Source: a virus (lineage: Duplodnaviria; Heunggongvirae; Uroviricota; Caudoviricetes). From it: a stretch of 64,000 bases of DNA. The notes under the pieces were generated by a model that was given only the letters and a program-made list of their open reading frames with translations, made no database searches and was not told the origin of the DNA. Where the stretch lies: IMG/VR virus record IMGVR_UViG_3300021138_000001; one strand, given 5' to 3'. Within the stretch, counting starts at the first letter, position 1, and each line of letters opens with the position of its first letter. The translations under genes were made by a program, and so were the position numbers. Positions 1-64,000 of this stretch are shown piece by piece.

Positions 1-1
1 G

Positions 2-1570
2 TCTATTCAACCAGAATGTGAAGGTGCAATTGATGATATTGTGAATGAAGCAATTGTTAAAGATGATAATCAAGAAATTGTAGATATTAATTTAGACAAT
101 TTAGACGTATCTACAAACATCAAAAATTTAATCATAGAAGAATGGAATAACGTAGCACTATTATTGAACATCAATAATTATGGCTATGAGGTATTCAGAC
201 GTTGGTATATTGATGGTAGACTATATTACCATGTAATGATTGATGAAACAAATCCTCGTGCTGGTATTCAGGAATTGAGATATATCGATCCTAGAACTAT
301 CAGAAAAATCAAAGCAATCAAAAGAGAACGTCGCGGCAATACGTTTGTCAATATTACCGCACAAGAATTTTATATGTATAATGAACGCGGTTTCCGTGGT
401 GCTACTGCTACCGGTATGGATAATCAAGGAATAAGAATTTCTAAGGACTCCATTGTTCAAGTTACATCTGGTCTTATGGATAAAGACAATCGTCTAGTTC
501 TAGGCTATCTTCACAAGGCAATTAAGCCACTAAACCAACTTCGTATGTTGGAAGACGCAACAGTAATTTATCGTATTTCTCGCGCACCAGAGCGTCGTAT
601 TTTCTATATTGACGTAGGCAACCTTCCAAAGATGAAGGCTGAACAATATGTTAAGGATATGATGACTCGTCATAAGAATCGTCTAGTATATGACGCCACA
701 ACAGGTGAAGTAAGAGACGACAGAAAGTTTATGACAATGCTTGAAGACTATTGGCTACCTCGTCGTGAAGGTGGTCGTGGTACAGAAATTTCAACATTAC
801 CATCTGGGCAAAATCTAGGCGAGCTTTCCGACGTTAATTACTTCCAAAAGAAACTTTATAAGTCTCTAAATGTTCCTATGTCAAGAATCGATTCAGATTC
901 TACTGGGTTTAATATGGGACGCGCAGCCGAAATTACTCAAGATGAACTAAAGTTCCAAAAGTATATCAACCGCCTTCATATCAGATTCTCTCAATTGTTT
1001 ATGTTAGCTTTAGAAAAGCAACTACTATTGAAGGCAATTATTACATCAGAAGATTGGGAAAATTTCAAGAATAAGATTCACTTCAATTTCAAGAAAGACA
1101 ATTATCATTCTGAATTGAAAGATGCTGAAATTCTTCGTGAAAGACTTAGTACACTTCAACTATTAGACCCATATGTAGGAATCTTCTATTCTCAAGAATG
1201 GATTAAGAAGAACATTCTAATGCAATCTGAAGAAGACATTTCTACTATGAAAAAGCAAATGGAATCTGAAGAAATATTTCCATTAAGTGCTCTTGCTCAA
1301 ATGCAAGCACAAGAAGATGAAGAGGCCCAAGCTGAAGCCGAAAGAAAACCACCAGAAAAAAAAGAAACTCCTAAAAAGAGCAACACTAAGTCGAAATCAA
1401 CTAAACCACCAGTAAAGCATAGTGTTGGGGGTAGAGCTACAAGTGGTGGTGATCCCGTAAGAACAGAGATTGTTAACGCAGGAAGTGGTCCATATACAAG
1501 AAATATGCCTGAAAAGTACTTCGACTGGAAGAAGCCTTTACTAAAGGCAAAAGCAAAAAATACTAAATAG
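2..1570 (+). CDS. gp20: Portal vertex protein, 5'-truncated by window edge
   Basis: Frame open from base 2; T4 gp20 motifs (RRWYIDGRLYYH, LEDATVIYRISRAPERRIFYIDVGNLPK, EDYWLPRREGGRGTEISTLP). Confidence 0.97.
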   Translation, partial: SIQPECEGAIDDIVNEAIVKDDNQEIVDINLDNLDVSTNIKNLIIEEWNNVALLLNINNYGYEVFRRWYIDGRLYYHVMIDETNPRAGIQELRYIDPRTIRKIKAIKRERRGNTFVNITAQEFYMYNERGFRGATATGMDNQGIRISKDSIVQVTSGLMDKDNRLVLGYLHKAIKPLNQLRMLEDATVIYRISRAPERRIFYIDVGNLPKMKAEQYVKDMMTRHKNRLVYDATTGEVRDDRKFMTMLEDYWLPRREGGRGTEISTLPSGQNLGELSDVNYFQKKLYKSLNVPMSRIDSDSTGFNMGRAAEITQDELKFQKYINRLHIRFSQLFMLALEKQLLLKAIITSEDWENFKNKIHFNFKKDNYHSELKDAEILRERLSTLQLLDPYVGIFYSQEWIKKNILMQSEEDISTMKKQMESEEIFPLSALAQMQAQEDEEAQAEAERKPPEKKETPKKSNTKSKSTKPPVKHSVGGRATSGGDPVRTEIVNAGSGPYTRNMPEKYFDWKKPLLKAKAKNTK

Positions 1571-1593
1571 ATTATAAAATTAGGAGTTTAATT

Positions 1594-1773
1594 ATGCCTT
1601 ATACGACAGACAATATTGTAGATTATATCATGGATAAGGATCATCTGAGTGTAAAAGCTGCTGTAGACGATATTATGGCAAGTAAGATTCAAGATGCTCT
1701 AGAACTCCGTAGAGAATATGTTGGCCAATCCATGTTTAATCCAAGTTCAGAGGAAACAGATGACTCAGAATAA
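1594..1773 (+). CDS. Small prohead core protein (gp67-like), 59 aa, below ORF-track cutoff
   Basis: AGGAG RBS then MPYTTDNIVDYIMDKDHLSVKAAVDDIMASKIQDALELRREYVGQSMF; sits after gp20 as in T4-like phages. Confidence 0.7.
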   Translation: MPYTTDNIVDYIMDKDHLSVKAAVDDIMASKIQDALELRREYVGQSMFNPSSEETDDSE

Positions 1774-2461
1774 TACTGATCTTCAAGAAGTAGAAGACCC
1801 AAAGGCAAAATATTATGAGCCAAAACCAGAAGGCGAAAAGGCTTTCTGGAAGACTCATATTGTAAAGAAGCATCTACACCCTGTAGCTGATGATGCGCAA
1901 TTTAATGGTTCTAATGTAGCCAAAGATAAGACAAGAAAAGCTGATAAGTCTGATCTTCCAGAAGAAAAAATGTCTTCTCCAGAAAAGAAGAAACGCGAAG
2001 AAGTTGTTAAGGCAATGAAGGATAAGACTGCTGAATTCAAAGCCAAGTATGGTGATCGCTGGAAGGACGTTATGTATGCTACAGCAACCAAACAAGCTAT
2101 GGGAGAAGAAGCACTAGATGAAGACTCTCAAGCCGCTTCTTCAGATAGCCCAAGTTCTGGTGGTGGTGGGCCAACAGCAGGTTCGATTGATCCAACATCA
2201 CATATTCAACATGGCCAACCTGTTCCTATGGCTAAAGGCAATTCTATTAAGGAGATGTTAGAGAAGATCGCACTACAAGCTGCAGAACTTCATGATTCTC
2301 TTGGTGAAAATCCAGAATTACAAGATTGGGCTAAGCAAAAGCTTGGCGAAAGCAGAGAATGTCTACAATCTGTTTACAAGCATATTAAGTCTGGCTCAAA
2401 GAACAATGAAGGCCAAAAAGATCCAATGGCCGGTCATCCTGATGCTGGAGGAAAAGTATAA
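1760..2461 (+). CDS. Prohead core/head-associated protein
   Basis: ATG 1760 preceded by GAGGA; charged protein between gp20 and gp21. Confidence 0.6.
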   Translation: MTQNNTDLQEVEDPKAKYYEPKPEGEKAFWKTHIVKKHLHPVADDAQFNGSNVAKDKTRKADKSDLPEEKMSSPEKKKREEVVKAMKDKTAEFKAKYGDRWKDVMYATATKQAMGEEALDEDSQAASSDSPSSGGGGPTAGSIDPTSHIQHGQPVPMAKGNSIKEMLEKIALQAAELHDSLGENPELQDWAKQKLGESRECLQSVYKHIKSGSKNNEGQKDPMAGHPDAGGKV

Positions 2462-2802
2462 TGGCAATTATTCAAAATAGATCATTAGGACATGCAGTAA
2501 CTTTAGATGTAGCCAATAGTACATATAGCTGCAATTCATTTGCCGTTCCAAACAGTTCAGTAGAAACAGTAACTGGACTTGCTGTTACTAAAATTCTTTG
2601 GACTGGTCCTTGGACAATTTCAATTGGTTCAAATCTAATCTTTCAAACTTCAAACAACGAAGGCGTTTGGGATTTAAATTCTATGGGCATTTCTCTTGGT
2701 GGGTATGCTGGCGCAAATCTTAATGTAAATACTACATCTACTACGGCAACATTAATTCTAAATGTTGCTAAGCAATCATCCACTATTGCATCTACTTGGT
2801 AA
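2461..2802 (+). CDS. Conserved head-module hypothetical protein
   Basis: TAATG overlap with upstream gene; beta-rich 113 aa; position in head operon. Confidence 0.6.
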   Translation: MAIIQNRSLGHAVTLDVANSTYSCNSFAVPNSSVETVTGLAVTKILWTGPWTISIGSNLIFQTSNNEGVWDLNSMGISLGGYAGANLNVNTTSTTATLILNVAKQSSTIASTW

Positions 2803-2812
2803 GGATAAAACG

Positions 2813-3472
2813 ATGAAGCTTATTTGCGAAACATTAGAAGACGTTTCAATCATCAAGGAAGCCAGAGAAGACGGCAAGAAGAATTTCTACATTGAGGGAC
2901 CATTCCTAATGGGGGATATTCCAAATAGAAATGGTAGAATTTATGAAAGCCGAATTCTAGCTAAAGAAGTTGCAAGATATACTAAGAATTACATTAAGGA
3001 AAATAGAGCATATGGCGAACTAGGCCATCCTGCTGGTCCAACAATTAATCTTGATCGTGTCTCACACATTATCACAAGCCTTCATCAAGAAGGTTCTAAT
3101 TTCATCGGTAAAGCTAAGATTACAGAAACCCCAATGGGAGACATCGTAAAGGGTCTTCTAGAATCTGGGGGTAAACTTGGCGTTTCTTCTCGTGGTATGG
3201 GTACAGTAACTAGAAGAAAAGATGGTATCATGGAAGTTGGAGAAGACTTCATGTTAGCAACCGCTGCTGATATTGTCGCTGATCCATCAGCACATATTGC
3301 CTATGTTGAATCTGTTGTTGAAGGTCTAGACTGGGTCTATGACGCAGCATCAGGAAACTGGAAAGCAATGAAAGAATTGGAAATTCAAAAAGAACATATC
3401 GCAAAGTCTTCAATGAAGAAAATTAATGAAGAAAAGATAAGACTTTTTGAGCGTTTCCTTCGTACACTATAA
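2813..3472 (+). CDS. gp21: Prohead core scaffold protease
   Basis: Start MKLICE after AAGGA; motifs NRNGRIY, GELGHP, KLGVSSRGMG, DIVADPS. Confidence 0.96.
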   Translation: MKLICETLEDVSIIKEAREDGKKNFYIEGPFLMGDIPNRNGRIYESRILAKEVARYTKNYIKENRAYGELGHPAGPTINLDRVSHIITSLHQEGSNFIGKAKITETPMGDIVKGLLESGGKLGVSSRGMGTVTRRKDGIMEVGEDFMLATAADIVADPSAHIAYVESVVEGLDWVYDAASGNWKAMKELEIQKEHIAKSSMKKINEEKIRLFERFLRTL

Positions 3473-3494
3473 TAAATCTTAAAAAAACAATTTA

Positions 3495-3502
3495 TATAAA
3501 TA
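3495..3502 (+). promoter_or_regulatory. T4-type late promoter TATAAATA
   Basis: Exact motif upstream of gp22. Confidence 0.85.
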
Positions 3503-3533
3503 ATTAATAATCTTTCCAAAAGGAGTAGTTAAA

Positions 3534-4691
3534 ATGGCAGGTAAGAAAAATATTAGTGCGGAAACTCTAGATGAAGTGACTGCATCAGACGGCATCAGCC
3601 ATACTGCTGATCCGTATGCATCTGGGGATTCATCACGTTCTGCTGACAAGAGTGCTGGAGAATCAAGCTATTCTTCTTCAACAAAGTCTGAAGTACTTAG
3701 CGCCATCATGAATCATATTGGTGGTTTAGATAAGGGCGCTCTAGGTAACATTTATAAGGGTCTTCAAGGCGCTTCTGGTTCAGCTACTCGTGCAGCCGAT
3801 AAGTCTGGTGGAGAAGGTTCACAATTGCGCATTTCAGTTTCAGACGCAGACCCAGTAACTGGCGCAAAACTAGCAAACGCTGGTGGTTCTGCTCCAACAA
3901 CACATAATACAACAACCGGTAAGGGTGAAAGGGGGCAAATTCGCCTTTCACCAACTTCAGTAGTTGCTAAGGAAGACGTAGAAGAAATTTTTGGTGGTGA
4001 TGAGCTATCAGAAGAACTAAAGGAAAAGGCAACTGTAGTATTCGAAGCGGCAATTAGTGCTCGCCTAGTTTCAGAAGTTGCTCGTCTAGAAGAAGAATTT
4101 GAAACACGTCTTGAAGAATCAGTAGAATCAATTCGTGGAGAAATTGTTGAAAATGTAGATAAGTATCTCTCTTATGCCGTTGAACAGTGGATTGAAGAGA
4201 ACCAAGTAGCTATTGATACCGGATTAAAGAACGAAATGGCAGAAGAATTTATGTCTGGCCTAAAGAGTCTATTTGAAGCAAATTATATCGACATCCCAGA
4301 AACTAAGGTCGATGTAGTTGCTGAAATGGTAGAAAAGATTGAAGAACTAGAGCTTCGTCTAAATGAAGAAATCGAAAAGAACATTTCTCTACAAGAAGAA
4401 ACAGAAGTTCTTCAAGTAGAAGAAATTTTTTCAACAGCGGTAGAAGGACTAGCAAAGACACAAGCTGAAAAGCTTCGTGATCTAGCAGAAGGTATTTCTT
4501 ACCAAACTGTAGAAGAATTTGAAAAGAAAATCAATATCATTAAAGAAACTTACTTCCCATCATCACAAAAGTCAACTTCAATTACTACACTAACAGAAGA
4601 AGTTGGATATGATGATGAAGAAGTATCAGATTCTGCAACCGGTCCAATGGCTGCTTATATTCAAGCCGTATCTAGACAAGTCAAAAACTAA
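3534..4691 (+). CDS. gp22: Prohead core scaffold protein
   Basis: Acidic coiled coil, VDKYLSYAVEQW and FMSGLKSLFE motifs; between gp21 and gp23. Confidence 0.93.
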   Translation: MAGKKNISAETLDEVTASDGISHTADPYASGDSSRSADKSAGESSYSSSTKSEVLSAIMNHIGGLDKGALGNIYKGLQGASGSATRAADKSGGEGSQLRISVSDADPVTGAKLANAGGSAPTTHNTTTGKGERGQIRLSPTSVVAKEDVEEIFGGDELSEELKEKATVVFEAAISARLVSEVARLEEEFETRLEESVESIRGEIVENVDKYLSYAVEQWIEENQVAIDTGLKNEMAEEFMSGLKSLFEANYIDIPETKVDVVAEMVEKIEELELRLNEEIEKNISLQEETEVLQVEEIFSTAVEGLAKTQAEKLRDLAEGISYQTVEEFEKKINIIKETYFPSSQKSTSITTLTEEVGYDDEEVSDSATGPMAAYIQAVSRQVKN

Positions 4692-4696
4692 ATTTC

Positions 4697-4704
4697 TATA
4701 AATA
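4697..4704 (+). promoter_or_regulatory. T4-type late promoter TATAAATA
   Basis: Exact motif upstream of gp23. Confidence 0.85.
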
Positions 4705-4736
4705 TAATTGACCCAATAAGGAAAAGGGAGAGAAAA

Positions 4737-6086
4737 ATGTATCTAAACGAGGAAATTCAAAAGAAGTGGAAGCCACTAATTGAGCACTCTGAGCTTGCTC
4801 CAATTACTGACTCACACAAGCGTTCTGTAACCGCTCAGCTTCTAGAAAATACAGAAGCTGCTATGGCTCAAGAAGGCGGATCATCTTTCGGTTCACTACT
4901 TGAAACAACTGGTGGTTCTCCAACATCACTAACCGGCGGTTCAGCTAACTACGATCCAGTACTTATCTCACTAGTACGTCGTGCTCTACCAAACCTAATC
5001 GCATATGACATCTGCGGCGTTCAGCCAATGACAGGTCCAACCGGCCTAATCTTTGCTCTACGTCCACAGTATGACTCACAGTCAGGTGCAAACGCATTCT
5101 ACTATGAAGCCAACACTGGACAATCAACATATGGCATGGGCGCTCTTAATGGCTCACAAGCTGTTGGTAACACCGCTGGTAACTGGGGTGGTATCTATGC
5201 TGTTAACACTTCAACTGTTGTTTCAGGCAGCAATACTACATATAACTTCGCTGGTGGTGCTAACACAGCCGTTGCCGAAGCTCTAGGTACTTCTGGTGGT
5301 GCTAACCTTGACTTCAATCAAATGGCCTTCTCAATCGATAAGGTCACTGTTTCTGCCAAGTCACGCGCTCTAAAGGCTGAGTATTCAATCGAACTAGCAC
5401 AAGACCTAAAGGCAATCCATGGTCTAGACGCCGAAACAGAACTTTCAACAATTCTATCTGCTGAAATTCTGTCAGAAATCAACCGCGAAATTGTTCGTAC
5501 AATCAACCTAACAGCTACAGCCGGTGCTGCTGATACTACATCAGCCGGTACTTTCGATCTAGACGTTGACTCAAACGGACGTTGGTCAGTTGAAAAGTTC
5601 AAGGGTCTAATGTTCCAAGTTGAACGCGAAGCTAACCTAATCGCCAAGAATACACGTCGTGGTAAGGGTAATATCCTAATCTGTTCTTCAGATGTGGCTT
5701 CTGCTCTACAAATGGCTGGCGTTCTAGATTACGCTCCTGCTCTAAACTCAAACAACCTACAAGTTGATGACACTGGCAATACCTTCGCCGGTATTCTAAA
5801 CGGACGCATTCGCGTTTATGTTGACCCATATGCTGGTGGTCATTATATGACTGTTGGTTATAAGGGTGCATCAGCATTCGACGCAGGTCTATTCTACTGC
5901 CCATACGTTCCACTACAAATGGTTCGTGCAGTTGGACAAGACTCATTCCAACCAAAGATTGGGTTCAAGACTCGTTACGGAGTTGTTGCTAACCCATTCT
6001 CACGTGGTGCAAACGGTTCAGACGGTACACTAGTACAAAATGTAAACGTTTATTACCGCCGCGTGTTGGTAAATAATATCCTATAA
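4737..6086 (+). CDS. gp23: Major capsid protein
   Basis: LVRRALPNLIAYDICGVQPMTGPTGLIFA, KSRALKAEYSIELAQDLKAIHGLDAE, YCPYVPLQM motifs. Confidence 0.99.
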   Translation: MYLNEEIQKKWKPLIEHSELAPITDSHKRSVTAQLLENTEAAMAQEGGSSFGSLLETTGGSPTSLTGGSANYDPVLISLVRRALPNLIAYDICGVQPMTGPTGLIFALRPQYDSQSGANAFYYEANTGQSTYGMGALNGSQAVGNTAGNWGGIYAVNTSTVVSGSNTTYNFAGGANTAVAEALGTSGGANLDFNQMAFSIDKVTVSAKSRALKAEYSIELAQDLKAIHGLDAETELSTILSAEILSEINREIVRTINLTATAGAADTTSAGTFDLDVDSNGRWSVEKFKGLMFQVEREANLIAKNTRRGKGNILICSSDVASALQMAGVLDYAPALNSNNLQVDDTGNTFAGILNGRIRVYVDPYAGGHYMTVGYKGASAFDAGLFYCPYVPLQMVRAVGQDSFQPKIGFKTRYGVVANPFSRGANGSDGTLVQNVNVYYRRVLVNNIL

Positions 6087-6117
6087 AATATATACTTTTA
6101 TAACTTTTATATAAATA

Positions 6118-6148
6118 GGGGTGGTAGGGAAACTTACCACCCTTTTTT
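6118..6148 (+). terminator. Rho-independent terminator after gp23
   Basis: GGGTGGTA/TACCACCC stem followed by T-run. Confidence 0.8.
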
Positions 6149-6198
6149 ATGGAGAATTATATATCTAAAATTAGAGCAACAAGCTGAATATAATATAG

Positions 6199-7593
6199 CT
6201 ATTCTAACACAAATGTTATTGTACCACAATTCCATATTTTTCCGATATTCAACAATTTTGTTATTTGTTTCTCTGACATATTCTGATCAAAGTCTTTTAG
6301 TTTGGATTTTGTAAATTGTGTTCTAGGTACTCGTTTTGAATAATGGTCAATTACATACCAATATGATGGTGGGTTTTCGTGTGATTTTTTGAACCCATTC
6401 TTTATATAAACATTTCCATCAGAATAGCTTCTATCGGCATATGACACAATGCTTCCTGAAAAGCTTTTTCTAAAATAAGATAAAAGTTTAGAAAAACCTC
6501 CAACGACATTAGTATTTAAAATAGTACAATATCTAACCAATTCCCAATCATATTTTTTGTTGAATCTTGGCTTATTAAATGTCATTACTGCAACCAGAGA
6601 ACCTTGATTATATAAGCCGAGATTAACAGAAGATTTTGAGTAGGACTGAATGTGGTTTTTATTTGCAAAGTCTTTGGCTATATGTGGAATTATCTCTTTA
6701 ATTTCACACTTCCTCGCAAAGATCTTTTCTTTTGTCCCCTGTAGTTTGTTGGAAATCATAGACTTAATTTTATCTTTCTGAAATTTCCAATCATCTTCCC
6801 ACACATGAAGAAGAAAGATACCTCTGTCAGCACACAAGTTAGTCTTATTAAAGTGTAGTAGTTTTTCTTTAAATTCTTCGGTATGATAATATAACCCATT
6901 ATATTCAATTGCAAACTTTAGTTCAGGAATTAATATATCTAATTCTTTACCAATATATCCCACACCATTAGAGACAATATTCAAGTCTGGTCTGATACTT
7001 TTCACATAATCTAATACTTCAAGTTCTCCTATAGAAATTTTCTTATGATTTCGTTCATATGAATTAGGATTTCTTGTTATAATACCATGTTTTTGCATAA
7101 ATTTAGATACAGTAGCCTTTGATGTTCCAAGAAGGTCTGCAATTTCTTGAAGTTTGTTTCCTTTGTCATATATGTCTTGAATATATTCTTTATTTCCTAA
7201 AAGCATCTTGGTAGTGTGTTCAGATTCATTTAACCTGATATGAGGAATATTGTGATACTTTATCCACTTAGTTACGGGCGCTATAGATATCCCAAGACTT
7301 TCTGCAATATTTTCAATTGATTTTCTTTGGATAATTCTTTGATCAAATAACCAATTTTTATCCGACAGTTTCAACAAACTATTTTCAGAAATTCTAGACT
7401 TTGCATTTTTCTTGTTGGCTTGTTGAGAAGCTTCCTTATGGCTCTTTCTTTCAATGCCATAATCAATCAACCATTTTCGCACAGTTGGGTTGGAAGTACA
7501 ATAGATTCTAGCCAATTCGGAAATAGATACCCCAGATTGGTTATATTGTTCTTGCAATTCTTCTTTATTTGGTGTTTCTTTTTTATGGCTCAT
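6199..7593 (-). mobile_element. Putative homing endonuclease (three HTH repeats, DUF559/Hef-like PD-(D/E)xK domain, C-terminal GNAT-like domain)
   Basis: Three repeats of type SISELA..Y..S..TVRKW; ELDILIPELKFAIEYNGLYYH; freestanding, antisense to gp23. Confidence 0.7.
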
Positions 7594-7673
7594 GCGATTT
7601 TATGTCTAAGTTTAATAAATACTAAATAGAATATAACTACAATCAAGATAAATAAAAATATCTAGATTAACTT

Positions 7674-7702
7674 GGGGAAGGCTTCGGCCTTCCCCTTTTT
7701 TT
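7674..7702. terminator. Strong hairpin terminator
   Basis: GGGGAAGGC-TTCG-GCCTTCCCC followed by T7. Confidence 0.85.
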
Positions 7703-7704
7703 GT

Positions 7705-8244
7705 TTAATCGTGGTCGTATTCGTTTACGTAATTCTCATCCTTAGTTAGAATAACTTGAACGTGATTACCAAAAACTTGTTCAAGAATTTCTGGATTTTT
7801 CTGGATGACAGTCTTAAAGGCTTCACATTTTTCTGTTACACCAGGATACTTTTCCTGGGTTGCTAGGTATTCCGCATATTTTTCTGGATTATGCTTTTCG
7901 TAATATTCCTTAGTCCAAGAACCCCAAAGTTCTGCCTTAACATATAGATCATCATCTTCATATTCATAAACATCCAGAACATCTTCAGGCTCAAACCCCT
8001 CTAGAATAAAGATAGGTTCATTTACGCTAAAGACACAGTCATCACCATCATTAAAATAAGGTGTATATTGGGTCCAAGCTACAGCCTGTACAGGAACTTC
8101 TTCAAAGAATGCCTTAGTAATATTCTTAAATTCTGACTGAAGCTTTTCTTGATATGACTTACGCATAATTTCAAGCTCAGCATTCATATCATTAATCTTA
8201 TTAGTAATATCTGTAAAGTTTATCATAATATATCTCCTAATCAA
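7705..8244 (-). CDS. Conserved phage hypothetical protein
   Basis: WTQYTPYFNDGD.CVF motif; 179-aa ORF in gene run. Confidence 0.6.
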   Translation of the reverse strand: MIRRYIMINFTDITNKINDMNAELEIMRKSYQEKLQSEFKNITKAFFEEVPVQAVAWTQYTPYFNDGDDCVFSVNEPIFILEGFEPEDVLDVYEYEDDDLYVKAELWGSWTKEYYEKHNPEKYAEYLATQEKYPGVTEKCEAFKTVIQKNPEILEQVFGNHVQVILTKDENYVNEYDHD

Positions 8245-8584
8245 TGTTTTCAGATTTAGTTCGTTTGTGGGTTCCGCTCATCCAAGGTTCAAGCGGCAAA
8301 TCTCTAAGCCAACGCTCCACGGTTGGAATAAAACCTAGATCATCTTGAATATGTTCTTCCGCTACATCGCGTACAGAAACATCTTTTCCTTGGGTGTTGG
8401 TAATATAAACACCAAATACTTGTTCAGCTAAATAACACCCTAAGCTAGAATGAAGAATTGCTCTATGTCTAACATCAGGCATCGCAACTTTAGACTGATC
8501 AATAAAGTTGTGGATTGGTAGATAATCCTCTGGAATTCCACCATGACGCTTGGCAGAAATCTTAGCATGGATCAGGGGTTTCAT
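8237..8584 (-). CDS. Conserved hypothetical protein (DUF6915-like, His-rich)
   Basis: HAKISAKRHGG...HNFID.SK...RHRAILH...AEEHIQDD pattern. Confidence 0.65.
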   Translation of the reverse strand: MKPLIHAKISAKRHGGIPEDYLPIHNFIDQSKVAMPDVRHRAILHSSLGCYLAEQVFGVYITNTQGKDVSVRDVAEEHIQDDLGFIPTVERWLRDLPLEPWMSGTHKRTKSENID

Positions 8585-8785
8585 TTAAAAATCATCCTTA
8601 ACATAAATTTCAACACTAGTATCAGGCTCAATGTTATTCATGATATTATGAAGAAGCCATTCACGACAAATCTTCATATGATCATCTCTTTGCCAAACAA
8701 TTTTATCATGAGATAGTTCAACACAATCATTAGCGATAAAATAAATTAACTGTTCAGCAGTAAGATCATTTGTATATTTGCTCAC
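8585..8785 (-). CDS. Hypothetical protein
   Basis: ORF abutting neighbours in operon. Confidence 0.55.
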   Translation of the reverse strand: MSKYTNDLTAEQLIYFIANDCVELSHDKIVWQRDDHMKICREWLLHNIMNNIEPDTSVEIYVKDDF

Positions 8786-9342
8786 GAAATAGCCTTCCTC
8801 AAATCATCGATAGAAATTGGTGTATAATTGATCTGTTCTACAGATACATTAAAATATCGTGGATCATTATCATACATGGTCATATAGCATCCACCCGGCA
8901 TATACACTTCTCTTTCAATTGTAATACGATTTGCGTGTAGATGTCCATGAACATTTACCTTAAATCGGTCAGAAACACAATCTGGATGAAGAGGCATATG
9001 AGTTAGAATGAATTGATCGACAAATACGCGATATGCTGAGACTTCATAGAAATACTTTAGATATTCCTTTGAACCAAAAATATCATGATTGCCCATAATC
9101 AGACGTTTCTCACCATTTAGACGAGACATAATAGGAAGAGACTTCTTATTAATTACGACATCGCCAAGATGGTATACCTTATCATTCTTCTTGACTACTG
9201 AATTCCAGCGGTCAACCATAGCTTCATCCATTTCTTCGGCATTAGCAAAAGGACGTAGTGGAGTACCATCTTCTCGCTTGAATACCGTGCAGCACTTATC
9301 ATGCCCAAAATGGGTGTCAGAAATAAAAAAAGTATTTGACAT
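8782..9342 (-). CDS. Calcineurin-like metallophosphoesterase
   Basis: SDTHFGH, HLGDV, GNHD, VHGHLH motifs. Confidence 0.9.
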   Translation of the reverse strand: MSNTFFISDTHFGHDKCCTVFKREDGTPLRPFANAEEMDEAMVDRWNSVVKKNDKVYHLGDVVINKKSLPIMSRLNGEKRLIMGNHDIFGSKEYLKYFYEVSAYRVFVDQFILTHMPLHPDCVSDRFKVNVHGHLHANRITIEREVYMPGGCYMTMYDNDPRYFNVSVEQINYTPISIDDLRKAIS

Positions 9343-9346
9343 TAAA

Positions 9347-9601
9347 TTAATCTTTATATTTTAGGGTTAACCGCTTAATTGTACGTTGTGGGATAATTTC
9401 TTCAAGTTCTACAATTTCTAGATTATCATCAATATATTCGATAATAGAATCAAGTTCTGTATCAATAGCTAAAATAAATTCTGCACCCATCATGTATGTA
9501 AACGAAGATATATTAATCAAACTCTGAAGATATTCTCCCCATTCATCATTTGATATATCTACATATTCCTGTATCTTTCGAAGTTTTTCAATCATGTCCA
9601 T
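9347..9601 (-). CDS. Hypothetical protein
   Basis: Acidic 84-aa ORF in operon. Confidence 0.55.
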   Translation of the reverse strand: MDMIEKLRKIQEYVDISNDEWGEYLQSLINISSFTYMMGAEFILAIDTELDSIIEYIDDNLEIVELEEIIPQRTIKRLTLKYKD

Positions 9602-10014
9602 AGCGATCTATAATATTTGCCAAAAAGCCTTAGTCCATTATCAATTTTAGCAGAATGAGCCTCATAAGCTTCTTGATCAAACCCATTACTAAAATATTGA
9701 TGTTCCCATTCAGCATCAACAATTTCACCAAATGCCCATGTCATTTCAGCCAAAACCCATTTCCAACGAGAATGCCAATTTGAATCTATAGCCCAATCGA
9801 ATTCTTTAGGTTCAGAATTGGTAGAACGGAGTTCTACTGGAACATCCTCATCATCAACTGCAGGTGAACCATGCTTAGCATTTACCATCTTTTGTAGAAG
9901 GGGGTGAATAATTAGAGCTAGTGTATGGTCAGCATTCCATAAATCTTGATCATCAATTTGAACATCGACTCTACGTCCAGCATTCTTTTGATATTTACCA
10001 ATCTTAACTTTCAT
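9592..10014 (-). CDS. Conserved T4-like hypothetical protein
   Basis: DLWNADHTLALIIHP...KHGSP..DEDVP..LR...GLRLFGKYY..LW pattern. Confidence 0.6.
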   Translation of the reverse strand: MKVKIGKYQKNAGRRVDVQIDDQDLWNADHTLALIIHPLLQKMVNAKHGSPAVDDEDVPVELRSTNSEPKEFDWAIDSNWHSRWKWVLAEMTWAFGEIVDAEWEHQYFSNGFDQEAYEAHSAKIDNGLRLFGKYYRSLWT

Positions 10015-10025
10015 AACAAAATCTC

Positions 10026-10442
10026 CTAGTTCAATTCCAATATAATACCAGCTTCATTAAACATGTCAAGAGTGATATTCCAATTAAATGTATCTACACG
10101 GTCTGGTCTATAGGTTACTACCCTAGATATTCCATTTTGGATGATTGACATCGCACATTGGTTGCACGGAAGTAGAGGGACATACAGCGTACATCCTTCA
10201 ACCGAATGCGGGGCATTATCTAGCGCATTTCTTTCAGCATGACAAACGAATAAATGTTTTGTTGGTCTATCTTCATACCGACTCTCTAGGTCTTGAACAC
10301 CGCGAGGGAATCCGTTATATCCCATAGAAACAACGCGCTTTTTGTTATCAACAATTACAGCACCAACTTTCGTCCGTGGATCATAAGACCACTGACTAAT
10401 GTGTTCGGCTAGATCAAGAAACCGCTTATCCCACTTATTCAT
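10026..10442 (-). CDS. dCMP deaminase
   Basis: KVGAVIV, GYNGFPRG, HAERNA, PCNQC zinc motifs. Confidence 0.92.
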   Translation of the reverse strand: MNKWDKRFLDLAEHISQWSYDPRTKVGAVIVDNKKRVVSMGYNGFPRGVQDLESRYEDRPTKHLFVCHAERNALDNAPHSVEGCTLYVPLLPCNQCAMSIIQNGISRVVTYRPDRVDTFNWNITLDMFNEAGIILELN

Positions 10443-10443
10443 A

Positions 10444-10806
10444 TCAGCCTTCTAGAATCTTTCGTTCTAGTTCTAAATCACGATTTTCTGCTAGTTCGTT
10501 GGTAAACTTTTCTGGATACCTAGCACGCAGTTTTGCATTGTTCTTAGCCAAAACGCTCTCAAGAGAGATTCCCCTGTGATGTAGGTAGATACCAACATAC
10601 CACATAACGTCACCAATTTCTTCATCTAGATTAACCAGATCAAGAGGCTTTCCATAAAACATATTCTTCTTAATAGGATCAAGAAGTTCGCCTGCCTCTG
10701 TAGAAATGCCGATTACGGCATGAACAATGTCTACAATACTAGGATCAACGAAATAATTTTCAGTCTTGGTGCGTTGGGTATCTAGGATATAGTCACTTGG
10801 ATTCAT
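10444..10806 (-). CDS. MazG-like nucleotide pyrophosphohydrolase
   Basis: EAGELLD..KK, EEIGDVMWY, N.AKLRARYP. Confidence 0.88.
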   Translation of the reverse strand: MNPSDYILDTQRTKTENYFVDPSIVDIVHAVIGISTEAGELLDPIKKNMFYGKPLDLVNLDEEIGDVMWYVGIYLHHRGISLESVLAKNNAKLRARYPEKFTNELAENRDLELERKILEG

Positions 10807-10821
10807 TATATATGTCCTTTA

Positions 10822-10995
10822 TTAAAAGTCGCTTGTGATTAGTACACTATTTGCCCAATCCATAAAATCAATTTCCAATGGATCTAAATTATTAGGATTG
10901 GTACGATATCTGATGAGAAGTTCGCACAGCTTTTCTTCGACCGCATGAATACCATCATTTTCTGTCGGAAAATTAAAAATCTTAACTTCATCCAT
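10822..10995 (-). CDS. Small hypothetical protein, 57 aa
   Basis: AGGAGG RBS then MDEVKIFNFPTEND...; below track cutoff. Confidence 0.55.
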   Translation of the reverse strand: MDEVKIFNFPTENDGIHAVEEKLCELLIRYRTNPNNLDPLEIDFMDWANSVLITSDF

Positions 10996-11057
10996 ATTAC
11001 ACCTCCTAATACAAAATGTATAGGTACTATATAGTGTTTTTATGAGAAAATCAAGCG

Positions 11058-11459
11058 TTATTTTGATATGGCTTTTAGGTGAACTTCGGTTATCTTACAA
11101 GAAACCCATGAATTATAATAGGTTTCATTTAACAATGCGTCTTCAGCAAAAATAAACTTGGTTTCATAATAGGCACATTCAGATCGGTTTTTACATAACC
11201 TAAGGATTTCTCGATGAAATCCTTCTTTACCATATTTTTGGATATCTGCTAATAAATATTTTGATGATCCAAAATAGGTTTTCCAATCAGACTCTTTTCT
11301 GATTTTTTTCTTTTTACCATTGACTTGTTTTGTTCCGGCCAGGGTAAAGTATTTCCTGCCAATATACTGTTTTCCAGTAGTGGTGTGGGTTATTCTATAA
11401 ACAAAACCGTATGCGCCATTTGGGTCTTCAAATTCAGACCCATTATAAAACCAAGTCAC
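11058..11459 (-). CDS. Stand-alone GIY-YIG (Seg-like) endonuclease
   Basis: GFVYRIT....GKQYIGRK, YFGSS, REIL..C, YYETK..F, YN motifs. Confidence 0.8.
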   Translation of the reverse strand: MTWFYNGSEFEDPNGAYGFVYRITHTTTGKQYIGRKYFTLAGTKQVNGKKKKIRKESDWKTYFGSSKYLLADIQKYGKEGFHREILRLCKNRSECAYYETKFIFAEDALLNETYYNSWVSCKITEVHLKAISK

Positions 11460-11605
11460 TCTTCGTAGTAATACTCGGAATCGGAATCATCTTCATCAAC
11501 GAATTCTATATCTGAACCACAGAATGGACAATAATCCACCGAAGGTCCAGTATCAGAAATGACTCTAAATTCTTCTTCGCAACTGTTACAGGTAATCCAT
11601 TTCAT
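11456..11605 (-). CDS. Small zinc-ribbon protein, 49 aa
   Basis: MKWITCNSCEEEF...CPFCGS; coupled by TAATG and GTGA overlaps. Confidence 0.7.
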   Translation of the reverse strand: MKWITCNSCEEEFRVISDTGPSVDYCPFCGSDIEFVDEDDSDSEYYYEE

Positions 11606-12774
11606 TATAGGCTAAATCCCTTAAATGTAGTTTCGTTCACATCTTTATTTATATCACCAATAATATAAGAAGTAATTTCACCTTCTGTAGCATATCTAAT
11701 TAATAAATCCATATTCTTCCCCCAACGACTTTTAGGCCATCCCAACGATAACTGTTTTTGAAACGTTGCATATGAACGACCATTTTCCATACAATATTTT
11801 TTTAAATCATTGCTATAGATAAATATGTTTAGTCCTTCTATATATAGAAGTTTTACTCCGGGTCTATTATAATGTTTTTTTCCTCTATTTGCTGCACCAA
11901 TTTTATTGGCAGTTTCTGTGCCTTTTACTATTACACCATATCTTGCGTTGTTTTTACCAGAAGAAGCTTCCCTAAGTTTGATCAAACTTATTTCGGAATG
12001 TTTATGCCCTTTAAACCAGCCGCCCGCAGCCGACTGTAATATATTTCGCTTAGTTCTTTGATCTTCCGCCCCACCACCATATATATCTTCATAAGATTTA
12101 CCTTTATGATTGGGCGGTCTATTATCTTCGCATATATTTGTAAGGATGCCCCCAATATCATAATCAATTCTACCATATTTTTTGATAAGAGTTCTTTCGA
12201 TGTCATATGCTAAAGATTCGTCTTCTATATTCTGGGCATAAAACTCAATAACAGGAGAATACCCGAGAGATTTTAATTTTCGTATTTTTGCGCTTTTTCT
12301 ATTATTTCCAGATCGAGATAACACAGATTCGCTGAAATGAGAAAGGGCTCTATCATCCTTACCCTTACCAATATAAAATACCTGATTATTTCTTGGATCA
12401 ATTAGACCGTATACATAGTATAACATTTCAGTCTCCTTTATTCTATTTATAAAGACTGTGTTTGCGGCATATGTAATATGCTCTTCAGTATGGTTTGTAC
12501 CATAACAAAAAATATTATATTTCCTTTGATCTAGGGTTGGAGTAACATCCACCAGTTTATTTCCAATATCAAGTACTGAGTGCTTGAATGCGTGAAGTAT
12601 GTTGTGACTGTCTTTTATAATGTAATAACCTAAAACAGGATTTATCTCACAGTTTTTGTGGCACAAAAAGGGTAGATCGCCTTCTCTAGGAGAAATAACT
12701 ATTTCTCGCAATTTCGTTGCTTTTAATGCTTTAGCGAAAGCAACACACTCTTCAATTTCGGGAATAAAGTACAT
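11605..12774 (-). mobile_element. GIY-YIG (LEM-3-like) homing endonuclease with NUMOD3; internal start at 12426; ends in a copy of the NrdB C-terminus
   Basis: YYVYGLIDPR...FYIGKG; TATAAATA at 12444-12451 and AAGGAG before ATG 12426; ends EITSYIIGDINKDVNETTFKGFSL. Confidence 0.85.
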
Positions 12775-13880
12775 TATAGGCTAAAACTCTTAAAAGTATT
12801 TTCGTCCACATCTTTGTTTATACCACCAATAATATATGAAGTAATTTGTCCTTGTTGTGGTGCGACTTGTACTTCTGCCCCCGATATCCACTTTTGAGTC
12901 CAAGGTAGAGGATTAGACCCCATAGACTTTCCATTAAGCCCAATAGCCCCCATACGCTTATGACCAATCCAATCGACATAATCGCAGAGAAGCTTTTCAT
13001 TAAGACCAATCATAGAGCCATCCTTGAACAAATATTTTGCCCAAGTCTTTTCTTGATCAATAACTGAATCAAAAATATCAACCACTTCATTGTGAGTTTC
13101 TTCCTTGATCTTAGCAAAGTCTGGATCTTCTTGAGGAAGAATCTTTAGAAGTTGTTGAGTAGCTGCAAGGTGGACATTCTCATCACGAGCAATAAGCTTA
13201 ATGATCTTAGCATTACCTTCCATTTTCTTGACTTCAGCAAATGCCCAAGAGCAAGCAAATGATACATAGAAACGAATGCCTTCAAGAGCATTAACTGCGT
13301 TAAGGCAGAGCCATAATGCTTTTTTATGATTAAAAGAACCACCATATTGCATAGCCGCATAATTATATGTTTCAATTACACTAGATATATTATTTTGAGC
13401 AATCAAATCATCGTAATACTTACTAATATCACCAGCACATTCTACAATCTCTGGGATATCAAGCATCTCATCAAACACTACTGATGGATCGGGGTACACG
13501 TTACGAATGATATGAGTATATGAACGAGAGTGAATAGTCTCTGAAAATGACCAAGTCTGAATCCAAGTCTCAAGTTCTGGAATAGAACAAATAGGAAGGA
13601 ATGCTAGAGAGGGCGCTCTACCTTGAACCGAGTCCAAAAGAATCTGCCTCTTTAGATTGGAGGTAAAGATATGCTTCTCATGTGTAGTTAAGCTCTTAAA
13701 ATCCTTACTATCTCGTGATAGTTCAATTTCTTCTGGACGCCAAAAAAATGATAATTGTCTTTCTGTTAGCTTTTCAAATGCTGGATATTTTACTGATTCG
13801 TATCGAGCAATGTTAACTGGCTCTCCGAAGAAAGCCAGTTGCTTAGTATGATCTACTTTATGTATATTAAATACTGACAT
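12774..13880 (-). CDS. nrdB: Ribonucleotide reductase class Ia beta subunit
   Basis: FFWRPEE, DSVQGR, ETIHSRSY, LEGIRFYVSFA, RDENVH motifs. Confidence 0.98.
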   Translation of the reverse strand: MSVFNIHKVDHTKQLAFFGEPVNIARYESVKYPAFEKLTERQLSFFWRPEEIELSRDSKDFKSLTTHEKHIFTSNLKRQILLDSVQGRAPSLAFLPICSIPELETWIQTWSFSETIHSRSYTHIIRNVYPDPSVVFDEMLDIPEIVECAGDISKYYDDLIAQNNISSVIETYNYAAMQYGGSFNHKKALWLCLNAVNALEGIRFYVSFACSWAFAEVKKMEGNAKIIKLIARDENVHLAATQQLLKILPQEDPDFAKIKEETHNEVVDIFDSVIDQEKTWAKYLFKDGSMIGLNEKLLCDYVDWIGHKRMGAIGLNGKSMGSNPLPWTQKWISGAEVQVAPQQGQITSYIIGGINKDVDENTFKSFSL

Positions 13881-14107
13881 TATTCCTCTACTATTCTAAA
13901 TGCTTTTCTAGACACTATTGTATCATAATTACGGCCCTTAAGTCTAATCAAAAGACCATCACCTATACCAGAATATTGATGAGCAGATTCTACTTCCCAT
14001 ACTATACCAATTTCGCTCCACCATTGCGGATCATTAAATGTAATTTTCGTTCCTGGTGTAATTATTAAATCTTGCATATCATATTTTCCATGTTTTAAAT
14101 AGTACAA
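13880..14107 (-). CDS. Hypothetical protein
   Basis: 75-aa ORF coupled between nrdA-c and nrdB. Confidence 0.55.
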   Translation of the reverse strand: MYYLKHGKYDMQDLIITPGTKITFNDPQWWSEIGIVWEVESAHQYSGIGDGLLIRLKGRNYDTIVSRKAFRIVEE

Positions 14108-15099
14108 CTATCACAATTTTCTTCGTCAGTGTCACCTTTCGCCAGTTCTTCTACCCTCATTTCACCAGCACCATCATTCGTATTATTATAATAAAGCGTC
14201 TTAATACCATACTTATATGCCATCAAAATATGCTTTAACATTTCCGATAATGGAATCTTTTCATCAGGATAGAACTTTGGATTATAAGAAGTATTAGTAG
14301 AAATAGATTGGTCAATCCACTTTTGTAATACAGCCATAATCTTTAGATATCCTTCTGGTGAAGATTGGTCCCACAGAAGTTCATACTTATTTTTAAGTTT
14401 GCGCACTTCGGGAACAACTTGCTTTAATACACCTTCACGAGAACTCTTAATCGACACTAAAGCACGCGGAGGTTCAATTCCATTTGTAGAATTAGACACT
14501 TGAGCAGAAGTTTCTGCTGGCATTAGAGCCATTAGAGTAGAGTTACGAATGCCGTATAGATCAGCTTCTTCACGAAGAAGATTCCAGTCCATGGACACAG
14601 GACGCGAAGTTAATTCATCAACCTCCTTCTTATATGTATCTATAGGAAATTGGCCATGCCCATACTTAGTTTCATACCACTTATCACAGGCTCCCTTTTC
14701 TTTGGCTAGATCAATAGAAGCTTTAATTAGATAATAAGACCAAGCTTCTGTATATTGGTCAATTAAATCTAGATTGGGATTAGTATAGGTCATATCGTTC
14801 TTAGCCATCCAATATGCTAGATTGATAATACCAATACCTAAAGGGCGACGATTCATTGTAGAAAGTTGTGCAGCAAGAACAGGGTAACTCTGATAATCAA
14901 GTAGAGCATCAAGAGCGCGTACTGCTAGAGTACAGGGCTTTTCAAAATCAGATGTCTTTTTAATTTTACCCCAATTTATCGCACTCAAAGTGCATAAGCT
15001 AATCTCAGATTTACAATCCGATTCAAATATATCAGTCACATATACATGATCTGAATCATCATGATCAATATTATCAACAATTTCGTATTTAAAATTCAT
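14095..15099 (-). CDS. nrdA: Ribonucleotide reductase alpha subunit, C-terminal fragment (nrdA-c)
   Basis: EISLCTLSAINW (Cys462 equivalent), RRPLGIG, MPAETS, KTLYY, terminal CDSC; own AAGGA RBS. Confidence 0.95.
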   Translation of the reverse strand: MNFKYEIVDNIDHDDSDHVYVTDIFESDCKSEISLCTLSAINWGKIKKTSDFEKPCTLAVRALDALLDYQSYPVLAAQLSTMNRRPLGIGIINLAYWMAKNDMTYTNPNLDLIDQYTEAWSYYLIKASIDLAKEKGACDKWYETKYGHGQFPIDTYKKEVDELTSRPVSMDWNLLREEADLYGIRNSTLMALMPAETSAQVSNSTNGIEPPRALVSIKSSREGVLKQVVPEVRKLKNKYELLWDQSSPEGYLKIMAVLQKWIDQSISTNTSYNPKFYPDEKIPLSEMLKHILMAYKYGIKTLYYNNTNDGAGEMRVEELAKGDTDEENCDSCTI

Positions 15100-15691
15100 T
15101 ATATTTCCTTATATGTTTAGTGAAATTTCCTAAATCCCATTCTTTGTGACAACACACACAACATATTTTTTTACCCTGTAAATGAGATGTTCCATTTGGT
15201 GCTTTTTTGAGATTATATTTGCCTCGTTTTTTATTTAATTTAGATTTTCTCATTTTTTCTTTAGTTTTATCAGAAATGTGAATAACTCCACGCAAACCTT
15301 TATTCCAAGGAGTCTTTCCTTTCTTACTTAATGAAAGTTTTTTTCTATGTTCTATTGTTTGAGGTCTTTTAGGTATACCTTTTTGTGTTTTGCTAATTTT
15401 ATTTTTATGTTCTTCACTTAATCCCATTTTAGATGGGTTGTTTAGTTTCATTCTATTAGATGTATTTAAAGGGTGTTCTTTTGATTGCCAATAATGATCA
15501 TTATGCTCAATTTTATTTTTTTGTGCTTTAGAAAGGGTTTCTCTTACTTCTAACGATCTAATTTTTCCTTTATTGCTTTTAGATATTTTATCTGCGGTGG
15601 AAGAGCCTTTAACAATTCGTCCTAAAGAGGGCGAGATTTTATTTACAACGGCTTTGCTATTATTCCAAACTTCCCAATCATCTTTATACAT
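15089..15691 (-). mobile_element. NUMOD3-repeat protein (homing-endonuclease-like, no recognisable catalytic domain) inserted in nrdA
   Basis: Repeats SEEHKNKISKTQKG, TIEHRKKLSLSKKGKTPWNKG; C-terminal CxxC...GNFTKH. Confidence 0.7.
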
Positions 15692-15707
15692 TAGTTTAGT
15701 ATTAATA

Positions 15708-16703
15708 TCAGATTCGTATTTTTTTGCTTTTAATTGGGGTATTGGGATTTGATTTTTTCCATTCTAAATACTTTTTATATTCTTCTTTAGTCAGTTTCAT
15801 TACTTTAACTATTGGACTACCGTCTTTCAGATCATTTAATGGCTTAGTTGGAAGGGTAATTTCGGCGCAAAGATTTGATTGGCGAATTGGTGCGACTTCA
15901 GATAAAAATGAACCGTGATCATTACAATGATCCACATTCATTAGATATACACGTCCAGTATCCTTCCGTTCTTGAACAAATGATGAGAACATGTCAATTG
16001 CGGGTACTTGCTTTTTTCGCAGCTTTGGGTTGCGTTCTGCGCGCTCATATAATTCTCTAAATTTATTTGAGTCTACAAAGAATGCTTCATAGAGTTCTGG
16101 TACGTCATGGGGACTAAAGAGTGTGATATTTCCACCATTAATAAGTCGCTCATACATCACCTTATTGAATTGTACACCATAATCTAGATGTCGAATCCGG
16201 TTATCTTCAGTACCTTTATTATTTTTTAGGACTAAAAGTTCCTCCGCTTCCAAGTGCCAGATTGGGTAATATAATGTAGCCGCTCCTCCACGGACCCCCC
16301 CTTGAGAATTGTGAGTAAGAACCATTTCTGATTCTGGAGAATTTGCAGCAAAAAAAGTGTGTGTGTCTTCTACAGTAATATCAATATAATTAATTGAAGT
16401 ATTTCCTTTAGATACACTAATAATTTTAGTATGATTATTATCTGTTAAGATTTTATCAGAAAAAAGTAAATTATCTGGCAATACTGTAAATTGCATATTG
16501 TCTTTTTCAATCATTATTGGGTGATTTTTTGAACAATTTAATTCAGTTTTATTGTCAAAAATAAGAGTTCTTTGATCATCTATGCAAACTTCAGTTTCCC
16601 AAATGTCAGTTACAGTTTTAAAAACAACATTTTTGTTGGCATCTAAAGTTTTAATTTTCATACCAACTACCAAATCTTTTAGTTGAATTTTTTTAGTTTT
16701 CAA
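15708..16703 (-). CDS. nrdA: nrdA middle fragment (nrdA-b) preceded by 132-aa intein C-fragment
   Basis: TTG start after AAGGA; CSKNHP (block B), DITVEDTHTFFA (block F), THN|SQGGVRGGAATLYYPIW; QSNLCAEI (Cys439/Glu441 equivalents). Confidence 0.93.
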   Translation of the reverse strand: MKTKKIQLKDLVVGMKIKTLDANKNVVFKTVTDIWETEVCIDDQRTLIFDNKTELNCSKNHPIMIEKDNMQFTVLPDNLLFSDKILTDNNHTKIISVSKGNTSINYIDITVEDTHTFFAANSPESEMVLTHNSQGGVRGGAATLYYPIWHLEAEELLVLKNNKGTEDNRIRHLDYGVQFNKVMYERLINGGNITLFSPHDVPELYEAFFVDSNKFRELYERAERNPKLRKKQVPAIDMFSSFVQERKDTGRVYLMNVDHCNDHGSFLSEVAPIRQSNLCAEITLPTKPLNDLKDGSPIVKVMKLTKEEYKKYLEWKKSNPNTPIKSKKIRI

Positions 16704-17526
16704 TTTTATATTCCTTGATTTGCGGCTTATCCCAATTATGATATTGTATCATATGTTTACTAAAATTACCAAGATTATATTTTTTATTGTTATTACAATC
16801 AAAAGGACAAGCTCTATATTTATTTTTATCATTCATCGCACAATCAACACCATACTTTTCTATGTTTGTTTTTTTGCTTTTAAAATTTCTGTCTGTCCAA
16901 TCTTTTTCTTCCATAACTTTTTTATGTGTTTCTTTTGTTTTTTTATCAAACATCATATTTGTTACCCCATGTTTATCAAACATAACTTCTGATAATTTTT
17001 TTGGGTTTTTAAATGGGTTGTCTGTACCATATATTGTTTCTATAGAATTTTGTCTTGGAGTTTTTACTATATCTAAATCTAATGTATGGTGTTTTCCATA
17101 TTTTTTTATATTTGTTTTATATATTTTATCTTTTATTATTTTTGATCCTGATCCCCTTGAACCATATTTTTCTATTAATTTTGTATTTACTTTTTCTTGC
17201 ACTTTATCAAATTCAAAAGGAAATGGTCCTTCTATATTTAATGGAACCATATTATTATTCCATCTATTTAAATATTTTTTATTGTTTGGTATGTTTAATT
17301 TTTTAAGAACTTTGGTTTCCCATAATAATGCTGAATTCTTATCTTTAAAAACTTTTCTAATTTCTATTAGATTTGGTTCTCCATGTTTTTCAATAAACAA
17401 TTTTACATATTTTGAAGATGACATATAGGTACTGCCAATGTCTTCTAATTTTGCTTTTTTTGAATACCTAACTCCATAATAATATTTGTCTTGTTGTGTC
17501 CATCCTAGTAAATAAGTATAATACAT
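16693..17526 (-). mobile_element. GIY-YIG-variant homing endonuclease inserted inside the nrdA intein
   Basis: YYTYLLGW...YYYGVRY, YMSSS, WETKVL, YLN; TATAAATA at 17545-17552 and AAGGAG RBS. Confidence 0.85.
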
Positions 17527-17575
17527 ATTTTTCTCCTTTATACTTATTTATAGTTTTCTCTAACGCCACCCTGGC

Positions 17576-18481
17576 TTATTCCTCAATAACTTCGACCCAG
17601 GTTTCTGGAGTAAGACAACACGATTTAACAGCACTTTGAAAATGTTTATAAAAAGGTATAACTCCAGTATGACTAGCGTCACCATTACGAATGGGACTGC
17701 CAATAGCCCTAATACGACCAGCACCAATACCAATCCCAGCCTTTTGACTAACATACTTAACGACTGCTGCAGATGTTGCATTGATGGAATCGAGTGAGTC
17801 ATCAGTTTCGATAAGGACACATGAGCTAAACTGCCTTTGAGGCGTGCGAACTCCAGCCATAATAGGAGTAGGAAGGCTAATATCAAAAGTGCTAATGGCA
17901 TCATAAAATTCCTTTACCCATTTAAACCGATCTGTTGTGTATTTTGAAAATAGAGTCATTGCGATAAGAATGAATGACATTTGTGGTGTTTCATAGAACT
18001 TGCCCGTTACGCGGTTCTTAACAAGATACTTACCGCGAAGTTGTTCCATTGCCGCATAAGTCAGCAATTCGTCCCGAGAATGATCAATCAATGTGTCAGC
18101 AAACTTCCATTCGTCTGCAGTATATGCATCGAGTAGCTGACGATCATAATAACCTTCCTTTACTACATGTACGACATGAGTATATAGATTATCAGGAGTA
18201 AACCTACCATAAACTTCCTTACGAAGATTATAATTGATTAGGCGTCCCGCAACATATTGATAGTTTGGATGTTCTTCAGAAATCAATTCGGCAGTAGCCT
18301 TAATTAGAGTTTCTTGAATATCGGTTGACTTAATATTATTATAAAACTGAATCTGTGATTTAATTTCAATTTCAGATACAGATACTCCAGATAGACCTTC
18401 ACATGCTTGTTCAACTACCTTATGGAACTTGTTTAGATTTAACGGTTCTTTTGTTCCGTTGCGCTTAGTTACATTAATCAT
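17576..18481 (-). CDS. nrdA: nrdA N-terminal fragment (nrdA-a, ATP cone) ending in 13-aa intein N-fragment
   Basis: VTKRNG ATP cone, PTPIMAGVRT, SSCVLI, FQSAVKSC|CLTPETWVEVIEE-stop. Confidence 0.95.
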   Translation of the reverse strand: MINVTKRNGTKEPLNLNKFHKVVEQACEGLSGVSVSEIEIKSQIQFYNNIKSTDIQETLIKATAELISEEHPNYQYVAGRLINYNLRKEVYGRFTPDNLYTHVVHVVKEGYYDRQLLDAYTADEWKFADTLIDHSRDELLTYAAMEQLRGKYLVKNRVTGKFYETPQMSFILIAMTLFSKYTTDRFKWVKEFYDAISTFDISLPTPIMAGVRTPQRQFSSCVLIETDDSLDSINATSAAVVKYVSQKAGIGIGAGRIRAIGSPIRNGDASHTGVIPFYKHFQSAVKSCCLTPETWVEVIEE

Positions 18482-19152
18482 ACTTCATCCTTGGTGTTAA
18501 AATAATCTGTTAGTGCTGGGAAACTATTTAGGACTACTTCCTTACACTGTTCTGCAATACTGCGATGTTCTAGCTGAGTAGCCTTATCAGTACGAATTTC
18601 GATATAATGCACCCACGAACGAAGTGTGCCCGCCATATAAAGAGTAGACCCGGTCATGCCCTCTGGTAGAATTGCGCGAGCCTGTTCCTTAGCAATACCC
18701 TTGTTAAGTGCCCACTCATATGTCTCTTGGATTTGTGCAAGTAAACTAGCTTGGCGCATACGAAAATCTTCCGCAAGACGACGAGATTTTTCATCATCAC
18801 CCATAACAATTGAATTTTGACGATTCTTATTATCTTGTGTGCGGGCTTCCCGAAATTCAAAATTATCAGCTACCGCATATCGTTGAGAAAATTCTTGGAA
18901 TGAAAATGACCGGTGACGCAGAATTTGACGAGCAATATCACGAGTAGTTTTAATTTCCATCGTAAGACTTACCATCTCCAATGGTGACCAATGGGCATTG
19001 TTAATAAGATACTTGACTAGCTTAGGGGCAGTTTCTGTATTCATTTGATTAGCCGGATTAGATACTCGGGCAGCATATGCCACTAGATCGTTCGCATCCT
19101 TTACACCTTCAATTGTTGGTTGTGTAATACCAATTAGCTTCACATCAGACAT
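18478..19152 (-). CDS. thyX: FAD-dependent thymidylate synthase
   Basis: HWSPLE, RQILRHRSFSFQEFSQRY, QARAILP; likely start MSDVKL. Confidence 0.97.
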   Translation of the reverse strand: MSDVKLIGITQPTIEGVKDANDLVAYAARVSNPANQMNTETAPKLVKYLINNAHWSPLEMVSLTMEIKTTRDIARQILRHRSFSFQEFSQRYAVADNFEFREARTQDNKNRQNSIVMGDDEKSRRLAEDFRMRQASLLAQIQETYEWALNKGIAKEQARAILPEGMTGSTLYMAGTLRSWVHYIEIRTDKATQLEHRSIAEQCKEVVLNSFPALTDYFNTKDEV

Positions 19153-19169
19153 TTTTACCTCAAACAATA

Positions 19170-20189
19170 TTATTGTGTTTTTTTCCACTCATTAAATTTT
19201 AATGTTGCAGTCATACCAGTATATATATGCGAATCAATAATGTCAACAATTTGTTTCTGAGTCATCCCACCCAAAACCATATCATTAATATCCTTATATT
19301 TCATATCAGAAGGCCAAATACATACTCCATAACCACTATTGATAGCTTGTCGAATACGCTTCACAATATCAACATTTCTAGGCTCATTATCGTATACATA
19401 TACAGCATTTTCGTTCAAAAACTCCTTATTATTCATATCTGCTCCAGCCATAGCAATAGCATTAGGAACAAACATTGAATCGATTGGACCTTCTAGAATA
19501 TAATAACGCCTAGTTTGATCCACAGTATCCAGACCAAAAGTCTTCAAACGATCTTCAAGCATGATGGTGATATACCGAGCTTTATCATTAGGATCAAAAC
19601 TACGACCCTGATAACCAAACATGCGCCCATCCTTATCTAGGAATGGAATGACAAGTCTTGGGGTACCTTTCTCTGGATTAAGCTTATTGGGGATCATCGT
19701 GTTGGTCCACTTAGCATAATTAGAACAATAGAATAGTTTAGAATGATATTCATTAGGAATCATTCTATTCAACACATATTGTTTTGCGGGATGATCCCAC
19801 TCAAGTTGGGAAATCTTCTTAAGTTTAAGAAGGGGTGATCCAACCTTTAGAAATTCTGGGTACTTAAAAACCTTTGGCTTTTCTACTTCAACTTTTTGTT
19901 TTTTATCATTGTCACCATAAGTTTCTAGAACATATTGCTTATAAAGCACAGGATCTAGTTCTCGTAGGAATGAACTAATGTTCCTACTAGCGCCACAATT
20001 AAAGCACTTAAAGATAATTGAATCTTGTTTTTGAAAAAAGTTTCCCCTAGTTTTTGAAGAATCTTTCTTGCTATCTCCGCAAATAGGACATCTAAAATTT
20101 GCTATATAAGGATTATAGGACTTAATCTTAAATCGTTCTAACCTAGTGGAAACCAAATTGGCAAACTTGATATCTACCCAAGAGGACAT
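19170..20189 (-). CDS. gp61: DNA primase
   Basis: Zn finger RCPICGDS...KCFNCG; GYQGRS; LEGPIDSMF; YDNEPRN. Confidence 0.95.
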   Translation of the reverse strand: MSSWVDIKFANLVSTRLERFKIKSYNPYIANFRCPICGDSKKDSSKTRGNFFQKQDSIIFKCFNCGASRNISSFLRELDPVLYKQYVLETYGDNDKKQKVEVEKPKVFKYPEFLKVGSPLLKLKKISQLEWDHPAKQYVLNRMIPNEYHSKLFYCSNYAKWTNTMIPNKLNPEKGTPRLVIPFLDKDGRMFGYQGRSFDPNDKARYITIMLEDRLKTFGLDTVDQTRRYYILEGPIDSMFVPNAIAMAGADMNNKEFLNENAVYVYDNEPRNVDIVKRIRQAINSGYGVCIWPSDMKYKDINDMVLGGMTQKQIVDIIDSHIYTGMTATLKFNEWKKTQ

Positions 20190-20255
20190 TATAATCTCCT
20201 ATAAATCATTAAACCTATATGAGGATTATATATTATTTTTAAGGCGTGTAAAGAA

Positions 20256-20684
20256 CTATTTTATCAAAACATGCGGCAGCACGGATTTTGAAGCGAGATA
20301 TAGGTCTAAGATAAAGCCCAAAGCTATCGCACCTCCAACAACAAGAAGTCTCCAATTTTCAATTTTATTGGTCTTTTTTGTAATGGTGTTTAATTGATCA
20401 CAAATTCTTTTTTCTATAGCTTCCATATCTTTTGTGATTTTGTCTTGCATTTTTGTATGTTGTGTGGCAGCTTCTTCTCTACGCTTTTCTAATTCTACAT
20501 AAATATCTCTTAGCGTAATTTCTTGTTGATTAATCTTAGTTTCATGTACTGCGAGCAACTGTTTAATAGAATTAGACACATCTGTCAATTTTTCTATCGT
20601 CGTATCAAGTCGATCAAAAAGGCCCGTCATTTGAGATAACTGTTTCTCCAATACTGCAACACGAGTTTCTACATTTTCGGCCAT
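20256..20684 (-). CDS. Coiled-coil protein with C-terminal membrane anchor
   Basis: Heptad pattern, hydrophobic C-terminus; next to lysis genes. Confidence 0.55.
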   Translation of the reverse strand: MAENVETRVAVLEKQLSQMTGLFDRLDTTIEKLTDVSNSIKQLLAVHETKINQQEITLRDIYVELEKRREEAATQHTKMQDKITKDMEAIEKRICDQLNTITKKTNKIENWRLLVVGGAIALGFILDLYLASKSVLPHVLIK

Positions 20685-20685
20685 G

Positions 20686-21225
20686 TTAAAATGCTCCTTT
20701 GACTTCTGGTTTTTTGGCGTTTAGTTTATCAACCGCTGTTTTATTTTCAGAAATCCAATTTTGTAGTGCAGTTAATTGGGTGGCGTTTTTGGTACAGATT
20801 GCGTAATTGTTGACGATGGTTGTAAGGGCTTCATTGTCTTTAATGCCTGAGGGGGTTGCATCAGAGCTTCTGGTGGCGTCGGCATCACCGTTTGTGGCAC
20901 TAGTGTCGTGGAGATACACCCACCCATTAGAAAGCTCAAACTGATTAGGCACAGCGTTTTCTGCAACGTTAACATACTGTATTTCCTTTTCATGAATAGT
21001 ATTTATTTTATCAACATATTTTACTACAACTTTATTACTAATGTTGGTATTTATATCTTTGAGTGTCAATGCTTGCTTTTCAAAACCACCCATAAGATTA
21101 GCAATTTTTAGCTTATATGAAGTAGATGCTGCATCATAACCCTTTACATAACAAAAGATGCTCGCTGATAATAGTAATACACCAATAATAGCAACTCTAT
21201 AGGGTAGGGGTATCAAATTTAACAT
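20686..21225 (-). CDS. Inner-membrane spanin (Rz-like)
   Basis: N-terminal TM segment, helical periplasmic region, nested lipoprotein ORF, follows holin. Confidence 0.8.
   Translation of the reverse strand: MLNLIPLPYRVAIIGVLLLSASIFCYVKGYDAASTSYKLKIANLMGGFEKQALTLKDINTNISNKVVVKYVDKINTIHEKEIQYVNVAENAVPNQFELSNGWVYLHDTSATNGDADATRSSDATPSGIKDNEALTTIVNNYAICTKNATQLTALQNWISENKTAVDKLNAKKPEVKGAF
20772..20993 (-). CDS. Outer-membrane spanin (Rz1-like lipoprotein) embedded in i-spanin
   Basis: Signal peptide with lipobox LMGG|C, Pro-rich mature part, alternate frame inside Rz. Confidence 0.75.
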   Translation of the reverse strand: MKRKYSMLTLQKTLCLISLSFLMGGCISTTLVPQTVMPTPPEALMQPPQALKTMKPLQPSSTITQSVPKTPPN

Positions 21226-21236
21226 TGAGAACTATC

Positions 21237-21464
21237 CTAAGTTTTTGGTGCGAATTTTTCAGCGCCAGTAATACCCAAACCAGAAATGATTATATACATA
21301 ATAGAATGTATGATTTCTGAATCAATAACTGCCTTGTAAAATACGTGCGCAAAAAACCCTACAGCATATAGTATTACGAAAAATAGCGTAAACCATCTTT
21401 TTGATGATGGAGTTCCCTCACAATCATTCATAATACCTTTTAGATAATTTAATACTCCATTCAT
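21237..21464 (-). CDS. Holin (two TM segments)
   Basis: PSSKRW...two hydrophobic helices, between endolysin and spanin. Confidence 0.75.
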   Translation of the reverse strand: MNGVLNYLKGIMNDCEGTPSSKRWFTLFFVILYAVGFFAHVFYKAVIDSEIIHSIMYIIISGLGITGAEKFAPKT

Positions 21465-21476
21465 ACCAATTCCCCT

Positions 21477-22094
21477 CTATGATCCAAGCAATACTATATA
21501 TTTATGAGTTAACGTTTCTCTATCAACAAGACCAAGGGTACCACCATTAATTTTTTGAGTTACTTGAGTAATTGTTATATTGTCTGTACCACGATCACAA
21601 ATTGACCAAATATGATTTTTATCAAAAAACCATAAAGCAGAATCAAAGGCAAATTCGTCGGCTATTAAATCTGGATTACTCATGATATCTTGGCGATTGC
21701 AATAATTAGCAAACTCTTGATACATATCTTTTCCGGTTAATTGGATAGCACCGCGCCCTCGATATTTGTATCCATCACCAGAATTTTCATCACCATTACC
21801 CATACGATTAGCATAAACTTTATTTGCAATTTTTTCTGGGTCGTATTCATAAGAAAGAGCTAAACTATGAGTCGGATAATATTTCTTGAATATATCACAT
21901 AAAGCATCGGCGGAATAATTTAGATTTTCTGAAAAACTTTTAAACCCACCAGTTTCATGATATGTTTGCGCAAAGAAATGTGCTGCTCTATTATTAGAAA
22001 GTTTATAGAAAGCAGCAGCAGCCTTAAGCGTATTGGAACCCCATACACCATCCGCAGTAATACCAATTTTTCTTTGTAAATCAGCAATATTCAT
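21477..22094 (-). CDS. Endolysin, glycoside hydrolase family 19
   Basis: AHFFAQTYHETGGF, ENLNYS, YRGRGAIQLTG, INGGTLG. Confidence 0.93.
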   Translation of the reverse strand: MNIADLQRKIGITADGVWGSNTLKAAAAFYKLSNNRAAHFFAQTYHETGGFKSFSENLNYSADALCDIFKKYYPTHSLALSYEYDPEKIANKVYANRMGNGDENSGDGYKYRGRGAIQLTGKDMYQEFANYCNRQDIMSNPDLIADEFAFDSALWFFDKNHIWSICDRGTDNITITQVTQKINGGTLGLVDRETLTHKYIVLLGS

Positions 22095-22104
22095 TCTGAG
22101 TAAA

Positions 22105-22317
22105 CTATTTTATATTAATACTGCCAGAAACTCTTCTAAATTGTTTATTGGCATCTTTGACATAATTTGCTTCGTCTTTAGCACCCTGCTTTTGATATGT
22201 GCCCTGAAGTTTCTTTGCTACTGGAACGGTTTTATCTAAATTGTCACCAGCACCAGAAACCCCAGATGTTGCTGTAGCTGGAGCACCATCTTCCATAAAA
22301 AGTTTGAAATTGATCAT
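22105..22317 (-). CDS. Small protein with capsid-targeting-like N-terminus
   Basis: MINFKLFMED resembles T4 internal-protein targeting sequence MKTYQEFIAE. Confidence 0.55.
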   Translation of the reverse strand: MINFKLFMEDGAPATATSGVSGAGDNLDKTVPVAKKLQGTYQKQGAKDEANYVKDANKQFRRVSGSINIK

Positions 22318-22709
22318 TAGATGTTCCTTAATGCGTCTTCTATATTTTTGTCAGATATAATTTCTTTATTTGATATATTTTTTGGGATAAATCCAATATT
22401 ATTTATAAAACTTGGCATGTAACCAAGAAATTCTAAGAAAGGTTTTAAATATTCATAAAATTCGGGAAGTTTAAAAAAAAGTATTCGGCCGGCGTGAACT
22501 GGGCCGAATACATTACATAAAACTACAATATGATTTAATATAAGACGCTCTTTAAGTTCTCCAGTTTCCTGATACTTATTAAATAGCCTTTTAATATATT
22601 TAATACGCTTTAAGTCATCATAAAATTCCAGAGTATCAAAACACTGGGGGTTATCATAATACTTGGCGCAATATAATAAAAAATTCGTTTCATCAAGTTT
22701 TTCAAACAT
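22317..22709 (-). CDS. Conserved T4-like hypothetical protein
   Basis: YDNPQC...EFYDDLKRIKYIKRLF.KY...ELKERLILNH pattern. Confidence 0.65.
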   Translation of the reverse strand: MFEKLDETNFLLYCAKYYDNPQCFDTLEFYDDLKRIKYIKRLFNKYQETGELKERLILNHIVVLCNVFGPVHAGRILFFKLPEFYEYLKPFLEFLGYMPSFINNIGFIPKNISNKEIISDKNIEDALRNI

Positions 22710-22711
22710 TA

Positions 22712-22969
22712 TTAAGTCAATCTAATTTGTATCGTCCCGGCAGAAGTGTAGTATAACGATTTAATTGCTACGTTAGCGGTACTGGCGGCGGCATCATTAG
22801 CATAAGGGCCTGGAATAGCTCCACCGACACCGCGCACTAAAGATAAAAAAGACACAGAATTAGATGTTGGTGTACCAGATAAGTTTCTGGTTACCACAAA
22901 CAGATCCGTATTTGATAACGAATTTGTTGATGGTAACGCAGAAACTTTAATGTCAGTATTTACAGTCAT
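22712..22969 (-). CDS. Small virion/tail-associated protein
   Basis: IKVSALP N-terminus typical of fibre-like proteins. Confidence 0.45.
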   Translation of the reverse strand: MTVNTDIKVSALPSTNSLSNTDLFVVTRNLSGTPTSNSVSFLSLVRGVGGAIPGPYANDAAASTANVAIKSLYYTSAGTIQIRLT

Positions 22970-22971
22970 AA

Positions 22972-24093
22972 TTATGAATTAGGGAATTGAGTATTATCAG
23001 CAGAATTTTCTGAAGCCATGTGAACACAAACTAATGTTTCATAATTAATACGACCAGCGCGACCACCAAGAGTATTAACAGTTACCGATCCGCCAGTTGA
23101 TGATACTAGGTTAGCTGTAGTAAATGTCGCACCAGTACCAAGAGAAGCACCACCAGTTGAGTTAGCAATTGTAATAGCTACTGAGTTGTTTGCTGCTGTA
23201 TTTGAGAATAGACCAACATTAGTAATGGTAAAGGTTAATGAACCACCGGTAGCATTTGTTGAAACTGAAGCAGTAGCATTTGTAATACCATTAGCAACTG
23301 TTACAACGTCTGTGTTATTATATCCAGTAGCTGTACCAGTATAGTTAATTGCTACGCCGCTATTAGCAACATGTTTTTCGCGGTTAAATGCTACTACTAC
23401 GTTTGTATTAACATCAAAAATACCACCTTTAGTAATTGCAACAGAAGAAATATTGCCTGTTGCATTTGATGTTATAGTTAGAAGACCTAATGATGAACCA
23501 TTTGAAAGAGTGATAGTTTCGCCATTAGCAATATTAGAACCACCACCATCAGACACCGCTGTTACTGGACCCTCACCTACAGTACGCTTTACCCATCCTT
23601 GGTGATATCCGCGTGATGTTACAGAAGTTTCAGTATGATCTACACCGAATACGCCAACAGCTTCGTTATTAACAAATGCTGATACTGTTGTATTTCCATA
23701 CATTTCAATACCAGAAAGTCTTTGATCTACTGTTGCTGTAAATCCAGTTACTGTAGTATTACCTGTAGCTGAACCATAAGAGGTATTTGTAATAGCAAAT
23801 CCTAGTACACCAGCAACAGTATTTGAGCTAAATGAACCAGGAGTAATCTTTGATACCGCTTGAATAAAGCCACTAGTATTTGTAAATAGTGCAAATGTTG
23901 CGTTTGAATATGTTGCAGAGGTTCCAGCATTTACTACTAGAATATCTGTGTTATTATATGATGCCCCACTTGGAAATACAATTTTGGATGCTGGACCAAC
24001 GTGATTATATTTTACAGCATATATTGGTGCTGCTTCTACACCCTTATACTTTGGTGCATTATTTGCTTGGTCTAAATTACCCCATAGTGCCAT
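22972..24093 (-). CDS. Virion structural protein (MALWG type)
   Basis: MALWG start; Thr/Asn/Gly-rich beta repeats; GRAGR..YETLV C-terminus. Confidence 0.65.
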   Translation of the reverse strand: MALWGNLDQANNAPKYKGVEAAPIYAVKYNHVGPASKIVFPSGASYNNTDILVVNAGTSATYSNATFALFTNTSGFIQAVSKITPGSFSSNTVAGVLGFAITNTSYGSATGNTTVTGFTATVDQRLSGIEMYGNTTVSAFVNNEAVGVFGVDHTETSVTSRGYHQGWVKRTVGEGPVTAVSDGGGSNIANGETITLSNGSSLGLLTITSNATGNISSVAITKGGIFDVNTNVVVAFNREKHVANSGVAINYTGTATGYNNTDVVTVANGITNATASVSTNATGGSLTFTITNVGLFSNTAANNSVAITIANSTGGASLGTGATFTTANLVSSTGGSVTVNTLGGRAGRINYETLVCVHMASENSADNTQFPNS

Positions 24094-24116
24094 GATAAGT
24101 CTCCTTGTTGTTTTTA

Positions 24117-24263
24117 TTATTTATCATTAGAGAACTTTCTATTTTCTATTTTATAGATAGGAACATACTGCACTCTAACATTTACAGTTTGCCCTTTTTT
24201 TAATTCTTTTACTGGCTGACCGCTATTATCAACGAGAACGATCTTTTTAGATATAGTATCCAT
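24117..24263 (-). CDS. Small hypothetical protein, 48 aa
   Basis: TAATG overlap with upstream gene; MDTISKKIVLVDNSG... Confidence 0.45.
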   Translation of the reverse strand: MDTISKKIVLVDNSGQPVKELKKGQTVNVRVQYVPIYKIENRKFSNDK

Positions 24264-26305
24264 TATTTATTTCTATTCTTAAATTCGTTCTCTTTAGCAA
24301 TCTGGCGAAGGTTTAACTTTTGTTCCATGATATCACGAATTGCACTTTCTACCGCTGGCATACGCATAGCCGCTGAAGCTGGGGTTACTACTCGTGTTTC
24401 TTCTGTCATGGTTTCCTCATTACGTAATTTAGCTAAATCGGCTGAGTCAATTTTGTTTGGATTTCCAGCAATGCTTGCAATCTTTTGTTGTCCAGGAGAA
24501 AGTTTCTTACCGCCAGCACCATATCTTTTTGAATATTCGTTATAACTAGCTGAACCAGTAGAAATCTTTTCATCTACTCGTTCTACTTCTTCTTTGACGG
24601 AATGTACCTTTCCGTTAATAACTCTGTTGTGACGAATATTGTGATGTGCAGTATCCGTAGCCTCTTCACGACCTTCTTTACCAGAACCATGATAAGATAC
24701 GGGACCTTCGCCTAAATGCTTATTGTTATGGTAATGATGTACTGAATGTTCTTGCCATTCTGGATTATAACGAACTTCTGTATGATATCCGTCTTTACCC
24801 TCATGCTTTGAAATCAAACGAGTGCCAGTAATTGGAGAAGCCTTTGCTTCTGATACGGCTTCTACTTCTTCTTTGGTAAGCTTGTTAGTAGCCATTCTAA
24901 TTCCTTTATGACGACGCCCAATCTTTTGATCTGAGTCCTTGGAATACTTAGCCATATTTGATGCATCACCAGCAGACTTTCTGATATAGGAACCCATAGT
25001 TACCTTTGATAGTTCGTCTACTTGTTCTACTTCTTCCTTTTTAAGTTTACCCGACATATAATCAGCCACAGTATCTAGTTGGTCGGCTCCGTTAGTAATC
25101 TTTGATTGAACCCAGGCTGGGAGTTGTGTTTTATCTTTTATTTTTTTATTTAAAGTTTTAATAGCACGATCTGCTGTTGACATTTGGTTCTTTGCCATCG
25201 ATCCTTCTTCGTCGGCATCTCCGTCAGAAAGATGTTCTAGATTATACTCATATCCTTCATGTACTTCATCTCTATGATGAGATTCCCAATGAGAAGCGGC
25301 TTGTTTTCTTACATGAGTGGGGAACATTTGATGCCATGGTGTTCCGTCACCATGTTCCTTTGCGTAGCTCTGTGCGGCTTTATCGGCGTGGTAACCCCAT
25401 AGAGTCTTTGCCTTTGCTGCATCATACTTACCAGCTTTAGCTTTTCTACGAAGATTTTTAGTAATTGGTTCATGTGATGACTTATGGAGGGTTGGATGAT
25501 TATCAGCATGATAGATTAGTTCATGTGCTTCGTGCGAAAGTTCTTCGTTCACTTTTGTTTGTGAAGTTTCATTTGGTGGACGCTTCTTTCCATTAGGATA
25601 ATATCTCTTTATATATGCATCATAACTAGATTGGCCAGTATTTTTTGCTTCGTTTACATATTTTTCAGCAGCAGCCTTTGCGTCATCGTGTGATGCATGT
25701 AAAGTAGTTTCCTTATCACCATGATAATATACTGAGTGAGGAAGCCAATCGCCGCCATGATGGGCTGTAGCTTTTTTACCACCTTTTTCAAATACAACGG
25801 GCTTTGGCTTCTTAGCTTCGTCTAGTTCAGTTTCTTCGCTTGTAGTCTTAGGTTCATCTTTAACCTTCTTAAGAGCAGGAGGACCACCCATTGTTTCGTA
25901 ATCAGCCTTGCGTTGATATGCTGGCTTGTCAAAATCCTTATCCCCAGGCTTACGCATCCAAGGCTTTAGGTCTTCTTCGACTTCATTTTCTTCTTTAGAC
26001 AACTTAGTTGCCGCAGTAAAAATACCAACACCTCTTTTATTTACAATGTTACTCAGTTTTCTTGAATGTTTGCTGGACAACTTTTCTGTATTTGATCCTT
26101 GGTCATAACCAGTGTCATATAGATGTGTAGCAGCCTTTTTTACATAATTACCCAGTGTCTTCTTAGACAATTCTGAAAGGTTCATATCACGAACAATTCC
26201 ATGCTCGAACATTACGTCGGCAGAAACCATATTGCCAGATTCATCTAGCTTTTCTGTAGAATTAATAGTTTGGCCTTCACCAAATTTTTCGTGAAATACT
26301 TTCAT
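24263..26305 (-). CDS. Modular head-cargo/internal protein (candidate gp21-processed polyprotein)
   Basis: Late promoter at 26338-26345; short modules separated by L/V-x-E and EE motifs; internal repeat ELSK.T.G.Y..K.A. Confidence 0.55.
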   Translation of the reverse strand: MKVFHEKFGEGQTINSTEKLDESGNMVSADVMFEHGIVRDMNLSELSKKTLGNYVKKAATHLYDTGYDQGSNTEKLSSKHSRKLSNIVNKRGVGIFTAATKLSKEENEVEEDLKPWMRKPGDKDFDKPAYQRKADYETMGGPPALKKVKDEPKTTSEETELDEAKKPKPVVFEKGGKKATAHHGGDWLPHSVYYHGDKETTLHASHDDAKAAAEKYVNEAKNTGQSSYDAYIKRYYPNGKKRPPNETSQTKVNEELSHEAHELIYHADNHPTLHKSSHEPITKNLRRKAKAGKYDAAKAKTLWGYHADKAAQSYAKEHGDGTPWHQMFPTHVRKQAASHWESHHRDEVHEGYEYNLEHLSDGDADEEGSMAKNQMSTADRAIKTLNKKIKDKTQLPAWVQSKITNGADQLDTVADYMSGKLKKEEVEQVDELSKVTMGSYIRKSAGDASNMAKYSKDSDQKIGRRHKGIRMATNKLTKEEVEAVSEAKASPITGTRLISKHEGKDGYHTEVRYNPEWQEHSVHHYHNNKHLGEGPVSYHGSGKEGREEATDTAHHNIRHNRVINGKVHSVKEEVERVDEKISTGSASYNEYSKRYGAGGKKLSPGQQKIASIAGNPNKIDSADLAKLRNEETMTEETRVVTPASAAMRMPAVESAIRDIMEQKLNLRQIAKENEFKNRNK

Positions 26306-26337
26306 TTTGTCTTCTCCAATAGAATAATTGTTCTTAT

Positions 26338-26345
26338 TATTTATA
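26338..26345 (-). promoter_or_regulatory. T4-type late promoter TATAAATA
   Basis: Exact motif on minus strand. Confidence 0.8.
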
Positions 26346-26347
26346 AA

Positions 26348-26788
26348 TTAATGTTTTGCAATAGATGACTTTAGCATCCAACCAAGTTTCTTATGAGCAT
26401 CAATTCGATCCTGTAAGAAGTTACATAGACCCAATTCTTTTGCGTTTTCGCTTTCGTAATATGCAACTGTTAATGAATCGATTACTGTATTGTTGTCTTT
26501 AAGAAGTCTTTCAACACAAGTTAAAGCGGGAACAACAGTAAGTTCGTCTTCAATATTTGTCAGTTCTTTATATCTACCTAAAGCAGCAGGTGCATATTCT
26601 CCAATAGAACGAATGTGTTCTGCAATAGGATCTACTGCTTCCCACAAATCATTATAGATTTTTTCAAAAAATCCGTGATATTCATAAAAGTCTGGACCTT
26701 CAATATTCCAGTGATAGTTGTGGCTTTTTAGATACATAGCAAATGTATCAGCTAGAACTACTTTCATTTTGTCGCCTAGAATTGACAT
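26348..26788 (-). CDS. dps: Dps ferritin-like DNA-protection protein
   Basis: YLKSHNYHWNIEGPDF..YH..FE.IY......D.IAEHIR motifs. Confidence 0.93.
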   Translation of the reverse strand: MSILGDKMKVVLADTFAMYLKSHNYHWNIEGPDFYEYHGFFEKIYNDLWEAVDPIAEHIRSIGEYAPAALGRYKELTNIEDELTVVPALTCVERLLKDNNTVIDSLTVAYYESENAKELGLCNFLQDRIDAHKKLGWMLKSSIAKH

Positions 26789-28140
26789 TATCTACATCTC
26801 CATCTTTTTAAGGACATCGCCTTGCGAGTAGGACGACCCATATCATCTTTCATTGGACCTTCCATACCAGACATACGAGCACAGAATGATTTACGTCTCT
26901 TAGCAGCCTTTGATCCTGGTTCTGCATTACCAGTAACAGCCGTTTTTAATTTTGATCCTGGATGTTTCGCTCTATAATGAGCTACACCCTTTCTCGTCAT
27001 TCCAGCACCTTTTTCTGTAGGACGGAAATCGCCTTTAGAATCTGCACCACGTTCCTCAAGATTTTCTAATTCTTCAGCTTGATGCTTAAAGTATTGGACT
27101 TCTTTTTCTCGCTTTTCAGCACCGGCTTTTGTTGGATATGTTCCAAGATTCTTTCCTGAACTCTTTGAAACCAACCGATACTCATTTCCTACTCTGACGA
27201 TATGTTCATTAAATCTAATTTCTTCTGTCTGAGAATCCTTTAAATCTTCTTGAGAAGGAGCGCCCTTTGATCCTGGCTTACGCATATGTTCTCCAGAACC
27301 ATGCTTAATTCTTTCTTGTTTGGCATGAATATTATCCCAAAGTCCGCGGTTTTCTTCTAGATCAGTTTCTTCTACTGTAGATACCTGCGGTACAGTCTTC
27401 ATTTTTTTCTTAGGCATCGTTACTGGAGGGACAGATGCATTCGTATCAGTATAAGCAGAAGGCTTACTATCTGCAGGACCAACACTTGGTTCACCAAACA
27501 TTCCCGCTTCATTAACTTCTGGTACACTCTTCTTCAATTTCTTTTTTTCTGGGGGCAATTCTCCGGGAGGACCAGCACCAGGAACTTGAACTGGAGTTGG
27601 TACGGAAGACCCCGGATCGTATCCAAATTCTTCTCTAAACTTCTTTAACTTAATGGATTTGCGTCTTCTTAATTGAAGATCAATATCTTTATCAGGCCTT
27701 TCCAGATCAATATCTCTACCAATATCTACTGGGCCTTTGCCGTCTACCATATCCCCTCTTTGGAAGAGAGTTGGTACAACATGTTCGTATGGGTTTTGTG
27801 CCATATCAGCAGGAAGATTGTCTGAATCTGTTGTAACCTTTTTGGTTTTATATTGTTTTGCGATCTCTCTGCCTTCTTGATCTTCTCTTTTTGATGCTTG
27901 GATTTGTTTATTTTTTACGACATCCAAATTTTTCTGTCTTTGATCAAAAGATTTATTTGTGCGCTTAGTCATAATTTCTTGCGGTGTTTCTACGCCCGTA
28001 GAATGAAGAGCAATTTGTTCAGCAAGTTTTCCTGTACTAGCATTTATTACAATTTGATCGGCCACTTCTCCAGTAGCAGTTAGTTTTCCACCTTTAGAAA
28101 ATTCTAACTTTGCTTTAATTACGTCTAATAAACTGCCCAT
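26788..28140 (-). CDS. Modular late protein with C-terminal DUF6321-like domain
   Basis: GMTRKGVAHYR..HPGSKLKTAVTG...RRKSFCARM; modules split by EE; late promoter 28165-28172. Confidence 0.6.
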   Translation of the reverse strand: MGSLLDVIKAKLEFSKGGKLTATGEVADQIVINASTGKLAEQIALHSTGVETPQEIMTKRTNKSFDQRQKNLDVVKNKQIQASKREDQEGREIAKQYKTKKVTTDSDNLPADMAQNPYEHVVPTLFQRGDMVDGKGPVDIGRDIDLERPDKDIDLQLRRRKSIKLKKFREEFGYDPGSSVPTPVQVPGAGPPGELPPEKKKLKKSVPEVNEAGMFGEPSVGPADSKPSAYTDTNASVPPVTMPKKKMKTVPQVSTVEETDLEENRGLWDNIHAKQERIKHGSGEHMRKPGSKGAPSQEDLKDSQTEEIRFNEHIVRVGNEYRLVSKSSGKNLGTYPTKAGAEKREKEVQYFKHQAEELENLEERGADSKGDFRPTEKGAGMTRKGVAHYRAKHPGSKLKTAVTGNAEPGSKAAKRRKSFCARMSGMEGPMKDDMGRPTRKAMSLKRWRCR

Positions 28141-28164
28141 ATGATTCCTCGATTAGTTTTCTTA

Positions 28165-28172
28165 TATTTATA
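28165..28172 (-). promoter_or_regulatory. T4-type late promoter TATAAATA
   Basis: Exact motif on minus strand. Confidence 0.8.
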
Positions 28173-28178
28173 TTAATA

Positions 28179-28394
28179 TTAAAGATGTGATTTTTTGAAG
28201 AATTTTGCATGAAATGCAGCATGTATCTGTTTGATTTGATTAGTTCTCTTATCAGAATCTTCTATATTAGCATTTAGATAACGAAGAGTTTCGTCTCCAG
28301 ACGCACTCGCATCTCCAGTGACATGACCAAGACCTCGTATGTGGCCATGGCCAACATGAGTTGTTTCATCAAGGAAATTTTTAAAAGTTTTCAT
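28179..28394 (-). CDS. Small internal head protein candidate
   Basis: Start MKTFKNFLDE (capsid-targeting-like), GGAG RBS, late promoter 28420-28427. Confidence 0.65.
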   Translation of the reverse strand: MKTFKNFLDETTHVGHGHIRGLGHVTGDASASGDETLRYLNANIEDSDKRTNQIKQIHAAFHAKFFKKSHL

Positions 28395-28462
28395 AATTAT
28401 CTCCAATATACATTCTTTATATTTATAAAGAATAACCCCCACACTTTCGTATGGGGGTTTTA

Positions 28463-29011
28463 TTAAATCCAATTTGGAGTAGAACGGTTTGTCCACTTGT
28501 GCAGACTTGACTTACCATTTTTATAATAATTTTTATAATTTACAACAGGATCGTCAGAAATTACATATTGTTCGTCCATACAAGAAGGCATTGGAGTCAT
28601 ATCCCAATCTGTCAAATTTTTAGGTGGAGATTGTAAAAGGTATCCAAGTTTTTCTATAGTAGCATGTTTCTTGTTGTATCGATGTGTATATTCGTCTCCG
28701 AGAGCAAACATATGTTCCACAAGCCAATTATAATTTGATACGCTTTGGCGACACCAAATTGCTGATGGGTGGTTGATATGTGTAGCATTATATAGAATTT
28801 CATTGCGACCATCAGTAAGAACCCAGACTTGTTTCTTACGCATTTTACCAGTTTCTATATTACGCAAAGATACTACTACCGGAGCACCATCTAGAACCCG
28901 ATGAGCAGTAGATAGGAGTTGTGCTGACTCCAGAATCATCTTTACAACATGGCGGTCTACCATCCATTGAGCCGCTTGGATTGGGTCTTCTGAGAGATAA
29001 AAAATATTCAC
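28463..29011 (-). CDS. Pyrimidine-dimer DNA glycosylase family protein
   Basis: MNIFYL..DP...A....DRHVVKMILESAQLLSTAH, HINHPS..W motifs. Confidence 0.8.
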   Translation of the reverse strand: MNIFYLSEDPIQAAQWMVDRHVVKMILESAQLLSTAHRVLDGAPVVVSLRNIETGKMRKKQVWVLTDGRNEILYNATHINHPSAIWCRQSVSNYNWLVEHMFALGDEYTHRYNKKHATIEKLGYLLQSPPKNLTDWDMTPMPSCMDEQYVISDDPVVNYKNYYKNGKSSLHKWTNRSTPNWI

Positions 29012-29424
29012 AGGAAATTATGTCCTTCATCAGTGCTAAAACAAACATGTTTGATATTGAAAGTAGCAATAGCTTTCATACAGCCTTGACAAGGTTTAGC
29101 CAAACCCCGACGTAGATTGGAAGTATGAATATGTTTTTCTGACGTATCATATCGAACACGAGTTACATATAGCTTACTTTTAGCCAGTTGGTCAATTGAA
29201 ATATGCCTAAGAGCATTTTTGATTGCATCAACTTCAGCGTGAAGAAAAATAGCTTCTTCGTGCTTAGAAAAGCGTCGTTGGAATGGGTGTGATTTTTTTT
29301 GATTGATGCCTATAGAAATAACATCATTTTTATAAACAATAGCGGCAGCAAGCCGCGCTTGCGAGACAGGTTCGACCGATTCAGCGATCTTGTCGAGCAT
29401 TTTTAGAATTGTTTCCGTTTTCAT
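29008..29424 (-). CDS. Zinc-dependent cytidine/deoxycytidylate deaminase family protein
   Basis: HAEVDAI and PCQGC motifs; likely start MKTETI. Confidence 0.8.
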   Translation of the reverse strand: MKTETILKMLDKIAESVEPVSQARLAAAIVYKNDVISIGINQKKSHPFQRRFSKHEEAIFLHAEVDAIKNALRHISIDQLAKSKLYVTRVRYDTSEKHIHTSNLRRGLAKPCQGCMKAIATFNIKHVCFSTDEGHNFL

Positions 29425-29560
29425 TTCGGGTAAGAATCCATCCACTTGTTGGCTCAAAATAAGAAATCTTAGTATATGCTGAAGGCGATTTAATTGCAAA
29501 CTTTTTTACGTCTTCATAGGTACTAAATGTCTTTGGTAGCTTCATTAAAGATTTCCTCAT
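29381..29560 (-). CDS. Small hypothetical protein, 59 aa
   Basis: ORF MRKSLMKLPKTFSTYED... between tRNA-Leu and deaminase. Confidence 0.4.
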   Translation of the reverse strand: MRKSLMKLPKTFSTYEDVKKFAIKSPSAYTKISYFEPTSGWILTRNENGNNSKNARQDR

Positions 29561-29573
29561 ATTAAAAGTGAAT

Positions 29574-29658
29574 TGGTAGGGACGGTCGGAATCGAACCGA
29601 CACGGAATACTCCAACAGATTTTAAGTCTGGTGCGTCTACCAGTTTCGCCACGTCCCC
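29574..29658 (-). tRNA. tRNA-Leu (UAA)
   Basis: Cloverleaf, CT-TAA-AA loop, long variable arm, GTTCGATTC, CCA. Confidence 0.95.
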
Positions 29659-29665
29659 ATAAAAA

Positions 29666-29740
29666 TGGCCGGTCTACTAGGAATCGAACCTAGACTAAGG
29701 GTTTAGAAGACCCCTGTGATATCCATTTCACCATAGACCG
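29666..29740 (-). tRNA. tRNA-Arg (UCU)
   Basis: CT-TCT-AA loop, GTTCGATTC, CCA. Confidence 0.93.
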
Positions 29741-29745
29741 ATATA

Positions 29746-30225
29746 TTATCGTCCTAGAAATTTTTTGTACAACACACCCTCTAAGGCATATGCTTCGATT
29801 TCCCAAGGCTGTTCATTATACCATTCAGCATCATTAGTGTGTCTGTATCGAGTACCTTTCCAGCTTATCAAATCTTTTCCAGAAACAAGTTCTCTTAGTT
29901 CACCTTTAAGATACTGTTTGATATGAACCATCTCATGAGCCAATGATAATAAACAATCTTCTGGGTGGCAAGGATTTAATTCTATTAAAAATTCCTTGGG
30001 TCGTATATAATCATCTACCCAGGTACAAAGTCCAGCATAATTAAGTGTCGTATCAAATTCAATTTCTATTGATAACTTATTTATCATTCTTTTTGAAAGC
30101 AACTCACTCGCATAAAAGTGAGTTGCATCCGCAACTAGTTTCCTCGGTTTTCCCGAGGATTGTAGATTTCTAATTCTAATTTGCAAATCATTGTACTCCG
30201 TTTTGTGTCGTACTTTCAACATCAT
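29746..30225 (-). CDS. Zincin-like metallopeptidase domain protein
   Basis: LAHEMVHIKQ and PWEIEAY motifs. Confidence 0.7.
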   Translation of the reverse strand: MMLKVRHKTEYNDLQIRIRNLQSSGKPRKLVADATHFYASELLSKRMINKLSIEIEFDTTLNYAGLCTWVDDYIRPKEFLIELNPCHPEDCLLSLAHEMVHIKQYLKGELRELVSGKDLISWKGTRYRHTNDAEWYNEQPWEIEAYALEGVLYKKFLGR

Positions 30226-31489
30226 ATAGTTTCATTTTCGATCTGTCAACCCCAATTAAAAAAACCTTATTGGTGCTAAGATCGTTATAGCGGTTCTTAA
30301 GCTGTTTAATCATTAGCTGATTAAGTTTTTCAAGTTCTTCTGTTGAAATGATGGCGAACATGAAATCTGCCGTTGCGGGCAGACCGAATGATTCGGAAGT
30401 ATTTGTTAGATCGACATCAGAACTATTAAACCCATCACGATTAGTTTGGGTTGCAGTTATAATGGGAACATTACATTCTACGGCTAGACCACGAAGCTCT
30501 TCGGCAATAGCCTTAATGAATGTGTAGCTGTTTACTGAATTGCCCATCTTCATTCTAGATGAGGTACATATGTTTAGATAATCAATATAAATGATATCTG
30601 GTACAAATTTGCGCTTTAGCTTTAGTTCTTGAATTAGGTGTCTGAAGTTTGCAGAACCCGCTGATGATGTTGGATATTCCTTAATAATGAGCTTACCCTT
30701 GTAGCGTTCCTTGATACGACTAATCTTACGCTCATAAACATCCTTTGTCATGATCTTTAGATCATCTACTGTTGAGTTTAGTAGATTTGCATCAATACGT
30801 TCTGCGATGCGTTCTTCAGCCATTTCCATCGTGATATAAAGAACATTGTAACCAGCAGCAAGGTTTGCAGCCGCTGCGTGACACATGAATAGGGTCTTAC
30901 CCACACCAGTACCAGCTAGAGCGACATTTAGAGTCTTTCGTGGAATACCTCCGCGAGTAATCTTGTTAAAATAATCTAAATCGAAGGCAATCTTTTGTTC
31001 TTTCTGATGATAGAAATCATATCGAGCAGATGCGTCGTCTAGAAAGTCGTGACCAACAGAGGTATCAAAAGATACTGCTAGAGCTTCAGATAGAAGTTGA
31101 GGAATTGCACCCTTAGACTTATCCTTAACTTTGTTATCTAAAATATTAATAGCCTCAAAGATAGCATTTTGAATGGCACGTTCTTGACAATATGTTTCAG
31201 TTTGATCTAAAAGCCATTCCATATCAGTATTAGAGTCTGCTGAAAGACTTACTAAAGTTTCTGAAATTTCATTATATACTTCTGCAGATAGGCCGGACAG
31301 ATGCTCAACATCTATAGAGACTGCTTCTTTAGTAGGGATAGAATTATATTTACCAATATAATCATCAATTGTTTTATAAATTACTGCATTGCTAGGCTTA
31401 GAAAAGTACTCCGTTTTAATAAACGGAAGTACCTTTCTTGCATATGTTTCGTTTGATACTAGATGGGCTAGAATCTTTTGTTCAATCAA
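30188..31489 (-). CDS. gp41: Replicative DnaB-like helicase
   Basis: Walker A AGTGVGKT, ITMEMAE, IYIDYLN, SESFGLPATAD. Confidence 0.96.
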   Translation of the reverse strand: MIEQKILAHLVSNETYARKVLPFIKTEYFSKPSNAVIYKTIDDYIGKYNSIPTKEAVSIDVEHLSGLSAEVYNEISETLVSLSADSNTDMEWLLDQTETYCQERAIQNAIFEAINILDNKVKDKSKGAIPQLLSEALAVSFDTSVGHDFLDDASARYDFYHQKEQKIAFDLDYFNKITRGGIPRKTLNVALAGTGVGKTLFMCHAAAANLAAGYNVLYITMEMAEERIAERIDANLLNSTVDDLKIMTKDVYERKISRIKERYKGKLIIKEYPTSSAGSANFRHLIQELKLKRKFVPDIIYIDYLNICTSSRMKMGNSVNSYTFIKAIAEELRGLAVECNVPIITATQTNRDGFNSSDVDLTNTSESFGLPATADFMFAIISTEELEKLNQLMIKQLKNRYNDLSTNKVFLIGVDRSKMKLYDVESTTQNGVQ

Positions 31490-32532
31490 TAGGTTTCTCC
31501 GTCTTCACCTTGCATAATCGATCCATGACCCATTTGATATTGATCTCGGATATAGTCTTGGAATTTAACAGAATTTAAGATCGGTGTCCAGAACGCAGAA
31601 TTGTTTGTATCTTTCTCCCGGACTTTTTGATCAGATACTTCACCTGTCTCGGGATCGACCTTGGCGTACCATCCGGGTGATGGCTTATGCACGAACTTGC
31701 CTTCCATAGCAACGTCGAGAAGACCAGACCACTTAGAAATCCCGCCATCATGAGATACTGTGATTGGGATTTTTGATTTTTCTTTGACATATCTCGACTT
31801 TTCCACATTAATAATGAAATTATATCCAGTAACTTCCTTACCGTCTTTTTCTTGTTGGCGACCAATAATGAAGATATTATCGGCTGAATAATAACTGCCC
31901 GTACCACCAGACACAACAGGCTTAGCATACATTTCCAATGTCATATAGGTATGATTTACCACAATCATAGGAATATCCTTCATGGTCAGGTGAGGGGTAA
32001 CCATACGAAATAGAGACTTGATTTGCTTGGCACGAGACATATCAGCAACAGCCTTTTGTTCTAGAGCATCTTCAACTTCCTTTTTGGAAGCCAGATTACC
32101 AATAGAATCAATAATAATAATGACACGATCCTTGCGGTCAAGCTCATTAATTTGTTGCATGACATCAAACTTTAGCTTTTCGATATCTGTAATTGGAGTA
32201 TGAAGCACCCGTTCCATATCAATTCCAAAGGAATCAAAATAAGATTTTGGAGTACCAAATTCTGAATCATAAAACAATAAGACAGAATCTGCATACTTGT
32301 CCATATAGGACTTTGCCATTAGAAGCGAGAATGCTGTCTTGAAATGTTTTGAGGGACCAGCAAACATTGTAAGACCTGGGGTTAGCCCGCCATCTAATGT
32401 TCCTGATAATGCAACGTTCATCATTGGAACAGGAGTTGTTATCATATCCTTCTTATTAAAGAACTTAGATTCAGATAACACATCACTCTCTTGAACTGTA
32501 GAGTTTTTCTTTAGTTTATGTAATAGGCTCAT
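31486..32532 (-). CDS. uvsX: RecA-like recombinase
   Basis: GPSKHFKT, YDSEFG, IDSIGNLASKKE motifs. Confidence 0.96.
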   Translation of the reverse strand: MSLLHKLKKNSTVQESDVLSESKFFNKKDMITTPVPMMNVALSGTLDGGLTPGLTMFAGPSKHFKTAFSLLMAKSYMDKYADSVLLFYDSEFGTPKSYFDSFGIDMERVLHTPITDIEKLKFDVMQQINELDRKDRVIIIIDSIGNLASKKEVEDALEQKAVADMSRAKQIKSLFRMVTPHLTMKDIPMIVVNHTYMTLEMYAKPVVSGGTGSYYSADNIFIIGRQQEKDGKEVTGYNFIINVEKSRYVKEKSKIPITVSHDGGISKWSGLLDVAMEGKFVHKPSPGWYAKVDPETGEVSDQKVREKDTNNSAFWTPILNSVKFQDYIRDQYQMGHGSIMQGEDGETY

Positions 32533-32546
32533 GTTACCTCGTTATG

Positions 32547-35033
32547 TTAAATTAAAAATTTTGCCAAGGTTGATCGTCTCTCAACCTCATATCCAATACT
32601 ATCGAGAATAATTTTAAGTGGTTCGACGAATGACTTTTCGAATTGAACATCATAATCGATATATTTTTTTAAGTCAAGTTCTTTAGGAAGAACGTTGGTA
32701 ATAGAAATAACATTCTCCCGAATTGTATTTGGTAGGCGCATATAACAGAACTTAATCTTTTCGCCATCACGAACTAGTTCGTATTTATTGTCTAGATTGG
32801 CATTTCTTATAGCATTATTGTACACCAGCGCACCACGAACATGTATTGGAGTACCCTTCTTATAGATAGTATCTTTGTCTGAATATTCTGTAATACCATT
32901 ACATCCACGAGGAAATGCAATATCTTCAAAGGAAAGAGTTGTAAATTCTTCTCTAAATTGTGCGATGAATTCGATAACATCATCTTCTGTCCCATTCATA
33001 ATAATCTTAAGTGCTTGCTTAATTTTATCCCGACAGGCTGCTGGAGTTGAAGACTTTACCGCCTCGATACCCATCATTTTAAGCTTGGGTTCACTATAAC
33101 GAACCCTTTCATTATCATGAACATTTAGAATATAACGCTTCTTTGCTGTCCAAATACCCTTGTCAGCAAGTGCTTCTCTCTTCATTTTTAAGAATGGAGT
33201 ATATGCATTTGTATATGCCACAAGAGAATCGAAGCTGGATGCAATCTTTGGTGTAATGATTTGCTCACAAACTTTGTCCATGTAATCAATCAGATTCTCT
33301 TGAGTTTTTGCAACAAGGTCTTCCATATTAAGATATACAGAGTCAGTATCGATTGCAATGACTCTGTCTTTATTTTCACCACAAAGTTTGTTCACAAATA
33401 CATTTACGTTCTGTTCAATCCAACGAATAGCAAGCTGCCCTGTAGTAGTAACGGCTTCAGCAAATTCGATTTCAAACCAACGGAAATACTTATTACCCAA
33501 AGCACCATAAAGAGAATTTAGAAGAATCTTTCTAGCCATTTGCAGATTATTATACTTAGAAATTTTATTCTTAAGTTCGTTGCTAGGATTCTTTTCATAT
33601 TCTCTCTGAGCATCCAACATAAGCTTTTTATATTGCTTACGTTCTGCCATCATACGAACAATTAGCCTTGGAAATACTCCCTCGACAGATCGATCCCATA
33701 AACAACCGTTTGCAGTAAGAGCATAATTCTTTTCTTTTAAGAACTCCTGAATTTTAGGATTATTCAGAGCACCACCCAAAAGGTCTTCTATAGAAAATTT
33801 CTGCTCAATCTTACCACGATATGTTTCTGGAGAAATATTATACTGCACAATAAGTGAAGGATATAGTCCCTCAACGTCAAAGGATGCTACATATCTATGT
33901 AATCCAAGAATAGGATCTTTCACATATGCACCAACAAACTTTTCTGACTTTTGCTTTTCTGTTTCTCTAGAAACAACAATGTTGCTTTCTAATAGGTTAT
34001 TATGAATAACCGTATCCCAGAGTCGAATTGGAGAAAATACATCAGCAAAATTAATCTTCGCATCATAAGCAACCGTGATAGCCAAACTAATAAGATTCAT
34101 CTTATCGTCAATGCGCTGAACTAGAAGTACGTCATGAATATTATAATCCATGAACTTTTGGAAGTCTCTACGATAAAGATCTTGTAGACCCGCATATTCG
34201 GAATAGTCTAGCTTCTTCTCACCGAGTTCTACGAACGCGATGTGATCTAATTTATAGGATTCTTGATTTGAATATGTAAATTTCTTATAAAGATTTAGAT
34301 AGTCAAGAACACATATGCCTCGAATAATATAAGTCTTTTTAGTTTCACCAAAGGTTTGAATATCGCGCTCTTCTATTCTTCCCCAAGGGGAAAGCTTATC
34401 GACATACTTTTGACCAATAATTTTGGCAATACGATTGATAATATACGGAATATCAAATAGTTCAACGTTCCACCCGCTGACGATATCGAGGTCCATTTGG
34501 CCCCAAACTTCAACGAATTTTTTAAGCAGTTCCTCTTCAGAATTGAACTTAAGATAAATTACACCCTTTGGTGCAACATAATCACCACAACCAAATGCCA
34601 CAATAATATCGCGCATTTTGATTGTGATTGCAGTAATTGGTTTGTTTGCCAGATAAACATCAGGAAATCCCTCATCCGCACCGACTTCGATGTCCAGTAT
34701 GCCAATGTTCAGTTTATCGGGGTCATAATCAATTGTTCCCGGATAATAATCATTAAGAAATGTATACCCGAACTTATGAATACTAAATCCGAAAATTTCA
34801 AAATTAGAAACATCTTCATAACTATGAATAAAATTGCGCGCTTCTGTTACGGTATCAAATTCAATCTTATCCACAGATTGCCCATAAATTGATCGATATT
34901 CTGGCTCATCCCTTTTTGAAGGGACAAACAAATATGGTTTATAAACAATTCTCCGACTTACCCTTTTACCGTTCTCTCTACCACGAAGATAGATGATATT
35001 GTTTTGTAGGTAAGCATCTGTATAAAACTTCAT
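32547..35033 (-). CDS. gp43: Family B DNA polymerase, uninterrupted
   Basis: ExoI LDIEV, DVEGLYPS, KILLNSLYGALG, IDTDS motifs. Confidence 0.98.
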   Translation of the reverse strand: MKFYTDAYLQNNIIYLRGRENGKRVSRRIVYKPYLFVPSKRDEPEYRSIYGQSVDKIEFDTVTEARNFIHSYEDVSNFEIFGFSIHKFGYTFLNDYYPGTIDYDPDKLNIGILDIEVGADEGFPDVYLANKPITAITIKMRDIIVAFGCGDYVAPKGVIYLKFNSEEELLKKFVEVWGQMDLDIVSGWNVELFDIPYIINRIAKIIGQKYVDKLSPWGRIEERDIQTFGETKKTYIIRGICVLDYLNLYKKFTYSNQESYKLDHIAFVELGEKKLDYSEYAGLQDLYRRDFQKFMDYNIHDVLLVQRIDDKMNLISLAITVAYDAKINFADVFSPIRLWDTVIHNNLLESNIVVSRETEKQKSEKFVGAYVKDPILGLHRYVASFDVEGLYPSLIVQYNISPETYRGKIEQKFSIEDLLGGALNNPKIQEFLKEKNYALTANGCLWDRSVEGVFPRLIVRMMAERKQYKKLMLDAQREYEKNPSNELKNKISKYNNLQMARKILLNSLYGALGNKYFRWFEIEFAEAVTTTGQLAIRWIEQNVNVFVNKLCGENKDRVIAIDTDSVYLNMEDLVAKTQENLIDYMDKVCEQIITPKIASSFDSLVAYTNAYTPFLKMKREALADKGIWTAKKRYILNVHDNERVRYSEPKLKMMGIEAVKSSTPAACRDKIKQALKIIMNGTEDDVIEFIAQFREEFTTLSFEDIAFPRGCNGITEYSDKDTIYKKGTPIHVRGALVYNNAIRNANLDNKYELVRDGEKIKFCYMRLPNTIRENVISITNVLPKELDLKKYIDYDVQFEKSFVEPLKIILDSIGYEVERRSTLAKFLI

Positions 35034-35099
35034 AACTTCCTCACATCGTTACAGACAAATAATAATATATAATAAAGATTGTAAAAAGTCAATATGAAA

Positions 35100-35123
35100 A
35101 TGGGAGGAATTTCTTCCTCCCAT
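35100..35123 (-). terminator. Hairpin terminator after hsp20 operon
   Basis: ATGGGAGGAA/TTCCTCCCAT stem followed by T-run on minus strand. Confidence 0.75.
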
Positions 35124-35126
35124 TCT

Positions 35127-35222
35127 TTAGTGCATAATTGATACTAAGTAGGTAATCGACAATACAGCCAAATATACCCAAGTAATCTTGGTAACAAGGT
35201 TTGATACTTTACAACTAGACAT
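35127..35222 (-). CDS. 31-aa membrane micropeptide coupled to hsp20
   Basis: TAATG overlap; MSSCKVSNLVTKITWVYLAVLSITYLVSIMH. Confidence 0.4.
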   Translation of the reverse strand: MSSCKVSNLVTKITWVYLAVLSITYLVSIMH

Positions 35223-35716
35223 TACTTTTTCTTTCCTTCTGATAGAAATTCCTTTGTAGATTCCGGGTATGAATTTACATCATTAACATGAATCTTCTTA
35301 GGCTTCTTAGATTCTGGAGTAATGGCTTCCAACCAAATCTTTAACATACCATTAAACAGGTCTGCGTTCTTGATTTCGATGTTATCTGCTAAAGTAAATT
35401 GTCGCGTAAACGCACGATCTGAAATACCTCTATGAAGATAATTTTCGGCTGGTTCTGAGGTTTCGGTATTTCCCTTAATAACTAATTTATTATCCTCTAG
35501 GGTAAGTTCAATATCTTGCTTACCAAATCCGGCAATAGCCATCTCGACAACATATGTGTTGTCATCAATTTTCTTGATATTATACGGAGGATATTTGCTT
35601 ACGACTTCTGCAGTTTGTGCAGCCATATCGTTGAACTTTTTAAACATTTGATCTGCGCCGACAAAATACTTGTCGAATTTAGACAGATCACTAAAAGTAT
35701 GATCGAATTTATACAT
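35222..35716 (-). CDS. Small heat-shock protein (Hsp20/IbpA-like)
   Basis: YPPYNIKK, EMAIAGF, YLHRGIS.RAFTRQF.L, A...NGML; AAGGAG RBS. Confidence 0.95.
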   Translation of the reverse strand: MYKFDHTFSDLSKFDKYFVGADQMFKKFNDMAAQTAEVVSKYPPYNIKKIDDNTYVVEMAIAGFGKQDIELTLEDNKLVIKGNTETSEPAENYLHRGISDRAFTRQFTLADNIEIKNADLFNGMLKIWLEAITPESKKPKKIHVNDVNSYPESTKEFLSEGKKK

Positions 35717-35722
35717 ATTAAT

Positions 35723-35739
35723 TCTCCTTTTAAGCGAGA
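35723..35739 (-). promoter_or_regulatory. ROSE-like RNA thermometer hairpin over hsp20 RBS
   Basis: UCUC-G-CU pairs with AG-GAGA leaving a bulged G opposite the SD. Confidence 0.55.
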
Positions 35740-35779
35740 GTTTTAGAAATGCTAACCCATTAGGCATTAGCTGCTTTAT

Positions 35780-36196
35780 TTATGGCAAATATGGATATGC
35801 CACTTTATTATATATGCGAATTCTCAAATCTGAAGAGCTAAATCTATGATCTCTTCTATGAAAATATACAGGAACTAATCCCTTTCCTGTATAGTACTTA
35901 TTCTCATAATCTGAGCCAAGAATTCTAATATCAATACCTTTAGTTACTAAAATATTATAAAGATCTTCTTCTCTATCATATGGAATAATTTGGTCTACAA
36001 ATCTACACGCATCTAATTGCAAGTATCTTTCGTATGTAGTTTGTATTGGTTTATTTTTATCTGGTCTATCAAGCGTCGGATCGGTGTGTAGTCCAACAAT
36101 AAGATGGTCGCACTGGCTTTTAGCATCCTCTAACATTAATACATGACCAGCATGTAGAAGATCGAAAGCACCAGCGCAAAAGCCAATGCGAACCAT
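35780..36196 (-). CDS. HIGH-motif cytidylyltransferase/nucleotidyltransferase (TagD/RfaE-like)
   Basis: GAFDLLHAGH, LIVGL..DP, RILGSDY, FSSSDLR. Confidence 0.88.
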   Translation of the reverse strand: MVRIGFCAGAFDLLHAGHVLMLEDAKSQCDHLIVGLHTDPTLDRPDKNKPIQTTYERYLQLDACRFVDQIIPYDREEDLYNILVTKGIDIRILGSDYENKYYTGKGLVPVYFHRRDHRFSSSDLRIRIYNKVAYPYLP

Positions 36197-36198
36197 TA

Positions 36199-36762
36199 TT
36201 AGAACTTAGCCTTTAGGTAAGCACCAAGCACGTTGCTTGTTGAATCGCCACTATTATGATAATAGGCAAGACCAACACCATACTTCTTAGTTAGTGCGTA
36301 TTCAGCAGATACTTCTTCACGAGTTACTCGATTGCCAATACCACCATTACCATTAAAACGCTGACGATAGCCAAGAGTTACGGTTAGGGGTTTAATTGGT
36401 GTCTTAGAAGTTACTTGACCTTCTAGACCATAGAACTGTGAAGCCTTACCTAGACCTTCAACTGTGCCATATTCGACCCGTGGCTTTAAAGTTAGAAAGC
36501 CTACTGGAACGACTGCGCCAACCTTAGAGATTAGCTGCCCAGAAACAGCCCCCTTGCCATTGGCTTGGGTTAGATTAGCCTCTACTGAATATCGGAAAGT
36601 GTCACCAAAAACAAAATTGTTGAACTCGGTCTTCACAGTATCTGACTTAGCTGACTTAGCAGCAGTAGTTGCATTTTCATTGTACTCAACCTTGAAATCA
36701 CCAGCATGAGCAGCAGTTGCAGTCAGAGCTAGAGTACCTAGAGTTACTAGTAGTGTCTTCAT
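36199..36762 (-). CDS. Outer-membrane beta-barrel protein with signal peptide
   Basis: Signal MKTLLVTLGTLALTATAAHA, alternating beta strands, terminal YLKAKF. Confidence 0.75.
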   Translation of the reverse strand: MKTLLVTLGTLALTATAAHAGDFKVEYNENATTAAKSAKSDTVKTEFNNFVFGDTFRYSVEANLTQANGKGAVSGQLISKVGAVVPVGFLTLKPRVEYGTVEGLGKASQFYGLEGQVTSKTPIKPLTVTLGYRQRFNGNGGIGNRVTREEVSAEYALTKKYGVGLAYYHNSGDSTSNVLGAYLKAKF

Positions 36763-36823
36763 ATTATAAGTCTCCATTATTTCTCTTAGCTTAACGGGTA
36801 AGAGATTGCCGTATAAAAATGAA

Positions 36824-37012
36824 CTATAATTTTGTCCATTTTGATTTGAATATTTTTTTACATACCAGTCTATGTATAAATGGTACATTATTTATGAATT
36901 GTATGTTAATTTTACCATCACCAAAGAAATCCATATTCCATTTATACTTTATAGGATTTAGGATTCTTAAAGAACCGGTATCACCGGGAACACTCCACTC
37001 AGAATCACCCAT
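36824..37012 (-). CDS. Hypothetical protein
   Basis: 62-aa ORF between regA and OMP gene. Confidence 0.5.
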   Translation of the reverse strand: MGDSEWSVPGDTGSLRILNPIKYKWNMDFFGDGKINIQFINNVPFIHRLVCKKIFKSKWTKL

Positions 37013-37027
37013 AATATATTTTAGCCT

Positions 37028-37423
37028 TTATTTTTGTCCAATATTATATTTAGATTGTAGATTCCAAGAATTCTTATCTTTAAATGAGACAACTTTAATT
37101 TGGCTTATTGTTGCAATTGGTTCTTGCGACTTGTTTGGGTTTACTAAAACAACAAGATTCCATTCAGCAAGAAGATTAGCAATCGTATTTCTACGAGCCT
37201 TATCGTTATCAGAAAAGTCAGTACTCTTTCCATCTAAAGCAAAAAGTTCTTTGAAGTGCGTTATATAATATCTTCCCTGCTTATGTAAGATATGGCATGA
37301 CTGATATAGAGTATTATCTCTACGAGAAGCAACGCCAATACGAGAAAGGGTTTCCTTAACCTTTAGAAAGTCATCCTTATCTTTTAAGGTTACTTCTATC
37401 ATAGAAGTAATCAAATTACTCAT
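37028..37423 (-). CDS. regA: Translational repressor RegA
   Basis: DDFLKVKETLSRIG.A....LYQSCHILHKQGRYYI.HFKELF. Confidence 0.96.
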   Translation of the reverse strand: MSNLITSMIEVTLKDKDDFLKVKETLSRIGVASRRDNTLYQSCHILHKQGRYYITHFKELFALDGKSTDFSDNDKARRNTIANLLAEWNLVVLVNPNKSQEPIATISQIKVVSFKDKNSWNLQSKYNIGQK

Positions 37424-37811
37424 TTATGCCACCTTGTTCTTGTCTTTTTCTTATAACTGCAAGTTGAGCATCAGATAAAATAGAAATAGCCTGTTTAGCC
37501 TTTTCATTATTATATCCATAATAAGATTTCACCAATTCTAAATCATCTTCTGATACTTTCTTGACCCATTTGGCAAATCGCTTTTTGGGTCTGATAGTAT
37601 TTAGAAGATAATAGAATTGAAGTTTTCCACCCAACGCTGGATACATATTCATATCATTAGCATAAAACAAGGTGTCTGTAAAGTAAGACAATCCTTTATT
37701 TACAATCCACGCATTATATTCCTTTTCTATACGAGATGGATCGTCAGAGTCTCTGATTAAATCCACCTTGGTATTAGAAATCGCATTGACGAAATCAAAC
37801 GGATTTGCCAT
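37416..37811 (-). CDS. gp62: Clamp loader small subunit
   Basis: PFDFVNAI, YNAWIVNKGLSYF.D, IRPKKRF.KW.K. Confidence 0.93.
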   Translation of the reverse strand: MANPFDFVNAISNTKVDLIRDSDDPSRIEKEYNAWIVNKGLSYFTDTLFYANDMNMYPALGGKLQFYYLLNTIRPKKRFAKWVKKVSEDDLELVKSYYGYNNEKAKQAISILSDAQLAVIRKRQEQGGINE

Positions 37812-38542
37812 TACTTAAATTCGCAATCTGCCATAATTTCTGTTAGACATGCCATTAGATTAATTTCTTGGTCCGCAACAAAAGCAGCCTTATATTGATA
37901 CTGCCCAATATAAAGAACTAGTTGTGGAATAGAATCCTTAGCCATAAATTCAGAAGAAGCGTCATATAGCTTTCGGAAAAGTTCTGTAGAATCTTGGTCT
38001 GAGTTTTCAGCAACCCACTTACGAACCATTGGAAAGTTCTTATCTTTTAGAAATACAATAAGAGCCTTAAAGGATTCTTCACCCAAATTAACAAGAATGC
38101 CCGAGTCAATCTTTCCTGTGGCTGAGTAACGTTGAAGTTCATTCAGAACTCTACGCCAATCTGGAAAATACTTCATAATAATTGCCGCAACAGCTTCATT
38201 ATCAAAAGCCACAGTTTCTCGGTTCAGAATTATCTTTGTGCGCTTCATAAACTGAGCGGCAAGTTTTGGCATATCTGACTTTGAAATTTTAAAATTGATT
38301 ACTGAACACCGAGAGTGTAGGGGCTCGATAATACGATTAAAGAAGTTACATGTCAAGATAAATCCGCAATTGATGGAATATTCTTCCATAAAATTACGAA
38401 GTGCTGGCTGAGTTGAGTTGCAGTTATGAACAACTACTCCGGTCCCCGTAATAAAAGTATGATTTTTCTTTACCGTAACATCAACAACATTTCTATAACC
38501 AATCGGTATAATACTTTTCACATTTGAAACATCATAATTCAT
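37811..38542 (-). CDS. gp44: Clamp loader large subunit C-terminal part with 40-aa intein C-fragment
   Basis: VVDVTVKKNHTFITGTGVVVHN|CNSTQPALRNFMEE; FILTCN, PLHSRC, FPDWRRVLNELQRY. Confidence 0.93.
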   Translation of the reverse strand: MNYDVSNVKSIIPIGYRNVVDVTVKKNHTFITGTGVVVHNCNSTQPALRNFMEEYSINCGFILTCNFFNRIIEPLHSRCSVINFKISKSDMPKLAAQFMKRTKIILNRETVAFDNEAVAAIIMKYFPDWRRVLNELQRYSATGKIDSGILVNLGEESFKALIVFLKDKNFPMVRKWVAENSDQDSTELFRKLYDASSEFMAKDSIPQLVLYIGQYQYKAAFVADQEINLMACLTEIMADCEFK

Positions 38543-39386
38543 AATTAATATCGCCGTCCTTTTTTGTGGTAGTTTCACGCCATTTCGATATTCTTTGTTT
38601 CTTTTTTTCTTCAGATTCTTTTAATCTATATAATTTTTGGCTGTCTGATATTTTTTTCTTAACTTCTGGTGTATTAGTATTGGGTGTGTTTTTAACTAAG
38701 CCTTTTAACCAACCATCTGGTATAATGTCATTTGATCCAAACATCTTACCCATTTTAGTTAAAGGATTATGATAACAAACTTTACCCTTTTTACTATCTG
38801 ATATCTTCGTATTAGGTCCTCTTTTTTTTGAAAGTCTATTTTTAGGATATGGTTTAGGAACCCATTGTGAACATAGTTGAATTCTATCATTTAACAACTT
38901 TAAAATTCTTTTATATGATCTATTTCTATTCATTAAAATTTTAATATATTTCTCAAGAATAGGTATTTTAGATGGATGTAGTTTAAAATTTTTATTTCTA
39001 ACGTTTTTAATTAAATTTTGTAAAGTTTTGGTTCTTTTTACTTTTTCACGAATTTTACCTATTTTCATAGGATTTTCATCAAATTTTTTAAAAGCAGGCG
39101 CACAATGTGCATTCAAGAAATGTGGGTTTTTGTGTACTTTTACTTTACTCAAAAACTTATATTCATGTAAAATTGCATCATCTATATTATCAAAAACCCT
39201 ACATATTTTTATTATATCGGGGTTACCATTATTTTTTACAAATTCTTTAACTATAGTAGAAGATGTGAAATATTCAACCCAAATATCACCAACATATGAT
39301 TTTTTAGATATTCTGACACCATAATACCAAATTTTATATTTAGACCAACCTATAGCATAAGTATAAGGTTTATAGATTTTATTCAT
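38532..39386 (-). mobile_element. GIY-YIG-variant homing endonuclease between gp44 split-intein halves
   Basis: PYTYAIGW...WYYGVR, YFTSS, HEYKFL, FLN; late promoter 39409-39416; GGAG RBS before ATG 39386. Confidence 0.85.
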
Positions 39387-39433
39387 GATCGACTCCATAT
39401 TACAAATCTATTTATAAGATGAAGCCGATTATT

Positions 39434-40066
39434 TTAATCCTTTTCGATAATTATTTTAAATTCGTCTAAACCTTCACTTATTGTTCTAGTAACGATATTA
39501 CCTTCCTTATCTTGACAGATTAGTGGATGATCTTCTGTACATCGGATTGTTTTTCCACATTCAAGCACAATTTCATAGACCATTTTATTTGTTCTATTCG
39601 CTATTTCTGCAGTATCTTCTTCAAAAATGTGTGTTTCGGTATTAAAAGAAATCACATTATATTCTAGGCCGTCTTTCATATCGCCAAGACGCACGAGTTC
39701 GCCGTTTGAAAGTTTAATAAATTCGTTCTCATCTAGACAGTTTAGATAATCTGCTTCGTCAAGAATTACATATTTACGGCCACCAGAAAAAGAAACTGAT
39801 GATGCGAAGTTTTGAATTTCGGTACGTAAGGTATCGATGTTACCATTCATCGATCCGTTGATTACGATATAATCACAACCAAGTTCTTCTAGCATAGCTC
39901 GCGCTACTGTAGTCTTACCTACACCAGCAGAACCACATAGAATTAGATTTGGAATATTCTTATTGTCTACAAATTGCTGAAACATATTCTTCAAATCCTC
40001 TGGAAGAATAGTCTCAGCAATTGTCTTTGGGCGATATTTTTCACACCACAAAAATTCATCATTCAT
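39434..40066 (-). CDS. gp44: Clamp loader large subunit N-terminal part with ~101-aa intein N-fragment
   Basis: WCEKYRP, GSAGVGKTT, ILDEADYLN|CLDENEF...IRCTEDHPL. Confidence 0.94.
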   Translation of the reverse strand: MNDEFLWCEKYRPKTIAETILPEDLKNMFQQFVDNKNIPNLILCGSAGVGKTTVARAMLEELGCDYIVINGSMNGNIDTLRTEIQNFASSVSFSGGRKYVILDEADYLNCLDENEFIKLSNGELVRLGDMKDGLEYNVISFNTETHIFEEDTAEIANRTNKMVYEIVLECGKTIRCTEDHPLICQDKEGNIVTRTISEGLDEFKIIIEKD

Positions 40067-40098
40067 AATATAAATTACTCCACTAAAACATTATACAA

Positions 40099-41268
40099 TT
40101 AGGAAAGCATTTCGGGAGTCACTACGACTTCTCCAACCTTTCCATACTTATCATGGTATGTTATACCAGATGCTTGCCGTTCTGACAACCAACCTCCGCG
40201 TGCAGCATATGCATCAGATGCAGCTAGAGTTGGATGTTGAATAACTTTGGCACCAGGATATTCCTTGACATCTTCATGATGATAATGACCACAATGAATA
40301 TATGTCTTAGTAGCTGCACCCCATTCTTTACGGAACTTAGCAGCAAATAGAAGAGGTAAACCTTCCTTCTTCTTTTTATGGCCGTGTGAGAACCCAATAA
40401 GAGTTTCGCCATGAGTATAGATATAATATGGTGTTTCGCTATCGTTAATAGTTAGTCTAGGTTCATCGCGGTAAAGTTTCTTGAATAGCTTACGTAGCCA
40501 AACAGAACCACCCATATCATGGTTTCCTTCAGCAAGAACAAGATGAACTTCTTCGTGCTTCATCAGAGCAATATCGACAACTCGGCATAGAACATCAATA
40601 GTAGCTTCAACTACTTGGGAATAATTACCAGCATTATCAACAATATGACCAGAAGTCGGAGTTACTGGCGCTAGACCATCAAAATGTAAGAAGTCTCCTA
40701 GCTGATTAATAACACAGACCTTTGCTGCAGGAGACATCGAAATCATTTGTTCAAAACAACCAATAAGAACATTGGTTGCAATTTCAATATTCCAATCAGC
40801 ACCAGCTTCCTTATACCAAGCTAACATACCCATATGATAGTCGGTGAAAGTATAAAGATTGCACAGAGAAGAAGTTGTGTATAGGGGCTTTTTGATTGCT
40901 GGTGTGCGAGGACGTTCCTTCGCTAGAGCATTTTCGATGGCATCAATCAGAATCTTGAACTTAGCTTGTTCATCTGGCTTTGATTGAATCCACTGTTGGG
41001 CTACTGAACCATCGTCACGATAGTTAGTAGAAACCTTGGTTACGAAGAATCCGTCTGGAACGGTCTTGTCCATATTATATTCTGGAGCGTAACCACGAAG
41101 TGCGGCTCGTTCCTTAAGTCTACGAATTGAGGCGCGGATTGCATCCCTGCCCATTTTCATTTCTTGTTCAGCTTTATGAAAGCTCCCTAAACGATTTACA
41201 GCTTCGATATAGGTTTTTTGAGATTCATTTGCATATTCGGATAATTCTGGATCGACAATGTATGACAT
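40099..41268 (-). CDS. Metallophosphoesterase-fold protein with N-terminal helical domain
   Basis: TDYHMG, LGDFLH.D, EGNHD, HGH, GHYHH motifs. Confidence 0.75.
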   Translation of the reverse strand: MSYIVDPELSEYANESQKTYIEAVNRLGSFHKAEQEMKMGRDAIRASIRRLKERAALRGYAPEYNMDKTVPDGFFVTKVSTNYRDDGSVAQQWIQSKPDEQAKFKILIDAIENALAKERPRTPAIKKPLYTTSSLCNLYTFTDYHMGMLAWYKEAGADWNIEIATNVLIGCFEQMISMSPAAKVCVINQLGDFLHFDGLAPVTPTSGHIVDNAGNYSQVVEATIDVLCRVVDIALMKHEEVHLVLAEGNHDMGGSVWLRKLFKKLYRDEPRLTINDSETPYYIYTHGETLIGFSHGHKKKKEGLPLLFAAKFRKEWGAATKTYIHCGHYHHEDVKEYPGAKVIQHPTLAASDAYAARGGWLSERQASGITYHDKYGKVGEVVVTPEMLS

Positions 41269-41299
41269 TTTATATTCACCTTATGTTATATGTGTGTAG

Positions 41300-41328
41300 A
41301 GTATACACCGTATTTAGGTAAAAATCAA
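41300..41328 (-). promoter_or_regulatory. Sigma70-type early promoter
   Basis: TTGATT-17-TATACT upstream of 41268 ORF. Confidence 0.6.
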
Positions 41329-41334
41329 GAAAAA

Positions 41335-41409
41335 TGGTCCGGGTGGCTGGGATTGAACCAACGACCCCTCGCTCCCAAAGCGAGTGCTCTACCTCTGAGC
41401 TACACCCGG
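41335..41409 (-). tRNA. tRNA-Pro (UGG)
   Basis: TT-TGG-GA loop, 7-bp acceptor stem, CCA. Confidence 0.95.
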
Positions 41410-41416
41410 ATAATAT

Positions 41417-41446
41417 TGGAGTTCCTGATGGGATTCGAACCCACAC
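41417..41446 (-). pseudogene. tRNA 3'-half remnant (T-arm, acceptor strand, CCA)
   Basis: GTGGGTTCGAATCCCATCAGGAACTCCA with no upstream D or anticodon arm. Confidence 0.6.
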
Positions 41447-41464
41447 ATATCTCATTATATTAGA

Positions 41465-41539
41465 TGGAGGCTTGACCGAGAATCAAACTCGGATAGAAGG
41501 TTTTGCAGACCTTTGCATAAATCATTCTGCCATCAAGCC
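41465..41539 (-). tRNA. tRNA-Cys (GCA)
   Basis: CT-GCA-AA loop, GGCTTGA/TCAAGCC stem, CCA. Confidence 0.9.
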
Positions 41540-41636
41540 GTATAATTCATTGAATTTTTCTATATTTTCTTGTAACTCTTTTAAAGTTATAAAACTTTTT
41601 GTGTTCTTTTTTTGATTATTGGTATGTCTTACCAAT

Positions 41637-42239
41637 TTACAATTTGCATTTTTTCTTATGAATTGTCATTGGACCTTTAGTTGTAATTAATCCACAATTA
41701 CATTTTATTTTTTTATTATTAATGCTATTTATGCTTAAAGACGAAGCTTTACCAGCAATTCCAGTCTGAAATCCAGATGTTTTTAGTTCTCCAGTTTTTC
41801 TACCGCCATTACCGGTCTTATTATATTTTAATAAATTTGTTATAGCAACTTTACCACCAAGATGACCATAAAAACTTCTTTCTTCTTTAGAAAATGTACT
41901 AAATTTAGATATTCTTTTGTTTTTTTCATATGTCCAATTTAGTCCATGTTGATTAATATAACCAAATCCACCTTGGCCACCAACACACATATTATAAGTA
42001 TCTTCTCTTAAACAAAATTCTTCAGAAACTAATTCTTTTTCTTTAATATTCATTTCTTCTTCATTATCAAAAATGAATAAAAATTCTTTTACAAAATTTT
42101 CAATACCATATTTTTTAATAGCACGTTTAAGATGTTTCCCAGAACCCATATAATTGTCATTTATATTTTTAGTTTGGTGTTTACCAATATAAATCTTGTT
42201 ATCTAATATATTAGTAATTTTATATATAGTGTAAAACAA
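41637..42239 (-). mobile_element. Seg-like GIY-YIG homing endonuclease in tRNA cluster
   Basis: YTIYKITN.L..KIYIGKHQT, YMGSG, E..L, YN motifs; TTG start. Confidence 0.88.
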
Positions 42240-42246
42240 AGTTATT

Positions 42247-42300
42247 CCCCGAAGTTATATAGCAAGTTTTATTGACATTACTATTTATATAACTTCGGGG
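42247..42300 (-). promoter_or_regulatory. 15-bp perfect inverted repeat covering a late promoter and the endonuclease RBS
   Basis: CCCCGAAGTTATATA (42247-61) and TATATAACTTCGGGG (42286-300); TATAAATA at 42282-89. Confidence 0.85.
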
Positions 42301-42306
42301 CGCGTG

Positions 42307-42392
42307 CGGAAAGCTGAAGTGTCGATCTCCATACCGGTCAAGGTACCACTAGTTTTCAAGACTAGGTCAGCCGCCGGGCTGATTAACTTTCC
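42307..42392 (-). tRNA. tRNA-Ser (UGA), CCA not encoded
   Basis: CT-TGA-AA loop, long variable arm, GGAAAGT/GCTTTCC acceptor stem, ATCG T-loop. Confidence 0.85.
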
Positions 42393-42399
42393 TTAATAT

Positions 42400-42864
42400 T
42401 TATTTGTGTTGATCTAAATCTATATGATGTACATCAACATGACTATCGCCCCTAAGATGTGCCGCCATAACTGCATGGTGACCATCTACCACATACCGTT
42501 TGCCTTTGTGAGTAGCAACTCGAATGTGACTAGGATTCTTTTCTGCAATCTTATCCTTTACTCTATCAGGATTATCCGTCCTATTAAAGGGTTGTGTTGC
42601 ATGTAAAGATTTAACTTCCATCCTTTCTGGCTTATAATGTGTCTGGTGCCCAGAATTATAAAACGGAGCAACTCTATCTAATTTTCTTTCGACAGAATCA
42701 ACAGATTTTCTATTATAAGATGAAAGGGGAACATGTTTTCCCTTTTCGGCTTTTAACCATTTGCCGTAATTGGTTCTCTTACCATAACGCCTTGCAACTC
42801 TATGTGCAAGTTTTTCTGGATCAACTTTACGATCTTCGTTTAAAAAGCCTAAAAATGATAACAT
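42400..42864 (-). CDS. ParB/Srx-like domain protein with capsid-targeting-like N-terminus
   Basis: MLSFLGFLNED start; RYVVDGHHAVMAA; late promoter 42886-42893. Confidence 0.65.
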   Translation of the reverse strand: MLSFLGFLNEDRKVDPEKLAHRVARRYGKRTNYGKWLKAEKGKHVPLSSYNRKSVDSVERKLDRVAPFYNSGHQTHYKPERMEVKSLHATQPFNRTDNPDRVKDKIAEKNPSHIRVATHKGKRYVVDGHHAVMAAHLRGDSHVDVHHIDLDQHK

Positions 42865-42901
42865 TATTTTCTCCAAATAAAAATATATTTATAGAAAATG
42901 A

Positions 42902-42977
42902 TGGCTGGATAGACAGGGCTCGAACCTGTGACATTCTGGTTAACAGCCAGACGCTCTACCAACTGAGCTACTATCCA
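42902..42977 (-). tRNA. tRNA-Asn (GUU)
   Basis: CT-GTT-AA loop, canonical arms, CCA. Confidence 0.95.
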
Positions 42978-42987
42978 TCATAATATA

Positions 42988-43653
42988 TTATTTAGTCTTT
43001 GCTTCAGTAGCAACCCAATACGTTAGTGGTAATCCAGAGTATTTATCAATTGTCGCAAACTTTACTACACCATCACCAACAGTAACACGATAATTATCCT
43101 TAATAAACTTAAAATTTTCTGGCTTAAAGAAAATTTTAAAATTCTTATCTGTCTCACCAACGTCCATACTAAACATATCAGCAGACGGCGTTTTTGGGTT
43201 TACCGCACGAACTGATAGTGTGCCTTCATCACCAATAAAAGAAATCATTGGCATCTGAAGAATAGAACCAGCTTCCTTTAGCTTAGAAAGTTGTTCATTA
43301 GTTAAGTCAAATTCTACTACAATATCATCAAATACAATCTCAGACCTAAGAGGATAAGCAATCATCGACTCTGAAGCATAAACATAATTAATGCGTTGCT
43401 TACCAGAACTAATGGTAACAAAATCTTCTTGGAAATCAAAGTCTGGATCATCAAACAGCGAAATTGTACCCAAGAACCTTGATAGATCATATATACAGAA
43501 CTTTTCTGAAAATCTATCTCGAATCTCTGCCGTCGCAAGGATTGTCTTAGCGGTGTTGGTAGTACTAAGAACATTCCCTGGACGAACAAAGATAGAGGTA
43601 TTGATAGTTGAAAAATTCTTTAAGATTTGTAGAGTACGTTCACTCAATTTCAT
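42988..43653 (-). CDS. gp45: Sliding clamp
   Basis: MKLSERTLQILKNFSTIN.SI, F.IYDL.RFL motifs; next to gp44/62. Confidence 0.95.
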   Translation of the reverse strand: MKLSERTLQILKNFSTINTSIFVRPGNVLSTTNTAKTILATAEIRDRFSEKFCIYDLSRFLGTISLFDDPDFDFQEDFVTISSGKQRINYVYASESMIAYPLRSEIVFDDIVVEFDLTNEQLSKLKEAGSILQMPMISFIGDEGTLSVRAVNPKTPSADMFSMDVGETDKNFKIFFKPENFKFIKDNYRVTVGDGVVKFATIDKYSGLPLTYWVATEAKTK

Positions 43654-43687
43654 AATATATCCTCTAGGTCGTTAAATCATAGATCAT

Positions 43688-43716
43688 AATATAGCTTATA
43701 TTTTATTATATGTCAA
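43688..43716 (-). promoter_or_regulatory. Sigma70-type early promoter upstream of gp45
   Basis: TTGACA-17-TATATT. Confidence 0.7.
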
Positions 43717-43736
43717 TCACTTATAAAAAGTGTATT

Positions 43737-44887
43737 TTAGCGTTTCTTACCTAGTTTACTTGGATCGACAGTTGCGGCAGCACCAACAGAAGCCAGATCA
43801 GCGAGAGAACCACCGAAGATGTAAGAACCAACATGTTGTAGCTGAACCCAAGGAGCCAACCAAACCTTAATACCAGCCTTACGAGCCTTTTGGCAGAACC
43901 AATAATCTTCTGATAGATAACGCTTAGATTCTGGATCGATTTCAGCTTGGAAGAATTGAAGAATTTCACGCGAACCATCAAAGGCTGCAGTACGAACATG
44001 GTCTGGGCGATATGAATACTCAGGATAGGTTTCAGCAAACTTCAGAACGGCTGACTTCTTAATCATCATGAAACCAGTGCCAGATTCTAGAACTTCAACC
44101 GGCTCGCCGAGAGGAATTTCTGTAACACCGCCAACTGGATTGAAGACATAATCACCAACAAACTTTTCTAGAACATTTGCGTCTTCGTCAGCAATACCCA
44201 TATCGACAGCAGCCTTTACCTTTTCCCAAGAAATACACTTCTTTGGATATGGACCACACAAGATATCGTATTCACTATCTTCGCTCATCAATGCAAGGAA
44301 AGTGATAATATCTTGGGCATTAAATCCAATATCGGAGTCAATAAAGATCATATGAGTACAATCTGACCGTATGAATTCGTCCATGCAATAGTTGCGTGCG
44401 CGAGTAATTAGAGACTCGTTAAAGAGATAATAAAATCGTAGTTCGATTCCATAATGTACGGCTGCTGCTGCTAGATCATTAGTTGATCGACAGAACATAC
44501 CAGCACACTGACCCATTTATGTTCATTTGATTTCGTTAGAATCAAACCGTTTTTAAACTGCTTTATGTTTCCATAAAGATCAGACTATATCTTCACCCAT
44601 TATTGGGGCTATGCATTTCAGATCACTTGATCTTACTCCCTGTTGGGATAGTCGTTGAACCTTCACCGTATTGGCGCTTGGCTGCTGATTGTCCAATCCT
44701 ATAACTTTTTATAGCATTCATATCTTTTATGATATTGTAGCATATAGGCTCTAAGGAGTTTCCAGCAATTAACATAGTTATCTATACTTAATTACTCAAG
44801 TAAGAGGCAGTATTATTTACCATACATAGGTGCTGCAACAAAAAGCTTGCGCTTTCTTAGCTCGTTTATATCAATTTTTATTTCCAT
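43737..44887 (-). CDS. GT-A fold glycosyltransferase-like protein; two exons (44819-44887 and 43737-44513)
   Basis: Spliced reading MEIKIDINELRKRKLFVAAPMYG|GQCAGMF; ESLITRARN, FIDSD (DxD), GTGFMMI, SEDYWFC. Confidence 0.85.
44514..44818 (-). ncRNA. Group I self-splicing intron, 305 nt, no internal ORF
   Basis: P AATTGCTGGAAA, Q AATCAGCAG, R GTTCAACGACTA, S AAGATATAGTCT in order; 5' exon ends in U, intron ends in G; removal restores frame. Confidence 0.92.
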
Positions 44888-44914
44888 TTTAAATCCTTTC
44901 AATTTTTTCCATTT

Positions 44915-45641
44915 TTAGGTTTTATTCACACTTCTATAGAAATTTACTCTTCCGGTTTTATATCCCAAATTTAAATGTTGATCAACATTTTTTTGTTTAA
45001 TTCTAAAATTTTTATTATTAAAATTCATCCAAACAGTTTCTTTTGCAACATTTATTTCTAAACAAGCGTCTTTGTGTTTTTGTTTTTTTATAGGATCATT
45101 AAATTGTTCTTTTGTTTTATTTCTAAGATGTTCTCTATTTGATCCATCTACCATTCTTTTTTTGTTTATAATACGTAAATTATTTTTTTCTTGTTCTGTT
45201 ATATGTCTACCGTATCTTTTTTTACGTTCTTCCACAGAAACAATATCTTTAATTGATATTCCTTTATTATGGGGTGTTTGTCCAGGCTTAAATCTTCCAG
45301 AGTTTATGTCTTCCGATTTTACAATTTTTCCAGTAGTGTTTCTACCGTTTAGATATTTCTTATTGTTTTCTGCATTTATTTTTTTTTAAAACGGTTTGTT
45401 CCCAAATAAATGCAGAATTACAATCTTTAAATATTTTTCTTATTTGAATAATATTTGGAGAACCATGTTTTTCTGTATATTTTTTTACAATTTTACTCGA
45501 AGTAAAATATGTTATCCAAAGATCATTTGGGTGACATCCTTTGGCATAACGAACACCGTAATACCATTTATTTTCAGAAGACCATCCGATTAAATATGTA
45601 TAGGGTGTTCTATCCGTTGATGTGTGTTTATAAATAACCAT
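44915..45641 (-). pseudogene. Frameshifted GIY-YIG-variant homing endonuclease
   Basis: PYTYLIGW...WYYGVRY N-terminus; frame breaks in A9 run (45379-45387); one A fewer continues KKINAENNKKYLN into the 44915-45235 ORF; late promoter 45705-45712. Confidence 0.8.
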
Positions 45642-45717
45642 GCTGATTCTCCTAAACAGAATTAGAGTAGGTGGGATTCTTGGGTGTCTCCGCGACCTAC
45701 ATTCTATTTATAAAGAA

Positions 45718-46032
45718 TTATTTTTCACCTTTGGGTTGATTATATTCTGAGTCATGTACATATAGTTGCATGATGGCGTAATGAATAACTTTCATCATAT
45801 CTTTTCGCCAATCTACAGGGGTTCCCTTATGACCATAACGCTGAGCATACTTCAAAACATTTCCAACACAAAATCCGGTACCATGACCACCGTCAATAAT
45901 AAATTCTGTAGCTTGAAATTTATTTTGGGAATAATGCTGATTGTAGGTGTCATCAATATACTCCGTAATTTCGCGGAGAAGTTTTCCCTCGTTGTATTTA
46001 TATTCTAATTTAGTAATGTCGCGAACCAACAT
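45718..46032 (-). CDS. Conserved phage protein (DUF3310-like)
   Basis: QHYS, GFCVGNVLKYAQRYG.K...D..KVIHYA pattern. Confidence 0.7.
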   Translation of the reverse strand: MLVRDITKLEYKYNEGKLLREITEYIDDTYNQHYSQNKFQATEFIIDGGHGTGFCVGNVLKYAQRYGHKGTPVDWRKDMMKVIHYAIMQLYVHDSEYNQPKGEK

Positions 46033-46277
46033 TAAACATGTTCACCAATTGCAGTTAGATATAGGTCTAGGATAGCCTGTTCTTCTTGACGCTTTGCGCG
46101 ATCTTGCTTACGTAGACGAACAATTTTACGAACAACCTTACCATCAAAACCTTCACCCTTTAGTTCGGCATAGATTTCCTTACGGTCTACCTTTAGAGCG
46201 TCAAGATCTTCTTCTATGTTTTCAATACGCACAATAAAATCCTTTAGACGATTGGCAGAAACTGGAGTCTCATTCAT
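46032..46277 (-). CDS. gapR: GapR-like (DUF2312) nucleoid-associated DNA-binding protein
   Basis: RLKDFIVRIE.IEE......D.KEIYAE.KGEGFD.KVVRKIVRLRKQD...R.EE.AILDLY. Confidence 0.9.
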   Translation of the reverse strand: MNETPVSANRLKDFIVRIENIEEDLDALKVDRKEIYAELKGEGFDGKVVRKIVRLRKQDRAKRQEEQAILDLYLTAIGEHV

Positions 46278-46525
46278 TATATATTTCCTTTTTCAATTAT
46301 GTTGTTAAACCAAACTTCAACTTCAACAATACCACAATCTTCCCACATCTCATGATCTTGCTTTAAAGTTTCTATAGATGGGTATACGGTATTGCCGTAG
46401 TGATTTGAACCCAATTCACATTCCCAATCGATTTTGCACATATAACCGATCACCTTAGGTTCATTTACTGATCTATCACGACCCATAGGCCAAGATATTA
46501 ATTTTTCCTTAGAATCTTTTTCCAA
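46277..46525 (-). CDS. Hypothetical protein
   Basis: 82-aa ORF in operon. Confidence 0.55.
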   Translation of the reverse strand: MEKDSKEKLISWPMGRDRSVNEPKVIGYMCKIDWECELGSNHYGNTVYPSIETLKQDHEMWEDCGIVEVEVWFNNIIEKGNI

Positions 46526-46653
46526 TGTCTTTCAGCCTTATCTTTCTGCATAAAATCCGCAGCACCAATAAACGTTTGTCCAAATTCTATATGATCATAT
46601 TCAATATATTATATATAATTTGAGTTTGATGTCAATAAAATAGGAAATTTATT

Positions 46654-47352
46654 ATGTTAATTTATCTATATGTAAAACAATGCTCTCATTGTAATCTAAA
46701 ATATTTTGGTAAAACTACTAATAATAACCCGAAAAAATATCGCGGTTCAGGAAAATATTGGTCGCGCCACATTAAATCATATAATTCAACAGTTAAAACT
46801 ATTAATATTTGGAAATTTGATGATATTGATATATGCAATGCCTTTGCATTAAATTTTTCAAAAGAAAATAATATAGTCGAATCTGAAGAATGGGCAAATT
46901 TAATATTAGAAAATGGTATTGATGGATTTCCTCCCGGAATAGAATTTTCTAAAAAACATAAAAATAATATAAAATTAAATCATCGTGATGTTTCTGAAGA
47001 AAAAAACCCTATGTATGGAAAAAATCATACTGAAAAATCTAAACGATTAATGAGACAAAAAAGAAAAATATACTTTGAAAATGGAAATAAAGGATCAATG
47101 TATAAAAAACATCATACAGAACATACAAAAAATATTATAAGTAAAACTAGCAAAAATAGATTTGTAAATGGATCAAAAAGTTTAGAAAAAATATTAATTA
47201 CAAAATCTACTGGAACTTGGATTACTCCTTGGGGAACATTTTCTTCGGCTAATCAAGCTTCAAAATCCCCAAAGGCAAAATACTCAGCAAGTCATATTTT
47301 AAAACTGTGCAGAAACAACACTCAAGGTTATAGTTATTTACCTAAAATTTGA
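46654..47352 (+). mobile_element. GIY-YIG homing endonuclease with NUMOD3, opposite to flanking genes
   Basis: IYLYVK......LKYFGKT, YRGSG, WANL..E, NPMYGKNHTE motifs. Confidence 0.85.
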
Positions 47353-47859
47353 TAAGTTATATTTTATTCCTGTTTTTTTATTACATTTTTTTAATGACAT
47401 TTCTAATTCTAATTTAGAAACATAATCTTTCCAAGATTCACCATTAATGTGAGTCATTTCATGAAGGAAACATCGTGCAGTCATACCCTCAAATCTTAGA
47501 GTCTGTGCTGAGCCATTTGGATTGTTAAATCTAACTTTAATCCAAAGGGGGCGCTTCACCTTAACAAGCAATCCCGGATATGACAAACATCCCTCTTCAA
47601 GAGTTATCATTTCGTCTGATACATGAAGAATTTTTGGATTAATTACACAATAAATTGGCGAAGATTGCAATACAAAAATCTTGTATGGGTACCCAACTTG
47701 ATTTGCAGCCAATCCCAATCCACGATTTTCCCGCATAGCATCAACCATTTTATATGAAAAATTTATAATGTCAAATTGTGGATTTTTGAAATCAAATTTT
47801 TCACATGGTTGATGTAGTATAGGGTCATTGTAAGGGACTAATTTTAGTTTGTCAATCAT
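47338..47859 (-). CDS. def: Peptide deformylase
   Basis: GLGLAANQVG, EGCLSYP, HEMTH motifs. Confidence 0.93.
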   Translation of the reverse strand: MIDKLKLVPYNDPILHQPCEKFDFKNPQFDIINFSYKMVDAMRENRGLGLAANQVGYPYKIFVLQSSPIYCVINPKILHVSDEMITLEEGCLSYPGLLVKVKRPLWIKVRFNNPNGSAQTLRFEGMTARCFLHEMTHINGESWKDYVSKLELEMSLKKCNKKTGIKYNLSNFR

Positions 47860-48220
47860 TATAAATCACTTCTACGATATATGGTTTGTTTACTTTTTTC
47901 ATATTAAAAATCATATTTTGGGTTCCTTTGGATTTACCATCCCAAAATATAATGGCAAAATCACAAATCTTAGCCATTTCAGCGTTTCGTATAGACCCAG
48001 CAGCTTTTTTATACTGGTCCCAATCTGCTGGCATATATATGATAGGAACGCCTATAAGAGAAGCCCAATATTCTCCAATTTTATCTGGTCCTGAAGCTCT
48101 TCCAGAAATTAAATGAGTGACTTTATTGTTAGGACACTCCTTCAACAAAATTGAACTTATTCTTTTTGTAATAAGGTCATAATCATCAATGCTTCTTGAG
48201 CCAGCGACAATCAATTTCAT
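47852..48220 (-). CDS. SLOG family (DUF2493/YspA-like) protein
   Basis: IVAGSR, SGRASGPD..GE.WA, AG.IRN.EMA, WDG.S.GT. Confidence 0.85.
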   Translation of the reverse strand: MKLIVAGSRSIDDYDLITKRISSILLKECPNNKVTHLISGRASGPDKIGEYWASLIGVPIIYMPADWDQYKKAAGSIRNAEMAKICDFAIIFWDGKSKGTQNMIFNMKKVNKPYIVEVIYND

Positions 48221-48507
48221 TCTTCATCTTCATCCTCGTAATCGTCCATATATTCTAGAGGATTGAATCCGCTAATATTTTCACCCAAAAGAGACACTAA
48301 CCAAGTAATTTTAGATTGGTCATCTGAAACAAGAGTAATATCATCTTGTTTCAATACTCCACTAATCTCAGAATGTTTTCCAAGCACTTCACCCAGATAA
48401 ACTCTCTTATTGTAAGCTTTGTCTACAGCTTTATCATCTGCTACAAACAAACCTTCTACTGATCCCATACGACCGCAGTCCCAATAAAATTGGTACAAAT
48501 TCTTCAT
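48217..48507 (-). CDS. Conserved phage hypothetical protein
   Basis: WDCGRMGSVEGLFVA...GEVLGKHSEI pattern. Confidence 0.6.
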   Translation of the reverse strand: MKNLYQFYWDCGRMGSVEGLFVADDKAVDKAYNKRVYLGEVLGKHSEISGVLKQDDITLVSDDQSKITWLVSLLGENISGFNPLEYMDDYEDEDEE

Positions 48508-48689
48508 AATACAATCCTATTTTTATAATCCATAATAACATCTCCGAAATTTTGCCCATAAACATGAACATCTTTCATATTAATAGCAATATCTTTACGC
48601 AATTCTTCAAGCTTTTCTTTGGCTTGTTCCACGGTACTATAAATTCCTTGTGGATAATTATAAAATACAATATACATATCGTATGTCAT
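48504..48689 (-). CDS. Hypothetical protein
   Basis: ATGA overlaps on both sides. Confidence 0.5.
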   Translation of the reverse strand: MTYDMYIVFYNYPQGIYSTVEQAKEKLEELRKDIAINMKDVHVYGQNFGDVIMDYKNRIVL

Positions 48690-50410
48690 GCAGCAATCCT
48701 ACTAAAATTTTTATGCTTTTCAAATTTAATAATGTTTGTGAATTTATCAATCATAGAATCTCCTTTATGACTTATAACAAAAACATTCGAGTCTGATGTT
48801 ATTGAACTGATAATCTTTAGTAATTCTTCAGTTCCAGTAGCATCCAATGGGCCATCAAATGTTTCGTCTAAAATCAAAAGGTTTGATGAATTTGCATTTC
48901 TTAGTTTTGCAACAGACCTCCAAGAGAAAAGAATAGCAAGATCAATCCTTGCTTTTTCTCCCTCGGAGAATGACTCATATGAGAATTCATCTCTATGCCG
49001 CGATCTTACCACTTCATTGAAGTTCTCGTCAAGCTCAAAAGAGCAAGAAAGTTCCATAGCAGCAAGATATTTATTGATGAGCTTATTGATGATAGGAATA
49101 TATTGTTTTATAATTTTTGCTTTAATACCACCATCCTTAAGTAGGATAGCGATAGTATCCAACATAGACTTCTTCTTAAGAAGCTCTTCATGAGATGAAA
49201 TATAAGAAGTTAATTCAGATTTTAATATTTCTAATCTATTTTTATCATCTGAATTTTCTTTATGTTCTATCTCTAGTCGAACAATTTCCTGGGCGATTTT
49301 GTCTTTAAAATCATTGGTTTGACTAATTTTAATATTTAGTTCTGTAATTTGAACATTCAATTCTGAAATCTTAAGAGTGATCTCTGTCATTTCAGTCATA
49401 CGTTCATTCAATTCTTTATATTTTTCAGTTAACGTATTCAAAGCGTCTTCAATTTCCTTAGCCTGAACATTCTTCTTTTCTACTGTATCATGTTTAAATT
49501 GTTCATTAATACTTTGTTTGCACGTAGGACAGTTATCATTTTCATCATAAAAATGAACTTCATTATTAATATTTTTTAACTTATCCGAGAATTGTGTTTC
49601 TAATGAAGAAAGGTTTTTTAGTTTTTTGGAAATACTATCTGATTCACTCAATTTATATTCTGTAGTAAGTTTTATAATTTCTGATTGTAAGTCTTGAATG
49701 TCTATAGTCCAAGACTTAATATTCATGTCAAAATCAAAAATCTTTTGTTTATTAGTTTCTATTTGCTTGTCATTGTTTGCTTCAATGTTTTTGATATATT
49801 CTTTTTGAAGCCGAATCTTTTCTTGAACTAATTCTGTAGAACTTTTAATATCTTTGATTTCTGTCTTATTATCAGAAACCTTTTGTTTTAGAATAGTATT
49901 CATGGCGGAAAAGATTTGTAGATCAAGGAGGTCTTCAATAACTTCTCTTCTGGCAGCAGCAGTAAGTTGCATGAATGGGATATAAGAACGAGAACCCAAA
50001 GTTACAATTTGGGTAAATGATTTATGGTTCATCTTCAGAATGTGTTTTTCAAGATATTCTTGATAATCTGTATTAGCAGCATCTTGGTTTAATAGATTTC
50101 CGTCTTGGAAAATTTCAAACACATTTGGTTTCATACCACGACGAACCAAATACTCCTTGTTTCCAATAGAAAACTCTAGCTCAACTAACATTTGCTTTTG
50201 ATTAATCGAATTAATAAGTTGTGGCTTATTAATTTTACGAAAAGCTTTTCCATATAGAGCAACTGATATAGCTTCAATAAAAGTAGATTTTCCTGCACCA
50301 TTTTCGCCGATAATCAACGTTGATGGTGAAGAAATAAGATTGACTTCTGTGAAGAGATTGCCTGTACTCAACAGATTTTTCCATCTAACAGTCTTAAAAA
50401 TTATTGCCAT
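48686..50410 (-). CDS. gp46: Recombination endonuclease, SMC-like ATPase subunit
   Basis: GENGAGKST, CPTC zinc hook, SFSEGEKARIDLA, LILDE. Confidence 0.97.
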   Translation of the reverse strand: MAIIFKTVRWKNLLSTGNLFTEVNLISSPSTLIIGENGAGKSTFIEAISVALYGKAFRKINKPQLINSINQKQMLVELEFSIGNKEYLVRRGMKPNVFEIFQDGNLLNQDAANTDYQEYLEKHILKMNHKSFTQIVTLGSRSYIPFMQLTAAARREVIEDLLDLQIFSAMNTILKQKVSDNKTEIKDIKSSTELVQEKIRLQKEYIKNIEANNDKQIETNKQKIFDFDMNIKSWTIDIQDLQSEIIKLTTEYKLSESDSISKKLKNLSSLETQFSDKLKNINNEVHFYDENDNCPTCKQSINEQFKHDTVEKKNVQAKEIEDALNTLTEKYKELNERMTEMTEITLKISELNVQITELNIKISQTNDFKDKIAQEIVRLEIEHKENSDDKNRLEILKSELTSYISSHEELLKKKSMLDTIAILLKDGGIKAKIIKQYIPIINKLINKYLAAMELSCSFELDENFNEVVRSRHRDEFSYESFSEGEKARIDLAILFSWRSVAKLRNANSSNLLILDETFDGPLDATGTEELLKIISSITSDSNVFVISHKGDSMIDKFTNIIKFEKHKNFSRIAA

Positions 50411-50420
50411 AATATTTTCT

Positions 50421-51479
50421 TTACAGATTGTTTGCTTCTGAATATAACTCGCCCAAAAATTTCACAACCTCTTTCTTATCTACATCAGATTCAATATGTT
50501 CCACATACTTCTGGAGAATAGAAAGAGTGTCTTCTGCGCCTTCAGTAATATCTGTGTCGTTTTCAATATCAAGATCGATATTATCTTCGATAATTTGAAT
50601 ACCAAGAAGGTCGAGTTTTTCTAGGCGATCAATAAATTGATCGAACATGTACGGGTTTGCTTTATTATGGACCATTATCTTAATGTATGTTTCTCGATAT
50701 TGTTCTAAAACAGAATCACTAACTTTTGACATATCACCATTAATGTCGTCATAATTTATCTTATTGAACATCTTATATGGGTTTGGAATAAATGTCAAGT
50801 CTCTTGTTTCGGTGTCAAAAACATGAAATCCTTTTTGATCACCATAATCTGACCATGTAATTTCATATGGACAGCCAAGATAGTTAATGTTTCCTCTAGA
50901 TGATTTATGATGGTAATGTCCAGAACAGACCACATCAAACTTTTCAAAAATATTCGTATCCATTCCATGATCGATAATATTCCCCTTGTACATCTCAAAC
51001 CCAGATAATTCTAGATGACCCAGCAAAACTTGAGCCGAAGTGGTCTTAATAATATCTAGTGCATCTTGCATATTATCTTGGCACATCCAAGGCATCAAAA
51101 CGATGTTACAGCCATCAAATTCAATTTCAGTTGGCTTAGAATAAACTTTTATATTTTTATAATTTTTTAATAATAAATCAGGAGAATTAATTTCATTAGT
51201 ATTTTTAAAATATGTACAATGGTTTCCTACAATTAAATGCAAAAATAAATTACTATTTTCAATTTTATCAAACCAGTATTTTTTACACAAGTATAAAGAA
51301 TGTAAATTTATAATTTTTCTTCTATCGAAGGTATCTCCCAAATCTACTATAGTTTCTATATTGTTATCTTTAAGATATGGCAAAAACACATTTTCATAAA
51401 ATTTTGAAAAATATTCATGAAAATGTATAGAATCATTTCTAACACCAAAGTGTTGATCAGTAATAAGTGCAATTTTCAT
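50421..51479 (-). CDS. gp47: Recombination endonuclease, nuclease subunit
   Basis: ITDQHFG, DLGDTFD, VGNH, SGHYH motifs. Confidence 0.96.
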   Translation of the reverse strand: MKIALITDQHFGVRNDSIHFHEYFSKFYENVFLPYLKDNNIETIVDLGDTFDRRKIINLHSLYLCKKYWFDKIENSNLFLHLIVGNHCTYFKNTNEINSPDLLLKNYKNIKVYSKPTEIEFDGCNIVLMPWMCQDNMQDALDIIKTTSAQVLLGHLELSGFEMYKGNIIDHGMDTNIFEKFDVVCSGHYHHKSSRGNINYLGCPYEITWSDYGDQKGFHVFDTETRDLTFIPNPYKMFNKINYDDINGDMSKVSDSVLEQYRETYIKIMVHNKANPYMFDQFIDRLEKLDLLGIQIIEDNIDLDIENDTDITEGAEDTLSILQKYVEHIESDVDKKEVVKFLGELYSEANNL

Positions 51480-51481
51480 TT

Positions 51482-51643
51482 TTACCTATCTAGTTCTAAT
51501 TGAAACTTGGCAATTTCTTTATTGGCTTCTTCAACGATATTCTTGAGCATAGTATAATAATTATATCTAATATGCTTTGGAGTTGACTTATTGTTTAGAT
51601 TGGAAATCCAATCTTGAATTAATGGGGGTAAAGTATTAAACAT
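51482..51643 (-). CDS. Small hypothetical protein, 53 aa
   Basis: GAGG RBS, MFNTLPPLIQDW...; between gp55 and gp47. Confidence 0.5.
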   Translation of the reverse strand: MFNTLPPLIQDWISNLNNKSTPKHIRYNYYTMLKNIVEEANKEIAKFQLELDR

Positions 51644-52199
51644 CTGATTCCTCAATTTTCATAAATTTTTCTAAAGCTTTCTTCTGCTTATTGTCATCTT
51701 TCTTCTTTTGCACAGAAGCCTCATAAGAACCAATAACATGAATTGCTGCTTCGTTATACCCACTTCCACTTATATTTCTATCATCAGAATCTTGAAACAC
51801 ATGTTGATCATTAGAGAGAATTGCATTTTCTAATGACTTATACTTGATATATTGTTGTTTCTTTTCTTTTTGAATTCGTTGAACAAACGAATGCCAACAA
51901 ATTTGTGTGAAATATGCAAATGGGTTGTCATACTTTTCAGGATTGAAACTTTTTATATTAGCTATACAAGTTTCAATTCCGTCCGATATCATCTCATCTT
52001 TATATGAATAAAGTCCAAAACTTTTATGATTGGATAGTTTATTTGCTATGTCATATATGCATGTTCCGATGTAATTAGGAATTCTTGGTTGTTGATTTCC
52101 TTCTTCCTCGGCTTTAACACACATGGCTTTATATTCTACCATTGCTTTATAAAAGTCTTTATTGTTTACATAATGAATTGGCTTCTTTTTTTCTACCAT
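51636..52199 (-). CDS. gp55: Late-transcription sigma factor
   Basis: HYVNNKDF, YSYKDEMISDGIE, NPFAYFTQI...F..RI.KEKKQ. Confidence 0.97.
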   Translation of the reverse strand: MVEKKKPIHYVNNKDFYKAMVEYKAMCVKAEEEGNQQPRIPNYIGTCIYDIANKLSNHKSFGLYSYKDEMISDGIETCIANIKSFNPEKYDNPFAYFTQICWHSFVQRIQKEKKQQYIKYKSLENAILSNDQHVFQDSDDRNISGSGYNEAAIHVIGSYEASVQKKKDDNKQKKALEKFMKIEESDV

Positions 52200-52233
52200 T
52201 AAAAATACCTATGTTAGAACCATACTAAATTAT

Positions 52234-52262
52234 ATTATAATATGGTTCTGGATTAATGTAAA
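52234..52262 (-). promoter_or_regulatory. Sigma70-type promoter upstream of gp55
   Basis: TTTACA-17-TATAAT. Confidence 0.65.
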
Positions 52263-52289
52263 GTTTTTTTTCAAACTGATTTTTTTATC

Positions 52290-52318
52290 TTGACAGGGTT
52301 TTTTATCTTGAGTATAAT
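52290..52318 (+). promoter_or_regulatory. Perfect consensus sigma70 promoter with no downstream sense gene
   Basis: TTGACA-17-TATAAT exact. Confidence 0.7.
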
Positions 52319-52341
52319 AATTATAAGGAAAATATATAAAC

Positions 52342-52722
52342 CTAATTAATATCTGTATTAGCTAGCAACAATCGTTCCTTGACTGCTGATATAAGATCTT
52401 GAAGTTCTTGAGGAGATTTAGCTGTATCAGTTATCTTAGTAGCTGTGTCTATATGAGATAGATGTTTTTCATAATATCCAAGAAGTTGTTTACTAGGTAA
52501 AGTGTAATATAAAACATGAAATTTATCAAAGTATACTTCTTTCTCATCAGAAAAATCATCCCATTTAAAAATTCCAATATATGGAGTTGGGGAATCTTCA
52601 TCATCAATTATATCAACTCTAACAGGATTTGAAAGTAGAATTCCTGATTCTGTTTCTTCAAATAAGATGCCTAAAAAAACATCACCTGTAGTAATTCTAA
52701 CTAGAATGGGTTTATCAATCAT
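52342..52722 (-). CDS. Conserved hypothetical protein (Sm-like fold possible)
   Basis: Between uvsW and gp55 as in many T4-like phages. Confidence 0.55.
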   Translation of the reverse strand: MIDKPILVRITTGDVFLGILFEETESGILLSNPVRVDIIDDEDSPTPYIGIFKWDDFSDEKEVYFDKFHVLYYTLPSKQLLGYYEKHLSHIDTATKITDTAKSPQELQDLISAVKERLLLANTDIN

Positions 52723-54164
52723 AATTTTAAACTCACATTATAAATTTTATTAGGAAATTCTTCTTCAGAATATAATTTTATTCTTTCCTTGAAATGTTGT
52801 AGTGTATAATTTTGATTACTTTTCCAGGATAAATCATCTGCAATATCATATAATGTAGCTGTATCTACATTTGAATTTTTTCTTAGAACCCGTCCAATGG
52901 ATTGTAGGTTTTTAATGCGGGATTTACTGGGAGAAGAAAATATAAGATTCTTGAGACTCGTTATATTTATACCCGTAGAATATACGCCTGAAGAAGCAAC
53001 GATAATTGCATTTGTTTCGGTCTCTACAATTTTTCTAATACGTTCTCTATCATCACCCTGTACTTTGCCCGAAACATAATATACGTTACGACTAGAGGCA
53101 GCATCCTTAATCATTTTGTATAATACTTCTCCGTGTTTTTCTACATACTGAAAAAGTACTAATGTGTTACCATCTAAGGATAATGCTAAATTTTTTAAGA
53201 ATTTATTTCTTGCTTCATTCGTAACAATGAAATCAATTTCTTCTTGATATTTCTTTTTTGAAATGTCTTTCCTAATATAATCTGGGTATGAAAGCACGAT
53301 GCTTTTGATGTTGAATGTGGATAAATGTTTTTGTTCGATTAATTCTGATGTGGTAACAACTTTTTTTACAGCACCAAATAATCCTTGAAGAACTAAAGCA
53401 TGAGTTTGTGTTCCATCCAAAGTTCCTGTCAATCCAAATCTATATTTACAATCAACCATTTTTCCCATGATACTAACTAAAGATTTGGCTTTGAATAAAT
53501 GAGCCTCATCACCAATCACAACATCAAATTGATCAAACCAAGATTTGGGCATTTTAAAAATAGATTGCCATGTAGAAATTGTTACTAGTTCTTCAGTGTT
53601 TTTTGTTACACCGGCAGTGATTAAATGGCATTTTTTTGTGTATCCATATTCAACAAAGTCTGAAGCCATTTGAGTGACCAGAGAAATTGTTGGCACAATC
53701 AAAAGTGTTTTTGCTTCATAATATCTTATGATCAAATAAATGATTAAAGATTTGCCGGAAGCAGTTGGTGACAATAAAAGTGTTCTACATTTTCTTATAG
53801 AATGAACAAACGATTCTAATTGATAATCTCGGACTTCATAAGGCAGGTTTAACGACTTGGTAAAATCGGAAGCTTCTTTTAATGAAAATTCTGTATCCGA
53901 AAAATCTCCATCATAAAAAATTTCATACCCTCTTTCCTTGGCATAATTTTCAATGTATGGAATCAATCCAGCATATATCAAGCCGGTCATAACATTCAAA
54001 AGACGAATTTTTCCATCCCATACCTTATTTCTATAGGCTGGTGAGAATTTTGCACCAGGAACAGCAAATGTAAAATGATCACTGATTTCGTGTAAGATAG
54101 ATGCCTCGGCACGAATTTTTACATACGATTCATCATATTTTTGAATTGTTAAATTATCACTCAT
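52719..54164 (-). CDS. uvsW: UvsW-like SF2 DNA helicase
   Basis: SPTASGKS, DEAH, TGT, QSIGRVLR motifs. Confidence 0.95.
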   Translation of the reverse strand: MSDNLTIQKYDESYVKIRAEASILHEISDHFTFAVPGAKFSPAYRNKVWDGKIRLLNVMTGLIYAGLIPYIENYAKERGYEIFYDGDFSDTEFSLKEASDFTKSLNLPYEVRDYQLESFVHSIRKCRTLLLSPTASGKSLIIYLIIRYYEAKTLLIVPTISLVTQMASDFVEYGYTKKCHLITAGVTKNTEELVTISTWQSIFKMPKSWFDQFDVVIGDEAHLFKAKSLVSIMGKMVDCKYRFGLTGTLDGTQTHALVLQGLFGAVKKVVTTSELIEQKHLSTFNIKSIVLSYPDYIRKDISKKKYQEEIDFIVTNEARNKFLKNLALSLDGNTLVLFQYVEKHGEVLYKMIKDAASSRNVYYVSGKVQGDDRERIRKIVETETNAIIVASSGVYSTGINITSLKNLIFSSPSKSRIKNLQSIGRVLRKNSNVDTATLYDIADDLSWKSNQNYTLQHFKERIKLYSEEEFPNKIYNVSLKL

Positions 54165-54613
54165 TATGCTCCGACCTGGAACTTAGACCATTCCACAGCC
54201 GCCTTAATATTAAATCCGCGATTAACAAAGGACTTGATAATTGAATCTAAAAGTGCTACCTTTTCTTTTTGGGCCGCGACTCTTAGGATTTTGCCTATGA
54301 TTAGTTTATCCGATTCTAGATATCTAGGTACTTCGGTTTTTAGAATTCTTTTTCTACCAACTTCTTGAAATTCCTCAACCCAACCCATTTCGCGTAGCGT
54401 ATCATCATCGATTGCGCCGCTGTAAAAATCATGTCGAATAGATGATATTTGTTTTAAGTCTGATTCCATTTGAATCAATTTCATTTTTTCATTGACATAA
54501 AATTTATAATATTTATTATGTAATTTGGAAATATTGAGTGCTTCGGAACCAAGTTCAGTCCGATCAATTTCGGAATCCTTATCCCATTGTTCAAAAATTT
54601 CATCAATAGTCAT
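54164..54613 (-). CDS. uvsY: Recombination mediator UvsY
   Basis: W.KDS.ID...L..E...I.KLH.KY...RGF.IK.A.EW.KF..G. Confidence 0.9.
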   Translation of the reverse strand: MTIDEIFEQWDKDSEIDRTELGSEALNISKLHNKYYKFYVNEKMKLIQMESDLKQISSIRHDFYSGAIDDDTLREMGWVEEFQEVGRKRILKTEVPRYLESDKLIIGKILRVAAQKEKVALLDSIIKSFVNRGFNIKAAVEWSKFQVGA

Positions 54614-54642
54614 AATATAAACCTTTATCGATTTGTAAAAAC

Positions 54643-55167
54643 TTATTGTAACATAGTATAAGTATACTGTCTATAACTAAATTCTACATCAGCCGTAATA
54701 TATTCAACATCTTCTAAAGTATAATCTAATTTAAATCCTGAAAGGTGTGTTGGATATAAATCAAAAAAATCAAATCTGATATTTGGTTTTAGGCTGGAAT
54801 CTAAAATAATTATTGATCCATCAACTTGTGGCCCTAAACCGTTGGTTGGCACATTATTTGCTATTTTTGCATATTGGTCAAAATTTGTAGGTTTTCCTAG
54901 ACCTTCGATCCAATCGAATATTTCTCTATAATTAACTAAATCAGCATCAATTTTAAATGTGGCTCTAATTTTTGCAAATTTCATATGTTCGCCTGGAACT
55001 ACGATAGTTTGAAACGGATTTTTAAAACCACTGGTTTCACCTGTCGTTACTCCTGGAAAATTGAATGCCTGGACATAGTCAACGAAAGTTGGTAACTTCT
55101 TGACTTGAAACTTGAAATTTAACGGCGATAAAAAGGCTTTGTTCGTCATATTTTTTCCCATTGACAT
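54643..55167 (-). CDS. gp3: Tail completion/sheath stabiliser protein
   Basis: LSP.NFKF, D.DL.NY.EIFDWI, F.DLYPT.LSG; late promoter 55179-55186. Confidence 0.85.
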   Translation of the reverse strand: MSMGKNMTNKAFLSPLNFKFQVKKLPTFVDYVQAFNFPGVTTGETSGFKNPFQTIVVPGEHMKFAKIRATFKIDADLVNYREIFDWIEGLGKPTNFDQYAKIANNVPTNGLGPQVDGSIIILDSSLKPNIRFDFFDLYPTHLSGFKLDYTLEDVEYITADVEFSYRQYTYTMLQ

Positions 55168-55219
55168 ATGTTTAGATATATTTATAATGAAATTCTAAAC
55201 ACAACTAGGAGATTTTTTT

Positions 55220-55393
55220 ATGGATCGTTCAACATTTTTGGTTGACTATTATCACAATACAACTAGAATCACAATTCAGGGATCTTCTCAGATCAATCTT
55301 AGGACAGCTAGTAGCGATTTTGCAGTTCAACAATATCTACAGAATAAGCATCCCAATGAACAAATTAGGATTATGAATCTACGGTGGATTTAA
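55220..55393 (+). CDS. Small hypothetical protein, 57 aa
   Basis: AGGAG RBS, MDRSTFLVDYY... Confidence 0.5.
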   Translation: MDRSTFLVDYYHNTTRITIQGSSQINLRTASSDFAVQQYLQNKHPNEQIRIMNLRWI

Positions 55394-55394
55394 T

Positions 55395-55550
55395 ATGGCT
55401 ATGTCTAGTGTGGAAATGCAAGCATTAACCGTTCTAAAAAATGAATTGGCTTATATTGGCAACCGTAATATGTATAATGAAGAATATTATGATTATGCTA
55501 AAATTTATCTGCAAAAAAGAATTGAAGAAATTCAAAAAAAAGATAAATAA
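55395..55550 (+). CDS. Small hypothetical protein, 51 aa
   Basis: Follows previous ORF by 1 nt. Confidence 0.45.
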   Translation: MAMSSVEMQALTVLKNELAYIGNRNMYNEEYYDYAKIYLQKRIEEIQKKDK

Positions 55551-55559
55551 TTTTTATAT

Positions 55560-55651
55560 GGACTGGCATCTGGTGGTGGCGAGGGCCTTATACCCCCTTT
55601 GGTCGGCAGATTACCGATTTGCTGAGAGTTCGATTCTCTCCCGGTCTACCA
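55560..55651 (+). tRNA. tRNA with UAU anticodon (Ile by anticodon), long variable arm
   Basis: GGACTGG/CCGGTCT acceptor stem, CT-TAT-AC loop, GAGAG-TTCGATT-CTCTC T-arm, CCA. Confidence 0.8.
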
Positions 55652-55693
55652 AAATTCGCGCTGATAACACACTCGGCGAACCACTCTCAATAA

Positions 55694-55770
55694 GAACCCT
55701 TGGCACAACAGGTTAGCGCGTCTGACTTTTAATCAGAAGGTTCTGGGTTCGAGTCCCAGAGGGTTCACCA
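55694..55770 (+). tRNA. tRNA-Lys (UUU)
   Basis: CT-TTT-AA loop, GAACCCT/AGGGTTC stem, CCA. Confidence 0.93.
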
Positions 55771-55795
55771 TTTTTATAATTAAAAGGATAATATA

Positions 55796-55987
55796 ATGGC
55801 TAAAGTGTCTGATAAACTTAAGAAAGTGAATGATAGTTTTAATGTTTATATGTATGACAATGGTTTCATGCTTGAAATCAGTGGTCGTGATAAGGATGAG
55901 GATTATGTAACTTCAAAGCTGATTGTTTCTACTGTAGAAGAATTGGTACATCTAGTTAAAGAAGTATGTTATATGACGCGGGATTAA
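55796..55987 (+). CDS. Hypothetical protein
   Basis: AAGGA RBS, 63 aa. Confidence 0.55.
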   Translation: MAKVSDKLKKVNDSFNVYMYDNGFMLEISGRDKDEDYVTSKLIVSTVEELVHLVKEVCYMTRD

Positions 55988-56016
55988 TATAAATATCTCT
56001 AAACAGGAGATCATTT

Positions 56017-56913
56017 ATGTGTATTCTAATCGGAAAATATTTCAAAGGCGTTGGTTGGGTAGTCGCTAAAAATAGAGATCAAGACTATACGCCAACTGTT
56101 TATTTTCCAGATGAACCAGGAAAGTTTGATGACAATGTTTTAGTTCAGTATGATGAACAAACTGGATATAGTGAAGGCATGAATAAATATGGTATGGGGA
56201 TCATTACCACATCTTCTACTGAATCGCTTATGGCCGAGACGGACGACAAAGACGGACTAACTATTCATAAAGCTTTAAAATGTAAGACACCACAAGAAGC
56301 TGCTGATTATCTTGTTAATCATAAACTTGATGGTTATGTAGCAGTATTTAATAAAGATACAATGATATTTATTGAATCTGATAAAAATGACAGGGGTGAA
56401 TATCATCATGTTATGAAAGAAATACCTTTAACCGAAACTATCGTGAGGACTAATCATGGTGTTTGGTTAAAGACTTCTGGATACCAACCTGGAATTGATC
56501 CAGTCCAAACCAGAAATTGGAAAAGTAGTGTATGTAGATTAAAATTGGCAGAAAAAATTGCTAAGGAAGCTAATGATCCAATGGACTTGATTGATGGTCT
56601 TGCTTCTAAGAATAATGATAATTTACAAATGAATAATTTTAGAGTACAAACTAAACCAAGAGAAATGCGAACAGTTTCTCAGATTATGGTTGTACCATCT
56701 AAAAAAACAATATATGTTAGACCTGTAGATTGTCGGATCATTTTAGACCCTGCTAAAGAAAATATTAAAGTAAACGTATTGAGCAATAAAATTTTGTTAA
56801 AAACGTATCCTTCTTTAAAAGCAAAACCTATAAAAACTATTGACAAAAAAGATGGTAGTGTTATTATCACTACCGAGTGTAAAAAAATTAAGAATTTTAT
56901 AAGTTTTATATAA
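56017..56913 (+). CDS. N-terminal nucleophile (Ntn) hydrolase family protein
   Basis: Cys2, AKNRD, EGMN..G, RTNH motifs; late promoter 55988-55995. Confidence 0.75.
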   Translation: MCILIGKYFKGVGWVVAKNRDQDYTPTVYFPDEPGKFDDNVLVQYDEQTGYSEGMNKYGMGIITTSSTESLMAETDDKDGLTIHKALKCKTPQEAADYLVNHKLDGYVAVFNKDTMIFIESDKNDRGEYHHVMKEIPLTETIVRTNHGVWLKTSGYQPGIDPVQTRNWKSSVCRLKLAEKIAKEANDPMDLIDGLASKNNDNLQMNNFRVQTKPREMRTVSQIMVVPSKKTIYVRPVDCRIILDPAKENIKVNVLSNKILLKTYPSLKAKPIKTIDKKDGSVIITTECKKIKNFISFI

Positions 56914-56927
56914 ATAAAACTCAATAC

Positions 56928-57003
56928 GCCGCAATAGCTCAGTTGGTAGAGTGTCACCTTTGTAACGTGAATGTCCGGGGTTCGATTCCTCGTTGCGGCA
57001 CCA
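56928..57003 (+). tRNA. tRNA-Thr (UGU)
   Basis: TT-TGT-AA loop, canonical arms, CCA; late promoter 56909-56916 upstream. Confidence 0.93.
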
Positions 57004-57009
57004 GTATTT

Positions 57010-57084
57010 GTTGTGATAGCATAATGGCAGTGCGTCTCCCTCATAAGGAGAAGGGTTCTAGTTCGAGTCTAGATTACAACACCA
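57010..57084 (+). tRNA. tRNA with CAU anticodon (Met elongator or Ile2)
   Basis: CT-CAT-AA loop, paired 1-72, CCA. Confidence 0.88.
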
Positions 57085-57090
57085 GTGTTT

Positions 57091-57166
57091 GGGGAATTAG
57101 CTCATTTGGTAGAGCGTCTGATTTGCATTCAGAAGGCGAGCGGTTCGAATCCGCTATTCTCCACCA
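57091..57166 (+). tRNA. tRNA-Ala (UGC)
   Basis: TT-TGC-AT loop, G3-U70 pair, CCA. Confidence 0.95.
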
Positions 57167-57169
57167 AGT

Positions 57170-57245
57170 TGCGGGTTGGCGCAGGCAGTAGCGCGCTAGG
57201 CTCATAACCTAGAGGTCAGTGGTGCGACTCCACTATCCGCTCCCA
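57170..57245 (+). tRNA. tRNA-Met (CAU), initiator-like
   Basis: CT-CAT-AA loop, mismatched 1-72 pair, TGCGACT T-loop, CCA. Confidence 0.8.
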
Positions 57246-57248
57246 TCT

Positions 57249-57294
57249 ACAGTTTCTTACTTCTGTAAAGAGTAAGTGGTGGAGCGCCAACTGT
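57249..57294 (+). ncRNA. Candidate structured ncRNA between tRNAs
   Basis: ACAGT/ACTGT closing stem around CTTACT/AGTAAG and TGGTG/CGCCA hairpins. Confidence 0.4.
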
Positions 57295-57315
57295 TAATTG
57301 GCCCTATTATTATTT

Positions 57316-57400
57316 GCCCCTGTGGTGGAACTGGTAGACGCGCCGGATTCAAAATCCGGTACCGCAAGGTGTGTCGGTTCGATTCCGACCGGGGGCACCA
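57316..57400 (+). tRNA. tRNA-Leu (CAA)
   Basis: TT-CAA-AA loop, long variable arm, CCA. Confidence 0.95.
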
Positions 57401-57405
57401 TTAAT

Positions 57406-57481
57406 GCCTAGATAGCTCAGTTGGTAGAGCAAGGGACTGAAAATCCCTGTGTCGGCGGTTCAATTCCGTCTCTAGGCACCA
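57406..57481 (+). tRNA. tRNA-Phe (GAA)
   Basis: CT-GAA-AA loop, canonical arms, CCA. Confidence 0.96.
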
Positions 57482-57816
57482 GTATCTAGTTTTGTTACTA
57501 ATGTATGCAATTCGGCGTGCATTTCTTTTAGTTCTTGTAATTCCTTTAAAATAGTATTATGGTCTTCTTCGGCACGAATTTCTGATTTGTTACTTAGAAT
57601 ATTCTGGCCAACCATGATGACAGATAATAATACTAATTGGAGAAAAGTTTGCGCAATCCAAGAAATAATTGCATAAATTCCCATTTGAAGTGAAGCAGGA
57701 AGACTAATTAAAGCTATAACGGTAAATAAATAAGCGCACCACATAGTGCTTACACCATTTGTTATAATAATAGCAAATTTTGTATTGTATTTATTGGCAA
57801 TATCTATAAGATTCAT
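57472..57816 (-). CDS. DUF1003-like membrane protein
   Basis: TM segments, QLVLLSVIMVGQN..S...E.RAEEDH; GGAG RBS. Confidence 0.75.
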   Translation of the reverse strand: MNLIDIANKYNTKFAIIITNGVSTMWCAYLFTVIALISLPASLQMGIYAIISWIAQTFLQLVLLSVIMVGQNILSNKSEIRAEEDHNTILKELQELKEMHAELHTLVTKLDTGA

Positions 57817-57845
57817 TCGTGATCTCCTGTTTTAATTATATTTAT

Positions 57846-57929
57846 GCCTGGGTAAAGTTACAAGTTGTAGCAGGGGGGTCTGTAAAACCCCTCCTTTGGG
57901 GAGTCGGGCGGTACGGCACCCAGGCACCA
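57846..57929 (+). tRNA. Non-canonical tRNA-Tyr (GUA), 8/4 fold
   Basis: 8-bp GCCTGGGT/ACCCAGGC acceptor stem, 6-bp D-stem, CT-GTA-AA loop, 4-bp T-stem with GGCGGTA loop, ACCA end. Confidence 0.75.
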
Positions 57930-57991
57930 ATATAATTAGCCTCATTTTTTAATTAATTTTATTTAAAGCTTGATATTAAGGAAATTGTAAT

Positions 57992-58459
57992 ATGAACATG
58001 CTTAAGAATAATTCTTGGGAAGAAGCAAGAAAAGCAATTATTAATTCAAGCGAAAAATCCTCTATTTATTGTGGTGCTGATTCTATTAGATTTAAGAAAG
58101 ATGGTAAGTGGTACGCTAGGTACTCGACTGTAATCATTCTTCATTTAGATTCTAAGCATGGATGTAAGTTATTCCACAATTCAATAGTTATGGATGACTA
58201 TGGTAACATGAAACAAAGACTAGTAAATGAAAGTTTTTATGCTATTGAAGCAGCTATGGAAATCCTAGATGTGCTTGGTAATAGAAATCTTGAAATTCAC
58301 TTAGATTTGAATCCTAATCCAAAGCATAAATCTAATGTTGCAGTTAAAGAAGCTTTAGGATATGTAAAAGGTTCAACAGGTATTGAAGCTAAGATTAAGC
58401 CATATAGCTTTGCCGCCTCACATGCTGCTGACCATTTGGTTAGAAATAAGCTTCAATAA
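57992..58459 (+). CDS. RNase H-like YkuK (DUF458) family protein
   Basis: IYCGADS, Y.TVIILH, RL.NE...AIE.A, EIHLD.N motifs. Confidence 0.8.
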   Translation: MNMLKNNSWEEARKAIINSSEKSSIYCGADSIRFKKDGKWYARYSTVIILHLDSKHGCKLFHNSIVMDDYGNMKQRLVNESFYAIEAAMEILDVLGNRNLEIHLDLNPNPKHKSNVAVKEALGYVKGSTGIEAKIKPYSFAASHAADHLVRNKLQ

Positions 58460-58477
58460 TTATAAATAGAATATGTG

Positions 58478-58552
58478 AGCGGACTTCGTACAATGGTAGT
58501 ACCTCAGTCTCCAAAACTGAAGACGTGGGTTCGATCCCACCTTCGACTACCA
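58478..58552 (+). pseudogene. Degenerate tRNA-Trp (CCA)
   Basis: Intact D-arm and CT-CCA-AA anticodon arm, but 6-nt T-loop and poorly paired acceptor stem; late promoter 58461-58468. Confidence 0.6.
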
Positions 58553-58557
58553 AATAT

Positions 58558-58645
58558 GGCAAGTAAAGCAGGTGGGACCTGTCCTCGTTTGCTAAACGAA
58601 GGGAACCAGAAATGGTTTGGGGATCGGGACCTCTTCTTGCCGCCA
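58558..58645 (+). tRNA. tRNA-Ser (GCU)
   Basis: TT-GCT-AA loop, long variable arm, G73, CCA, ATCG T-loop. Confidence 0.85.
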
Positions 58646-58704
58646 GAATTATATAAGTAGCAATGTCAATAAGACTTCTTATATAATTCAGAGGAATATA
58701 AAAT

Positions 58705-59076
58705 ATGAAGAAATTATTTTTTGCTATAACAGTATTATGTTTGGCAGCATGTACTCCAAACAATAATAATACTCAAGGTTCTGATGGATATGTATTTTCC
58801 CAAAAACAGTTTTCTAAAAATCCAGTAACTATTAATGTGATTACATATAATTCTTTTAATGATTTGCGTGGTGCTCTTGGTAAGATAAATTATAAGGATA
58901 AAGTCAATACTTCTTCTGTTGTGGCTTTTAGTGTTTTATCGCCGCCAAATTATGACACATGTACAATTCATATGATAGACCCTATGATATCTTACCAGCC
59001 CGAATTTATAGGCCACGAATTTTTACATTGTCTGTATGGTCAATGGCATGTTAATAATAATAGTAATGGACAATAA
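58705..59076 (+). CDS. Lipoprotein with HExxH motif
   Basis: Lipobox LAAC; GHEFLHC. Confidence 0.7.
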   Translation: MKKLFFAITVLCLAACTPNNNNTQGSDGYVFSQKQFSKNPVTINVITYNSFNDLRGALGKINYKDKVNTSSVVAFSVLSPPNYDTCTIHMIDPMISYQPEFIGHEFLHCLYGQWHVNNNSNGQ

Positions 59077-59078
59077 TT

Positions 59079-59339
59079 ATGTATGATAAAGCTTTAATGT
59101 ATTCTAAAGAATATTGCCCTTATTGTTCTCAAGCAGAACTGCTCTTAAGGAAGCGGAATATTCCATATGAAAAATTAGTTATTGGTATTGGTTCTGGAAA
59201 TATCACTAAGGCCGATCTTCTAGAAAAAGTTCCGAATGCCAAAACTGTTCCTCAGATTTTCCTTTACAAAGACGACAAAGAGATTTATATTGGTGGCTTC
59301 ACTGACTTGAAGGATTTTTTTGAAAATGCAACTAACTGA
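59079..59339 (+). CDS. Glutaredoxin
   Basis: CPYC, TVPQIF, IGGF motifs. Confidence 0.93.
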   Translation: MYDKALMYSKEYCPYCSQAELLLRKRNIPYEKLVIGIGSGNITKADLLEKVPNAKTVPQIFLYKDDKEIYIGGFTDLKDFFENATN

Positions 59340-59565
59340 ACAGCTTAATAATGGAATAGTTGAAATTACCTTTACCAAGGTAGATGGGTCTGAACGCATT
59401 ATGAAATGTACCCTCCAAAAGGAATATATTGATGCTAATTATGAAGTTCCCGAGAAAAAGACTGATCGAGTTAACCTTCCTAAAGAAGGTATTCTAGTTG
59501 TATTTGATACTGAAAATAATGGTTGGCGATCAATTCGTTCAGAATCAATCATTAGTTGGCATTAA
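59320..59565 (+). CDS. Conserved T4-like protein (WYL/SH3-like)
   Basis: ITFTKVDGSER.MKCTL...VVFD.E..GWRS.R pattern. Confidence 0.7.
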   Translation: MKMQLTEQLNNGIVEITFTKVDGSERIMKCTLQKEYIDANYEVPEKKTDRVNLPKEGILVVFDTENNGWRSIRSESIISWH

Positions 59566-59567
59566 TA

Positions 59568-59726
59568 ATGAAACAAGAACTTTCTGGTTGGGATAGAACC
59601 AAAGCTATAATTGCTAAGTGGATCATGGTTAATATTGCAATGAGGATTAGTCCTCTTGCAGTATTATCTTTGTGTCTAGAAATATCCAGAGGATATCAAG
59701 AATCAATTGAGGCACAAGAAGATTAA
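59568..59726 (+). CDS. Small hypothetical protein, 52 aa
   Basis: Coupled ORF MKQELSGWDRTK... Confidence 0.45.
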   Translation: MKQELSGWDRTKAIIAKWIMVNIAMRISPLAVLSLCLEISRGYQESIEAQED

Positions 59727-59896
59727 TGACTAATTATGATGATTGGTATGAACAAAGTCGAGAAGACCGTCATACAAAATTGGCCAATGCTGGATTTTTA
59801 AAACTTCCATTTTCTCTTCAAAAGTATCTTGGTAATCATGAGTATATTCATAAAGAGGATATTAGAGAACTTAAAAAACTATTAGAAAGTGTATAA
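59726..59896 (+). CDS. Small hypothetical protein, 56 aa
   Basis: TAATG overlap, MTNYDDWYEQ... Confidence 0.5.
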   Translation: MTNYDDWYEQSREDRHTKLANAGFLKLPFSLQKYLGNHEYIHKEDIRELKKLLESV

Positions 59897-59898
59897 TA

Positions 59899-60849
59899 AT
59901 GGGTCATTATGTAGTAACTGGTGCATGTGGATATATTGGTTCTGTTCTTAGTAAGAAACTTAAGGAACATGGTCATAAAGTAACGACTGTTGATCTAAAG
60001 GCAACCTATCCACTTTATACGGATGATCATTGGGCTAATACCTGTTTTAGTTCAGAATTATTTTTAAAGAATATTATTGAAAAACGTGTAGATGGTATTT
60101 TTCATTTAGCAGCACATAGTTTACTTGGTCCATCTGTAGCAGATCCACTCCCATACTTTATAAATAATGCAGGACGAACCGCAGAAATGGTTCATACCCT
60201 TGTCAGCAACGGTTGGCAAGGTAAGTTTGTTTTCTCAAGCACTGCTGCTACCTATGGCGCACAAAAACATATGGTCATTGAAGACTCTCCAAGAATGCCA
60301 ATAAATCCATATGGTATTTCAAAACTTCATGCTGAAGATATTCTTGAACAAGCATATGATGCATATGGCTTTTCGTCTGTAATTTTCAGATTCTTTAATG
60401 TGTCTGGTGCAGATGGTGATGTTGGTCAAGATCGAAACGAACCGCATATTCTAACACAAATGTCCAAGGCTGCTAAGGCTGGTACAACATTTAAGCTATA
60501 TGGTGATGATTATCATACTAAAGACGGAACTTGTGTTCGTGATTATGTGCATGTTCTAGATGTCGTTAATGCGCATCTTCTCGCCTTAGATTTGTTAGAT
60601 GAATATCAAGGAACTTTTGTATTTAACCTTGGAAAGTCTCATGGAACATCAAATCTAGAATTGGTAGAAGCCTTCCGAAATATCACTGGAATAGACCTTG
60701 ATTATGAAATCGTAGATCGCCGTCCAGGTGATCCAGACTTTCTAGTCGCCGATTCATCCAGATTTACACAATATACTGGGTATATGTTCCCAGAAAGCAA
60801 TTTACAAAATATTATTTCTAGTCAATGGGAGTGGTTTAATTATGAGTGA
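59899..60849 (+). CDS. galE: UDP-glucose 4-epimerase-like extended SDR
   Basis: TGACGYIGS, FSSTAATYG, YGISK, RFFNVSGA, DGTCVRDYVHV. Confidence 0.92.
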   Translation: MGHYVVTGACGYIGSVLSKKLKEHGHKVTTVDLKATYPLYTDDHWANTCFSSELFLKNIIEKRVDGIFHLAAHSLLGPSVADPLPYFINNAGRTAEMVHTLVSNGWQGKFVFSSTAATYGAQKHMVIEDSPRMPINPYGISKLHAEDILEQAYDAYGFSSVIFRFFNVSGADGDVGQDRNEPHILTQMSKAAKAGTTFKLYGDDYHTKDGTCVRDYVHVLDVVNAHLLALDLLDEYQGTFVFNLGKSHGTSNLELVEAFRNITGIDLDYEIVDRRPGDPDFLVADSSRFTQYTGYMFPESNLQNIISSQWEWFNYE

Positions 60850-61840
60850 GTATACGCCGTTCGAACGGAATGAACTTAATAAGAATTCGCAAGGCGGAAC
60901 TGAAGTTATGGTCGAGGGTATGCTTTCCCGAGTAGACCCAGAGCTTTTACAAAATTTTCAAATTATTCCATCACGAGTTCGTAATCTTCGTGATGATAAG
61001 ATTCGTATTATGTGGCTTCATGATCTACCTTGGGACCCAGAAACAAATCATCTAAAGGATGAATCTTCTCGTTCCAGGTTCCACAAGATTGTATATTGCG
61101 GCCATTGGCAAATGACTCAATATCAGAACTTCCTTGGTATTCCTCATGACCAAAAAACTTCTGTAATCGAAACTGCAATCGTACCTTTTGATTATGTAGA
61201 AAAGTCTAAGAATGAAATTCGACTGGTTTATACATCTACTCCACAGCGTGGTCTAGAAATTTTAATTCCAGTATTTGAAGCTCTTGCAGAAAAGTATGAT
61301 AATATTGTTCTAGATGTATTTTCTTCATTTAAGATTTATGGGTGGGAAGATGCAGATAAACAATATGAGCCGCTATATGAACGTTGTCGTCAGCACCCAA
61401 AGATTAATTATCATGGATTTGTTCCTAATGATGTAGTTCGGCAAACTGTTCAGAGGGCTCATATTCTAGCATATCCTTCGATCTGGCTTGAGTGTAACTC
61501 TAAGTCTTTAATTGAAGCTATGTCTGCTGGTGCAATGTGTGTTCATCCAAATTATGGGGGTCTTGTCGATACTGCTGGTGGTCTTACCACAATGTATAAT
61601 TGGGACCTAGATAAGAATATTCATGCCAATATTTTTTATCAGGCTCTAGATCAAGCAGTATCAGTAATTCATCAAGATCAAGTTCAGAACTATCTTCGAT
61701 TTGTAAAACAATATGCTGATGGGCGTTACAATTGGAACAAGATTTCTAATCAATGGACAGGAATGTTGAATGGTCTTCTTCAACAATATGAAGGTCAAGA
61801 CCTAAGCGCAAAGCAAATTCTAACATTTAGAACGACATGA
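60842..61840 (+). CDS. Glycosyltransferase, GT-B fold (family 4-like)
   Basis: GGTE, YTSTPQRGL, YPS.W.E......EAMSAG. Confidence 0.88.
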   Translation: MSEYTPFERNELNKNSQGGTEVMVEGMLSRVDPELLQNFQIIPSRVRNLRDDKIRIMWLHDLPWDPETNHLKDESSRSRFHKIVYCGHWQMTQYQNFLGIPHDQKTSVIETAIVPFDYVEKSKNEIRLVYTSTPQRGLEILIPVFEALAEKYDNIVLDVFSSFKIYGWEDADKQYEPLYERCRQHPKINYHGFVPNDVVRQTVQRAHILAYPSIWLECNSKSLIEAMSAGAMCVHPNYGGLVDTAGGLTTMYNWDLDKNIHANIFYQALDQAVSVIHQDQVQNYLRFVKQYADGRYNWNKISNQWTGMLNGLLQQYEGQDLSAKQILTFRTT

Positions 61841-62823
61841 TTTTAACAAAAGCACCATTGCGGGTTTCGTTCTACGGGGGCGGCACGGACCTTGCTTCTC
61901 ATTATAGAGAGCATGGTGGCGCAGTACTATCTGCTGCAATAAACAAGTATATGTACATTGCGATAAACAAGACACCTATTGATCATGTTAAATTGATGTA
62001 TTCTGAAATTGAAACTGTTCAAGATTATAAAAATCTAAAACATGATATTGTAAGAAATGCTATTGAATATTATAGCGATAAACACAAAACCGGATTAGAA
62101 ATTGCGTCATTTGCTGATGTCCCAACAGTAGGAACTGGATTGGGATCATCGTCAACATTTTCTGTAGCACTTATTCAAAATCTTATGGAATTGAATATTA
62201 AATCGTTTATGCCCAGACATCAAAAGATTGCTGAGTGGGCTTGTGATCTAGAGATTGATAAGTGTGGCTCTCCTATCGGAAAGCAGGACCAATATGCTGC
62301 GGCATATGGCGGAATGAATTTGTTTGAATTTAAGCCTGATGAATCTGTTATAGACACGCCGACAGTTAGTCATTATGCCATGACTGAAAATCTATTACTT
62401 TTCTATACTGGAAGAAAGCGTTCTGCTAATTTAATTTTAGAAAAACAAAATGCAGAACCAAAACACGACATTCTTTCTAAAATGACTGATCAAGCAATCT
62501 TAGGTTTTCGTTATTTAAATTCAAAACAATATGATGATTTTGGTATGATGCTTGATGAAGCATGGAATCTAAAGAAACAATTAACCGATGGTATTTCTGA
62601 TCCTGAATTGGATGAGATTTATAAATCCTCTATGTCTGCTGGTGCATATGGTGGCAAGATTCTTGGTGCTGGTGGAGGAGGATATTTTCTTTTTTATGTA
62701 CCACTAAACAAACAAGCCCATGTCATAAAAGAAATGAATGATAAAGGATTATCCTTACAAGGTTTTAATTTCTCACGTACTGGAGTGGAGACTGTTTATA
62801 ATGACTATAACAACAACTTTTAA
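61837..62823 (+). CDS. hddA: D-glycero-alpha-D-manno-heptose-7-phosphate kinase (GHMP)
   Basis: KAPLRVSFYGGGTD, GTGLGSSS, GKQDQYAAAYGG, GKILGAGGGG. Confidence 0.9.
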   Translation: MILTKAPLRVSFYGGGTDLASHYREHGGAVLSAAINKYMYIAINKTPIDHVKLMYSEIETVQDYKNLKHDIVRNAIEYYSDKHKTGLEIASFADVPTVGTGLGSSSTFSVALIQNLMELNIKSFMPRHQKIAEWACDLEIDKCGSPIGKQDQYAAAYGGMNLFEFKPDESVIDTPTVSHYAMTENLLLFYTGRKRSANLILEKQNAEPKHDILSKMTDQAILGFRYLNSKQYDDFGMMLDEAWNLKKQLTDGISDPELDEIYKSSMSAGAYGGKILGAGGGGYFLFYVPLNKQAHVIKEMNDKGLSLQGFNFSRTGVETVYNDYNNNF

Positions 62824-63397
62824 AGAATATACTAACGATTTAAATCATGCTATGTGGTCAGTTGATACTACATGTCTAGATGCTGCTGCTAGACTTATTG
62901 AAAAAACCATACAGACAGATAATACCATTTATGTCTGTGGTAATGGTGGTTCGGCAGCTATCGCAAATCATTTGGTGTGTGACTGTATGAAAGGTATTTC
63001 TACCAGTACCCAATTAGAACCAAGAATCGTATCCCTTGTTTCTAATGTGCCATTAATGACTGCTATAGCTAATGACATGTCTTATAATTCAATTTTTTCA
63101 TATCAAGCCAAGAAACTTATGAAAAAGGGTGATATTTTAATTACAATTTCTTCATCTGGCAATTCTCCTAATATTCGAGAGGCTCTTGAGTTTTGTCATA
63201 TATCAGGATTTGAAAGTATTGCTATGTGTGGTTTTGATGGTGGAGCATCATTGAAGGCAACAATTCCTCTTCATGTCAAATCAAAAAATTATGGAATCGT
63301 GGAAGATTGTCACCAAAGCCTTATGCACATGATTGCACAATATTTGCGCAAATCCAATCTGAACCCACATATTGATCCAAACACCCTTATTTACTAG
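62801..63397 (+). CDS. gmhA: Sedoheptulose-7-phosphate isomerase
   Basis: CGNGGSAA.A.H, TAIAND, ISSSGNSPNI, YGIVED.H motifs. Confidence 0.93.
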   Translation: MTITTTFKEYTNDLNHAMWSVDTTCLDAAARLIEKTIQTDNTIYVCGNGGSAAIANHLVCDCMKGISTSTQLEPRIVSLVSNVPLMTAIANDMSYNSIFSYQAKKLMKKGDILITISSSGNSPNIREALEFCHISGFESIAMCGFDGGASLKATIPLHVKSKNYGIVEDCHQSLMHMIAQYLRKSNLNPHIDPNTLIY

Positions 63398-63400
63398 CTA

Positions 63401-63428
63401 TTGACATGGCCTCCAATTATGGTAATAT
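63401..63428 (+). promoter_or_regulatory. Sigma70-type early promoter
   Basis: TTGACA-16-TAATAT with TG extended -10. Confidence 0.65.
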
Positions 63429-63455
63429 GTGTCATCATAAATTTGGAGAAACCCT

Positions 63456-64000
63456 ATGGCTACCGTAGATAAAAATGCAAAGAAGGCTGCTCAACGCGCC
63501 AAAATCAATCACAACATCGACAAACATATTGGGGCAGAACCCAAGGCTTCGGATATTAAGACTGTATTGGATATCCGAATGGCTTATAACTGGTATAATT
63601 ATTCGTGTGATCAAAAGGATTTTGTATCCTGGGTTCTTGATTATATGAAGACATCTGGTAATTATAAGCCAGAACAAATTTCTGCATATAAGACTCTGCC
63701 TGATTGGAGAACTAGCACTACTGCTGGTGCAATTTCTCGTATGCTTAAGAATGGGGTAAACATTCCCGAAGAGTCTATTGTATGGCTCAACAAGAAGATT
63801 TCGGATGCACTTAAGTTTGTGCAAACGAATAAAAAGTCTTCCGTGGCAACCAAGAATGATTCGACTCTTGCTGAAAAGGATTCAGACAAGCTTGATAATA
63901 TTATTGGTGATATCGAACAAGAATTTGATAACTTTTATAAGAATGGTTATCAATCTGAGTTTAGTATGTTTGATTATCTAAAGACAAATTCTATTAAGTC
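63456..64000 (+). CDS. Hypothetical protein, 3'-truncated
   Basis: GGAG RBS; frame MATVDKNAKKAAQRAK...AYNWYNY open to window end. Confidence 0.65.
   Translation, partial: MATVDKNAKKAAQRAKINHNIDKHIGAEPKASDIKTVLDIRMAYNWYNYSCDQKDFVSWVLDYMKTSGNYKPEQISAYKTLPDWRTSTTAGAISRMLKNGVNIPEESIVWLNKKISDALKFVQTNKKSSVATKNDSTLAEKDSDKLDNIIGDIEQEFDNFYKNGYQSEFSMFDYLKTNSIK

Follow-up and report, generated by a model that had tools for sequence, protein, structure and literature searches.

How can a phage build the large subunit of ribonucleotide reductase when its nrdA gene lies in three pieces with other genes between them? In the window, the whole stretch of 64,000 nucleotides that we analysed, five ORFs follow one another on the minus strand: nrdA-a (17576-18481, 301 aa), HEG1 (16693-17526, 277 aa), nrdA-b (15708-16703, 331 aa, TTG start), HEG2 (15089-15691, 200 aa) and nrdA-c (14095-15099, 334 aa, ATG start). 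This is the arrangement of three separate nrdA ORFs with two ORFs between them that the original prediction had described. Downstream of nrdA-c, on the same strand, lies the gene of the small-subunit partner, nrdB (12774-13880; Pfam Ribonuc_red_sm, 8e-45), and a scan of this strand found no terminator-like site between the nrdA and nrdB genes. Each nrdA piece has its own ribosome-binding site; the AAGGA motifs predicted for nrdA-b and nrdA-c lie 8 nt 5' of the TTG and 6 nt 5' of the ATG, respectively. The TTG and the AAGGA of nrdA-b are kept in the relatives L105 and L106, and the start codon at this position is ATG in L107, L111 and Acinetobacter phage KARL-1. Since the window comes from a metagenome assembly, the layout might be an assembly chimera or a sequencing error. 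We find this scarcely credible: a 156-kb ENA contig agrees with the window at 99.995% identity, and five other freshwater metagenome runs contain the identical sequence. A 6.7-kb contig from an independent run matches at 100%, and contigs from four further freshwater metagenomes (2012, 2016) span all four gene junctions with zero differences.

Do the three pieces make up one complete gene? In Pfam they tile the protein with neither overlap nor gap, nrdA-a matching the ATP-cone, Ribonuc_red_lgN and barrel positions 1-69, nrdA-b barrel 69-221 and nrdA-c barrel 214-522. Aligned to the E. coli NrdA chains, nrdA-a 3-289 corresponds to residues 6-293, nrdA-b 131-298 to 291-458 and nrdA-c 28-331 to 454-756. 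The extein of nrdA-a (residues 1-288; 17618..18481) holds the ATP-cone, the all-alpha domain and the first barrel strands, and ends at the equivalent of Cys292, residue 288. That of nrdA-b (residues 133-295; 15819..16307) begins with Ser293, the +1 nucleophile, runs through loop 2 to the strand with N437/C439/E441 (residues 277/279/281) and closes with PLNDLKDG. The extein of nrdA-c (14095..15006) carries the C462 strand (C462 is residue 36), the rest of the barrel, the Y730/Y731 pair and the C-terminal CxxC. The alignment thus confirmed the predicted placing of Cys439 and Glu441 in nrdA-b, and of Cys462, the YY pair and the CxxC in nrdA-c. It had also been proposed that the cysteine of a KSC motif in nrdA-a is the equivalent of Cys225. 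The Cys225 equivalent is indeed in nrdA-a, but as residue 221, in 'FSSCVLIE'; the KSC cysteine is residue 288, which aligns with Cys292, the first residue of specificity loop 2, and we rejected the earlier assignment. Therefore, the intein does not lie beside Cys225. The pieces are evenly similar (83/80/85%) to the nrdA of an intact relative, L012, which has neither intein nor tails. Judged from the sequence, they cover Pfam and E. coli NrdA without loss and are one gene in three pieces.

The first break raises the question of how nrdA-a and nrdA-b could be joined. After its extein, nrdA-a ends with 13 residues, CLTPETWVEVIEE, and a stop codon (17576..17617). Contiguous inteins are found in L004, L006, Shewanella phage Thanatos-2 and Vibrio phage SUMAE, and this putative IntN aligns colinearly with their first strands. 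The first 132 residues of nrdA-b (16308..16703) form the matching IntC, recognized by alignments and by weak Hint-clan Pfam matches (E 0.0007-0.002, below the curated cut-offs), with block B 'CSKNH', block F 'DITVEDTHTFF' and block G 'VLTHN'. Together, the halves make a mini-intein of 145 aa, split after the second strand, compared with 144-148 aa for the four contiguous inteins at the same site, with which identity is 41-50%. Across 37 family members, 35 of them split, Cys1, the block-B His, the block-F Asp and the terminal His-Asn do not vary; the window has all of these residues and Ser+1. An AF2 model of the L004 intein (pLDDT 95.9) has only inteins as its best PDB matches (8ubs, E 9e-8, TM 0.75; 2lcj, TM 0.81). 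In a complex model of nrdA-a 252-301 with nrdA-b 1-165, IntN docks into IntC, residues 286-300 of the former contacting 1-9, 15-18, 117-123 and 130-133 of the latter. This model scored 0.79 against 0.01 for the best control, passing a mark that 51 of 78 solved complexes also attain, as do 2 of 108 mismatched pairs, and contact agreement between runs was at least 61%. Split-intein complexes have already been solved, so the pass may reflect likeness to them rather than this particular pair; the partner's pLDDT of about 46 leaves its own fold uncertain. [quoted passage not shown] The clamp-loader gene, gp44, has a second split intein, on which the phage also depends.

The intein halves could instead have lost splicing and act as docking modules, both breaks being non-covalent and the enzyme a three-chain complex. 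The tails that some relatives have at the b/c site weakly match the middle of an intein splicing domain and lack the nucleophile, a point in favour of docking. All residues needed for splicing are nevertheless present here and invariant across the 37 relatives, which is hard to reconcile with selection for docking only, and without splicing the base of specificity loop 2 would carry about 145 foreign residues. We consider docking without splicing unlikely.

What lies between the two intein halves? HEG1, a free-standing gene, encodes a homing endonuclease that combines a SegE-like GIY-YIG N-domain with DUF7487/NUMOD-type DNA-binding modules. DUF7487 is recognized by Pfam, the protein matches phrog_3339 'homing endonuclease', and its N-domain resembles (BLASTP E 9e-8) the product of another ORF of the window (11058-11459), which is PF19835 SegE_GIY-YIG (1.6e-35). 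Its leader (17505..17553, minus strand) folds into a 13-bp hairpin (-17.4 kcal/mol, z -2.4), with TATAAATA (17545-17552) in the 5' arm, the AAAGGAG ribosome-binding site and the ATG in the loop, and HEG1 codons 2-6 as the 3' arm. A hairpin of this design has been described for Aeh1 mobE and for the fractured genes of GOS (PMC2677866). In the window, the motif of the 5' arm is found 23 times, where 11 occurrences would be expected.

The second break, between nrdA-b and nrdA-c, is of another kind: neither splicing motifs nor an intein were found there, nor room or signal for an intron. Instead, nrdA-b ends with a basic tail of 36 aa and a stop codon (15708..15818; net charge +8, pI 10.1), and nrdA-c begins with an acidic head of 31 aa (15007..15099; net charge -7, pI 4.1). 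Homologous tails occur in L007-L011, L105 and many protein clusters, and the tail is absent from L012, the closest intact relative. More than 50 homologous heads have net charges of -6 to -15, and tail and head types come as matched pairs in the window, L105, L007-L011, L106, L006 and L107. Two endonuclease-like ORFs had been predicted, and the first does have a nuclease domain; the second, HEG2, is truncated to DNA-binding modules. It is a remnant of a GIY-YIG homing endonuclease with only NUMOD3 repeats and a Cys/His C-terminal motif. In L011 the same place is occupied by an endonuclease of 291 aa, and HEG2 matches its residues 90-291 (67% identity), lacking the part with GIY, YIG, Arg and Glu. 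The remnant has no Shine-Dalgarno sequence and no match among deposited phages; from its sequence, HEG2 is probably dead.

Could joining occur at the RNA level, the intervening ORFs lying inside self-splicing group I introns? Group I introns that carry endonuclease ORFs occur commonly in T4-like nrd genes (PMC3653736), yet we give this explanation very little credence. A search of 11000-20000 on both strands with Rfam, at E up to 1, matched no family. The non-coding space amounts to just 49 nt between nrdA-a and HEG1 and 16 nt between nrdA-b and HEG2, and the last 11 nt of each endonuclease ORF overlap the start of the nrdA piece downstream. In L105 the inserts are nearly gone, yet all three ORFs keep their own stops and starts. 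Moreover, the intein halves and tails at the ends of the pieces would be superfluous if introns were removed.

Another account is that mobile elements destroyed nrdA and left inert pieces, the phage using its host's reductase or a second gene copy instead. In favour of this, one inserted endonuclease gene, HEG2, has itself been truncated, and our search for nrdA copies covered 64 kb of the 156-kb genome, which leaves room for a second, intact nrdA. T4 nrd mutants grow, so the loss of nrdA would be tolerable, and the enzyme, which the original prediction called essential, may be dispensable to the phage. Against decay, the three ORFs are open and keep every catalytic residue, each has its ribosome-binding site, nrdB is intact, and the sequence did not change between samples taken years apart (2012, 2016). 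The three-piece state is also found in many divergent lineages, with 61-85% protein identity and undamaged frames, even after endonuclease loss. Relatives share the layout: L105 has three intact nrdA ORFs with both endonuclease genes reduced to stubs, and the same N-terminal and middle pieces occur in dozens of metagenomic protein clusters. Middle pieces with IntC and tail make up 33 of the 120 best b-sized metagenomic clusters, and N-terminal pieces ending in an IntN of 13-27 aa another 33 of the 120 best a-like ones; one further contig has nrdA in four pieces. Decay is a decidedly improbable explanation.

[quoted passage not shown] Comparison and modelling support this combination, which the original prediction had put forward, and make it in our view a probable one, although the TTG start of nrdA-b and the sub-threshold Hint matches count against it. 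A single ancestral nrdA of a freshwater T4-like phage would have been invaded twice by homing-endonuclease cassettes. The first would have brought a mini-intein into the start of specificity loop 2, between the residues numbered Cys292 and Ser293 in E. coli, with a free-standing GIY-YIG endonuclease gene within the first hairpin loop of the intein; an insertion at this point would explain why the intein is split at 'S1', into an IntN of 13 aa and an IntC of 132 aa. After separate translation, IntN would complete the IntC fold, and protein trans-splicing through Cys1 and Ser+1 would ligate nrdA-a to nrdA-b, leaving KSC-SQGG and restoring loop 2. The second cassette would have entered the hairpin loop that links the Cys439 strand to the Cys462 strand, bringing a basic C-terminal tail, an acidic N-terminal head and a GIY-YIG endonuclease gene that has since been truncated. 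Here no covalent joining would take place; the spliced a-b product and nrdA-c would assemble into the barrel, as Aeh1 NrdA-a and NrdA-b do, the tails helping to build the active dimer and the holoenzyme. From the anatomy, homologies, conservation and models, we infer splicing, assembly and activity.

How does the locus compare with known systems? The nrdA-a/mobE/nrdA-b genes of Aeh1 (Friedrich et al. 2007, as cited in PMC3045599; Crona et al. 2011, PMC3045599) are likewise split in the loop that joins the Cys439 and Cys462 strands, by an endonuclease gene that overlaps the downstream start, without intein or intron. There too, the C-terminal tail of the upstream piece is basic and the N-terminal head of the downstream piece acidic, with published pI of 10.4 and 3.8 against 10.1 and 4.1 here (PMC3045599), although the tails are alike in pattern only. 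MobE is an HNH endonuclease, whereas HEG2 is a truncated GIY-YIG/NUMOD3 protein; the upstream partner in the window is itself two genes; and Aeh1 has biochemical proof, whereas this locus is known from sequence and models. Since the Aeh1 tails are needed for dimer and holoenzyme formation and not for pairing of the two pieces (PMC3045599), the idea that the tails hold nrdA-b and nrdA-c together may be too simple.

The first break resembles the 'fractured genes' NrdA-1 to NrdA-7 of ocean metagenomes (Dassa et al. 2009, PMC2677866). These have an N-extein with IntN, a short gap, a same-strand free-standing endonuclease gene whose 3' end overlaps the IntC start, and IntC with the C-extein, as well as a hairpin with TATAAATA 5' of the endonuclease gene (PMC2677866). 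Their inteins lie directly before Cys439 and have the canonical split, with a long IntN and a short IntC; in the window, the site is Cys292|Ser293, the split follows the second strand, and there is a second break without an intein. The fractured layout is also found in a cultured phage, Acinetobacter phage KARL-1 (MH713599, genes KARL1_58-60, where the annotation lists two reductase CDS and one hypothetical protein), for which our literature search found no paper discussing the nrdA locus. Its intein is homologous (46% identity) and split at the identical point, with an IntN of 12 aa, and the homologous endonuclease between the halves is 34% identical to HEG1 over the full length. However, the KARL-1 intein lies one residue earlier, at Ser291|Cys292, hence with Cys as +1, and there is no second break; the b/c loop has an uninterrupted insertion of about 55 aa, similar to tails fused together. 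Very short IntN halves with an almost complete IntC, split at S1 just after strand 2, are also known among atypically split natural inteins, all from phage or metagenome sources: VidaL (16 aa), PolB16 OarG (15 aa, called record-short), AceL-TerL (25 aa) and GOS-TerL (37 aa) (PMC13014065, PMC11766414). Those are in other host proteins and at other insertion sites, and the 13 aa of the window (12 in KARL-1), known here from sequence, are below the 15-37 aa quoted.

A further enzyme gene divided by an endonuclease cassette is that of the T4 topoisomerase gp39/gp60 (PMC3045599; bioRxiv 10.1101/2022.08.31.505936); there the MobA element made the split, and C- and N-terminal tail extensions came with it. 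The enzyme and the endonuclease family are different, and the nrdA locus has no translational bypass. In relatives of gp39/gp60, split and tails outlast an endonuclease that decays or disappears, or else the pieces re-fuse; the nrdA loci of L105, L023 and KARL-1 form a similar series of decay, loss and re-fusion. The original prediction knew of no described three-part case. The papers we searched likewise contain none on a three-piece nrdA combining a split intein with tails, but the layout itself is frequent in metagenomic data. Each mechanism is already known singly, and their combination is common in metagenomes.

The large subunit of the class Ia ribonucleotide reductase is encoded in the window by three separate minus-strand ORFs, as originally predicted, and the placement of their Pfam domains indicates that they tile a single protein: nrdA-a (17576-18481, 301 aa) carries the ATP-cone, the all-alpha domain and positions 1-69 of the barrel, nrdA-b (15708-16703, 331 aa, TTG start) positions 69-221, and nrdA-c (14095-15099, 334 aa) positions 214-522. 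They belong to a minus-strand series that opens with thyX, ahead of nrdA-a, and in which HEG1 (16693-17526, 277 aa) separates a from b, HEG2 (15089-15691, 200 aa) separates b from c, and a small ORF lies between nrdA-c and nrdB (12774-13880). The locus is not an artefact. A 156,302-bp ENA metagenome contig, k141_174784 of ERZ27271863, is 99.995% identical to the window, and contigs of four more freshwater metagenomes (2012, 2016) bridge all four gene junctions with zero differences. An explanation by artefact is thus extremely improbable, since a contig from a different run is also 100% identical over 6.7 kb. No contig skipping either endonuclease gene was found in four runs, and contigs cannot show such variants to be absent. 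An intact nrdA elsewhere, which would have spoken against the prediction, was not found in the 64-kb window, which contains no further nrdA-like sequence. Searched by megablast, the locus matched none of 50,697 deposited phage records.

Alignment to solved E. coli NrdA chains equates a 3-289 with residues 6-293, b 131-298 with 291-458 and c 28-331 with 454-756. The cysteine of "KSC," which closes the extein of piece a, had been taken for the equivalent of Cys225. This was wrong: the alignment makes it Cys292 and puts the Cys225 equivalent at residue 221 of a, within "FSSCVLIE." Piece b holds N437, C439 and E441, and piece c holds C462, the tyrosine pair and the terminal cysteines, so the proposal of an active site shared among the three pieces holds, with Cys225 in a, C439 in b and C462 in c. 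We take specificity loop 2 to be residues 292-301, with Cys292 as its first. Judging from these alignments, no catalytic cysteine adjoins the first interruption (break a/b, Cys292/Ser293), which lies at the base of the allosteric specificity loop.

Sequence and structural models together identify break a/b as a split intein, for which splicing is predicted. Piece a ends in 13 extra residues with Cys first, CLTPETWVEVIEE (the N-terminal half, IntN), and piece b opens with 132 extra residues that end in VLTHN and are followed by Ser (the C-terminal half, IntC). The 145 residues of the two halves are colinear, with no segment missing, with contiguous mini-inteins of 144-148 aa at the same site in two IMG/VR contigs (L004 and L006), Shewanella phage Thanatos-2 and Vibrio phage SUMAE (41-50% identity). 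Besides the nucleophilic Cys that starts IntN, the expected block-B His is present: block B reads "CSKNH" in the window, and its Cys, Ser and His are invariant as Cys-Ser-x-x-His across the 37 aligned family members, of which 35 are split. The Asp of block F ("DITVEDTHTFF") and the Thr-His-Asn of the C-terminal end ("VLTHN") are likewise invariant in the 37. Residue +1 is Ser in 48 relatives, as in the window, and Cys in 4. Removing the element joins KSC to SQGG, which corresponds to E. coli residues 290-296 and to the sequence of the closest intact relative (L012), and thereby restores the uninterrupted host sequence. The halves could conceivably serve only to dock a onto b without splicing, but the invariance of the splicing residues in blocks B and F and at the C-terminal end makes this unlikely.

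The models point in the same direction as the motifs of this putative split intein. Pfam searches with the window's own halves gave matches only to the Hint clan, all below the cut-offs. The Hint/horseshoe fold was examined in the contiguous L004 intein, a 50% identical relative, and the window's halves were modelled as a complex. The AlphaFold model of the L004 intein (pLDDT 95.9) matches 57 PDB structures at E<=0.001. All of the 50 listed have the Hint fold, most being inteins, and the best matches are inteins without exception. The intein is interrupted in the loop that connects its second strand with its third (7-11 and 18-22 in the L004 model). This is the S1 position, and with an IntN of only 13 aa the element is an atypically split intein. 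When a 252-301 was modelled with b 1-165, the complex scored 0.79 and the best control 0.01; 51 of 78 solved complexes and 2 of 108 mismatches reach that mark. Because split-intein complexes are already in the PDB, this is a likeness and not a proof of binding. At least 61% of contacts agree between runs, and the partner pLDDT is about 46. The 13 residues of IntN rest on b 1-9, 15-18, 117-123 and 130-133, contacts that would bring the two splice junctions together.

The homologous inteins occupy two insertion registers, one codon apart (window 17612-17620; compared in L001, KARL-1 and L004). The register KSC/C...HN/S, with Ser at +1, is the one used by the window, SUMAE, L006 and 48 protein clusters, and places two adjacent cysteines at the N-terminal splice junction. 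The register KS/C...HN/C, with Cys at +1, occurs in Thanatos-2, Acinetobacter phage KARL-1, L004 and 4 clusters.

The arrangement around HEG1 has the ORF layout of a "fractured gene," in which an extein-IntN gene, a gap, an endonuclease gene and an overlapping IntC-extein gene follow each other on the same strand (Dassa 2009, PMC2677866). In such genes the gap is 27-51 nt and the intervening endonuclease is GIY-YIG or Vsr-like (Dassa 2009, PMC2677866). Here the gap between a and HEG1 is 49 nt and carries TATAAATA within a hairpin of 13 bp, inside which lie the ribosome-binding site and start codon of HEG1, and the last 11 nt of HEG1 overlap the start of b. Two relatives keep both the TTG start codon of b and the AAGGA upstream of it; three others have ATG at this codon. 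The two intervening ORFs had been described as endonuclease-like. HEG1, a putative homing endonuclease, matches DUF7487 and phrog_3339 "homing endonuclease," and its N-terminal domain resembles another ORF of the window (E 9e-8), which clearly encodes a PF19835 SegE_GIY-YIG protein. A Pfam search found no nuclease domain in HEG1; visual inspection picks out the GIY/YIG/Arg/Glu/Asn positions. Along its entire length HEG1 shows 34% identity to a "hypothetical protein" at the same place in KARL-1, and a pattern scan of viral contigs found no relative. HEG2 contains only NUMOD3 repeats and a Cys/His motif, its GIY-YIG part being gone, and lacks a Shine-Dalgarno sequence. In contig L011 the corresponding position is held by a 291-aa protein, to whose residues 90-291 HEG2 is 67% identical and whose N-terminal 89 residues carry the GIY/YIG/Arg/Glu that HEG2 lacks. 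In four further contigs (L007-L010) the same C-terminal DNA-binding half is joined to another GIY-YIG domain. By these comparisons, HEG2 is recognisable as a decayed endonuclease. A tblastn search with HEG2 against deposited phage records gave no match, and the viral-contig pattern scan only short NUMOD3-type matches.

The second interruption (break b/c) is of another kind. Piece b runs to ...NLCAEITLPTKPLNDLKDG and then adds 36 lysine-rich residues (pI 10.1, +8), and piece c opens with 31 aspartate-rich residues (pI 4.1, -7) before EISLC. Since b stops after E. coli position ~455 and c restarts at ~454-458, the break lies between the strands of Cys439 and Cys462. The tail and head of the window carry no splicing residues, and Pfam found no family in the window's own tail or in several other tail types. 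A group I intron with an endonuclease ORF would rejoin pieces at the RNA level, but this is very unlikely: Rfam at E<=1 detected nothing, and hence no catalytic RNA core, over 11000-20000, and only 49 and 16 nt of the two insertions are non-coding. At break b/c in particular no intron fits, as the spacer between b and HEG2 is the one of 16 nt and c overlaps HEG2 upstream. L012, which is 83/80/85% identical to a/b/c, has a plain b/c loop without tails, which indicates that the tails came with the insertion; L014, L017 and L025 likewise lack them. In the model of L023, a contiguous 805-aa relative with fused tails (69-row alignment), the insert residues 450-515 fall below pLDDT 50.

The break lies in the same loop as that of the NrdA of Aeromonas phage Aeh1, and neither an intein nor an intron was found at this break. 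Aeh1 provides the only biochemistry: its pieces copurify with NrdB and are active, and its tails (pI 10.4 and 3.8) are essential for activity and for dimer and holoenzyme assembly (PMC3045599). The window repeats this pattern: the C-terminal tail is basic, the N-terminal head acidic, and unsplit relatives have neither. However, Aeh1 has a MobE-type HNH endonuclease between the pieces, whereas the window has a truncated GIY-YIG-family protein with NUMOD3. By analogy, break b/c would work like the Aeh1 split but with a different cassette. As a weaker proposal, the charged tails could be relics of a dead split intein, which would make both breaks intein-derived. In some relatives (proteins P0062, L111 5001-6029, and P0064) break b/c has a C-terminal tail of 48 aa with a weak match to the middle of the Pfam intein splicing domain (block B region; E 0.005-0.015) and without an N-terminal nucleophile. 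Such a tail may be what is left of a dead intein and may hint at where the tails came from.

We therefore propose a course of events that, taken as a whole, is very probable. The operon would yield one message, from which a, b and c would be translated separately; scans of the window for σ70-type promoters and terminators stayed at chance level. IntN and IntC would then associate and splice to give an a-b chain of 487 residues with loop 2 restored, this chain and c would build the barrel non-covalently, with the tails aiding higher assembly, and NrdB would bind the assembled chains.

Related phages, in which the original prediction proposed to look for the same layout, do contain it: gene context confirms three-piece loci in L105, L107, L108 and L111. 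Eight records of deposited phage genomes match most of piece b, and none of those inspected has both breaks. Metagenomes differ in this respect: among their best 120 b-sized protein clusters, 33 begin with IntC and end in a tail, as the middle piece of the window does, more than 15 begin with IntC and have at their other end the IntN of a further split intein, located at Cys439, and 47 are intein-free a+b chains with a tail, a two-piece state like that of Aeh1. Among the best 120 a-like clusters, 33 finish in an IntN of 13-27 residues (exactly 13 in 7 of these). L107 and L108 have an endonuclease in the intein only, plus an Aeh1-like tail, and L111 has two endonucleases. Tail and head types always occur as matched pairs. 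It is quite unlikely that the locus is simply a dead gene, since L105 retains its three ORFs after both endonuclease genes shrank to short stubs that still supply the downstream start signals. In this closest three-piece relative the stubs (4859-5000 and 5949-6065), "...GYKIEN" before the TTG of b and a Cys/His stub of ~35 codons before c, are exactly the parts carrying the downstream ribosome-binding sites.

Other relatives have four pieces (L106 and L005/L006), combining a cis or S1-split intein, a Cys439 split intein, tails and a split intein before TSAQ. In L006 (IMGVR_UViG_3300028413_000003, 251 kb; 2162-6314) and L005, the first of the four nrdA ORFs encodes the N-terminal part, with a contiguous intein at Cys292/Ser293, and ends in the IntN of the Cys439 split intein. 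The second (99 aa) combines IntC with 17 reductase residues and a basic tail; the third consists of an acidic head and the middle part, ending in an IntN before TSAQ, and the fourth of IntC and the C terminus. The cultured and published phage KARL-1 (MH713599 40953-44672) has its nrdA fractured in the same way as break a/b, S1-split with an IntN of 12 aa; its record is annotated only with two "NDP reductase large subunit" CDS and a hypothetical protein. In KARL-1 and L023 the tails are fused into a contiguous loop insert, most simply by re-fusion after loss of the endonuclease.

Selfish elements have also reached other genes of the window. T4 needs the clamp-loader gene gp44 for replication, and here this gene (37811-40066) is fractured by a canonically split intein. 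Its N-extein ends in ...LDEADYLN, followed by an IntN of ~100 aa (39434-40066); a 288-aa HEG1 paralogue (38532-39398) lies between the intein halves; and the IntC ends in ...VVVHN, followed by Cys and the C-extein (37811-38578). Two split inteins, divided at different positions, are thus present in this phage, which, as the gp44 sequence predicts, already depends on trans-splicing. Three more HEG1-type N-terminal domains (32-59% identity) occur within the 64 kb, at 45381-45602, 39111-39365 and 11106-11309; the genome carries a heavy load of one GIY-YIG endonuclease family. The HEG1-type N-terminal domain also matches an endonuclease of Aeromonas phages PX29 (~138189-138419) and AsFcp, annotated between the halves 17A and 17B of the terminase large-subunit gene. 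After nrdB follows a 389-aa ORF (11605-12854; GIY-YIG/LEM-3-like with NUMOD3) whose start overlaps the nrdB stop (TAATG) and whose end repeats the final 26 codons of that gene (72/87 nt identical, 77% at the protein level). It looks like an endonuclease cassette near the 3' end of nrdB that brought or duplicated a replacement C terminus. Since TATAAATA at 12444-12451 precedes an internal Met ahead of its GIY-YIG domain, the real endonuclease may start there.

Each mechanism is known singly: fractured genes since 2009, the Aeh1 split from work of 2007 and 2011, and natural S1-split inteins from VidaL and PolB16. In the open-access literature we found no description of a reductase, or of any enzyme, rebuilt from three genes by both, in agreement with the claim that no three-part case had been described, nor any of the KARL-1 nrdA locus or of an intein at Cys292/Ser293. 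A paper on intein insertion sites includes no reductase sites. It seems reasonably likely that multi-piece class Ia reductases relying on trans-splicing and tail assembly are common and stable in uncultured T4-like phages, outlast both endonuclease genes, and rest on an undescribed family of natural S1-split inteins at Cys292/Ser293 whose IntN (13 aa; 12 in KARL-1) is shorter than any natural one characterised. Natural short IntN range from 15 to 37 aa (PMC13014065, PMC11766414), so that both fall below the quoted natural record of 15 (PMC13014065). N-fragments that short are sought for semisynthetic protein labelling (PMC13014065). The family would offer dozens of natural split inteins with N-fragments of 13-18 residues and, if active, the 13-aa IntN and its relatives would extend the natural range.

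The position of the intein at the base of the substrate-specificity loop implies that the reductase would not be specific, or active, before splicing. On this reading, the locus illustrates how a single enzyme can accommodate selfish elements that invade it twice in succession, with a different remedy each time: one invasion would be neutralised by the covalent repair of a split intein, the other by the non-covalent repair of cassette-borne tails. The three-chain design would then become fixed, and one relative keeps it past the decay of both endonuclease genes. Aeh1, so far the one studied case of the "tails" solution, would thereby join a large, modular family that works with varied endonuclease types.

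Follow-up and report, generated by a model that had tools for sequence, protein, structure and literature searches.

Split inteins with a peptide-sized N-terminal fragment (IntN) are wanted for protein semisynthesis and live-cell labelling, and few natural ones are known; fast, promiscuous inteins have previously been derived from deep natural alignments. The published lengths of natural atypical IntN span 15 to 37 amino acids (aa) (PMC13014065). Closest to the locus described here are VidaL, a natural atypically split intein with a 16-aa IntN (PDB code 6vgv; Burton et al. 2020, as cited in PMC13014065), and PolB16 OarG, a biochemically characterised natural S1-type split whose 15-aa IntN was termed "record-short" (PMC10189870). 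The original prediction for our locus had taken an IntN of about 25 aa, as in AceL-TerL, for its comparison with atypical natural inteins, a benchmark that these two inteins put out of date; because both were already known, the margin of the IntN reported below is 2 to 3 residues, not about 12.

Our locus lies in a 64,000-nucleotide stretch of viral DNA (the window), in which the nrdA gene is broken into three open reading frames (ORFs). We conclude that its first break very probably encodes a natural split class-1 mini-intein of the atypical S1 type at NrdA Cys292/Ser293, in an uncultured freshwater T4-like phage. The features are as follows, in the direction of transcription.

17576-18481, minus strand: nrdA-a, 301 aa, ending ...AVKSC, then CLTPETWVEVIEE, then a TAA stop at 17576-17578
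17618..18481, minus strand: N-extein of nrdA-a, 288 aa, with the ATP-cone, the all-alpha domain and the start of the barrel (Pfam PF03477, PF00317, PF02867)
17579-17617, minus strand: IntN, 13 aa, CLTPETWVEVIEE, block A with the Cys1 nucleophile, net charge -4, TAA stop next
17545-17552, minus strand: T4-type late promoter box TATAAATA, from a motif search
17510-17549, minus strand: 12-bp hairpin enclosing the Shine-Dalgarno sequence and ATG of the endonuclease gene
16693-17526, minus strand: free-standing homing endonuclease gene, 277 aa, with a SegE-type GIY-YIG-like N-terminal domain, a DUF7487 middle and a C-terminal Cys/His motif
15708-16703, minus strand: nrdA-b, with the 132-aa C-terminal intein fragment (IntC) first, then SQGGVRGG
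16308-16703, minus strand: IntC, 132 aa, TTG start at 16703, block B CSKNHP (IntC residues 57-62), block F YIDITVEDTHTFF, block G VLTHN
15711..16307, minus strand: C-extein of nrdA-b, 199 aa, beginning at the +1 Ser, with a Lys-rich tail at its end (Pfam PF02867)
15089..15691, minus strand: second inserted ORF, 200 aa, at the intein-free nrdA-b/nrdA-c break, with NUMOD3 repeats only
14095..15099, minus strand: nrdA-c, 334 aa, the remainder of the barrel (Pfam PF02867, profile positions 214-522), which presumably holds the equivalent of E. coli NrdA Cys462 within ISLCTLSA

The two intein parts thus sit on separate ORFs in the same orientation, each fused to one part of the host gene. It had been proposed from the letters of the DNA that nrdA-a ends in KSC followed by a 13-aa IntN and a stop (17579-17617), and that nrdA-b opens with 132 aa containing block B CSKNHP, block F and HN followed by S; we confirmed both, in sequence and in coordinates. 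Cys289 of nrdA-a is intein Cys1 and opens CLTPETWVE, and the IntN lines up with residues 1-13 of contiguous homologues. In nrdA-b the stretch YIDITVEDTHTFFA represents block F, and VLTHN followed by SQGG supplies the terminal His-Asn and the +1 Ser, so that the class-1 splicing residues (Cys1, block B Ser-x-x-His, block F, and His-Asn then Ser) are complete. The charges of the halves are complementary, -4 on the IntN against +5 over the first 20 residues of the IntC head. That nrdA-b starts with TTG and not ATG counts among the points against the split-intein reading; this TTG lies exactly at the position of the ATG in relatives. Contigs from three other freshwater samples are identical across the IntN/stop region with zero differences, and the stop codon is therefore no assembly error.

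Alignment to E. coli R1 chains placed nrdA-a residues 3-289 on E. coli 6-293 (E = 1e-119) and nrdA-b residues 131-298 on E. coli 291-458 (E = 1e-70). The host flanks cover E. coli residues 6-292 and 293-458, leaving out none; the conserved NrdA motif is interrupted precisely and in frame, and removal of the intein restores the host sequence exactly. A related phage (run X7) carries the uninterrupted, intein-free KSCSQGG allele. The residue before the intein had been called the equivalent of catalytic Cys225, which is wrong: the last residue of the N-extein, Cys288 (the -1 residue), is E. coli Cys292, where specificity loop 2 begins, and the +1 Ser is E. coli Ser293, the first of the loop 2 residues Ser293, Gln294 and Arg298 (bioRxiv 10.1101/2021.07.31.454598). 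E. coli Cys225 corresponds instead to Cys221 of nrdA-a, within the N-extein in RQFSSCVLIE, and KSC/SQGG was dropped as a candidate for that site. The C-extein holds Cys279/Glu281, equivalent to E. coli Cys439/Glu441. Megablast of positions 14000-18600 against phage records gave zero matches, and tblastn was required to reach relatives; for the second inserted ORF, Pfam searches found no nuclease domain, PHROG gave no match, and tblastn against phages gave none.

The endonuclease ORF between the halves overlaps the start of nrdA-b by its final 11 nucleotides (nt). Its placement in the original prediction stands, and the GIY-YIG label given there is likely right, as judged from relatives: more distant homologues carry PF19835 (SegE_GIY-YIG), the homologue occupying the same place in Acinetobacter phage KARL-1 matches this model at E = 0.005, below its cut-off, and Tyr5, Tyr17, Gly18, Arg20, Glu70 and Asn87 are invariant across 19 aligned relatives. 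The window's own protein matched none of the GIY-YIG Pfam models, DUF7487 being its only Pfam assignment, and was annotated "homing endonuclease" by PHROG; PDB searches with its single sequence and with a profile recovered no informative structure. The late promoter motif was counted 23 times in the window, where 11.2 occurrences would be expected, and positions 17510-17600 fold at -14.6 kcal/mol (z = -1.78). The promoter and hairpin may regulate the endonuclease gene, a role suggested by analogy with mobE of Aeh1 and with the fractured genes in Dassa 2009.

Searches of metagenomes and phage genomes established that the window intein is one of many, a member of a large metagenomic family with IntN of 12 to 37 residues, and that it belongs to a known kind of element. 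Metagenomes yielded at least 90 clusters of IntC and another 40 of NrdA-a whose break falls, like the window's, in the loop that follows strand 2; the break recurs in 27 IMG/VR loci (those with the nrdA-a end in view, ends mapped by tblastn) and in KARL-1, a cultured Acinetobacter phage whose finished isolate genome has the same layout as the window and whose IntN has 12 residues. Contiguous forms occur in IMG/VR loci L007, L012 and L026, in Shewanella phage Thanatos-2 and in Vibrio phage SUMAE. The 90 IntC clusters are only about 45 to 60% identical to the window, and LTHN then SQGG is found in 89 of them and CSxNHP in 88; block F conservation was judged from the family sequences themselves and from the homologue alignment. 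Among 23 nonredundant N termini, Cys1 and Pro4 are invariant, Val8 is present in 21 and Glu9 in 22. The gap between IntN and IntC contains homologous endonuclease genes, different ones from several families, or none; endonuclease-free loci with gaps of 22 to 144 nt are still split, and a 99%-identical strain in run X7 lacks 16921-17546 and keeps both intein halves. The family shows that the split outlives the endonuclease and that free-standing endonuclease genes have repeatedly landed in one loop of a mini-intein gene. Anatomy, conservation, fold, predicted docking and persistence of the split in other samples are the parts of this account that are shown.

An IntC profile matched inteins in the PDB at E = 1e-5, and the IntC relatives carry PF07591 and PF14890; the window's single IntC sequence reached Pfam Hint_2 at E = 0.03, below its cut-off. 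An AF2 model of the IntC (pLDDT 75) was searched with Foldseek, and the best 50 PDB matches listed (TM 0.5-0.73) comprise only inteins and related Hint-type autoprocessing domains. In a model of the contiguous form L007, strands were placed at 7-10 and 13-16, the N-terminal strands with moderate confidence (pLDDT 61-71), and the split position is the turn between the two; judged from sequence and this model, the split is immediately after strand 2 (S1 type). Complex structure prediction had been set beforehand as a possible refutation, and it placed the 13-mer into the Hint fold, the IntN tail with IntC scoring 0.87 versus 0.01 for the best of three controls; 51 of 78 solved complexes reach the mark set for this score, against 2 of 108 mismatched pairs. 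Agreement of contacts between runs was at least 69% and partner pLDDT at least 50, the partner chain as a whole having a pLDDT of only about 51-53. Residues 287-300 of the nrdA-a chain contact IntC, and the IntN contacts IntC residues 1-9 and 15-18, block B, block F and the HN/S end. The docking score of the 13-mer may owe something to likeness to solved inteins. Together, the conserved splicing residues, the intein-only profile and model matches and the docking support the proposal of a natural split intein whose IntN is unusually short and reachable by peptide synthesis, as far as sequence and models can tell.

Of the competing readings, the one that survives best grants an active intein and holds that the 13-mer alone is insufficient, efficient association needing prior assembly of the folded NrdA-a and NrdA-b exteins, which would make the 13-residue peptide on its own a poor reagent. 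An acidic extension of 5 to 10 residues, present on the IntN of most relatives, is missing from the window, L038 and KARL-1, on which account the affinity of the window IntN could be lower; charge complementarity is nearly nil in KARL-1 (IntN -1) and L038 (IntN -2), the IntC heads of both being +1; and the NrdA fragments of Aeromonas phage Aeh1 associate unaided (PMC3045599). Against this, the docked chain in the complex model comprised the tail plus only 27 extein residues, with no folded extein, and the engineered 11-residue Ssp DnaB S1/M86 fragment functions as a peptide, according to PMC13014065. We consider such dependence on the exteins unlikely, while leaving it a real share of the probability.

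It is clearly less probable that the halves do not splice at all, either serving as a mere noncovalent clamp for NrdA-a and NrdA-b, as the tails of Aeh1 do, or belonging to a fragmented nrdA that is a decaying pseudogene. The second break of the same nrdA must indeed be bridged without splicing, the fragmented NrdA of Aeh1 works via interaction tails (PMC3045599), and the window IntN lies at the short end of the family range. Yet a clamp needs no Cys1, block B His, terminal His-Asn or +1 Ser, all of which are kept in about 90 diverged clusters, and an unspliced domain of 145 residues would lie within specificity loop 2; the three nrdA ORFs (a, b and c) are intact, and the matches to E. coli R1 given above are strong. 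Finally, that the protein is not truly split, through removal at the RNA level (a group I intron with an endonuclease gene), ribosome bypass or an assembly artefact, is highly improbable: such introns are frequent in nrd genes of T4-like phages (PMC3653736), but an Rfam scan of positions 13800-18700 at E up to 1 gave neither an intron nor any other RNA family, bar one snoRNA-like chance match (E = 0.99), the endonuclease ORF, out of frame with nrdA-a, comes with a promoter box and a ribosome binding site of its own, nrdA-b starts independently where relatives have ATG, variants with 22 to 36 nt from stop to start remain two ORFs, and the same layout is found in the finished KARL-1 genome and in independent assemblies.

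For the split intein, which we prefer, we therefore picture the following course, in which splicing itself and its rate are what we infer. A SegE-type GIY-YIG endonuclease gene would occupy the loop-coding part of a once contiguous mini-intein gene, so that the intein would be made as a 13-residue acidic tail of NrdA-a and a 132-residue basic-headed domain of NrdA-b. The tail would dock as strands 1 and 2 of the Hint fold, aided by charge complementarity; a thioester would form between Cys1 and the Cys288 carbonyl, the acyl group would be transferred to the +1 Ser, and cyclisation of Asn132 would free the intein. An O-to-N shift would then yield a 487-residue NrdA-a/b chain with loop 2 intact (KSC-SQGGVR), which would join NrdA-c noncovalently across the second, intein-free break.

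An intein at the NrdA Cys292/Ser293 site was not found in the papers searched. Since the natural range published up to 2026 is 15 to 37 residues, an IntN of 13 (12 in KARL-1) would, if active, be a record. On balance we lean towards the view that the 13-residue tail (12 in KARL-1) is fully active and the shortest natural IntN, and that it represents a large undescribed NrdA loop 2 family, repeatedly split at one turn by at least three endonuclease families. If so, dozens of natural S1-type pairs would be at hand for consensus design and orthogonality work, and one phage would run three systems in the same cell: an atypical split intein, the canonically split gp44 intein, and assembly through intein-free tails. 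Activity would also lower the natural IntN minimum to 12 to 13 aa and make the family a deep natural alignment with a cultured test system, KARL-1.

Among the described systems, VidaL resembles the window intein in being natural and Cys dependent, in its environmental phage-like source, in its S1 split after strand 2 and in an IntC of more than 100 aa; it differs in host protein and insertion site and in its IntN (16 versus 13 aa), the +1 residue here being Ser. The window IntC model superposes on VidaL (6vgv) with a TM of 0.61 at 18% identity, and VidaL is absent from the IntC profile matches in the PDB at E up to 1. PolB16 OarG likewise has a natural S1-type split with a peptide-sized IntN, 2 residues longer than the window's and 3 longer than that of KARL-1, but it is cysteine-less (Ser1), interrupts a PolB-type polymerase and comes from a sheep-gut metagenome, whereas the window intein has Cys1, lies in NrdA and is known from its sequence. 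No PolB16 title appears among the listed structure matches, in which the chain titled "DNA-directed DNA polymerase" (9hth) is the Aes123 PolB1 intein. As sequence homology to VidaL or PolB16 was not found, we regard the architecture as shared with them and the lineage as independent. The engineered Ssp DnaB S1/M86 shares Cys1, the +1 Ser, a split after strand 2 and a similar IntN length (11 aa, cited in PMC13014065); it is the product of an artificial split and directed evolution, whereas the window split arose in nature and has a homing endonuclease gene next to it. The AceL-TerL, GOS-TerL and Cat inteins are natural and phage derived and have a short IntN, but they lie in terminases and have an S2 split after the first helix, with IntN of 25 to 37 aa (PMC13014065).

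With regard to gene organization, the fractured genes of Dassa 2009 (PMC2677866; NrdA-1 to NrdA-7) similarly comprise a conserved DNA metabolism gene interrupted by a split intein. Between the two parts lies a free-standing endonuclease gene (GIY-YIG, Vsr-like or HNH) whose 3' end overlaps the IntC start and which is preceded by a late-promoter box and a hairpin. Their NrdA inteins differ in lying beside the thiyl-radical Cys (the Cys439 site) and in being canonically split, the IntN being long and the IntC short. In Aeromonas phage Aeh1, also T4-like, nrdA is fragmented by the mobile endonuclease gene mobE (PMC3045599), a case that the second break of the window (nrdA-b/nrdA-c) resembles; the Aeh1 gene is intein-free and its pieces assemble through tails, whereas the first break in the window has the full set of splicing motifs.

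The nrdA region of the window is carried on the minus strand in the order thyX, nrdA-a, a 277-aa ORF, nrdA-b, a 200-aa ORF, nrdA-c, and nrdB, with the following features:

17576-18481, minus strand: nrdA-a, ending in ...AVKSC, CLTPETWVEVIEE, TAA
16693-17526, minus strand: 277-aa ORF between nrdA-a and nrdA-b
15708-16703, minus strand: nrdA-b, with a TTG start; the intein segment opens the ORF
15089-15691, minus strand: 200-aa ORF between nrdA-b and nrdA-c
14095-15099, minus strand: nrdA-c, adjoining the 200-aa ORF

The TTG start of nrdA-b and the stop of the preceding ORF overlap by 11 nt. The first 132 residues of nrdA-b (the C-terminal intein half, IntC; 16308-16703) contain CSKNHP, YIDITVEDTHTFFA, and VLTHN and are followed by SQGGVRGG. 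When the window sequence was reread, the coordinates originally predicted for this split intein, whose N-terminal half (IntN; 17579-17617) comprises 13 residues on nrdA-a, proved exact. The IntN/stop region is identical in contigs from three other freshwater metagenome samples, and because these show zero differences, the nrdA-a stop codon is real.

The intein identity was upheld by both profile and structure searches. The single nrdA-b sequence gave a weak Hint_2 Pfam match (E = 0.03), and PF07591 and PF14890 are present in relatives. A profile built from 28 IntC sequences matched solved inteins at E values of about 1e-5 (a DNA polymerase intein, Mja KlbA, Pab PolII, and gp41-1). The best 50 listed Foldseek PDB matches of the IntC AlphaFold2 model (pLDDT 75) were only inteins and related Hint-type autoprocessing domains, including Npu DnaE, NrdJ-1, Ssp DnaB, VidaL, and Cat, with TM scores of 0.5 to 0.73. 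The class 1 splicing residues are complete, namely, Cys1, the block B Ser-x-x-His, block F, and the final His-Asn with Ser after it.

When aligned with E. coli R1 chains, nrdA-a residues 3 to 289 match E. coli 6 to 293 and nrdA-b residues 131 to 298 match E. coli 291 to 458; hence, the Cys preceding the intein corresponds to Cys292, not to the catalytic Cys225 as had been proposed, and the +1 Ser corresponds to Ser293. The Cys225 equivalent is nrdA-a Cys221, 67 residues upstream of the pre-intein Cys. The same alignment puts the Cys439 and Glu441 equivalents on nrdA-b, and the Cys462 equivalent is presumably on nrdA-c, as read from ISLCTLSA; accordingly, each of the three NrdA pieces would carry one active-site cysteine. 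Specificity loop 2 starts at Ser293 and includes Ser293, Gln294, and Arg298 (bioRxiv 10.1101/2021.07.31.454598). The insertion point of homologous inteins differs by one codon: Acinetobacter phage KARL-1 (2531-3520) and Shewanella phage Thanatos-2 read ...S/C...HN/CSQGG, with E. coli Cys292 at +1, and the window (16308-17617), Vibrio phage SUMAE, and most IMG/VR loci read ...SC/C...HN/SQGG, with Ser293 at +1. To judge from these junctions, the insertion point has apparently slid by one residue inside one intein family.

Searches with IntC in tblastn recovered contiguous mini-inteins at the same NrdA site in Thanatos-2 and SUMAE, and tblastn also showed the same split arrangement in the cultured phage KARL-1. 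There, nrdA-a ends in ...HS and then CLTPDTKVEILV (12 residues), and a homologous endonuclease gene (annotated only as hypothetical) and the IntC-nrdA gene follow. The KARL-1 record (MH713599, 1725-5444) labels both nrdA genes of this fractured layout merely "aerobic NDP reductase large subunit" and the gene between them a hypothetical protein. Being cultured and fully sequenced, KARL-1 is a ready experimental system. A search of 5.8 billion proteins recovered nrdA-b proteins with an IntC in at least 90 clusters, and one with the nrdA-a end recovered 40 further clusters whose intein part breaks off after 13 to 37 residues (13 in six clusters, 14 in seven, and 15 in six). The IMG/VR set comprised 36 loci, with a split intein in 27 in which the nrdA-a end is visible and a contiguous one in 3. 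All splits in the family alignment fall inside one short loop, which in a model of one contiguous member corresponds to the turn linking strands 7-10 and 13-16 and would be the S1 position, right after strand 2 of the Hint fold, described for VidaL and PolB16 (PMC13014065). Most relatives extend the 13-residue core by an acidic run (e.g., DEGDSEDK) opposite a basic IntC head (MVKTKKIQIK); the window IntN is the core alone, with net charges of -4 (IntN) and +5 (IntC head).

For complex prediction, nrdA-a residues 262 to 301 were combined with nrdA-b residues 1 to 142. The pair scored 0.87, versus 0.01 for the best of three controls; in benchmarking, 51 of 78 solved complexes attained that mark, as did 2 of 108 mismatched pairs. 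At least 69% of the contacts were common to three runs, with a partner pLDDT of at least 50. The predicted contacts of nrdA-a residues 287 to 300 are with IntC residues 1 to 9 and 15 to 18 (neighboring strands), 55 to 62 (block B), 117 to 123 (block F), and 130 to 133 (His-Asn-Ser), which is the pattern expected for a reconstituted Hint active site. This modeling was the check that had originally been set as able to overturn the split-intein claim, and it left the claim standing. Since many inteins have been solved, the pass denotes likeness to solved inteins and is no proof of binding by the NrdA pair. The 13-mer may need folded exteins (the flanking NrdA parts) to find its partner, in which case it would be a poor reagent as a free peptide.

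The 90 IntC clusters share only about 45 to 60% identity with the window; 89 of them retain LTHN directly before SQGG, and 88 retain CSxNHP. In the N fragment, Cys1 and Pro4 never vary and Val8 and Glu9 hardly vary. Such conservation of splicing residues speaks for splicing rather than for docking alone. It is likewise hard to square with the halves forming a nonsplicing clamp or with nrdA decaying, as is an insert that would sit inside loop 2. Removal of the interruption at the RNA level is unlikely because an Rfam scan of the nrdA region detected neither a group I intron nor any other family, the ORFs are in different frames, and each half has signals of its own.

In the window and KARL-1, a SegE-type GIY-YIG-like gene fills the gap between the halves. 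Other relatives have a different GIY-like gene (364 to 480 aa), Vsr-like/DUF7487 genes (538 to 917 aa), or an HNH gene there; some relatives have no gene in gaps of 22, 36, and 144 nt. In one metagenome sequencing run (X7), a strain with 99% identity has lost 16921-17546 through a deletion between two ATAAA repeats, with the loss of most of the endonuclease gene and the retention of IntN, its stop, the endonuclease 3' end with the nrdA-b ribosome site, and IntC. The same run contains an uninterrupted KSCSQGG allele in a roughly 93%-identical relative. Thus, empty, occupied, and endonuclease-less split alleles coexist, a mix consistent with a mobile element in which the split, once formed, persists. 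Two further proteins (P0194 and P0204) look like the outcome of similar deletions, with IntN joined to the last endonuclease residues. A T4 late-promoter box, TATAAATA, lies at 17545-17552, upstream of the endonuclease ATG, and a 12-bp hairpin encloses the ribosome site of this gene. The box occurs 23 times in the whole window, versus 11.2 expected, and most copies precede genes on the coding strand; this pattern fits T4-type late transcription in this phage. A similar arrangement upstream of an endonuclease is described by Dassa et al. 2009 and in the work on Aeh1 mobE; by analogy, the box and hairpin would have a regulatory function here as well.

The window DNA comes from freshwater metagenomes, and its gp43 DNA polymerase is <50% identical to cyanomyovirus and marine T4-like virus gp43. 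Its clamp loader gene gp44 (37811-40066, minus strand) is fractured by a canonically split intein, with an IntN of about 101 aa after ...DEADYLN and an IntC ending in VVVHN, then CNST; the halves are separated by a GIY-YIG gene (38532-39398) whose N-terminal domain is paralogous to that of the nrdA one. One phage thus carries two split inteins of unlike architecture. The second nrdA break (14095-15820, minus strand) has no intein motifs; a Lys-rich nrdA-b tail lies opposite an Asp-rich nrdA-c head, resembling the intein-free Aeh1 NrdA with its interaction tails (PMC3045599). The 200-aa ORF there has NUMOD3 repeats, no recognizable nuclease domain, and a C-terminal Cys...LGNFTKH motif common to the endonuclease at 16693-17526. 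In many nrdA-b relatives (e.g., P0007, P0011, and P0092), an SNLC end and then a long canonical IntN (CLAGDTYV...) stand after the Cys439 region, where the window's break is intein free; from these sequences, their nrdA appears fractured by two different split inteins. Six other relatives of about 200 aa (P0016, P0019, P0027, P0050, P0084, and P0085) consist of IntC, 8 extein residues (SQGGIRNA, i.e., loop 2), and another segment, beginning with Cys, that resembles the N part of a further intein; if so, loop 2 would be a very small extein with an intein on either side.

None of the papers searched describes an intein split at this NrdA site or the KARL-1 case. The fractured NrdA genes of Dassa et al. 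2009 differ in both site and split, being interrupted elsewhere in NrdA by a canonical split. The value of the present intein would be practical rather than conceptual and hinges on its predicted splicing activity. According to literature through March 2026, the IntN of natural atypically split inteins measures 15 to 37 residues, with 15 in PolB16 OarG ("record-short") and 16 in VidaL, both split at S1, and the engineered M86 has 11 (PMC13014065, PMC10189870); the window's intein, at 13, lies at the lower end of its family's range.

Follow-up and report, generated by a model that had tools for sequence, protein, structure and literature searches.

Organization of the gene 44 locus

We analyzed a 64,000-nt stretch of DNA (the window) from a freshwater T4-like phage in which the clamp-loader protein gp44 is encoded by two genes, each carrying half of a self-splicing intein, with a nuclease gene between them. 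All parts lie on the minus strand in the order gp44 N-part with N-intein (IntN), GIY-YIG endonuclease, and C-intein (IntC) with gp44 C-part. The features are as follows:

39437-40066, minus strand: gp44 residues 1-109 and the 101-aa N-intein (first ORF 39434-40066, 210 aa, stop at 39434-39436)
39740..40066, minus strand: gp44 N-extein, residues 1-109, with P-loop GVGKT and Walker B ILDEAD, ending ...YLN
39437..39739, minus strand: N-intein, 101 aa, with Cys1, block A CLDENE and block B CTEDHP, ending ...IIIEKD; net charge -12
39388..39429, minus strand: RNA hairpin before the endonuclease, its 3' arm covering the Shine-Dalgarno GGAG (39393-39396)
39409-39416, minus strand: candidate T4-type late promoter TATAAATA, within the hairpin and 3' of the outer stem's 5' arm
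38532..39386, minus strand: putative free-standing GIY-YIG (Seg-like) homing endonuclease, 284 aa from ATG 39386, assigned by fold and motifs
37814-38542, minus strand: third gene, 40-aa C-intein and gp44 residues 110-312
38423..38542, minus strand: C-intein, 40 aa, with blocks F and G, ending VVHN; net charge +2
37811..38422, minus strand: gp44 C-extein, 203 aa from Cys+1 (CNSTQPALRNFMEE...), stop included; phrog_168, Pfam Gp44_lid
37416..37811, minus strand: gp62 clamp-loader small subunit (context); Pfam Phage_clamp_A, phrog_225
37028-37423, after gp62: regA; Pfam Translat_reg

A preliminary description made from the sequence had placed three minus-strand ORFs here, and its positions proved right to the base, as did, on reading the ORFs, an IntN of 101 aa at 39437-39739 and an IntC of 40 aa at 38423-38542. 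The third ORF was listed as 37811-38578, and comparison with homologues placed its real start at ATG 38542 (MNYDVSNVK...). This ATG overlaps the 3' end of the endonuclease gene by 11 nt, and an SD-like AGGA lies 14-15 nt upstream of it, farther than usual. The layout was bridged at every junction, at an identity of at least 99%, by contigs from four other freshwater metagenome runs. The sole joint in those contigs (37610 to 37914, with a side of 22) was too short to trust, and it does not remove the intein. No RNA run was listed among the sequencing runs that contain this DNA.

gp44 is encoded in two complementary halves

We compared both exteins with the clamp-loader profile PHROG 168. The N-extein matched profile positions 5-113 (E 3e-43) and the C-extein positions 115-314 (E 9e-67), while the Pfam Intein_splicing profile was matched at positions 3-84 by the first ORF and 121-155 by the third. 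The two ORFs thus cover separate parts of both profiles, indicating that they are complementary halves. All signs of the gp44 module were present (Pfam AAA, P-loop, Walker B, Gp44_lid and a gp62 gene downstream). Identity to uninterrupted 312-aa relatives, one of which matched the T4 gp44 structures with an E of 6e-47, was 88% for the N-extein and 63% for the C-extein. The extein lengths (109 + 203 = 312 aa) add up to exactly that of these relatives, with no gap or extra residue at the join.

The uninterrupted relatives read DEADYLN-A-NSTQPALR at the junction, and an uninterrupted gene 44 allele reads DEADYLNANSTQP at the site, so the junction DEADYLN-CNSTQPALR proposed in the preliminary description is colinear with them. 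The same description had set the break at the Walker B motif; it does lie next to ILDEAD, but three residues past the DEAD box (DEADYLN|C) and not inside it. In 93 close relatives that lack the interruption, the residue at +1 was Ala in 88, Pro in 3, Ser in 2 and Cys in none, whereas every fractured allele had Cys. A Cys+1 confined to interrupted alleles is a signature of selection for the splicing nucleophile. In the exteins, dN was far below dS, a comparison that is qualitative only. An intact gp44 elsewhere would, according to the preliminary description, speak against a fractured gene; no second gp44 was found within the 64-kb window (genome roughly 156 kb). A related fractured gp44 occurs in another genome, 97% complete, where nothing but its two fragments matched the clamp loader.

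The two intein halves form a canonically split domain

The first intein residue is Cys110 of the N-fragment (39739-39737), which was present in 25/25 fragment clusters. Block B carries the TxxH motif as CTEDHP, with T177 nearly invariant and H180 invariant in the alignment of N-fragments (alignment A1). The C-intein ends in ...NHTFITGTGVVVHN|C, and HN|C was read in each of the six fractured loci that were aligned and in ten others. The Pfam intein matches of the single halves fall under the whole-domain cut-off of the family, as expected because each query is half a domain.

A contiguous gp44 mini-intein of 146 aa provided a direct template for both halves: IntN 1-98 aligned to its residues 1-101 (E 1e-18) and IntC 8-40 to its residues 114-146 (E 6e-10), with the gap at the canonical split site. 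The canonical split named in the preliminary description therefore stands, since both halves align to this relative and to the Npu DnaE halves. Against PDB sequences, IntN matched the DnaE, NrdJ-1 and gp41-1 inteins (best E 7e-5), and the best match of IntC was the Spl DnaX mini-intein (E 0.023). Both halves appear to be under constraint (dN 0.26-0.57 against a dS above 1), a ratio to be read only qualitatively because dS is saturated. Judged by these motifs and alignments, the pair is a class 1 split intein (HINT domain, canonical split) and would be expected to splice in trans.

The endonuclease gene lies behind a hairpin with a candidate late promoter

To the protein encoded between the halves, neither Pfam nor PHROGs gave a match. 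An AF2 model (mean pLDDT 86.5) was compared with known structures. Residues 9-99 superposed on the catalytic domain of I-TevI (1ln0_B) over 84/94 residues with an rmsd of 2.9 A and a VIA-align Z of 7.8; this Z is middling, and the GIY-YIG call rests on VIA-align together with the motifs and the Pfam matches of family members. With the whole model, Foldseek returned no match at E 0.001 or better; each of its top 10 was a GIY-YIG domain, though at E values above 0.3. The motif reads YTY(12-14)...YYG(25-27). Across an alignment of 41 diverse members, Y14, Y25, G27, E79 and N96 showed little or no variation, and the 7 closest members all kept R29. Within this family, 3/41 members matched Pfam SegE_GIY-YIG and 12/41 matched NUMOD3. 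By model and motifs, the protein is a Seg-like GIY-YIG homing enzyme, with cleavage and homing predicted. These matches, with the Pfam and PHROG halves, the motifs and the alignments, bear out the fractured-gene architecture (a split intein with an intervening endonuclease) that the preliminary description had recognized.

A longer endonuclease ORF was also listed (38532-39398, 288 aa), with a start at 39398 that falls inside the hairpin stem and lacks an SD. The hairpin had an MFE of -17.2 kcal/mol (z -4.4 to -4.9), and none of 200 shuffles was as stable. The combination of hairpin and TATAAATA recurred in related loci (L001-L006 and L027) with differing stem sequences. This design, a candidate late promoter within a hairpin that would mask the ribosome site of the nuclease, appears to match the one reported by Dassa et al. 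2009.

A second split intein in the window is unrelated

The window contains another split intein, in nrdA, whose IntN has 13 aa; it is split 13+131 aa, compared with 101+40 aa in gp44. No significant similarity between the nrdA and gp44 inteins was detected (tblastn E 2.5 and 0.06). Because the cut points differ, a mixed nrdA/gp44 pair would have most of the fold either missing or present twice. Orthogonality is in any case usual among published split inteins that belong to different families (PMC7090010). The preliminary description had argued that the phage must keep its two split inteins orthogonal. That argument holds, but the two are unrelated and cut at different points of the fold, and for that very reason no special adaptation is needed.

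Fractured gp44 recurs in many phages and in several states

The same junction was found in 25 protein clusters and 16 IMG/VR viral contigs, a sharing far beyond chance, so that fractured gp44 is common in uncultured phages, not rare. At 14/16 of the IMG/VR loci with this junction, a nuclease ORF lay between the halves on the same strand; in two of those 14 (L002 and L024) it was decayed. One further locus (L026) had the split form with only a remnant of the nuclease left, and another (L025) had a contiguous mini-intein. Many lineages keep the fractured arrangement, followed immediately by gp62 and regA. Contiguous gp44 inteins were found by DNA pattern scans; a word-based protein search returned no longer protein containing the IntN region, a weak test given that contiguous forms exist in the DNA. 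The intein clade of the window had as its sister group (96/90 support) a contiguous intein (L012) inserted five residues upstream of the window's site, inside the DEAD box.

Proposed mechanism and alternatives

From the anatomy, motifs, colinearity, folds, conservation and recurrence described above, we infer splicing activity, homing and timing as follows. The essential ATPase gene 44 is interrupted, three residues past the Walker B DEAD box, by a class 1 intein that a free-standing GIY-YIG gene in turn splits at the canonical position. Two polypeptides, gp44(1-109)-IntN and IntC-gp44(110-312), would be made, and IntN, which is acidic (net -12), and IntC, which is slightly basic (net +2), would come together as an intein fold. 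Protein trans-splicing would then proceed through Cys1, the TxxH motif, the HN at the end of IntC and Cys+1, and the spliced 312-aa gp44, reading DEADYLN-CNSTQPALR, would join gp62 in the clamp loader. The predicted junction peptide is ...DEADYLNCNSTQPALR. Mobility would come from the endonuclease: when relatives co-infect, it presumably cleaves those of their gene 44 alleles that have no intein, and its gene would be copied in along with the intein halves. On read-through (early/middle) transcripts, the ribosome-binding site of the nuclease would be paired in the hairpin, so its translation would be held back; the late promoter within the hairpin would give transcripts without the 5' arm, from which the nuclease could be translated late. 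We put the probability that this is a fractured gene 44, with a canonically split class 1 intein and a GIY-YIG gene, trans-spliced to a 312-aa gp44, at roughly 85%.

The halves might instead no longer splice and hold the gp44 pieces together non-covalently as a two-chain subunit, comparable to Aeh1 nrdA. Non-covalent two-piece enzymes of this kind are known in T4-like phages (PMC2677866), and an intein-free break occurs in nrdA within the same window. We consider this improbable, however, since the catalytic residues are kept across 25 or more diverged lineages, the +1 Cys occurs only in interrupted alleles (A, P or S in uninterrupted ones), and an intein left in place would put about 140 residues beside the ATP site.

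Slightly less probable still is a splicing switch with a role beyond selfishness, in which assembly would be gated by the redox state of Cys1/Cys+1 or by the timing of the fragments. In replication proteins, inteins are clustered at the ATPase motifs, and regulatory roles have been proposed (PMC4760082); moreover, both nucleophiles of the gp44 intein are cysteines; yet no sequence feature requires a switch, close relatives manage without the intein, and some lineages have lost the nuclease or carry it in decay, as a selfish element should.

A decaying gene 44, with clamp loading served by a second copy in the rest of the genome or by the host, is the least credible reading: the search covered 64 kb of about 156 kb, but the two exteins are undamaged and conserved (identity 88% and 63%, dN far below dS), the arrangement, with gp62 and regA right behind it, is kept by many lineages, and the related 97%-complete genome holds only the two gp44 fragments.

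Relation to known systems and significance

The locus is a fractured gene as Dassa et al. 2009 used the term, a kind already known, but its host gene, gp44, is a different one. The systems of that study (Dassa, London, Stoddard, Schueler-Furman, Pietrokovski 2009, PMC2677866) comprise gp41-1, gp41-8, NrdJ-1, IMPDH-1, NrdA-2 and others, and share with gp44 the GIY-YIG nuclease, the TATAAATA hairpin before it, the overlap of the nuclease 3' end with the C-intein start, and environmental T4-like phage DNA as the source. Their host proteins are gp41, IMPDH, DnaE, NrdA, NrdJ, DNA ligase and terminase; the terms 'gp44', 'clamp loader' and 'RFC' do not occur in the text of PMC2677866, compared with which the gp44 insertion point is new for phage proteins. 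In the literature, we found no paper on a fractured gp44.

Cellular clamp-loader inteins have been described in cyanobacterial PolIII gamma/tau (DnaX) and archaeal RFC-S (Novikova et al. 2016, PMC4760082), in the same AAA+ clamp-loader family and the same ATP-site neighbourhood as that of gp44. The DnaX intein is described only as 'immediately after Walker B' with Cys+1, which does not imply a residue match to the gp44 site, and a scan of control genomes gave no loci for comparison. These cellular inteins are contiguous, some with an internal LAGLIDADG nuclease and others lacking one (bioRxiv 10.64898/2026.09.14.751524), whereas the gp44 intein is split, phage-borne and accompanied by a separate GIY-YIG gene. 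Aeromonas phage Aeh1 nrdA-a/mobE/nrdA-b (Gibb and Edgell), according to PMC2677866 and PMC2988022, likewise has an essential T4-like gene split by a free-standing homing endonuclease, which is silenced by a hairpin over the nuclease ribosome site with a late promoter inside; unlike gp44, it lacks an intein, its nuclease is of the HNH type, and its pieces stay non-covalent. The Npu/Ssp DnaE inteins share with gp44 the canonical split (about 100 + 36-40 aa), cysteines at positions 1 and +1, and the pairing of an acidic N-half with a basic C-half; gp44 IntN aligns to PDB entries 4lx3_A, 4kl5 and 7qil with remote similarity only (E 7e-5 to 3e-3). Unlike the gp44 halves, those of DnaE are encoded at distant sites of cyanobacterial genomes, and no nuclease gene separates them.

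The gp41-1, NrdJ-1 and IMPDH-1 inteins from such phage loci are now among the protein-ligation tools in widest use, as in orthogonal sets (PMC7090010). To these the gp44 family contributes dozens of diverged pairs with Cys1 and Cys+1, canonically split and originating in mesophilic freshwater phages. The several states at one site would make a sequence-based test of the 2009 gene-breaking model possible. We tentatively suggest, with somewhat less than even confidence, that the gp44 Walker B region is a natural laboratory for the origin and movement of split inteins, with four states at one site and a lineage that changed its insertion point; such a change is rarely documented and, if true, could be tested here with many sequences. 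For phage biology, the element would be an ordinary selfish one that leaves knowledge of clamp loading unchanged; with it, the clamp loader joins the phage replication proteins targeted at the ATPase motif, paralleling the clustering of cellular inteins (PMC4760082).

Organization of the gp44 locus

The ORF listing showed three successive ORFs at 37811-40066 (minus strand) of the window, and the parts belonging to the clamp loader gene and its intein were located as follows.

39434-40066, minus strand: first ORF, the N-terminal host-protein part (gp44N) plus the N-intein (IntN), 210 aa, with a T4 gp44-like start
39437-39739, minus strand: IntN, 101 aa
38423-38542, minus strand: C-intein (IntC), 40 aa

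The first ORF carries the P-loop GSAGVGKTT and the Walker B strand VILDEAD; after ...YLN it continues as CLDENE...CTEDHP...IIIEKD and then stops. The third ORF starts at ATG 38542, the start chosen by its homologues, and reads MNYDVSNVK...NHTFITGTGVVVHN, followed by CNSTQPALRNFMEE... through the end of gp44. PHROG 168 (clamp loader) was matched at positions 5-113 by the first ORF and 115-314 by the third, and Pfam Intein_splicing at positions 3-84 and 121-155, respectively. Because both profile matches are divided between the ORFs, the first and third ORFs each encode one of two complementary parts of a single host protein and a single intein. The ORFs and profile matches reproduced exactly the IntN and IntC positions and the gp44 observation of the preliminary description. 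[quoted passage not shown] 2009, PMC2677866), is supported by the complementary profile halves, the intervening nuclease, and the hairpin with its late promoter.

Gene 44 is followed by gp62 and regA and preceded by an exonuclease gene, tRNA-Pro and tRNA-Cys, a second homing endonuclease gene, tRNA-Asn and gp45; these surroundings are a T4-type replication module. The second endonuclease gene (41637-42239, minus strand) matched phrog_314 (E 2e-38), and the tRNA genes (Pro, Cys, Asn) occupy 41335-41409, 41465-41539 and 42902-42977. Between gp45 and gene 44, which adjoin each other in relatives, the window holds an endonuclease gene and three tRNA genes. Another ORF (36199-36888, minus strand), which had no match in the PHROG search, contains a signal-peptide-like start in its interior (MKTLLVTLGTLALTATAAHA), carries ...YLKAKF at the C-terminus and resembles a small beta-barrel protein of the outer membrane; similar ORFs occur near gene 44 in two other IMG/VR contigs with a gp44 intein (L002, L005).

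Logan contigs from four freshwater metagenome runs (2012 and 2016), none of them the likely source run, covered the locus at no less than 99% identity. Single contigs spanned 37275-38912 (gp62, the C-terminal host part gp44C, IntC, into the nuclease), 38786-39761 (nuclease, IntN, past Cys1) and 39295-40087 (nuclease start, IntN, gp44N), and none of the Logan contigs matching the locus joined the gp44 exteins across the intein. The arrangement is neither an artefact nor unique. In the same runs (X2, X3, X4 and X6), contigs of a diverged co-occurring phage matched the window only at 38378-38410 (33 bases, CNSTQPALRNF region), and their upstream sequence is that of a gene 44 without interruption (...EADYMNINS...); the habitat therefore also contains potential targets that lack the intein.

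Predicted splicing competence of the gp44 intein

The class-1 splicing positions are complete in the window gp44 intein (Cys1, TxxH with T177 and H180, terminal His-Asn, Cys+1). Among 5.8 billion proteins searched, the same architecture and junction DE(A/S)D(Y/F)LN|CL appeared in 25 clusters of 202-217 aa (24 plus the window's own), with 53-69% identity to the window fragment. The catalytic positions were kept in 25/25 clusters, and IntN ranged from 99 to 105 aa. Uninterrupted relatives of 312 aa, 83-88% identical in the N-part, were also numerous among the matches; the window exteins add up to this length (109 + 203 = 312 aa) and align without residues lost or gained. The +1 residue was Ala in 88/93, Pro in 3/93, Ser in 2/93 and Cys in 0/93 of the listed uninterrupted relatives, and Cys+1 was present in all fractured alleles whose C-fragment sequence was read. 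Comparison of the intein halves between loci gave dN of 0.26-0.57, with dS >1 and saturated. IntN is acidic (net charge -12) and IntC slightly basic (+2), as in the acidic IntN and basic IntC of DnaE split inteins. The solved inteins nearest by sequence were DnaE, NrdJ-1 and gp41-1 for IntN (best E 7e-5) and the Spl DnaX mini-intein for IntC (E 0.023). From these sequence features, the window gp44 halves are predicted to trans-splice.

The endonuclease gene and its control elements

Pfam and PHROGs searches of the 288-aa intervening ORF gave no match. A full HMMER search gave 2827 representatives (E 1e-3 or better) sharing its first ~100 residues. Y14, Y25, G27, E79 and N96 were invariant in an alignment of 41 diverse family members, and R29 among the seven closest; these residues make up the GIY-YIG nuclease pattern, Y-x10-Y-x-G...R...E...N. 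Three family members matched Pfam SegE_GIY-YIG and 12 matched NUMOD3. In the AlphaFold model (mean pLDDT 86.5), residues 9-99 superposed on the I-TevI catalytic domain (Z 7.8, rmsd 2.9 Å, 84 residues), and the best ten Foldseek rows were all GIY-YIG domains, with weak E-values. We read the ORF as a predicted Seg-like homing endonuclease encoded by a free-standing gene; the 2009 fractured genes contain two nuclease types, of which this is one (PMC2677866). A paralogue lies within the nrdA split intein (16696-17547). Elsewhere in the window, a 115-aa N-terminal piece of a paralogue (45363-45707, minus strand; E 9e-49) is apparently truncated or frameshifted, and a weak family match lies near nrdB (11061-11486, minus strand; E 3e-6).

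The 47 nt separating the IntN stop from the nuclease start contain a hairpin (39388-39429; -17.2 kcal/mol, z -4.4 to -4.9), and no shuffled sequence was equally stable. The Shine-Dalgarno GGAG sits in its 3' arm, 6 nt upstream of ATG 39386, a start common to homologues, and a T4 late-promoter box, TATAAATA, lies inside the hairpin, 3' of the outer stem's 5' arm. Six related loci share this design, with stems that differ in sequence but remain paired (AAUCAGCCUCGUUUG/CAAACGAGGCUGAUU in L004 and UCGGCCUCAUUUG/CAAAUGAGGUCGA in L006, for instance), and more distant loci have variants of it. Aeh1 mobE and the 2009 fractured genes have the same arrangement (PMC2677866). In read-through transcripts the nuclease ribosome site would be concealed in the hairpin, and late transcripts, initiating within it, would expose the site. 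The 3' end of the nuclease gene and the start of the IntC gene share 11 nt, an overlap likewise reported for the 2009 fractured genes (PMC2677866). In the window phage a Shine-Dalgarno-like AGGA precedes the IntC ATG by 14-15 nt, whereas a GGAG or AGGA at a suitable distance is present in several relatives.

The nrdA split intein

The second split intein claimed for the window is present in nrdA (14095-18481, minus strand), a gene divided into three pieces. The first piece ends in a 13-aa N-intein, CLTPETWVEVIEE, followed by the GIY-YIG gene paralogous to the gp44-locus nuclease, and piece 2 opens with a 131-aa C-intein ending in THN|S. A NUMOD3 endonuclease gene, with intein motifs absent, lies between pieces 2 and 3. 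Comparison of the nrdA and gp44 inteins gave no significant similarity (E 2.5 and 0.06; HMM E 0.044). The cut points in the fold differ, so that combining a half of one intein with a half of the other would leave most of the domain either missing or duplicated. Orthogonality needs no further explanation, since the two inteins are dissimilar and cut at different fold positions.

Intein states and insertion sites in other phages

Degenerate DNA patterns located the window's junction (DEADYLN|C) in 16 IMG/VR contigs, where the inteins form two clades at one site. The majority of these loci have a split intein and an intact GIY-YIG gene. In L002:1048-1880 the nuclease carries a nonsense codon (TGG-to-TGA), in L024:1942-2295 it is reduced to a C-terminal remnant, and in L026:4067-4160 it is lost, with the remnant VPEGWILGNK fused in frame ahead of IntC; these three loci are stages of nuclease decay within fractured gp44. 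L025, a 306-kb contig, encodes a 463-aa gp44 with a contiguous 144-aa mini-intein.

Other phages carry gp44 inteins at ILDE|C, which falls within the DEAD box, five residues before the site used in the window. These are split in L007-L010 and L014, where the ORF between the halves (306-341 aa) differs from the GIY-YIG type and has PD-(D/E)xK-like motifs (FRSSWE...PDF...YE(I/L)KP). The 97%-complete genome behind L009 had no clamp-loader match other than its two gp44 fragments. Contiguous inteins occupy ILDE|C in L012, L013 and L015, and also in the 534-aa ORF of L011 (oriented 3954-5558), which opens with a long C-intein-like part ending in HHN|T before the P-loop region; L011 is a two-intein clamp loader with one intein atypically split.

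The closest contiguous relative of the window intein is the 146-aa mini-intein in the 478-aa gp44 of L012 (10263-11699, minus strand; ILDE|C...THN|CERLS), with identities of 38% for IntN (E 1e-18) and 55% for IntC (E 6e-10). The stretch absent from the window halves corresponds to L012 residues 102-113, the canonical split point. Despite its other site, the L012 intein was sister to the window clade (support 96/90) in a maximum-likelihood tree. This grouping would imply a change of insertion site, which we treat as a lead rather than a result, given an unrooted tree of 16 rows.

Relation to known fractured genes

Fractured genes were defined in gp41, IMPDH, DnaE, NrdA, NrdJ, ligase and terminase by Dassa et al. 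2009 (PMC2677866), whose text does not mention gp44, clamp loader or RFC. Novikova et al. 2016 (PMC4760082) described contiguous inteins in RFC-S of archaea and in DnaX of cyanobacteria, where the insertion directly follows Walker B. A full-text literature search, including clamp-loader inteins and split inteins of T4-like metagenomes, found no published description of a phage gp44 intein. These results indicate that gp44 is a new host gene for a kind of fractured gene known since 2009 and that fractured gp44 is abundant in uncultured phages; its value lies mainly in new split inteins and in a many-state series for intein evolution.

What the first reader, a model, noticed from the sequence alone, without database searches (positions are those of the whole stretch)
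44514..44818. ORF-less group I intron inside a phage glycosyltransferase-like gene
Seen: P, Q, R and S core elements in order. The 5' exon ends GGU and the intron ends in G. Removing it restores PMYG|GQCAG in frame, and the ORF-track start Met is really the last three intron bases. Known: phage group I introns mostly sit in DNA metabolism genes (td, nrdB, nrdD, DNA polymerase) and a few others such as psbA. A glycosyltransferase host is unusual to my knowledge and suggests the gene is under strong selection.
Basis: partly seen in the sequence, partly recalled or inferred. Interest (0 to 1): 0.78.

Follow-up and report, generated by a model that had tools for sequence, protein, structure and literature searches.

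The report
Self-splicing intron in phage glycosyltransferase
A genuine 305-base group I (self-splicing type) intron splits a conserved sugar-transferase gene of an uncultured T4-like freshwater phage, and a broken selfish DNA-cutting gene right beside it probably spread it; the partnership is a known kind, but the host gene is unusual and is also a target of inteins.

Summary
Confirmed. [quoted passage not shown] Removing it gives a 281-aa protein that matches 77 uninterrupted homologs at PMYG|G. Sixteen further loci (about 12 more lineages) carry a 251-337 nt intron at this exact site; it is patchy on the host tree, and intron similarity does not follow host similarity. Such a gene precedes 11/17 intron loci but 3/71 intronless ones, with HNH or GIY-YIG-like heads on one shared C-terminal domain. 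In four loci a duplicated exon-1 stub ends within -6 to +12 bases of the intron site, which suggests the nuclease cuts there: collaborative homing. The host has a GT-A fold, lies beside gp45 in 79/80 loci, and homologs carry inteins at four other sites; its substrate is unknown. Splicing and cleavage are not shown. No paper found reports a glycosyltransferase host, but this scan noted similar intron-nuclease pairs in phage glycosyltransferases of other genomes. New member of a known kind.

The parts
44514..44818 (-). ORF-less group I intron, 305 nt, IA-type (extra stems P7.1 and P7.2)
   Evidence: RF00028 79.2 bits, E 2.3e-20; boundaries from intronless homologs; covariation
44819..44887 (-). 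Exon 1 of the GT-A gene: 23 codons ending PMYG, last base U; AAGGA 6 nt before the start
43737..44513 (-). Exon 2 of the GT-A gene: 258 codons plus stop, with D82-x-D84 and EDY motifs (spliced numbering)
   Evidence: (phrog_1574, E 4e-55)
44806..44821 (-). P1 helix (44821-44818 with 44809-44806) with the U·G pair at the 5' splice site; guide bases 44811-44809 also form P10 with the first three bases of exon 2
44609..44777 (-). Core: P3 (44777-44772/44614-44609), P4 (44767-44762/44688-44683), P6 (44682-44680/44661-44659), P7.1 (44648-44637), P7.2 (44633-44620)
44583..44653 (-). P7 guanosine-binding helix (44653-44649 with 44587-44583), invariant in 13 introns
44527..44578 (-). P9 (44578-44561) and a further 3' stem (44546-44527) before the terminal G at 44514
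44915..45641 (-). Free-standing homing-endonuclease-like gene (GIY-YIG/Seg-like head, shared C-terminal domain), broken by a frameshift in the run of nine A at 45387-45379
   Evidence: (phrog_314, E 1.4e-4); same letters in contigs of three other runs
45705..45712 (-). T4-type late promoter motif TATAAATA upstream of the endonuclease gene
   Evidence: consensus match only
42988..43653 (-). gp45 sliding clamp, the constant downstream neighbour
45718..46032 (-). DUF3310 gene, the usual upstream neighbour (58/80 loci)

Best explanation
The stretch is a functional group I ribozyme (IA-type) inserted between two Gly codons at the end of the first beta-strand of a conserved GT-A glycosyltransferase of T4-like phages. 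Shown: sequence, structure, boundaries, restored frame. Inferred from established group I chemistry: a free guanosine bound in P7 attacks the U·G site in P1, P10 aligns exon 2, the terminal G is released, and the 281-aa enzyme is translated. Inferred for mobility: the intron has no nuclease of its own and spreads by collaborative homing with the free-standing endonuclease gene just upstream. That enzyme would cut intronless alleles at or near PMYG|G; repair from the intron-bearing genome copies nuclease gene, exon 1 and intron together, and the intron protects its own allele by splitting the target. In this phage the nuclease gene is frameshifted, so the pair is probably now immobile while the intron stays under selection to splice. 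Confidence: intron 0.97; collaborative homing 0.7.
For: RF00028 79.2 bits. 99% of cells paired and 14 of 40 pairs with two-sided changes across 13 introns, 0/500 shuffles, slid controls 31-47%. P10 follows the wobble base of exon 2: third pair Watson-Crick in 12/13; shuffle P 0.014, total length P 0.0013. Same insertion site in 17 loci, all GGU|...G. Patchy on the host tree: 9 changes, at least 6 forced by well-supported branches. Intron identity is unrelated to host identity (rho 0.08); L127/L090 introns are 94% alike in hosts 68% alike. Upstream nuclease gene in 11/17 intron loci versus 3/71 intronless (Fisher p 1e-7; 3/3 versus 3/71, p 3e-4, in the set found by exon 2 alone). All 8 IMG/VR hits of the shared C-terminal domain are intron loci (partly circular). 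Exon-1 stubs before the nuclease gene in L115, L117, L121, L171 end at -6, +9, +12 and about 0 from the intron site. L117 differs from its intronless sister L037 (about 91% DNA identity) by one block: nuclease gene, new exon 1 and intron.
Against: No RNA or cleavage data. Six of 17 intron loci have no intact nuclease upstream (one, L106, keeps a 13-codon remnant). Three intronless loci have a nuclease-like gene or remnant there (L007, L049, L078). Loci are related, so Fisher values overstate. Intron and nuclease C-domain identities do not correlate (rho -0.11), so partners are not faithfully co-inherited. This window has no exon-1 stub. The window's nuclease head matches a homing-endonuclease family only weakly (E 1.4e-4).
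Confidence: 0.72

Rival explanations
1. Real intron, independent nuclease: the intron lost its own endonuclease long ago (or moves by reverse splicing), and the upstream nuclease performs ordinary intronless homing on a neighbouring gene; the two merely share a hotspot beside gp45.
For: Nuclease genes are common in this genome (17526-16693, 39398-38532, 47352-46654, 42239-41637). Three intronless loci have a nuclease-like gene upstream and six intron loci lack one. No correlation of intron and nuclease identities. PMC10448857 raises nuclease turnover as an origin of such loci.
Against: The strong association, the shared C-terminal domain scoring 50-97 bits in leave-one-out tests versus at most 32 in intronless loci, and the exon-1 stubs ending at the intron site.
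Confidence: 0.22
2. The intron is a dead relic and the gene is either a pseudogene or is translated from the intron's terminal AUG as a 259-aa protein.
For: An AUG in frame ends the intron in the window and in most homologous introns; the adjacent nuclease gene is broken; P1 has only four pairs.
Against: No Shine-Dalgarno before that AUG; the product would lack the first beta-strand of the GT-A fold; L127 and L090 introns end AAG; core helices are intact and covary; both exons are open and 87% identical to the intronless protein.
Confidence: 0.04
3. Assembly artefact or chance motif match.
For: The fast Rfam scan gave no hit; no single contig from other runs spans the whole intron with both exons.
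Against: E 2e-20 in the sensitive scan; 16 other loci with the same insertion; contigs of other runs cross the 3' junction (X3, X4, X5) and the 5' junction (X2) with no differences.
Confidence: 0.01

Closest known systems
Collaborative homing pairs: cyanophage S-PM2 psbA intron with F-CphI; T3/T7-like phages; ICP1 terminase intron with an adjacent T5orf172 nuclease (PMC3984707, PMC2988022, PMC10448857)
   Same: ORF-less group I intron in a conserved phage gene with a free-standing endonuclease gene beside it; in ICP1 also next to a short N-terminal exon.
   Different: Host is a GT-A glycosyltransferase; HNH and GIY-YIG/Seg-like heads alternate on one C-terminal domain across loci; exon-1 stubs mark the insertion point; cleavage is not demonstrated; the nuclease here is frameshifted.
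Phage subgroup IA2 introns (T4 td, nrdB, nrdD; Twort) - subgroup from my own knowledge
   Same: P/Q/R/S core, P7.1 and P7.2 stems, U·G in P1, terminal G; distant DNA matches are to phage group I introns.
   Different: No intron-encoded nuclease; best cultured-phage matches are only about 70% identical over the core; subgroup models were not available.
T4 mobE trans-homing of the nrdB intron (PMC2790892, as listed; PMC2988022)
   Same: A neighbouring free-standing nuclease mobilises an intron that cannot move itself.
   Different: There the intron keeps a defunct nuclease; here there is no remnant in the intron.
STIV A197 viral glycosyltransferase (PDB 2c0n) and GT-A enzymes (mimivirus R699, LH3, Mnn9, SpsA)
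   Same: GT-A fold: Foldseek E 2.5e-8; Z 15.9, rmsd 2.9 over 172 residues; DxD motif.
   Different: About 20% identity or less; donor and acceptor unknown; no Pfam family passes its cut-off.

Membership tests
Group I intron | Covariance-model score above the RF00028 gathering threshold | tested here: met
   79.2 versus 50 bits, E 2.3e-20
Group I intron | P3-P4-P6-P7-P8 core with P, Q, R, S elements, supported by covariation | tested here: met
Group I intron | U·G pair at the 5' splice site in P1 and terminal G | tested here: met
   13/13 aligned introns; 17/17 end in G after GGU
Group I intron | Precise removal restores a gene found uninterrupted in homologs | tested here: met
   281-aa ORF; 77 intronless loci
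Group I intron | Guanosine-initiated self-splicing | not testable with these tools
   needs in vitro splicing or RT-PCR
Subgroup IA2 | Extra stems P7.1 and P7.2 between P7 and P3 | tested here: inconclusive
   Both stems visible, but subgroup models were not available and the criterion is from my own knowledge
Collaborative homing pair | Intron without its own endonuclease ORF | tested here: met
   251-337 nt, longest ATG ORF 50 codons or fewer in all 17
Collaborative homing pair | Adjacent free-standing homing endonuclease gene | tested here: met
   45641-44915, frameshifted; HNH_3 E 3e-14 in L009, phrog_314 E 1.5e-13 in L171
Collaborative homing pair | The endonuclease cleaves the intron insertion site of intronless alleles | not testable with these tools
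   Circumstantial only: exon-1 stubs end at -6 to +12
Collaborative homing pair | Joint transfer of nuclease gene and intron | tested here: inconclusive
   Association and the L117/L037 pair favour it; identities of the partners do not correlate
GT-A glycosyltransferase (host) | GT-A fold with DxD motif | tested here: met
   Model pLDDT 78.5; top structural matches are all GT-A; D82 and D84 98-99% conserved
GT-A glycosyltransferase (host) | Sugar transfer activity and acceptor | not testable with these tools
   no data
TET-associated DNA glycosyltransferase (TAGT) | Match to Pfam PF20691 | tested here: not met
   P0001 gives only weak GT21 and Anp1 hits, while a neighbouring gene in L017 does match TAGT

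The most novel reading that the evidence does not exclude
The host is an unrecognised essential core enzyme of the replication module of a large group of aquatic and soil T4-like phages, acting on phage DNA, and is parasitised like td or nrdA: one group I intron, inteins at four sites, and a family of free-standing nucleases that swap HNH and GIY-YIG-like heads on one targeting domain. The exon-1 stubs would record nucleases inserting at their own cut site, showing how collaborative-homing pairs first form, a step that PMC10448857 calls unclear.
Probability: 0.25. Interest if true: 0.7.

Novelty: new member of a known kind. Interest (0 to 1): 0.45.

Why it matters
It adds a glycosyltransferase to the known hosts of phage group I introns and corrects a recurring annotation error: gene callers start this protein at the intron's last three bases. 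It supplies a natural series (intronless; intron plus intact nuclease; plus broken nuclease; plus remnant; intron alone; exon-1 stubs) in which collaborative homing, so far known from a handful of phages, can be tested with simple cleavage assays. The concentration of introns and inteins flags an uncharacterised GT-A gene, present in cultured phages phiM12, Cr30 and DLP6, as probably important, and its function can be tested in those phages.

Tried and rejected
Rfam gathering-mode scan of the window missed the intron; the sensitive mode found it. A strict 5' junction pattern gave four unrelated hits. The metagenome pattern scan was mostly chance matches and added one new lineage, L171. Single-sequence AlphaFold of exon 2 was poor (pLDDT 47) and was not used. 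No solved structure matched by sequence. No RNA holder was listed among sequencing runs, so expression and splicing are untested; the laid contigs showed no intron-skipping joint, and contigs drop rare variants. The hairpin before the nuclease start is not more stable than shuffles (z -0.48). Sigma-70 promoter counts are at chance level. The careful tree did not finish; the quick tree was used, with L171, L041 and L008 left out as truncated. Hits in genome contigs are metagenome-assembled bins and were not analysed; they give no host assignment. Literature searches for group I intron plus glycosyltransferase, and intein plus glycosyltransferase, in phages found no report; the library lacks most subscription journals. 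Filing the host as a TAGT DNA glycosyltransferase was rejected. No whole genome was held.

Full report
Observation. The window is part of a T4-like phage (portal, gp21-23, nrdA/B, ThyX, gp41, gp43, gp44-47, gp55 by sequence), and the best-matching runs are freshwater metagenomes. On the minus strand, 44818-44514 interrupts an ORF after ATG TAT GGT. The P, Q, R and S elements lie in order at 44770, 44690, 44660 and 44593. Infernal scores RF00028 at 79.2 bits, E 2.3e-20. Removing the 305 nt joins 23 and 258 codons into a 281-aa protein; unspliced, the frame stops after PMYGK. The 259-aa ORF of the mechanical list starts at the intron's last three bases. Contigs from other runs cross each junction without differences.

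Boundaries from homologs. Of the 80 closest IMG/VR loci found with exon 2 alone, 77 read PMYG-G contiguously, one is truncated, and two (L001, L009) have a group I intron at the same base. Pattern searches raised the set to 17 loci including the window, about 13 lineages after merging near-copies. All have exon 1 ending GGU, an intron of 251-337 nt ending in G, and no long ORF. Cultured relatives (DLP6 66%, Cr30 60%, phiM12 47%) are annotated as single hypothetical genes.

Structure. On 13 aligned introns, 40 named pairs are formed in 99% of cells and 14 pairs show two-sided changes, mostly in P3, P5, P7.1, P8 and P9; P4, P6 and P7 are invariant; no shuffle reaches these values and slid partners give 31-47%. 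The structure was drawn from the window's sequence, which favours it somewhat. P1 has the U·G pair in all 13. The guide bases 5' of that G pair with the start of exon 2 (P10) and follow its wobble base: 12/13 Watson-Crick at the third pair, shuffle P 0.014; total paired length P 0.0013. Two extra stems after P7 suggest subgroup IA2 (own knowledge). This points to continued selection for accurate splicing; splicing itself is inferred from established group I chemistry.

Mobility. On the host-protein tree the intron needs 9 changes, at least 6 forced by well-supported branches. Intron identity does not track host identity (rho 0.08); L127 and L090 share 94% of aligned intron bases in hosts only 68% alike. 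An ORF-less intron needs help to move like this. Directly upstream lies a homing-endonuclease-like gene, 45641-44915, preceded by a TATAAATA late-promoter motif. Its two halves match the intact L117 protein (68% over 75 aa; 40% over 142 aa) and are out of frame at a run of nine A (45387-45379). The same letters occur in contigs of three other runs, so this is not an assembly slip of one data set (the runs may be one campaign). Such a gene precedes 11 of 17 intron loci and 3 of 71 intronless ones (Fisher p 1e-7, or 3e-4 in the exon-2-only set; loci are related, so these are overstated). The 11 proteins share a C-terminal domain (leave-one-out 50-97 bits; intronless loci at most 32) but differ at the head: HNH in L009 (PF13392, E 3e-14), GIY-YIG/Seg-like in the window, L090, L115, L117, L119, L121, L171 (weak profile support for several). 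A profile of that domain retrieved only intron loci (8/8), though it was built from them. In L115, L117, L121 and L171 a second, truncated copy of exon 1 stands before the nuclease gene and ends at -6, +9, +12 and about 0 from the intron site; two stubs keep the uninterrupted junction. L117 and its intronless sister L037 are about 91% identical on both sides of one inserted block made of nuclease gene, new exon 1 and intron, and the stub is closer to L037's gene start (6 differences in 69) than the new exon 1 is (10). L106 keeps only the last 13 codons of the nuclease found in L090. The simplest reading is collaborative homing as described for S-PM2 psbA/F-CphI, T3-like phages and ICP1 terminase (PMC3984707, PMC2988022, PMC10448857), followed by nuclease decay. 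Against strict partnership: six intron loci lack an intact nuclease, three intronless loci have one or a remnant, and intron and nuclease identities do not correlate.

Host gene. An AlphaFold model of the 87%-identical intronless homolog (pLDDT 78.5) matches GT-A enzymes, best STIV A197 (E 2.5e-8; Z 15.9, rmsd 2.9, 172 residues). The intron sits in the loop after the first strand, which in GT-A enzymes contacts the donor nucleotide (own knowledge), at the 88th percentile of conservation among 104 diverse homologs. gp45 follows within 3 kb in 79/80 loci, and in phiM12 the gene lies directly between gp46 and gp45. More than 8000 homologs exist. Among 50%-cluster representatives, 22 long proteins show intein-type junctions before C66, C116, C230 or at position 243, with LAGLIDADG and intein domains confirmed in all ten scanned. 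Inteins and group I introns favour conserved sites (PMC2814812), so the gene behaves like a typical homing target. The acceptor is open. For DNA: position in the replication module, and a C5-methyltransferase or TAGT gene within 3 kb in 15 of 38 well-covered loci; related phage GT-A enzymes modify DNA (10.1101/2023.12.21.572611). For protein or another glycan: no TAGT match, no such cassette in this window's gp46-gp45 interval or in phiM12, best structural matches are protein- or glycan-acting enzymes, and the window holds a sugar-nucleotide cluster at 59899-63397. I put DNA at about 0.4 and virion or host protein/glycan at about 0.6, with low confidence.

Comparison and novelty. It is a member of group I by every feature testable here. 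It works like a collaborative-homing pair; membership waits on a cleavage assay. Phage group I introns are known in td, nrdB, nrdD, polymerase, helicase, lysis, capsid, tail, psbA and terminase genes (PMC3706429, PMC11878797), and their preference for nucleotide and DNA metabolism genes is called mysterious (PMC12350094). I found no paper with a glycosyltransferase host. This scan has, however, noted intron-plus-nuclease pairs in phage glycosyltransferases of several other genomes, and another note on this same stretch proposed the pair; I had reached that reading before consulting them and do not count them as support. I did not check whether those genes belong to this family.

Verdict. Real, well supported, a new member of a known kind. 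Interest 0.45: the element is ordinary, while the host gene, the intein hotspot, the head-swapping nucleases and the exon-1 stubs give a specialist something testable.

Noticed in passing
window 37811-40066 (-): gp44 clamp loader is split into two ORFs, each with an intein part, around a free-standing Seg-like endonuclease gene (38532-39398): a fractured-gene, split-intein layout.
   Followed up: partly
window 14095-18481 (-): nrdA appears in four pieces with intein-like segments and two intervening endonuclease-like ORFs (16693-17526, 15089-15691); the first is 59% identical to the head of the nuclease beside the intron.
   Followed up: no
window 59899-63397 (+): Sugar-nucleotide cluster: epimerase, GT-B glycosyltransferase, GHMP kinase and SIS-domain isomerase, resembling a heptose pathway; a possible donor source for the GT-A.
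   Followed up: partly
window 41338-42977 (-): tRNA genes with a SegE-type GIY-YIG ORF (41637-42239) and a ParB-like ORF (42400-42876) among them, between gp45 and gp44.
   Followed up: no
window 46035-46277 (-) and 47338-47859 (-): GapR-like DNA-binding protein (E 3e-26) and peptide deformylase upstream of the locus; GapR is an alphaproteobacterial protein by my knowledge, a hint at the host.
   Followed up: no
L085:2308, L088, L096, L237: Another group I intron-like element (Q, R, S motifs in order) after ...GSLMYG in a different, unidentified phage gene.
   Followed up: no
P0121-P0231 (long homologs of the host): LAGLIDADG inteins at four sites of the same glycosyltransferase family; some proteins carry two.
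   Followed up: yes
L002, L010, L011, L019, L020 and phiM12: A subset of homologs has an in-frame insertion of about 38 residues (320-aa form); not examined.
   Followed up: no
window 44700-44755 (-): The P5 region carries an extension of about 60 nt present in seven of 13 introns and absent in six.
   Followed up: no
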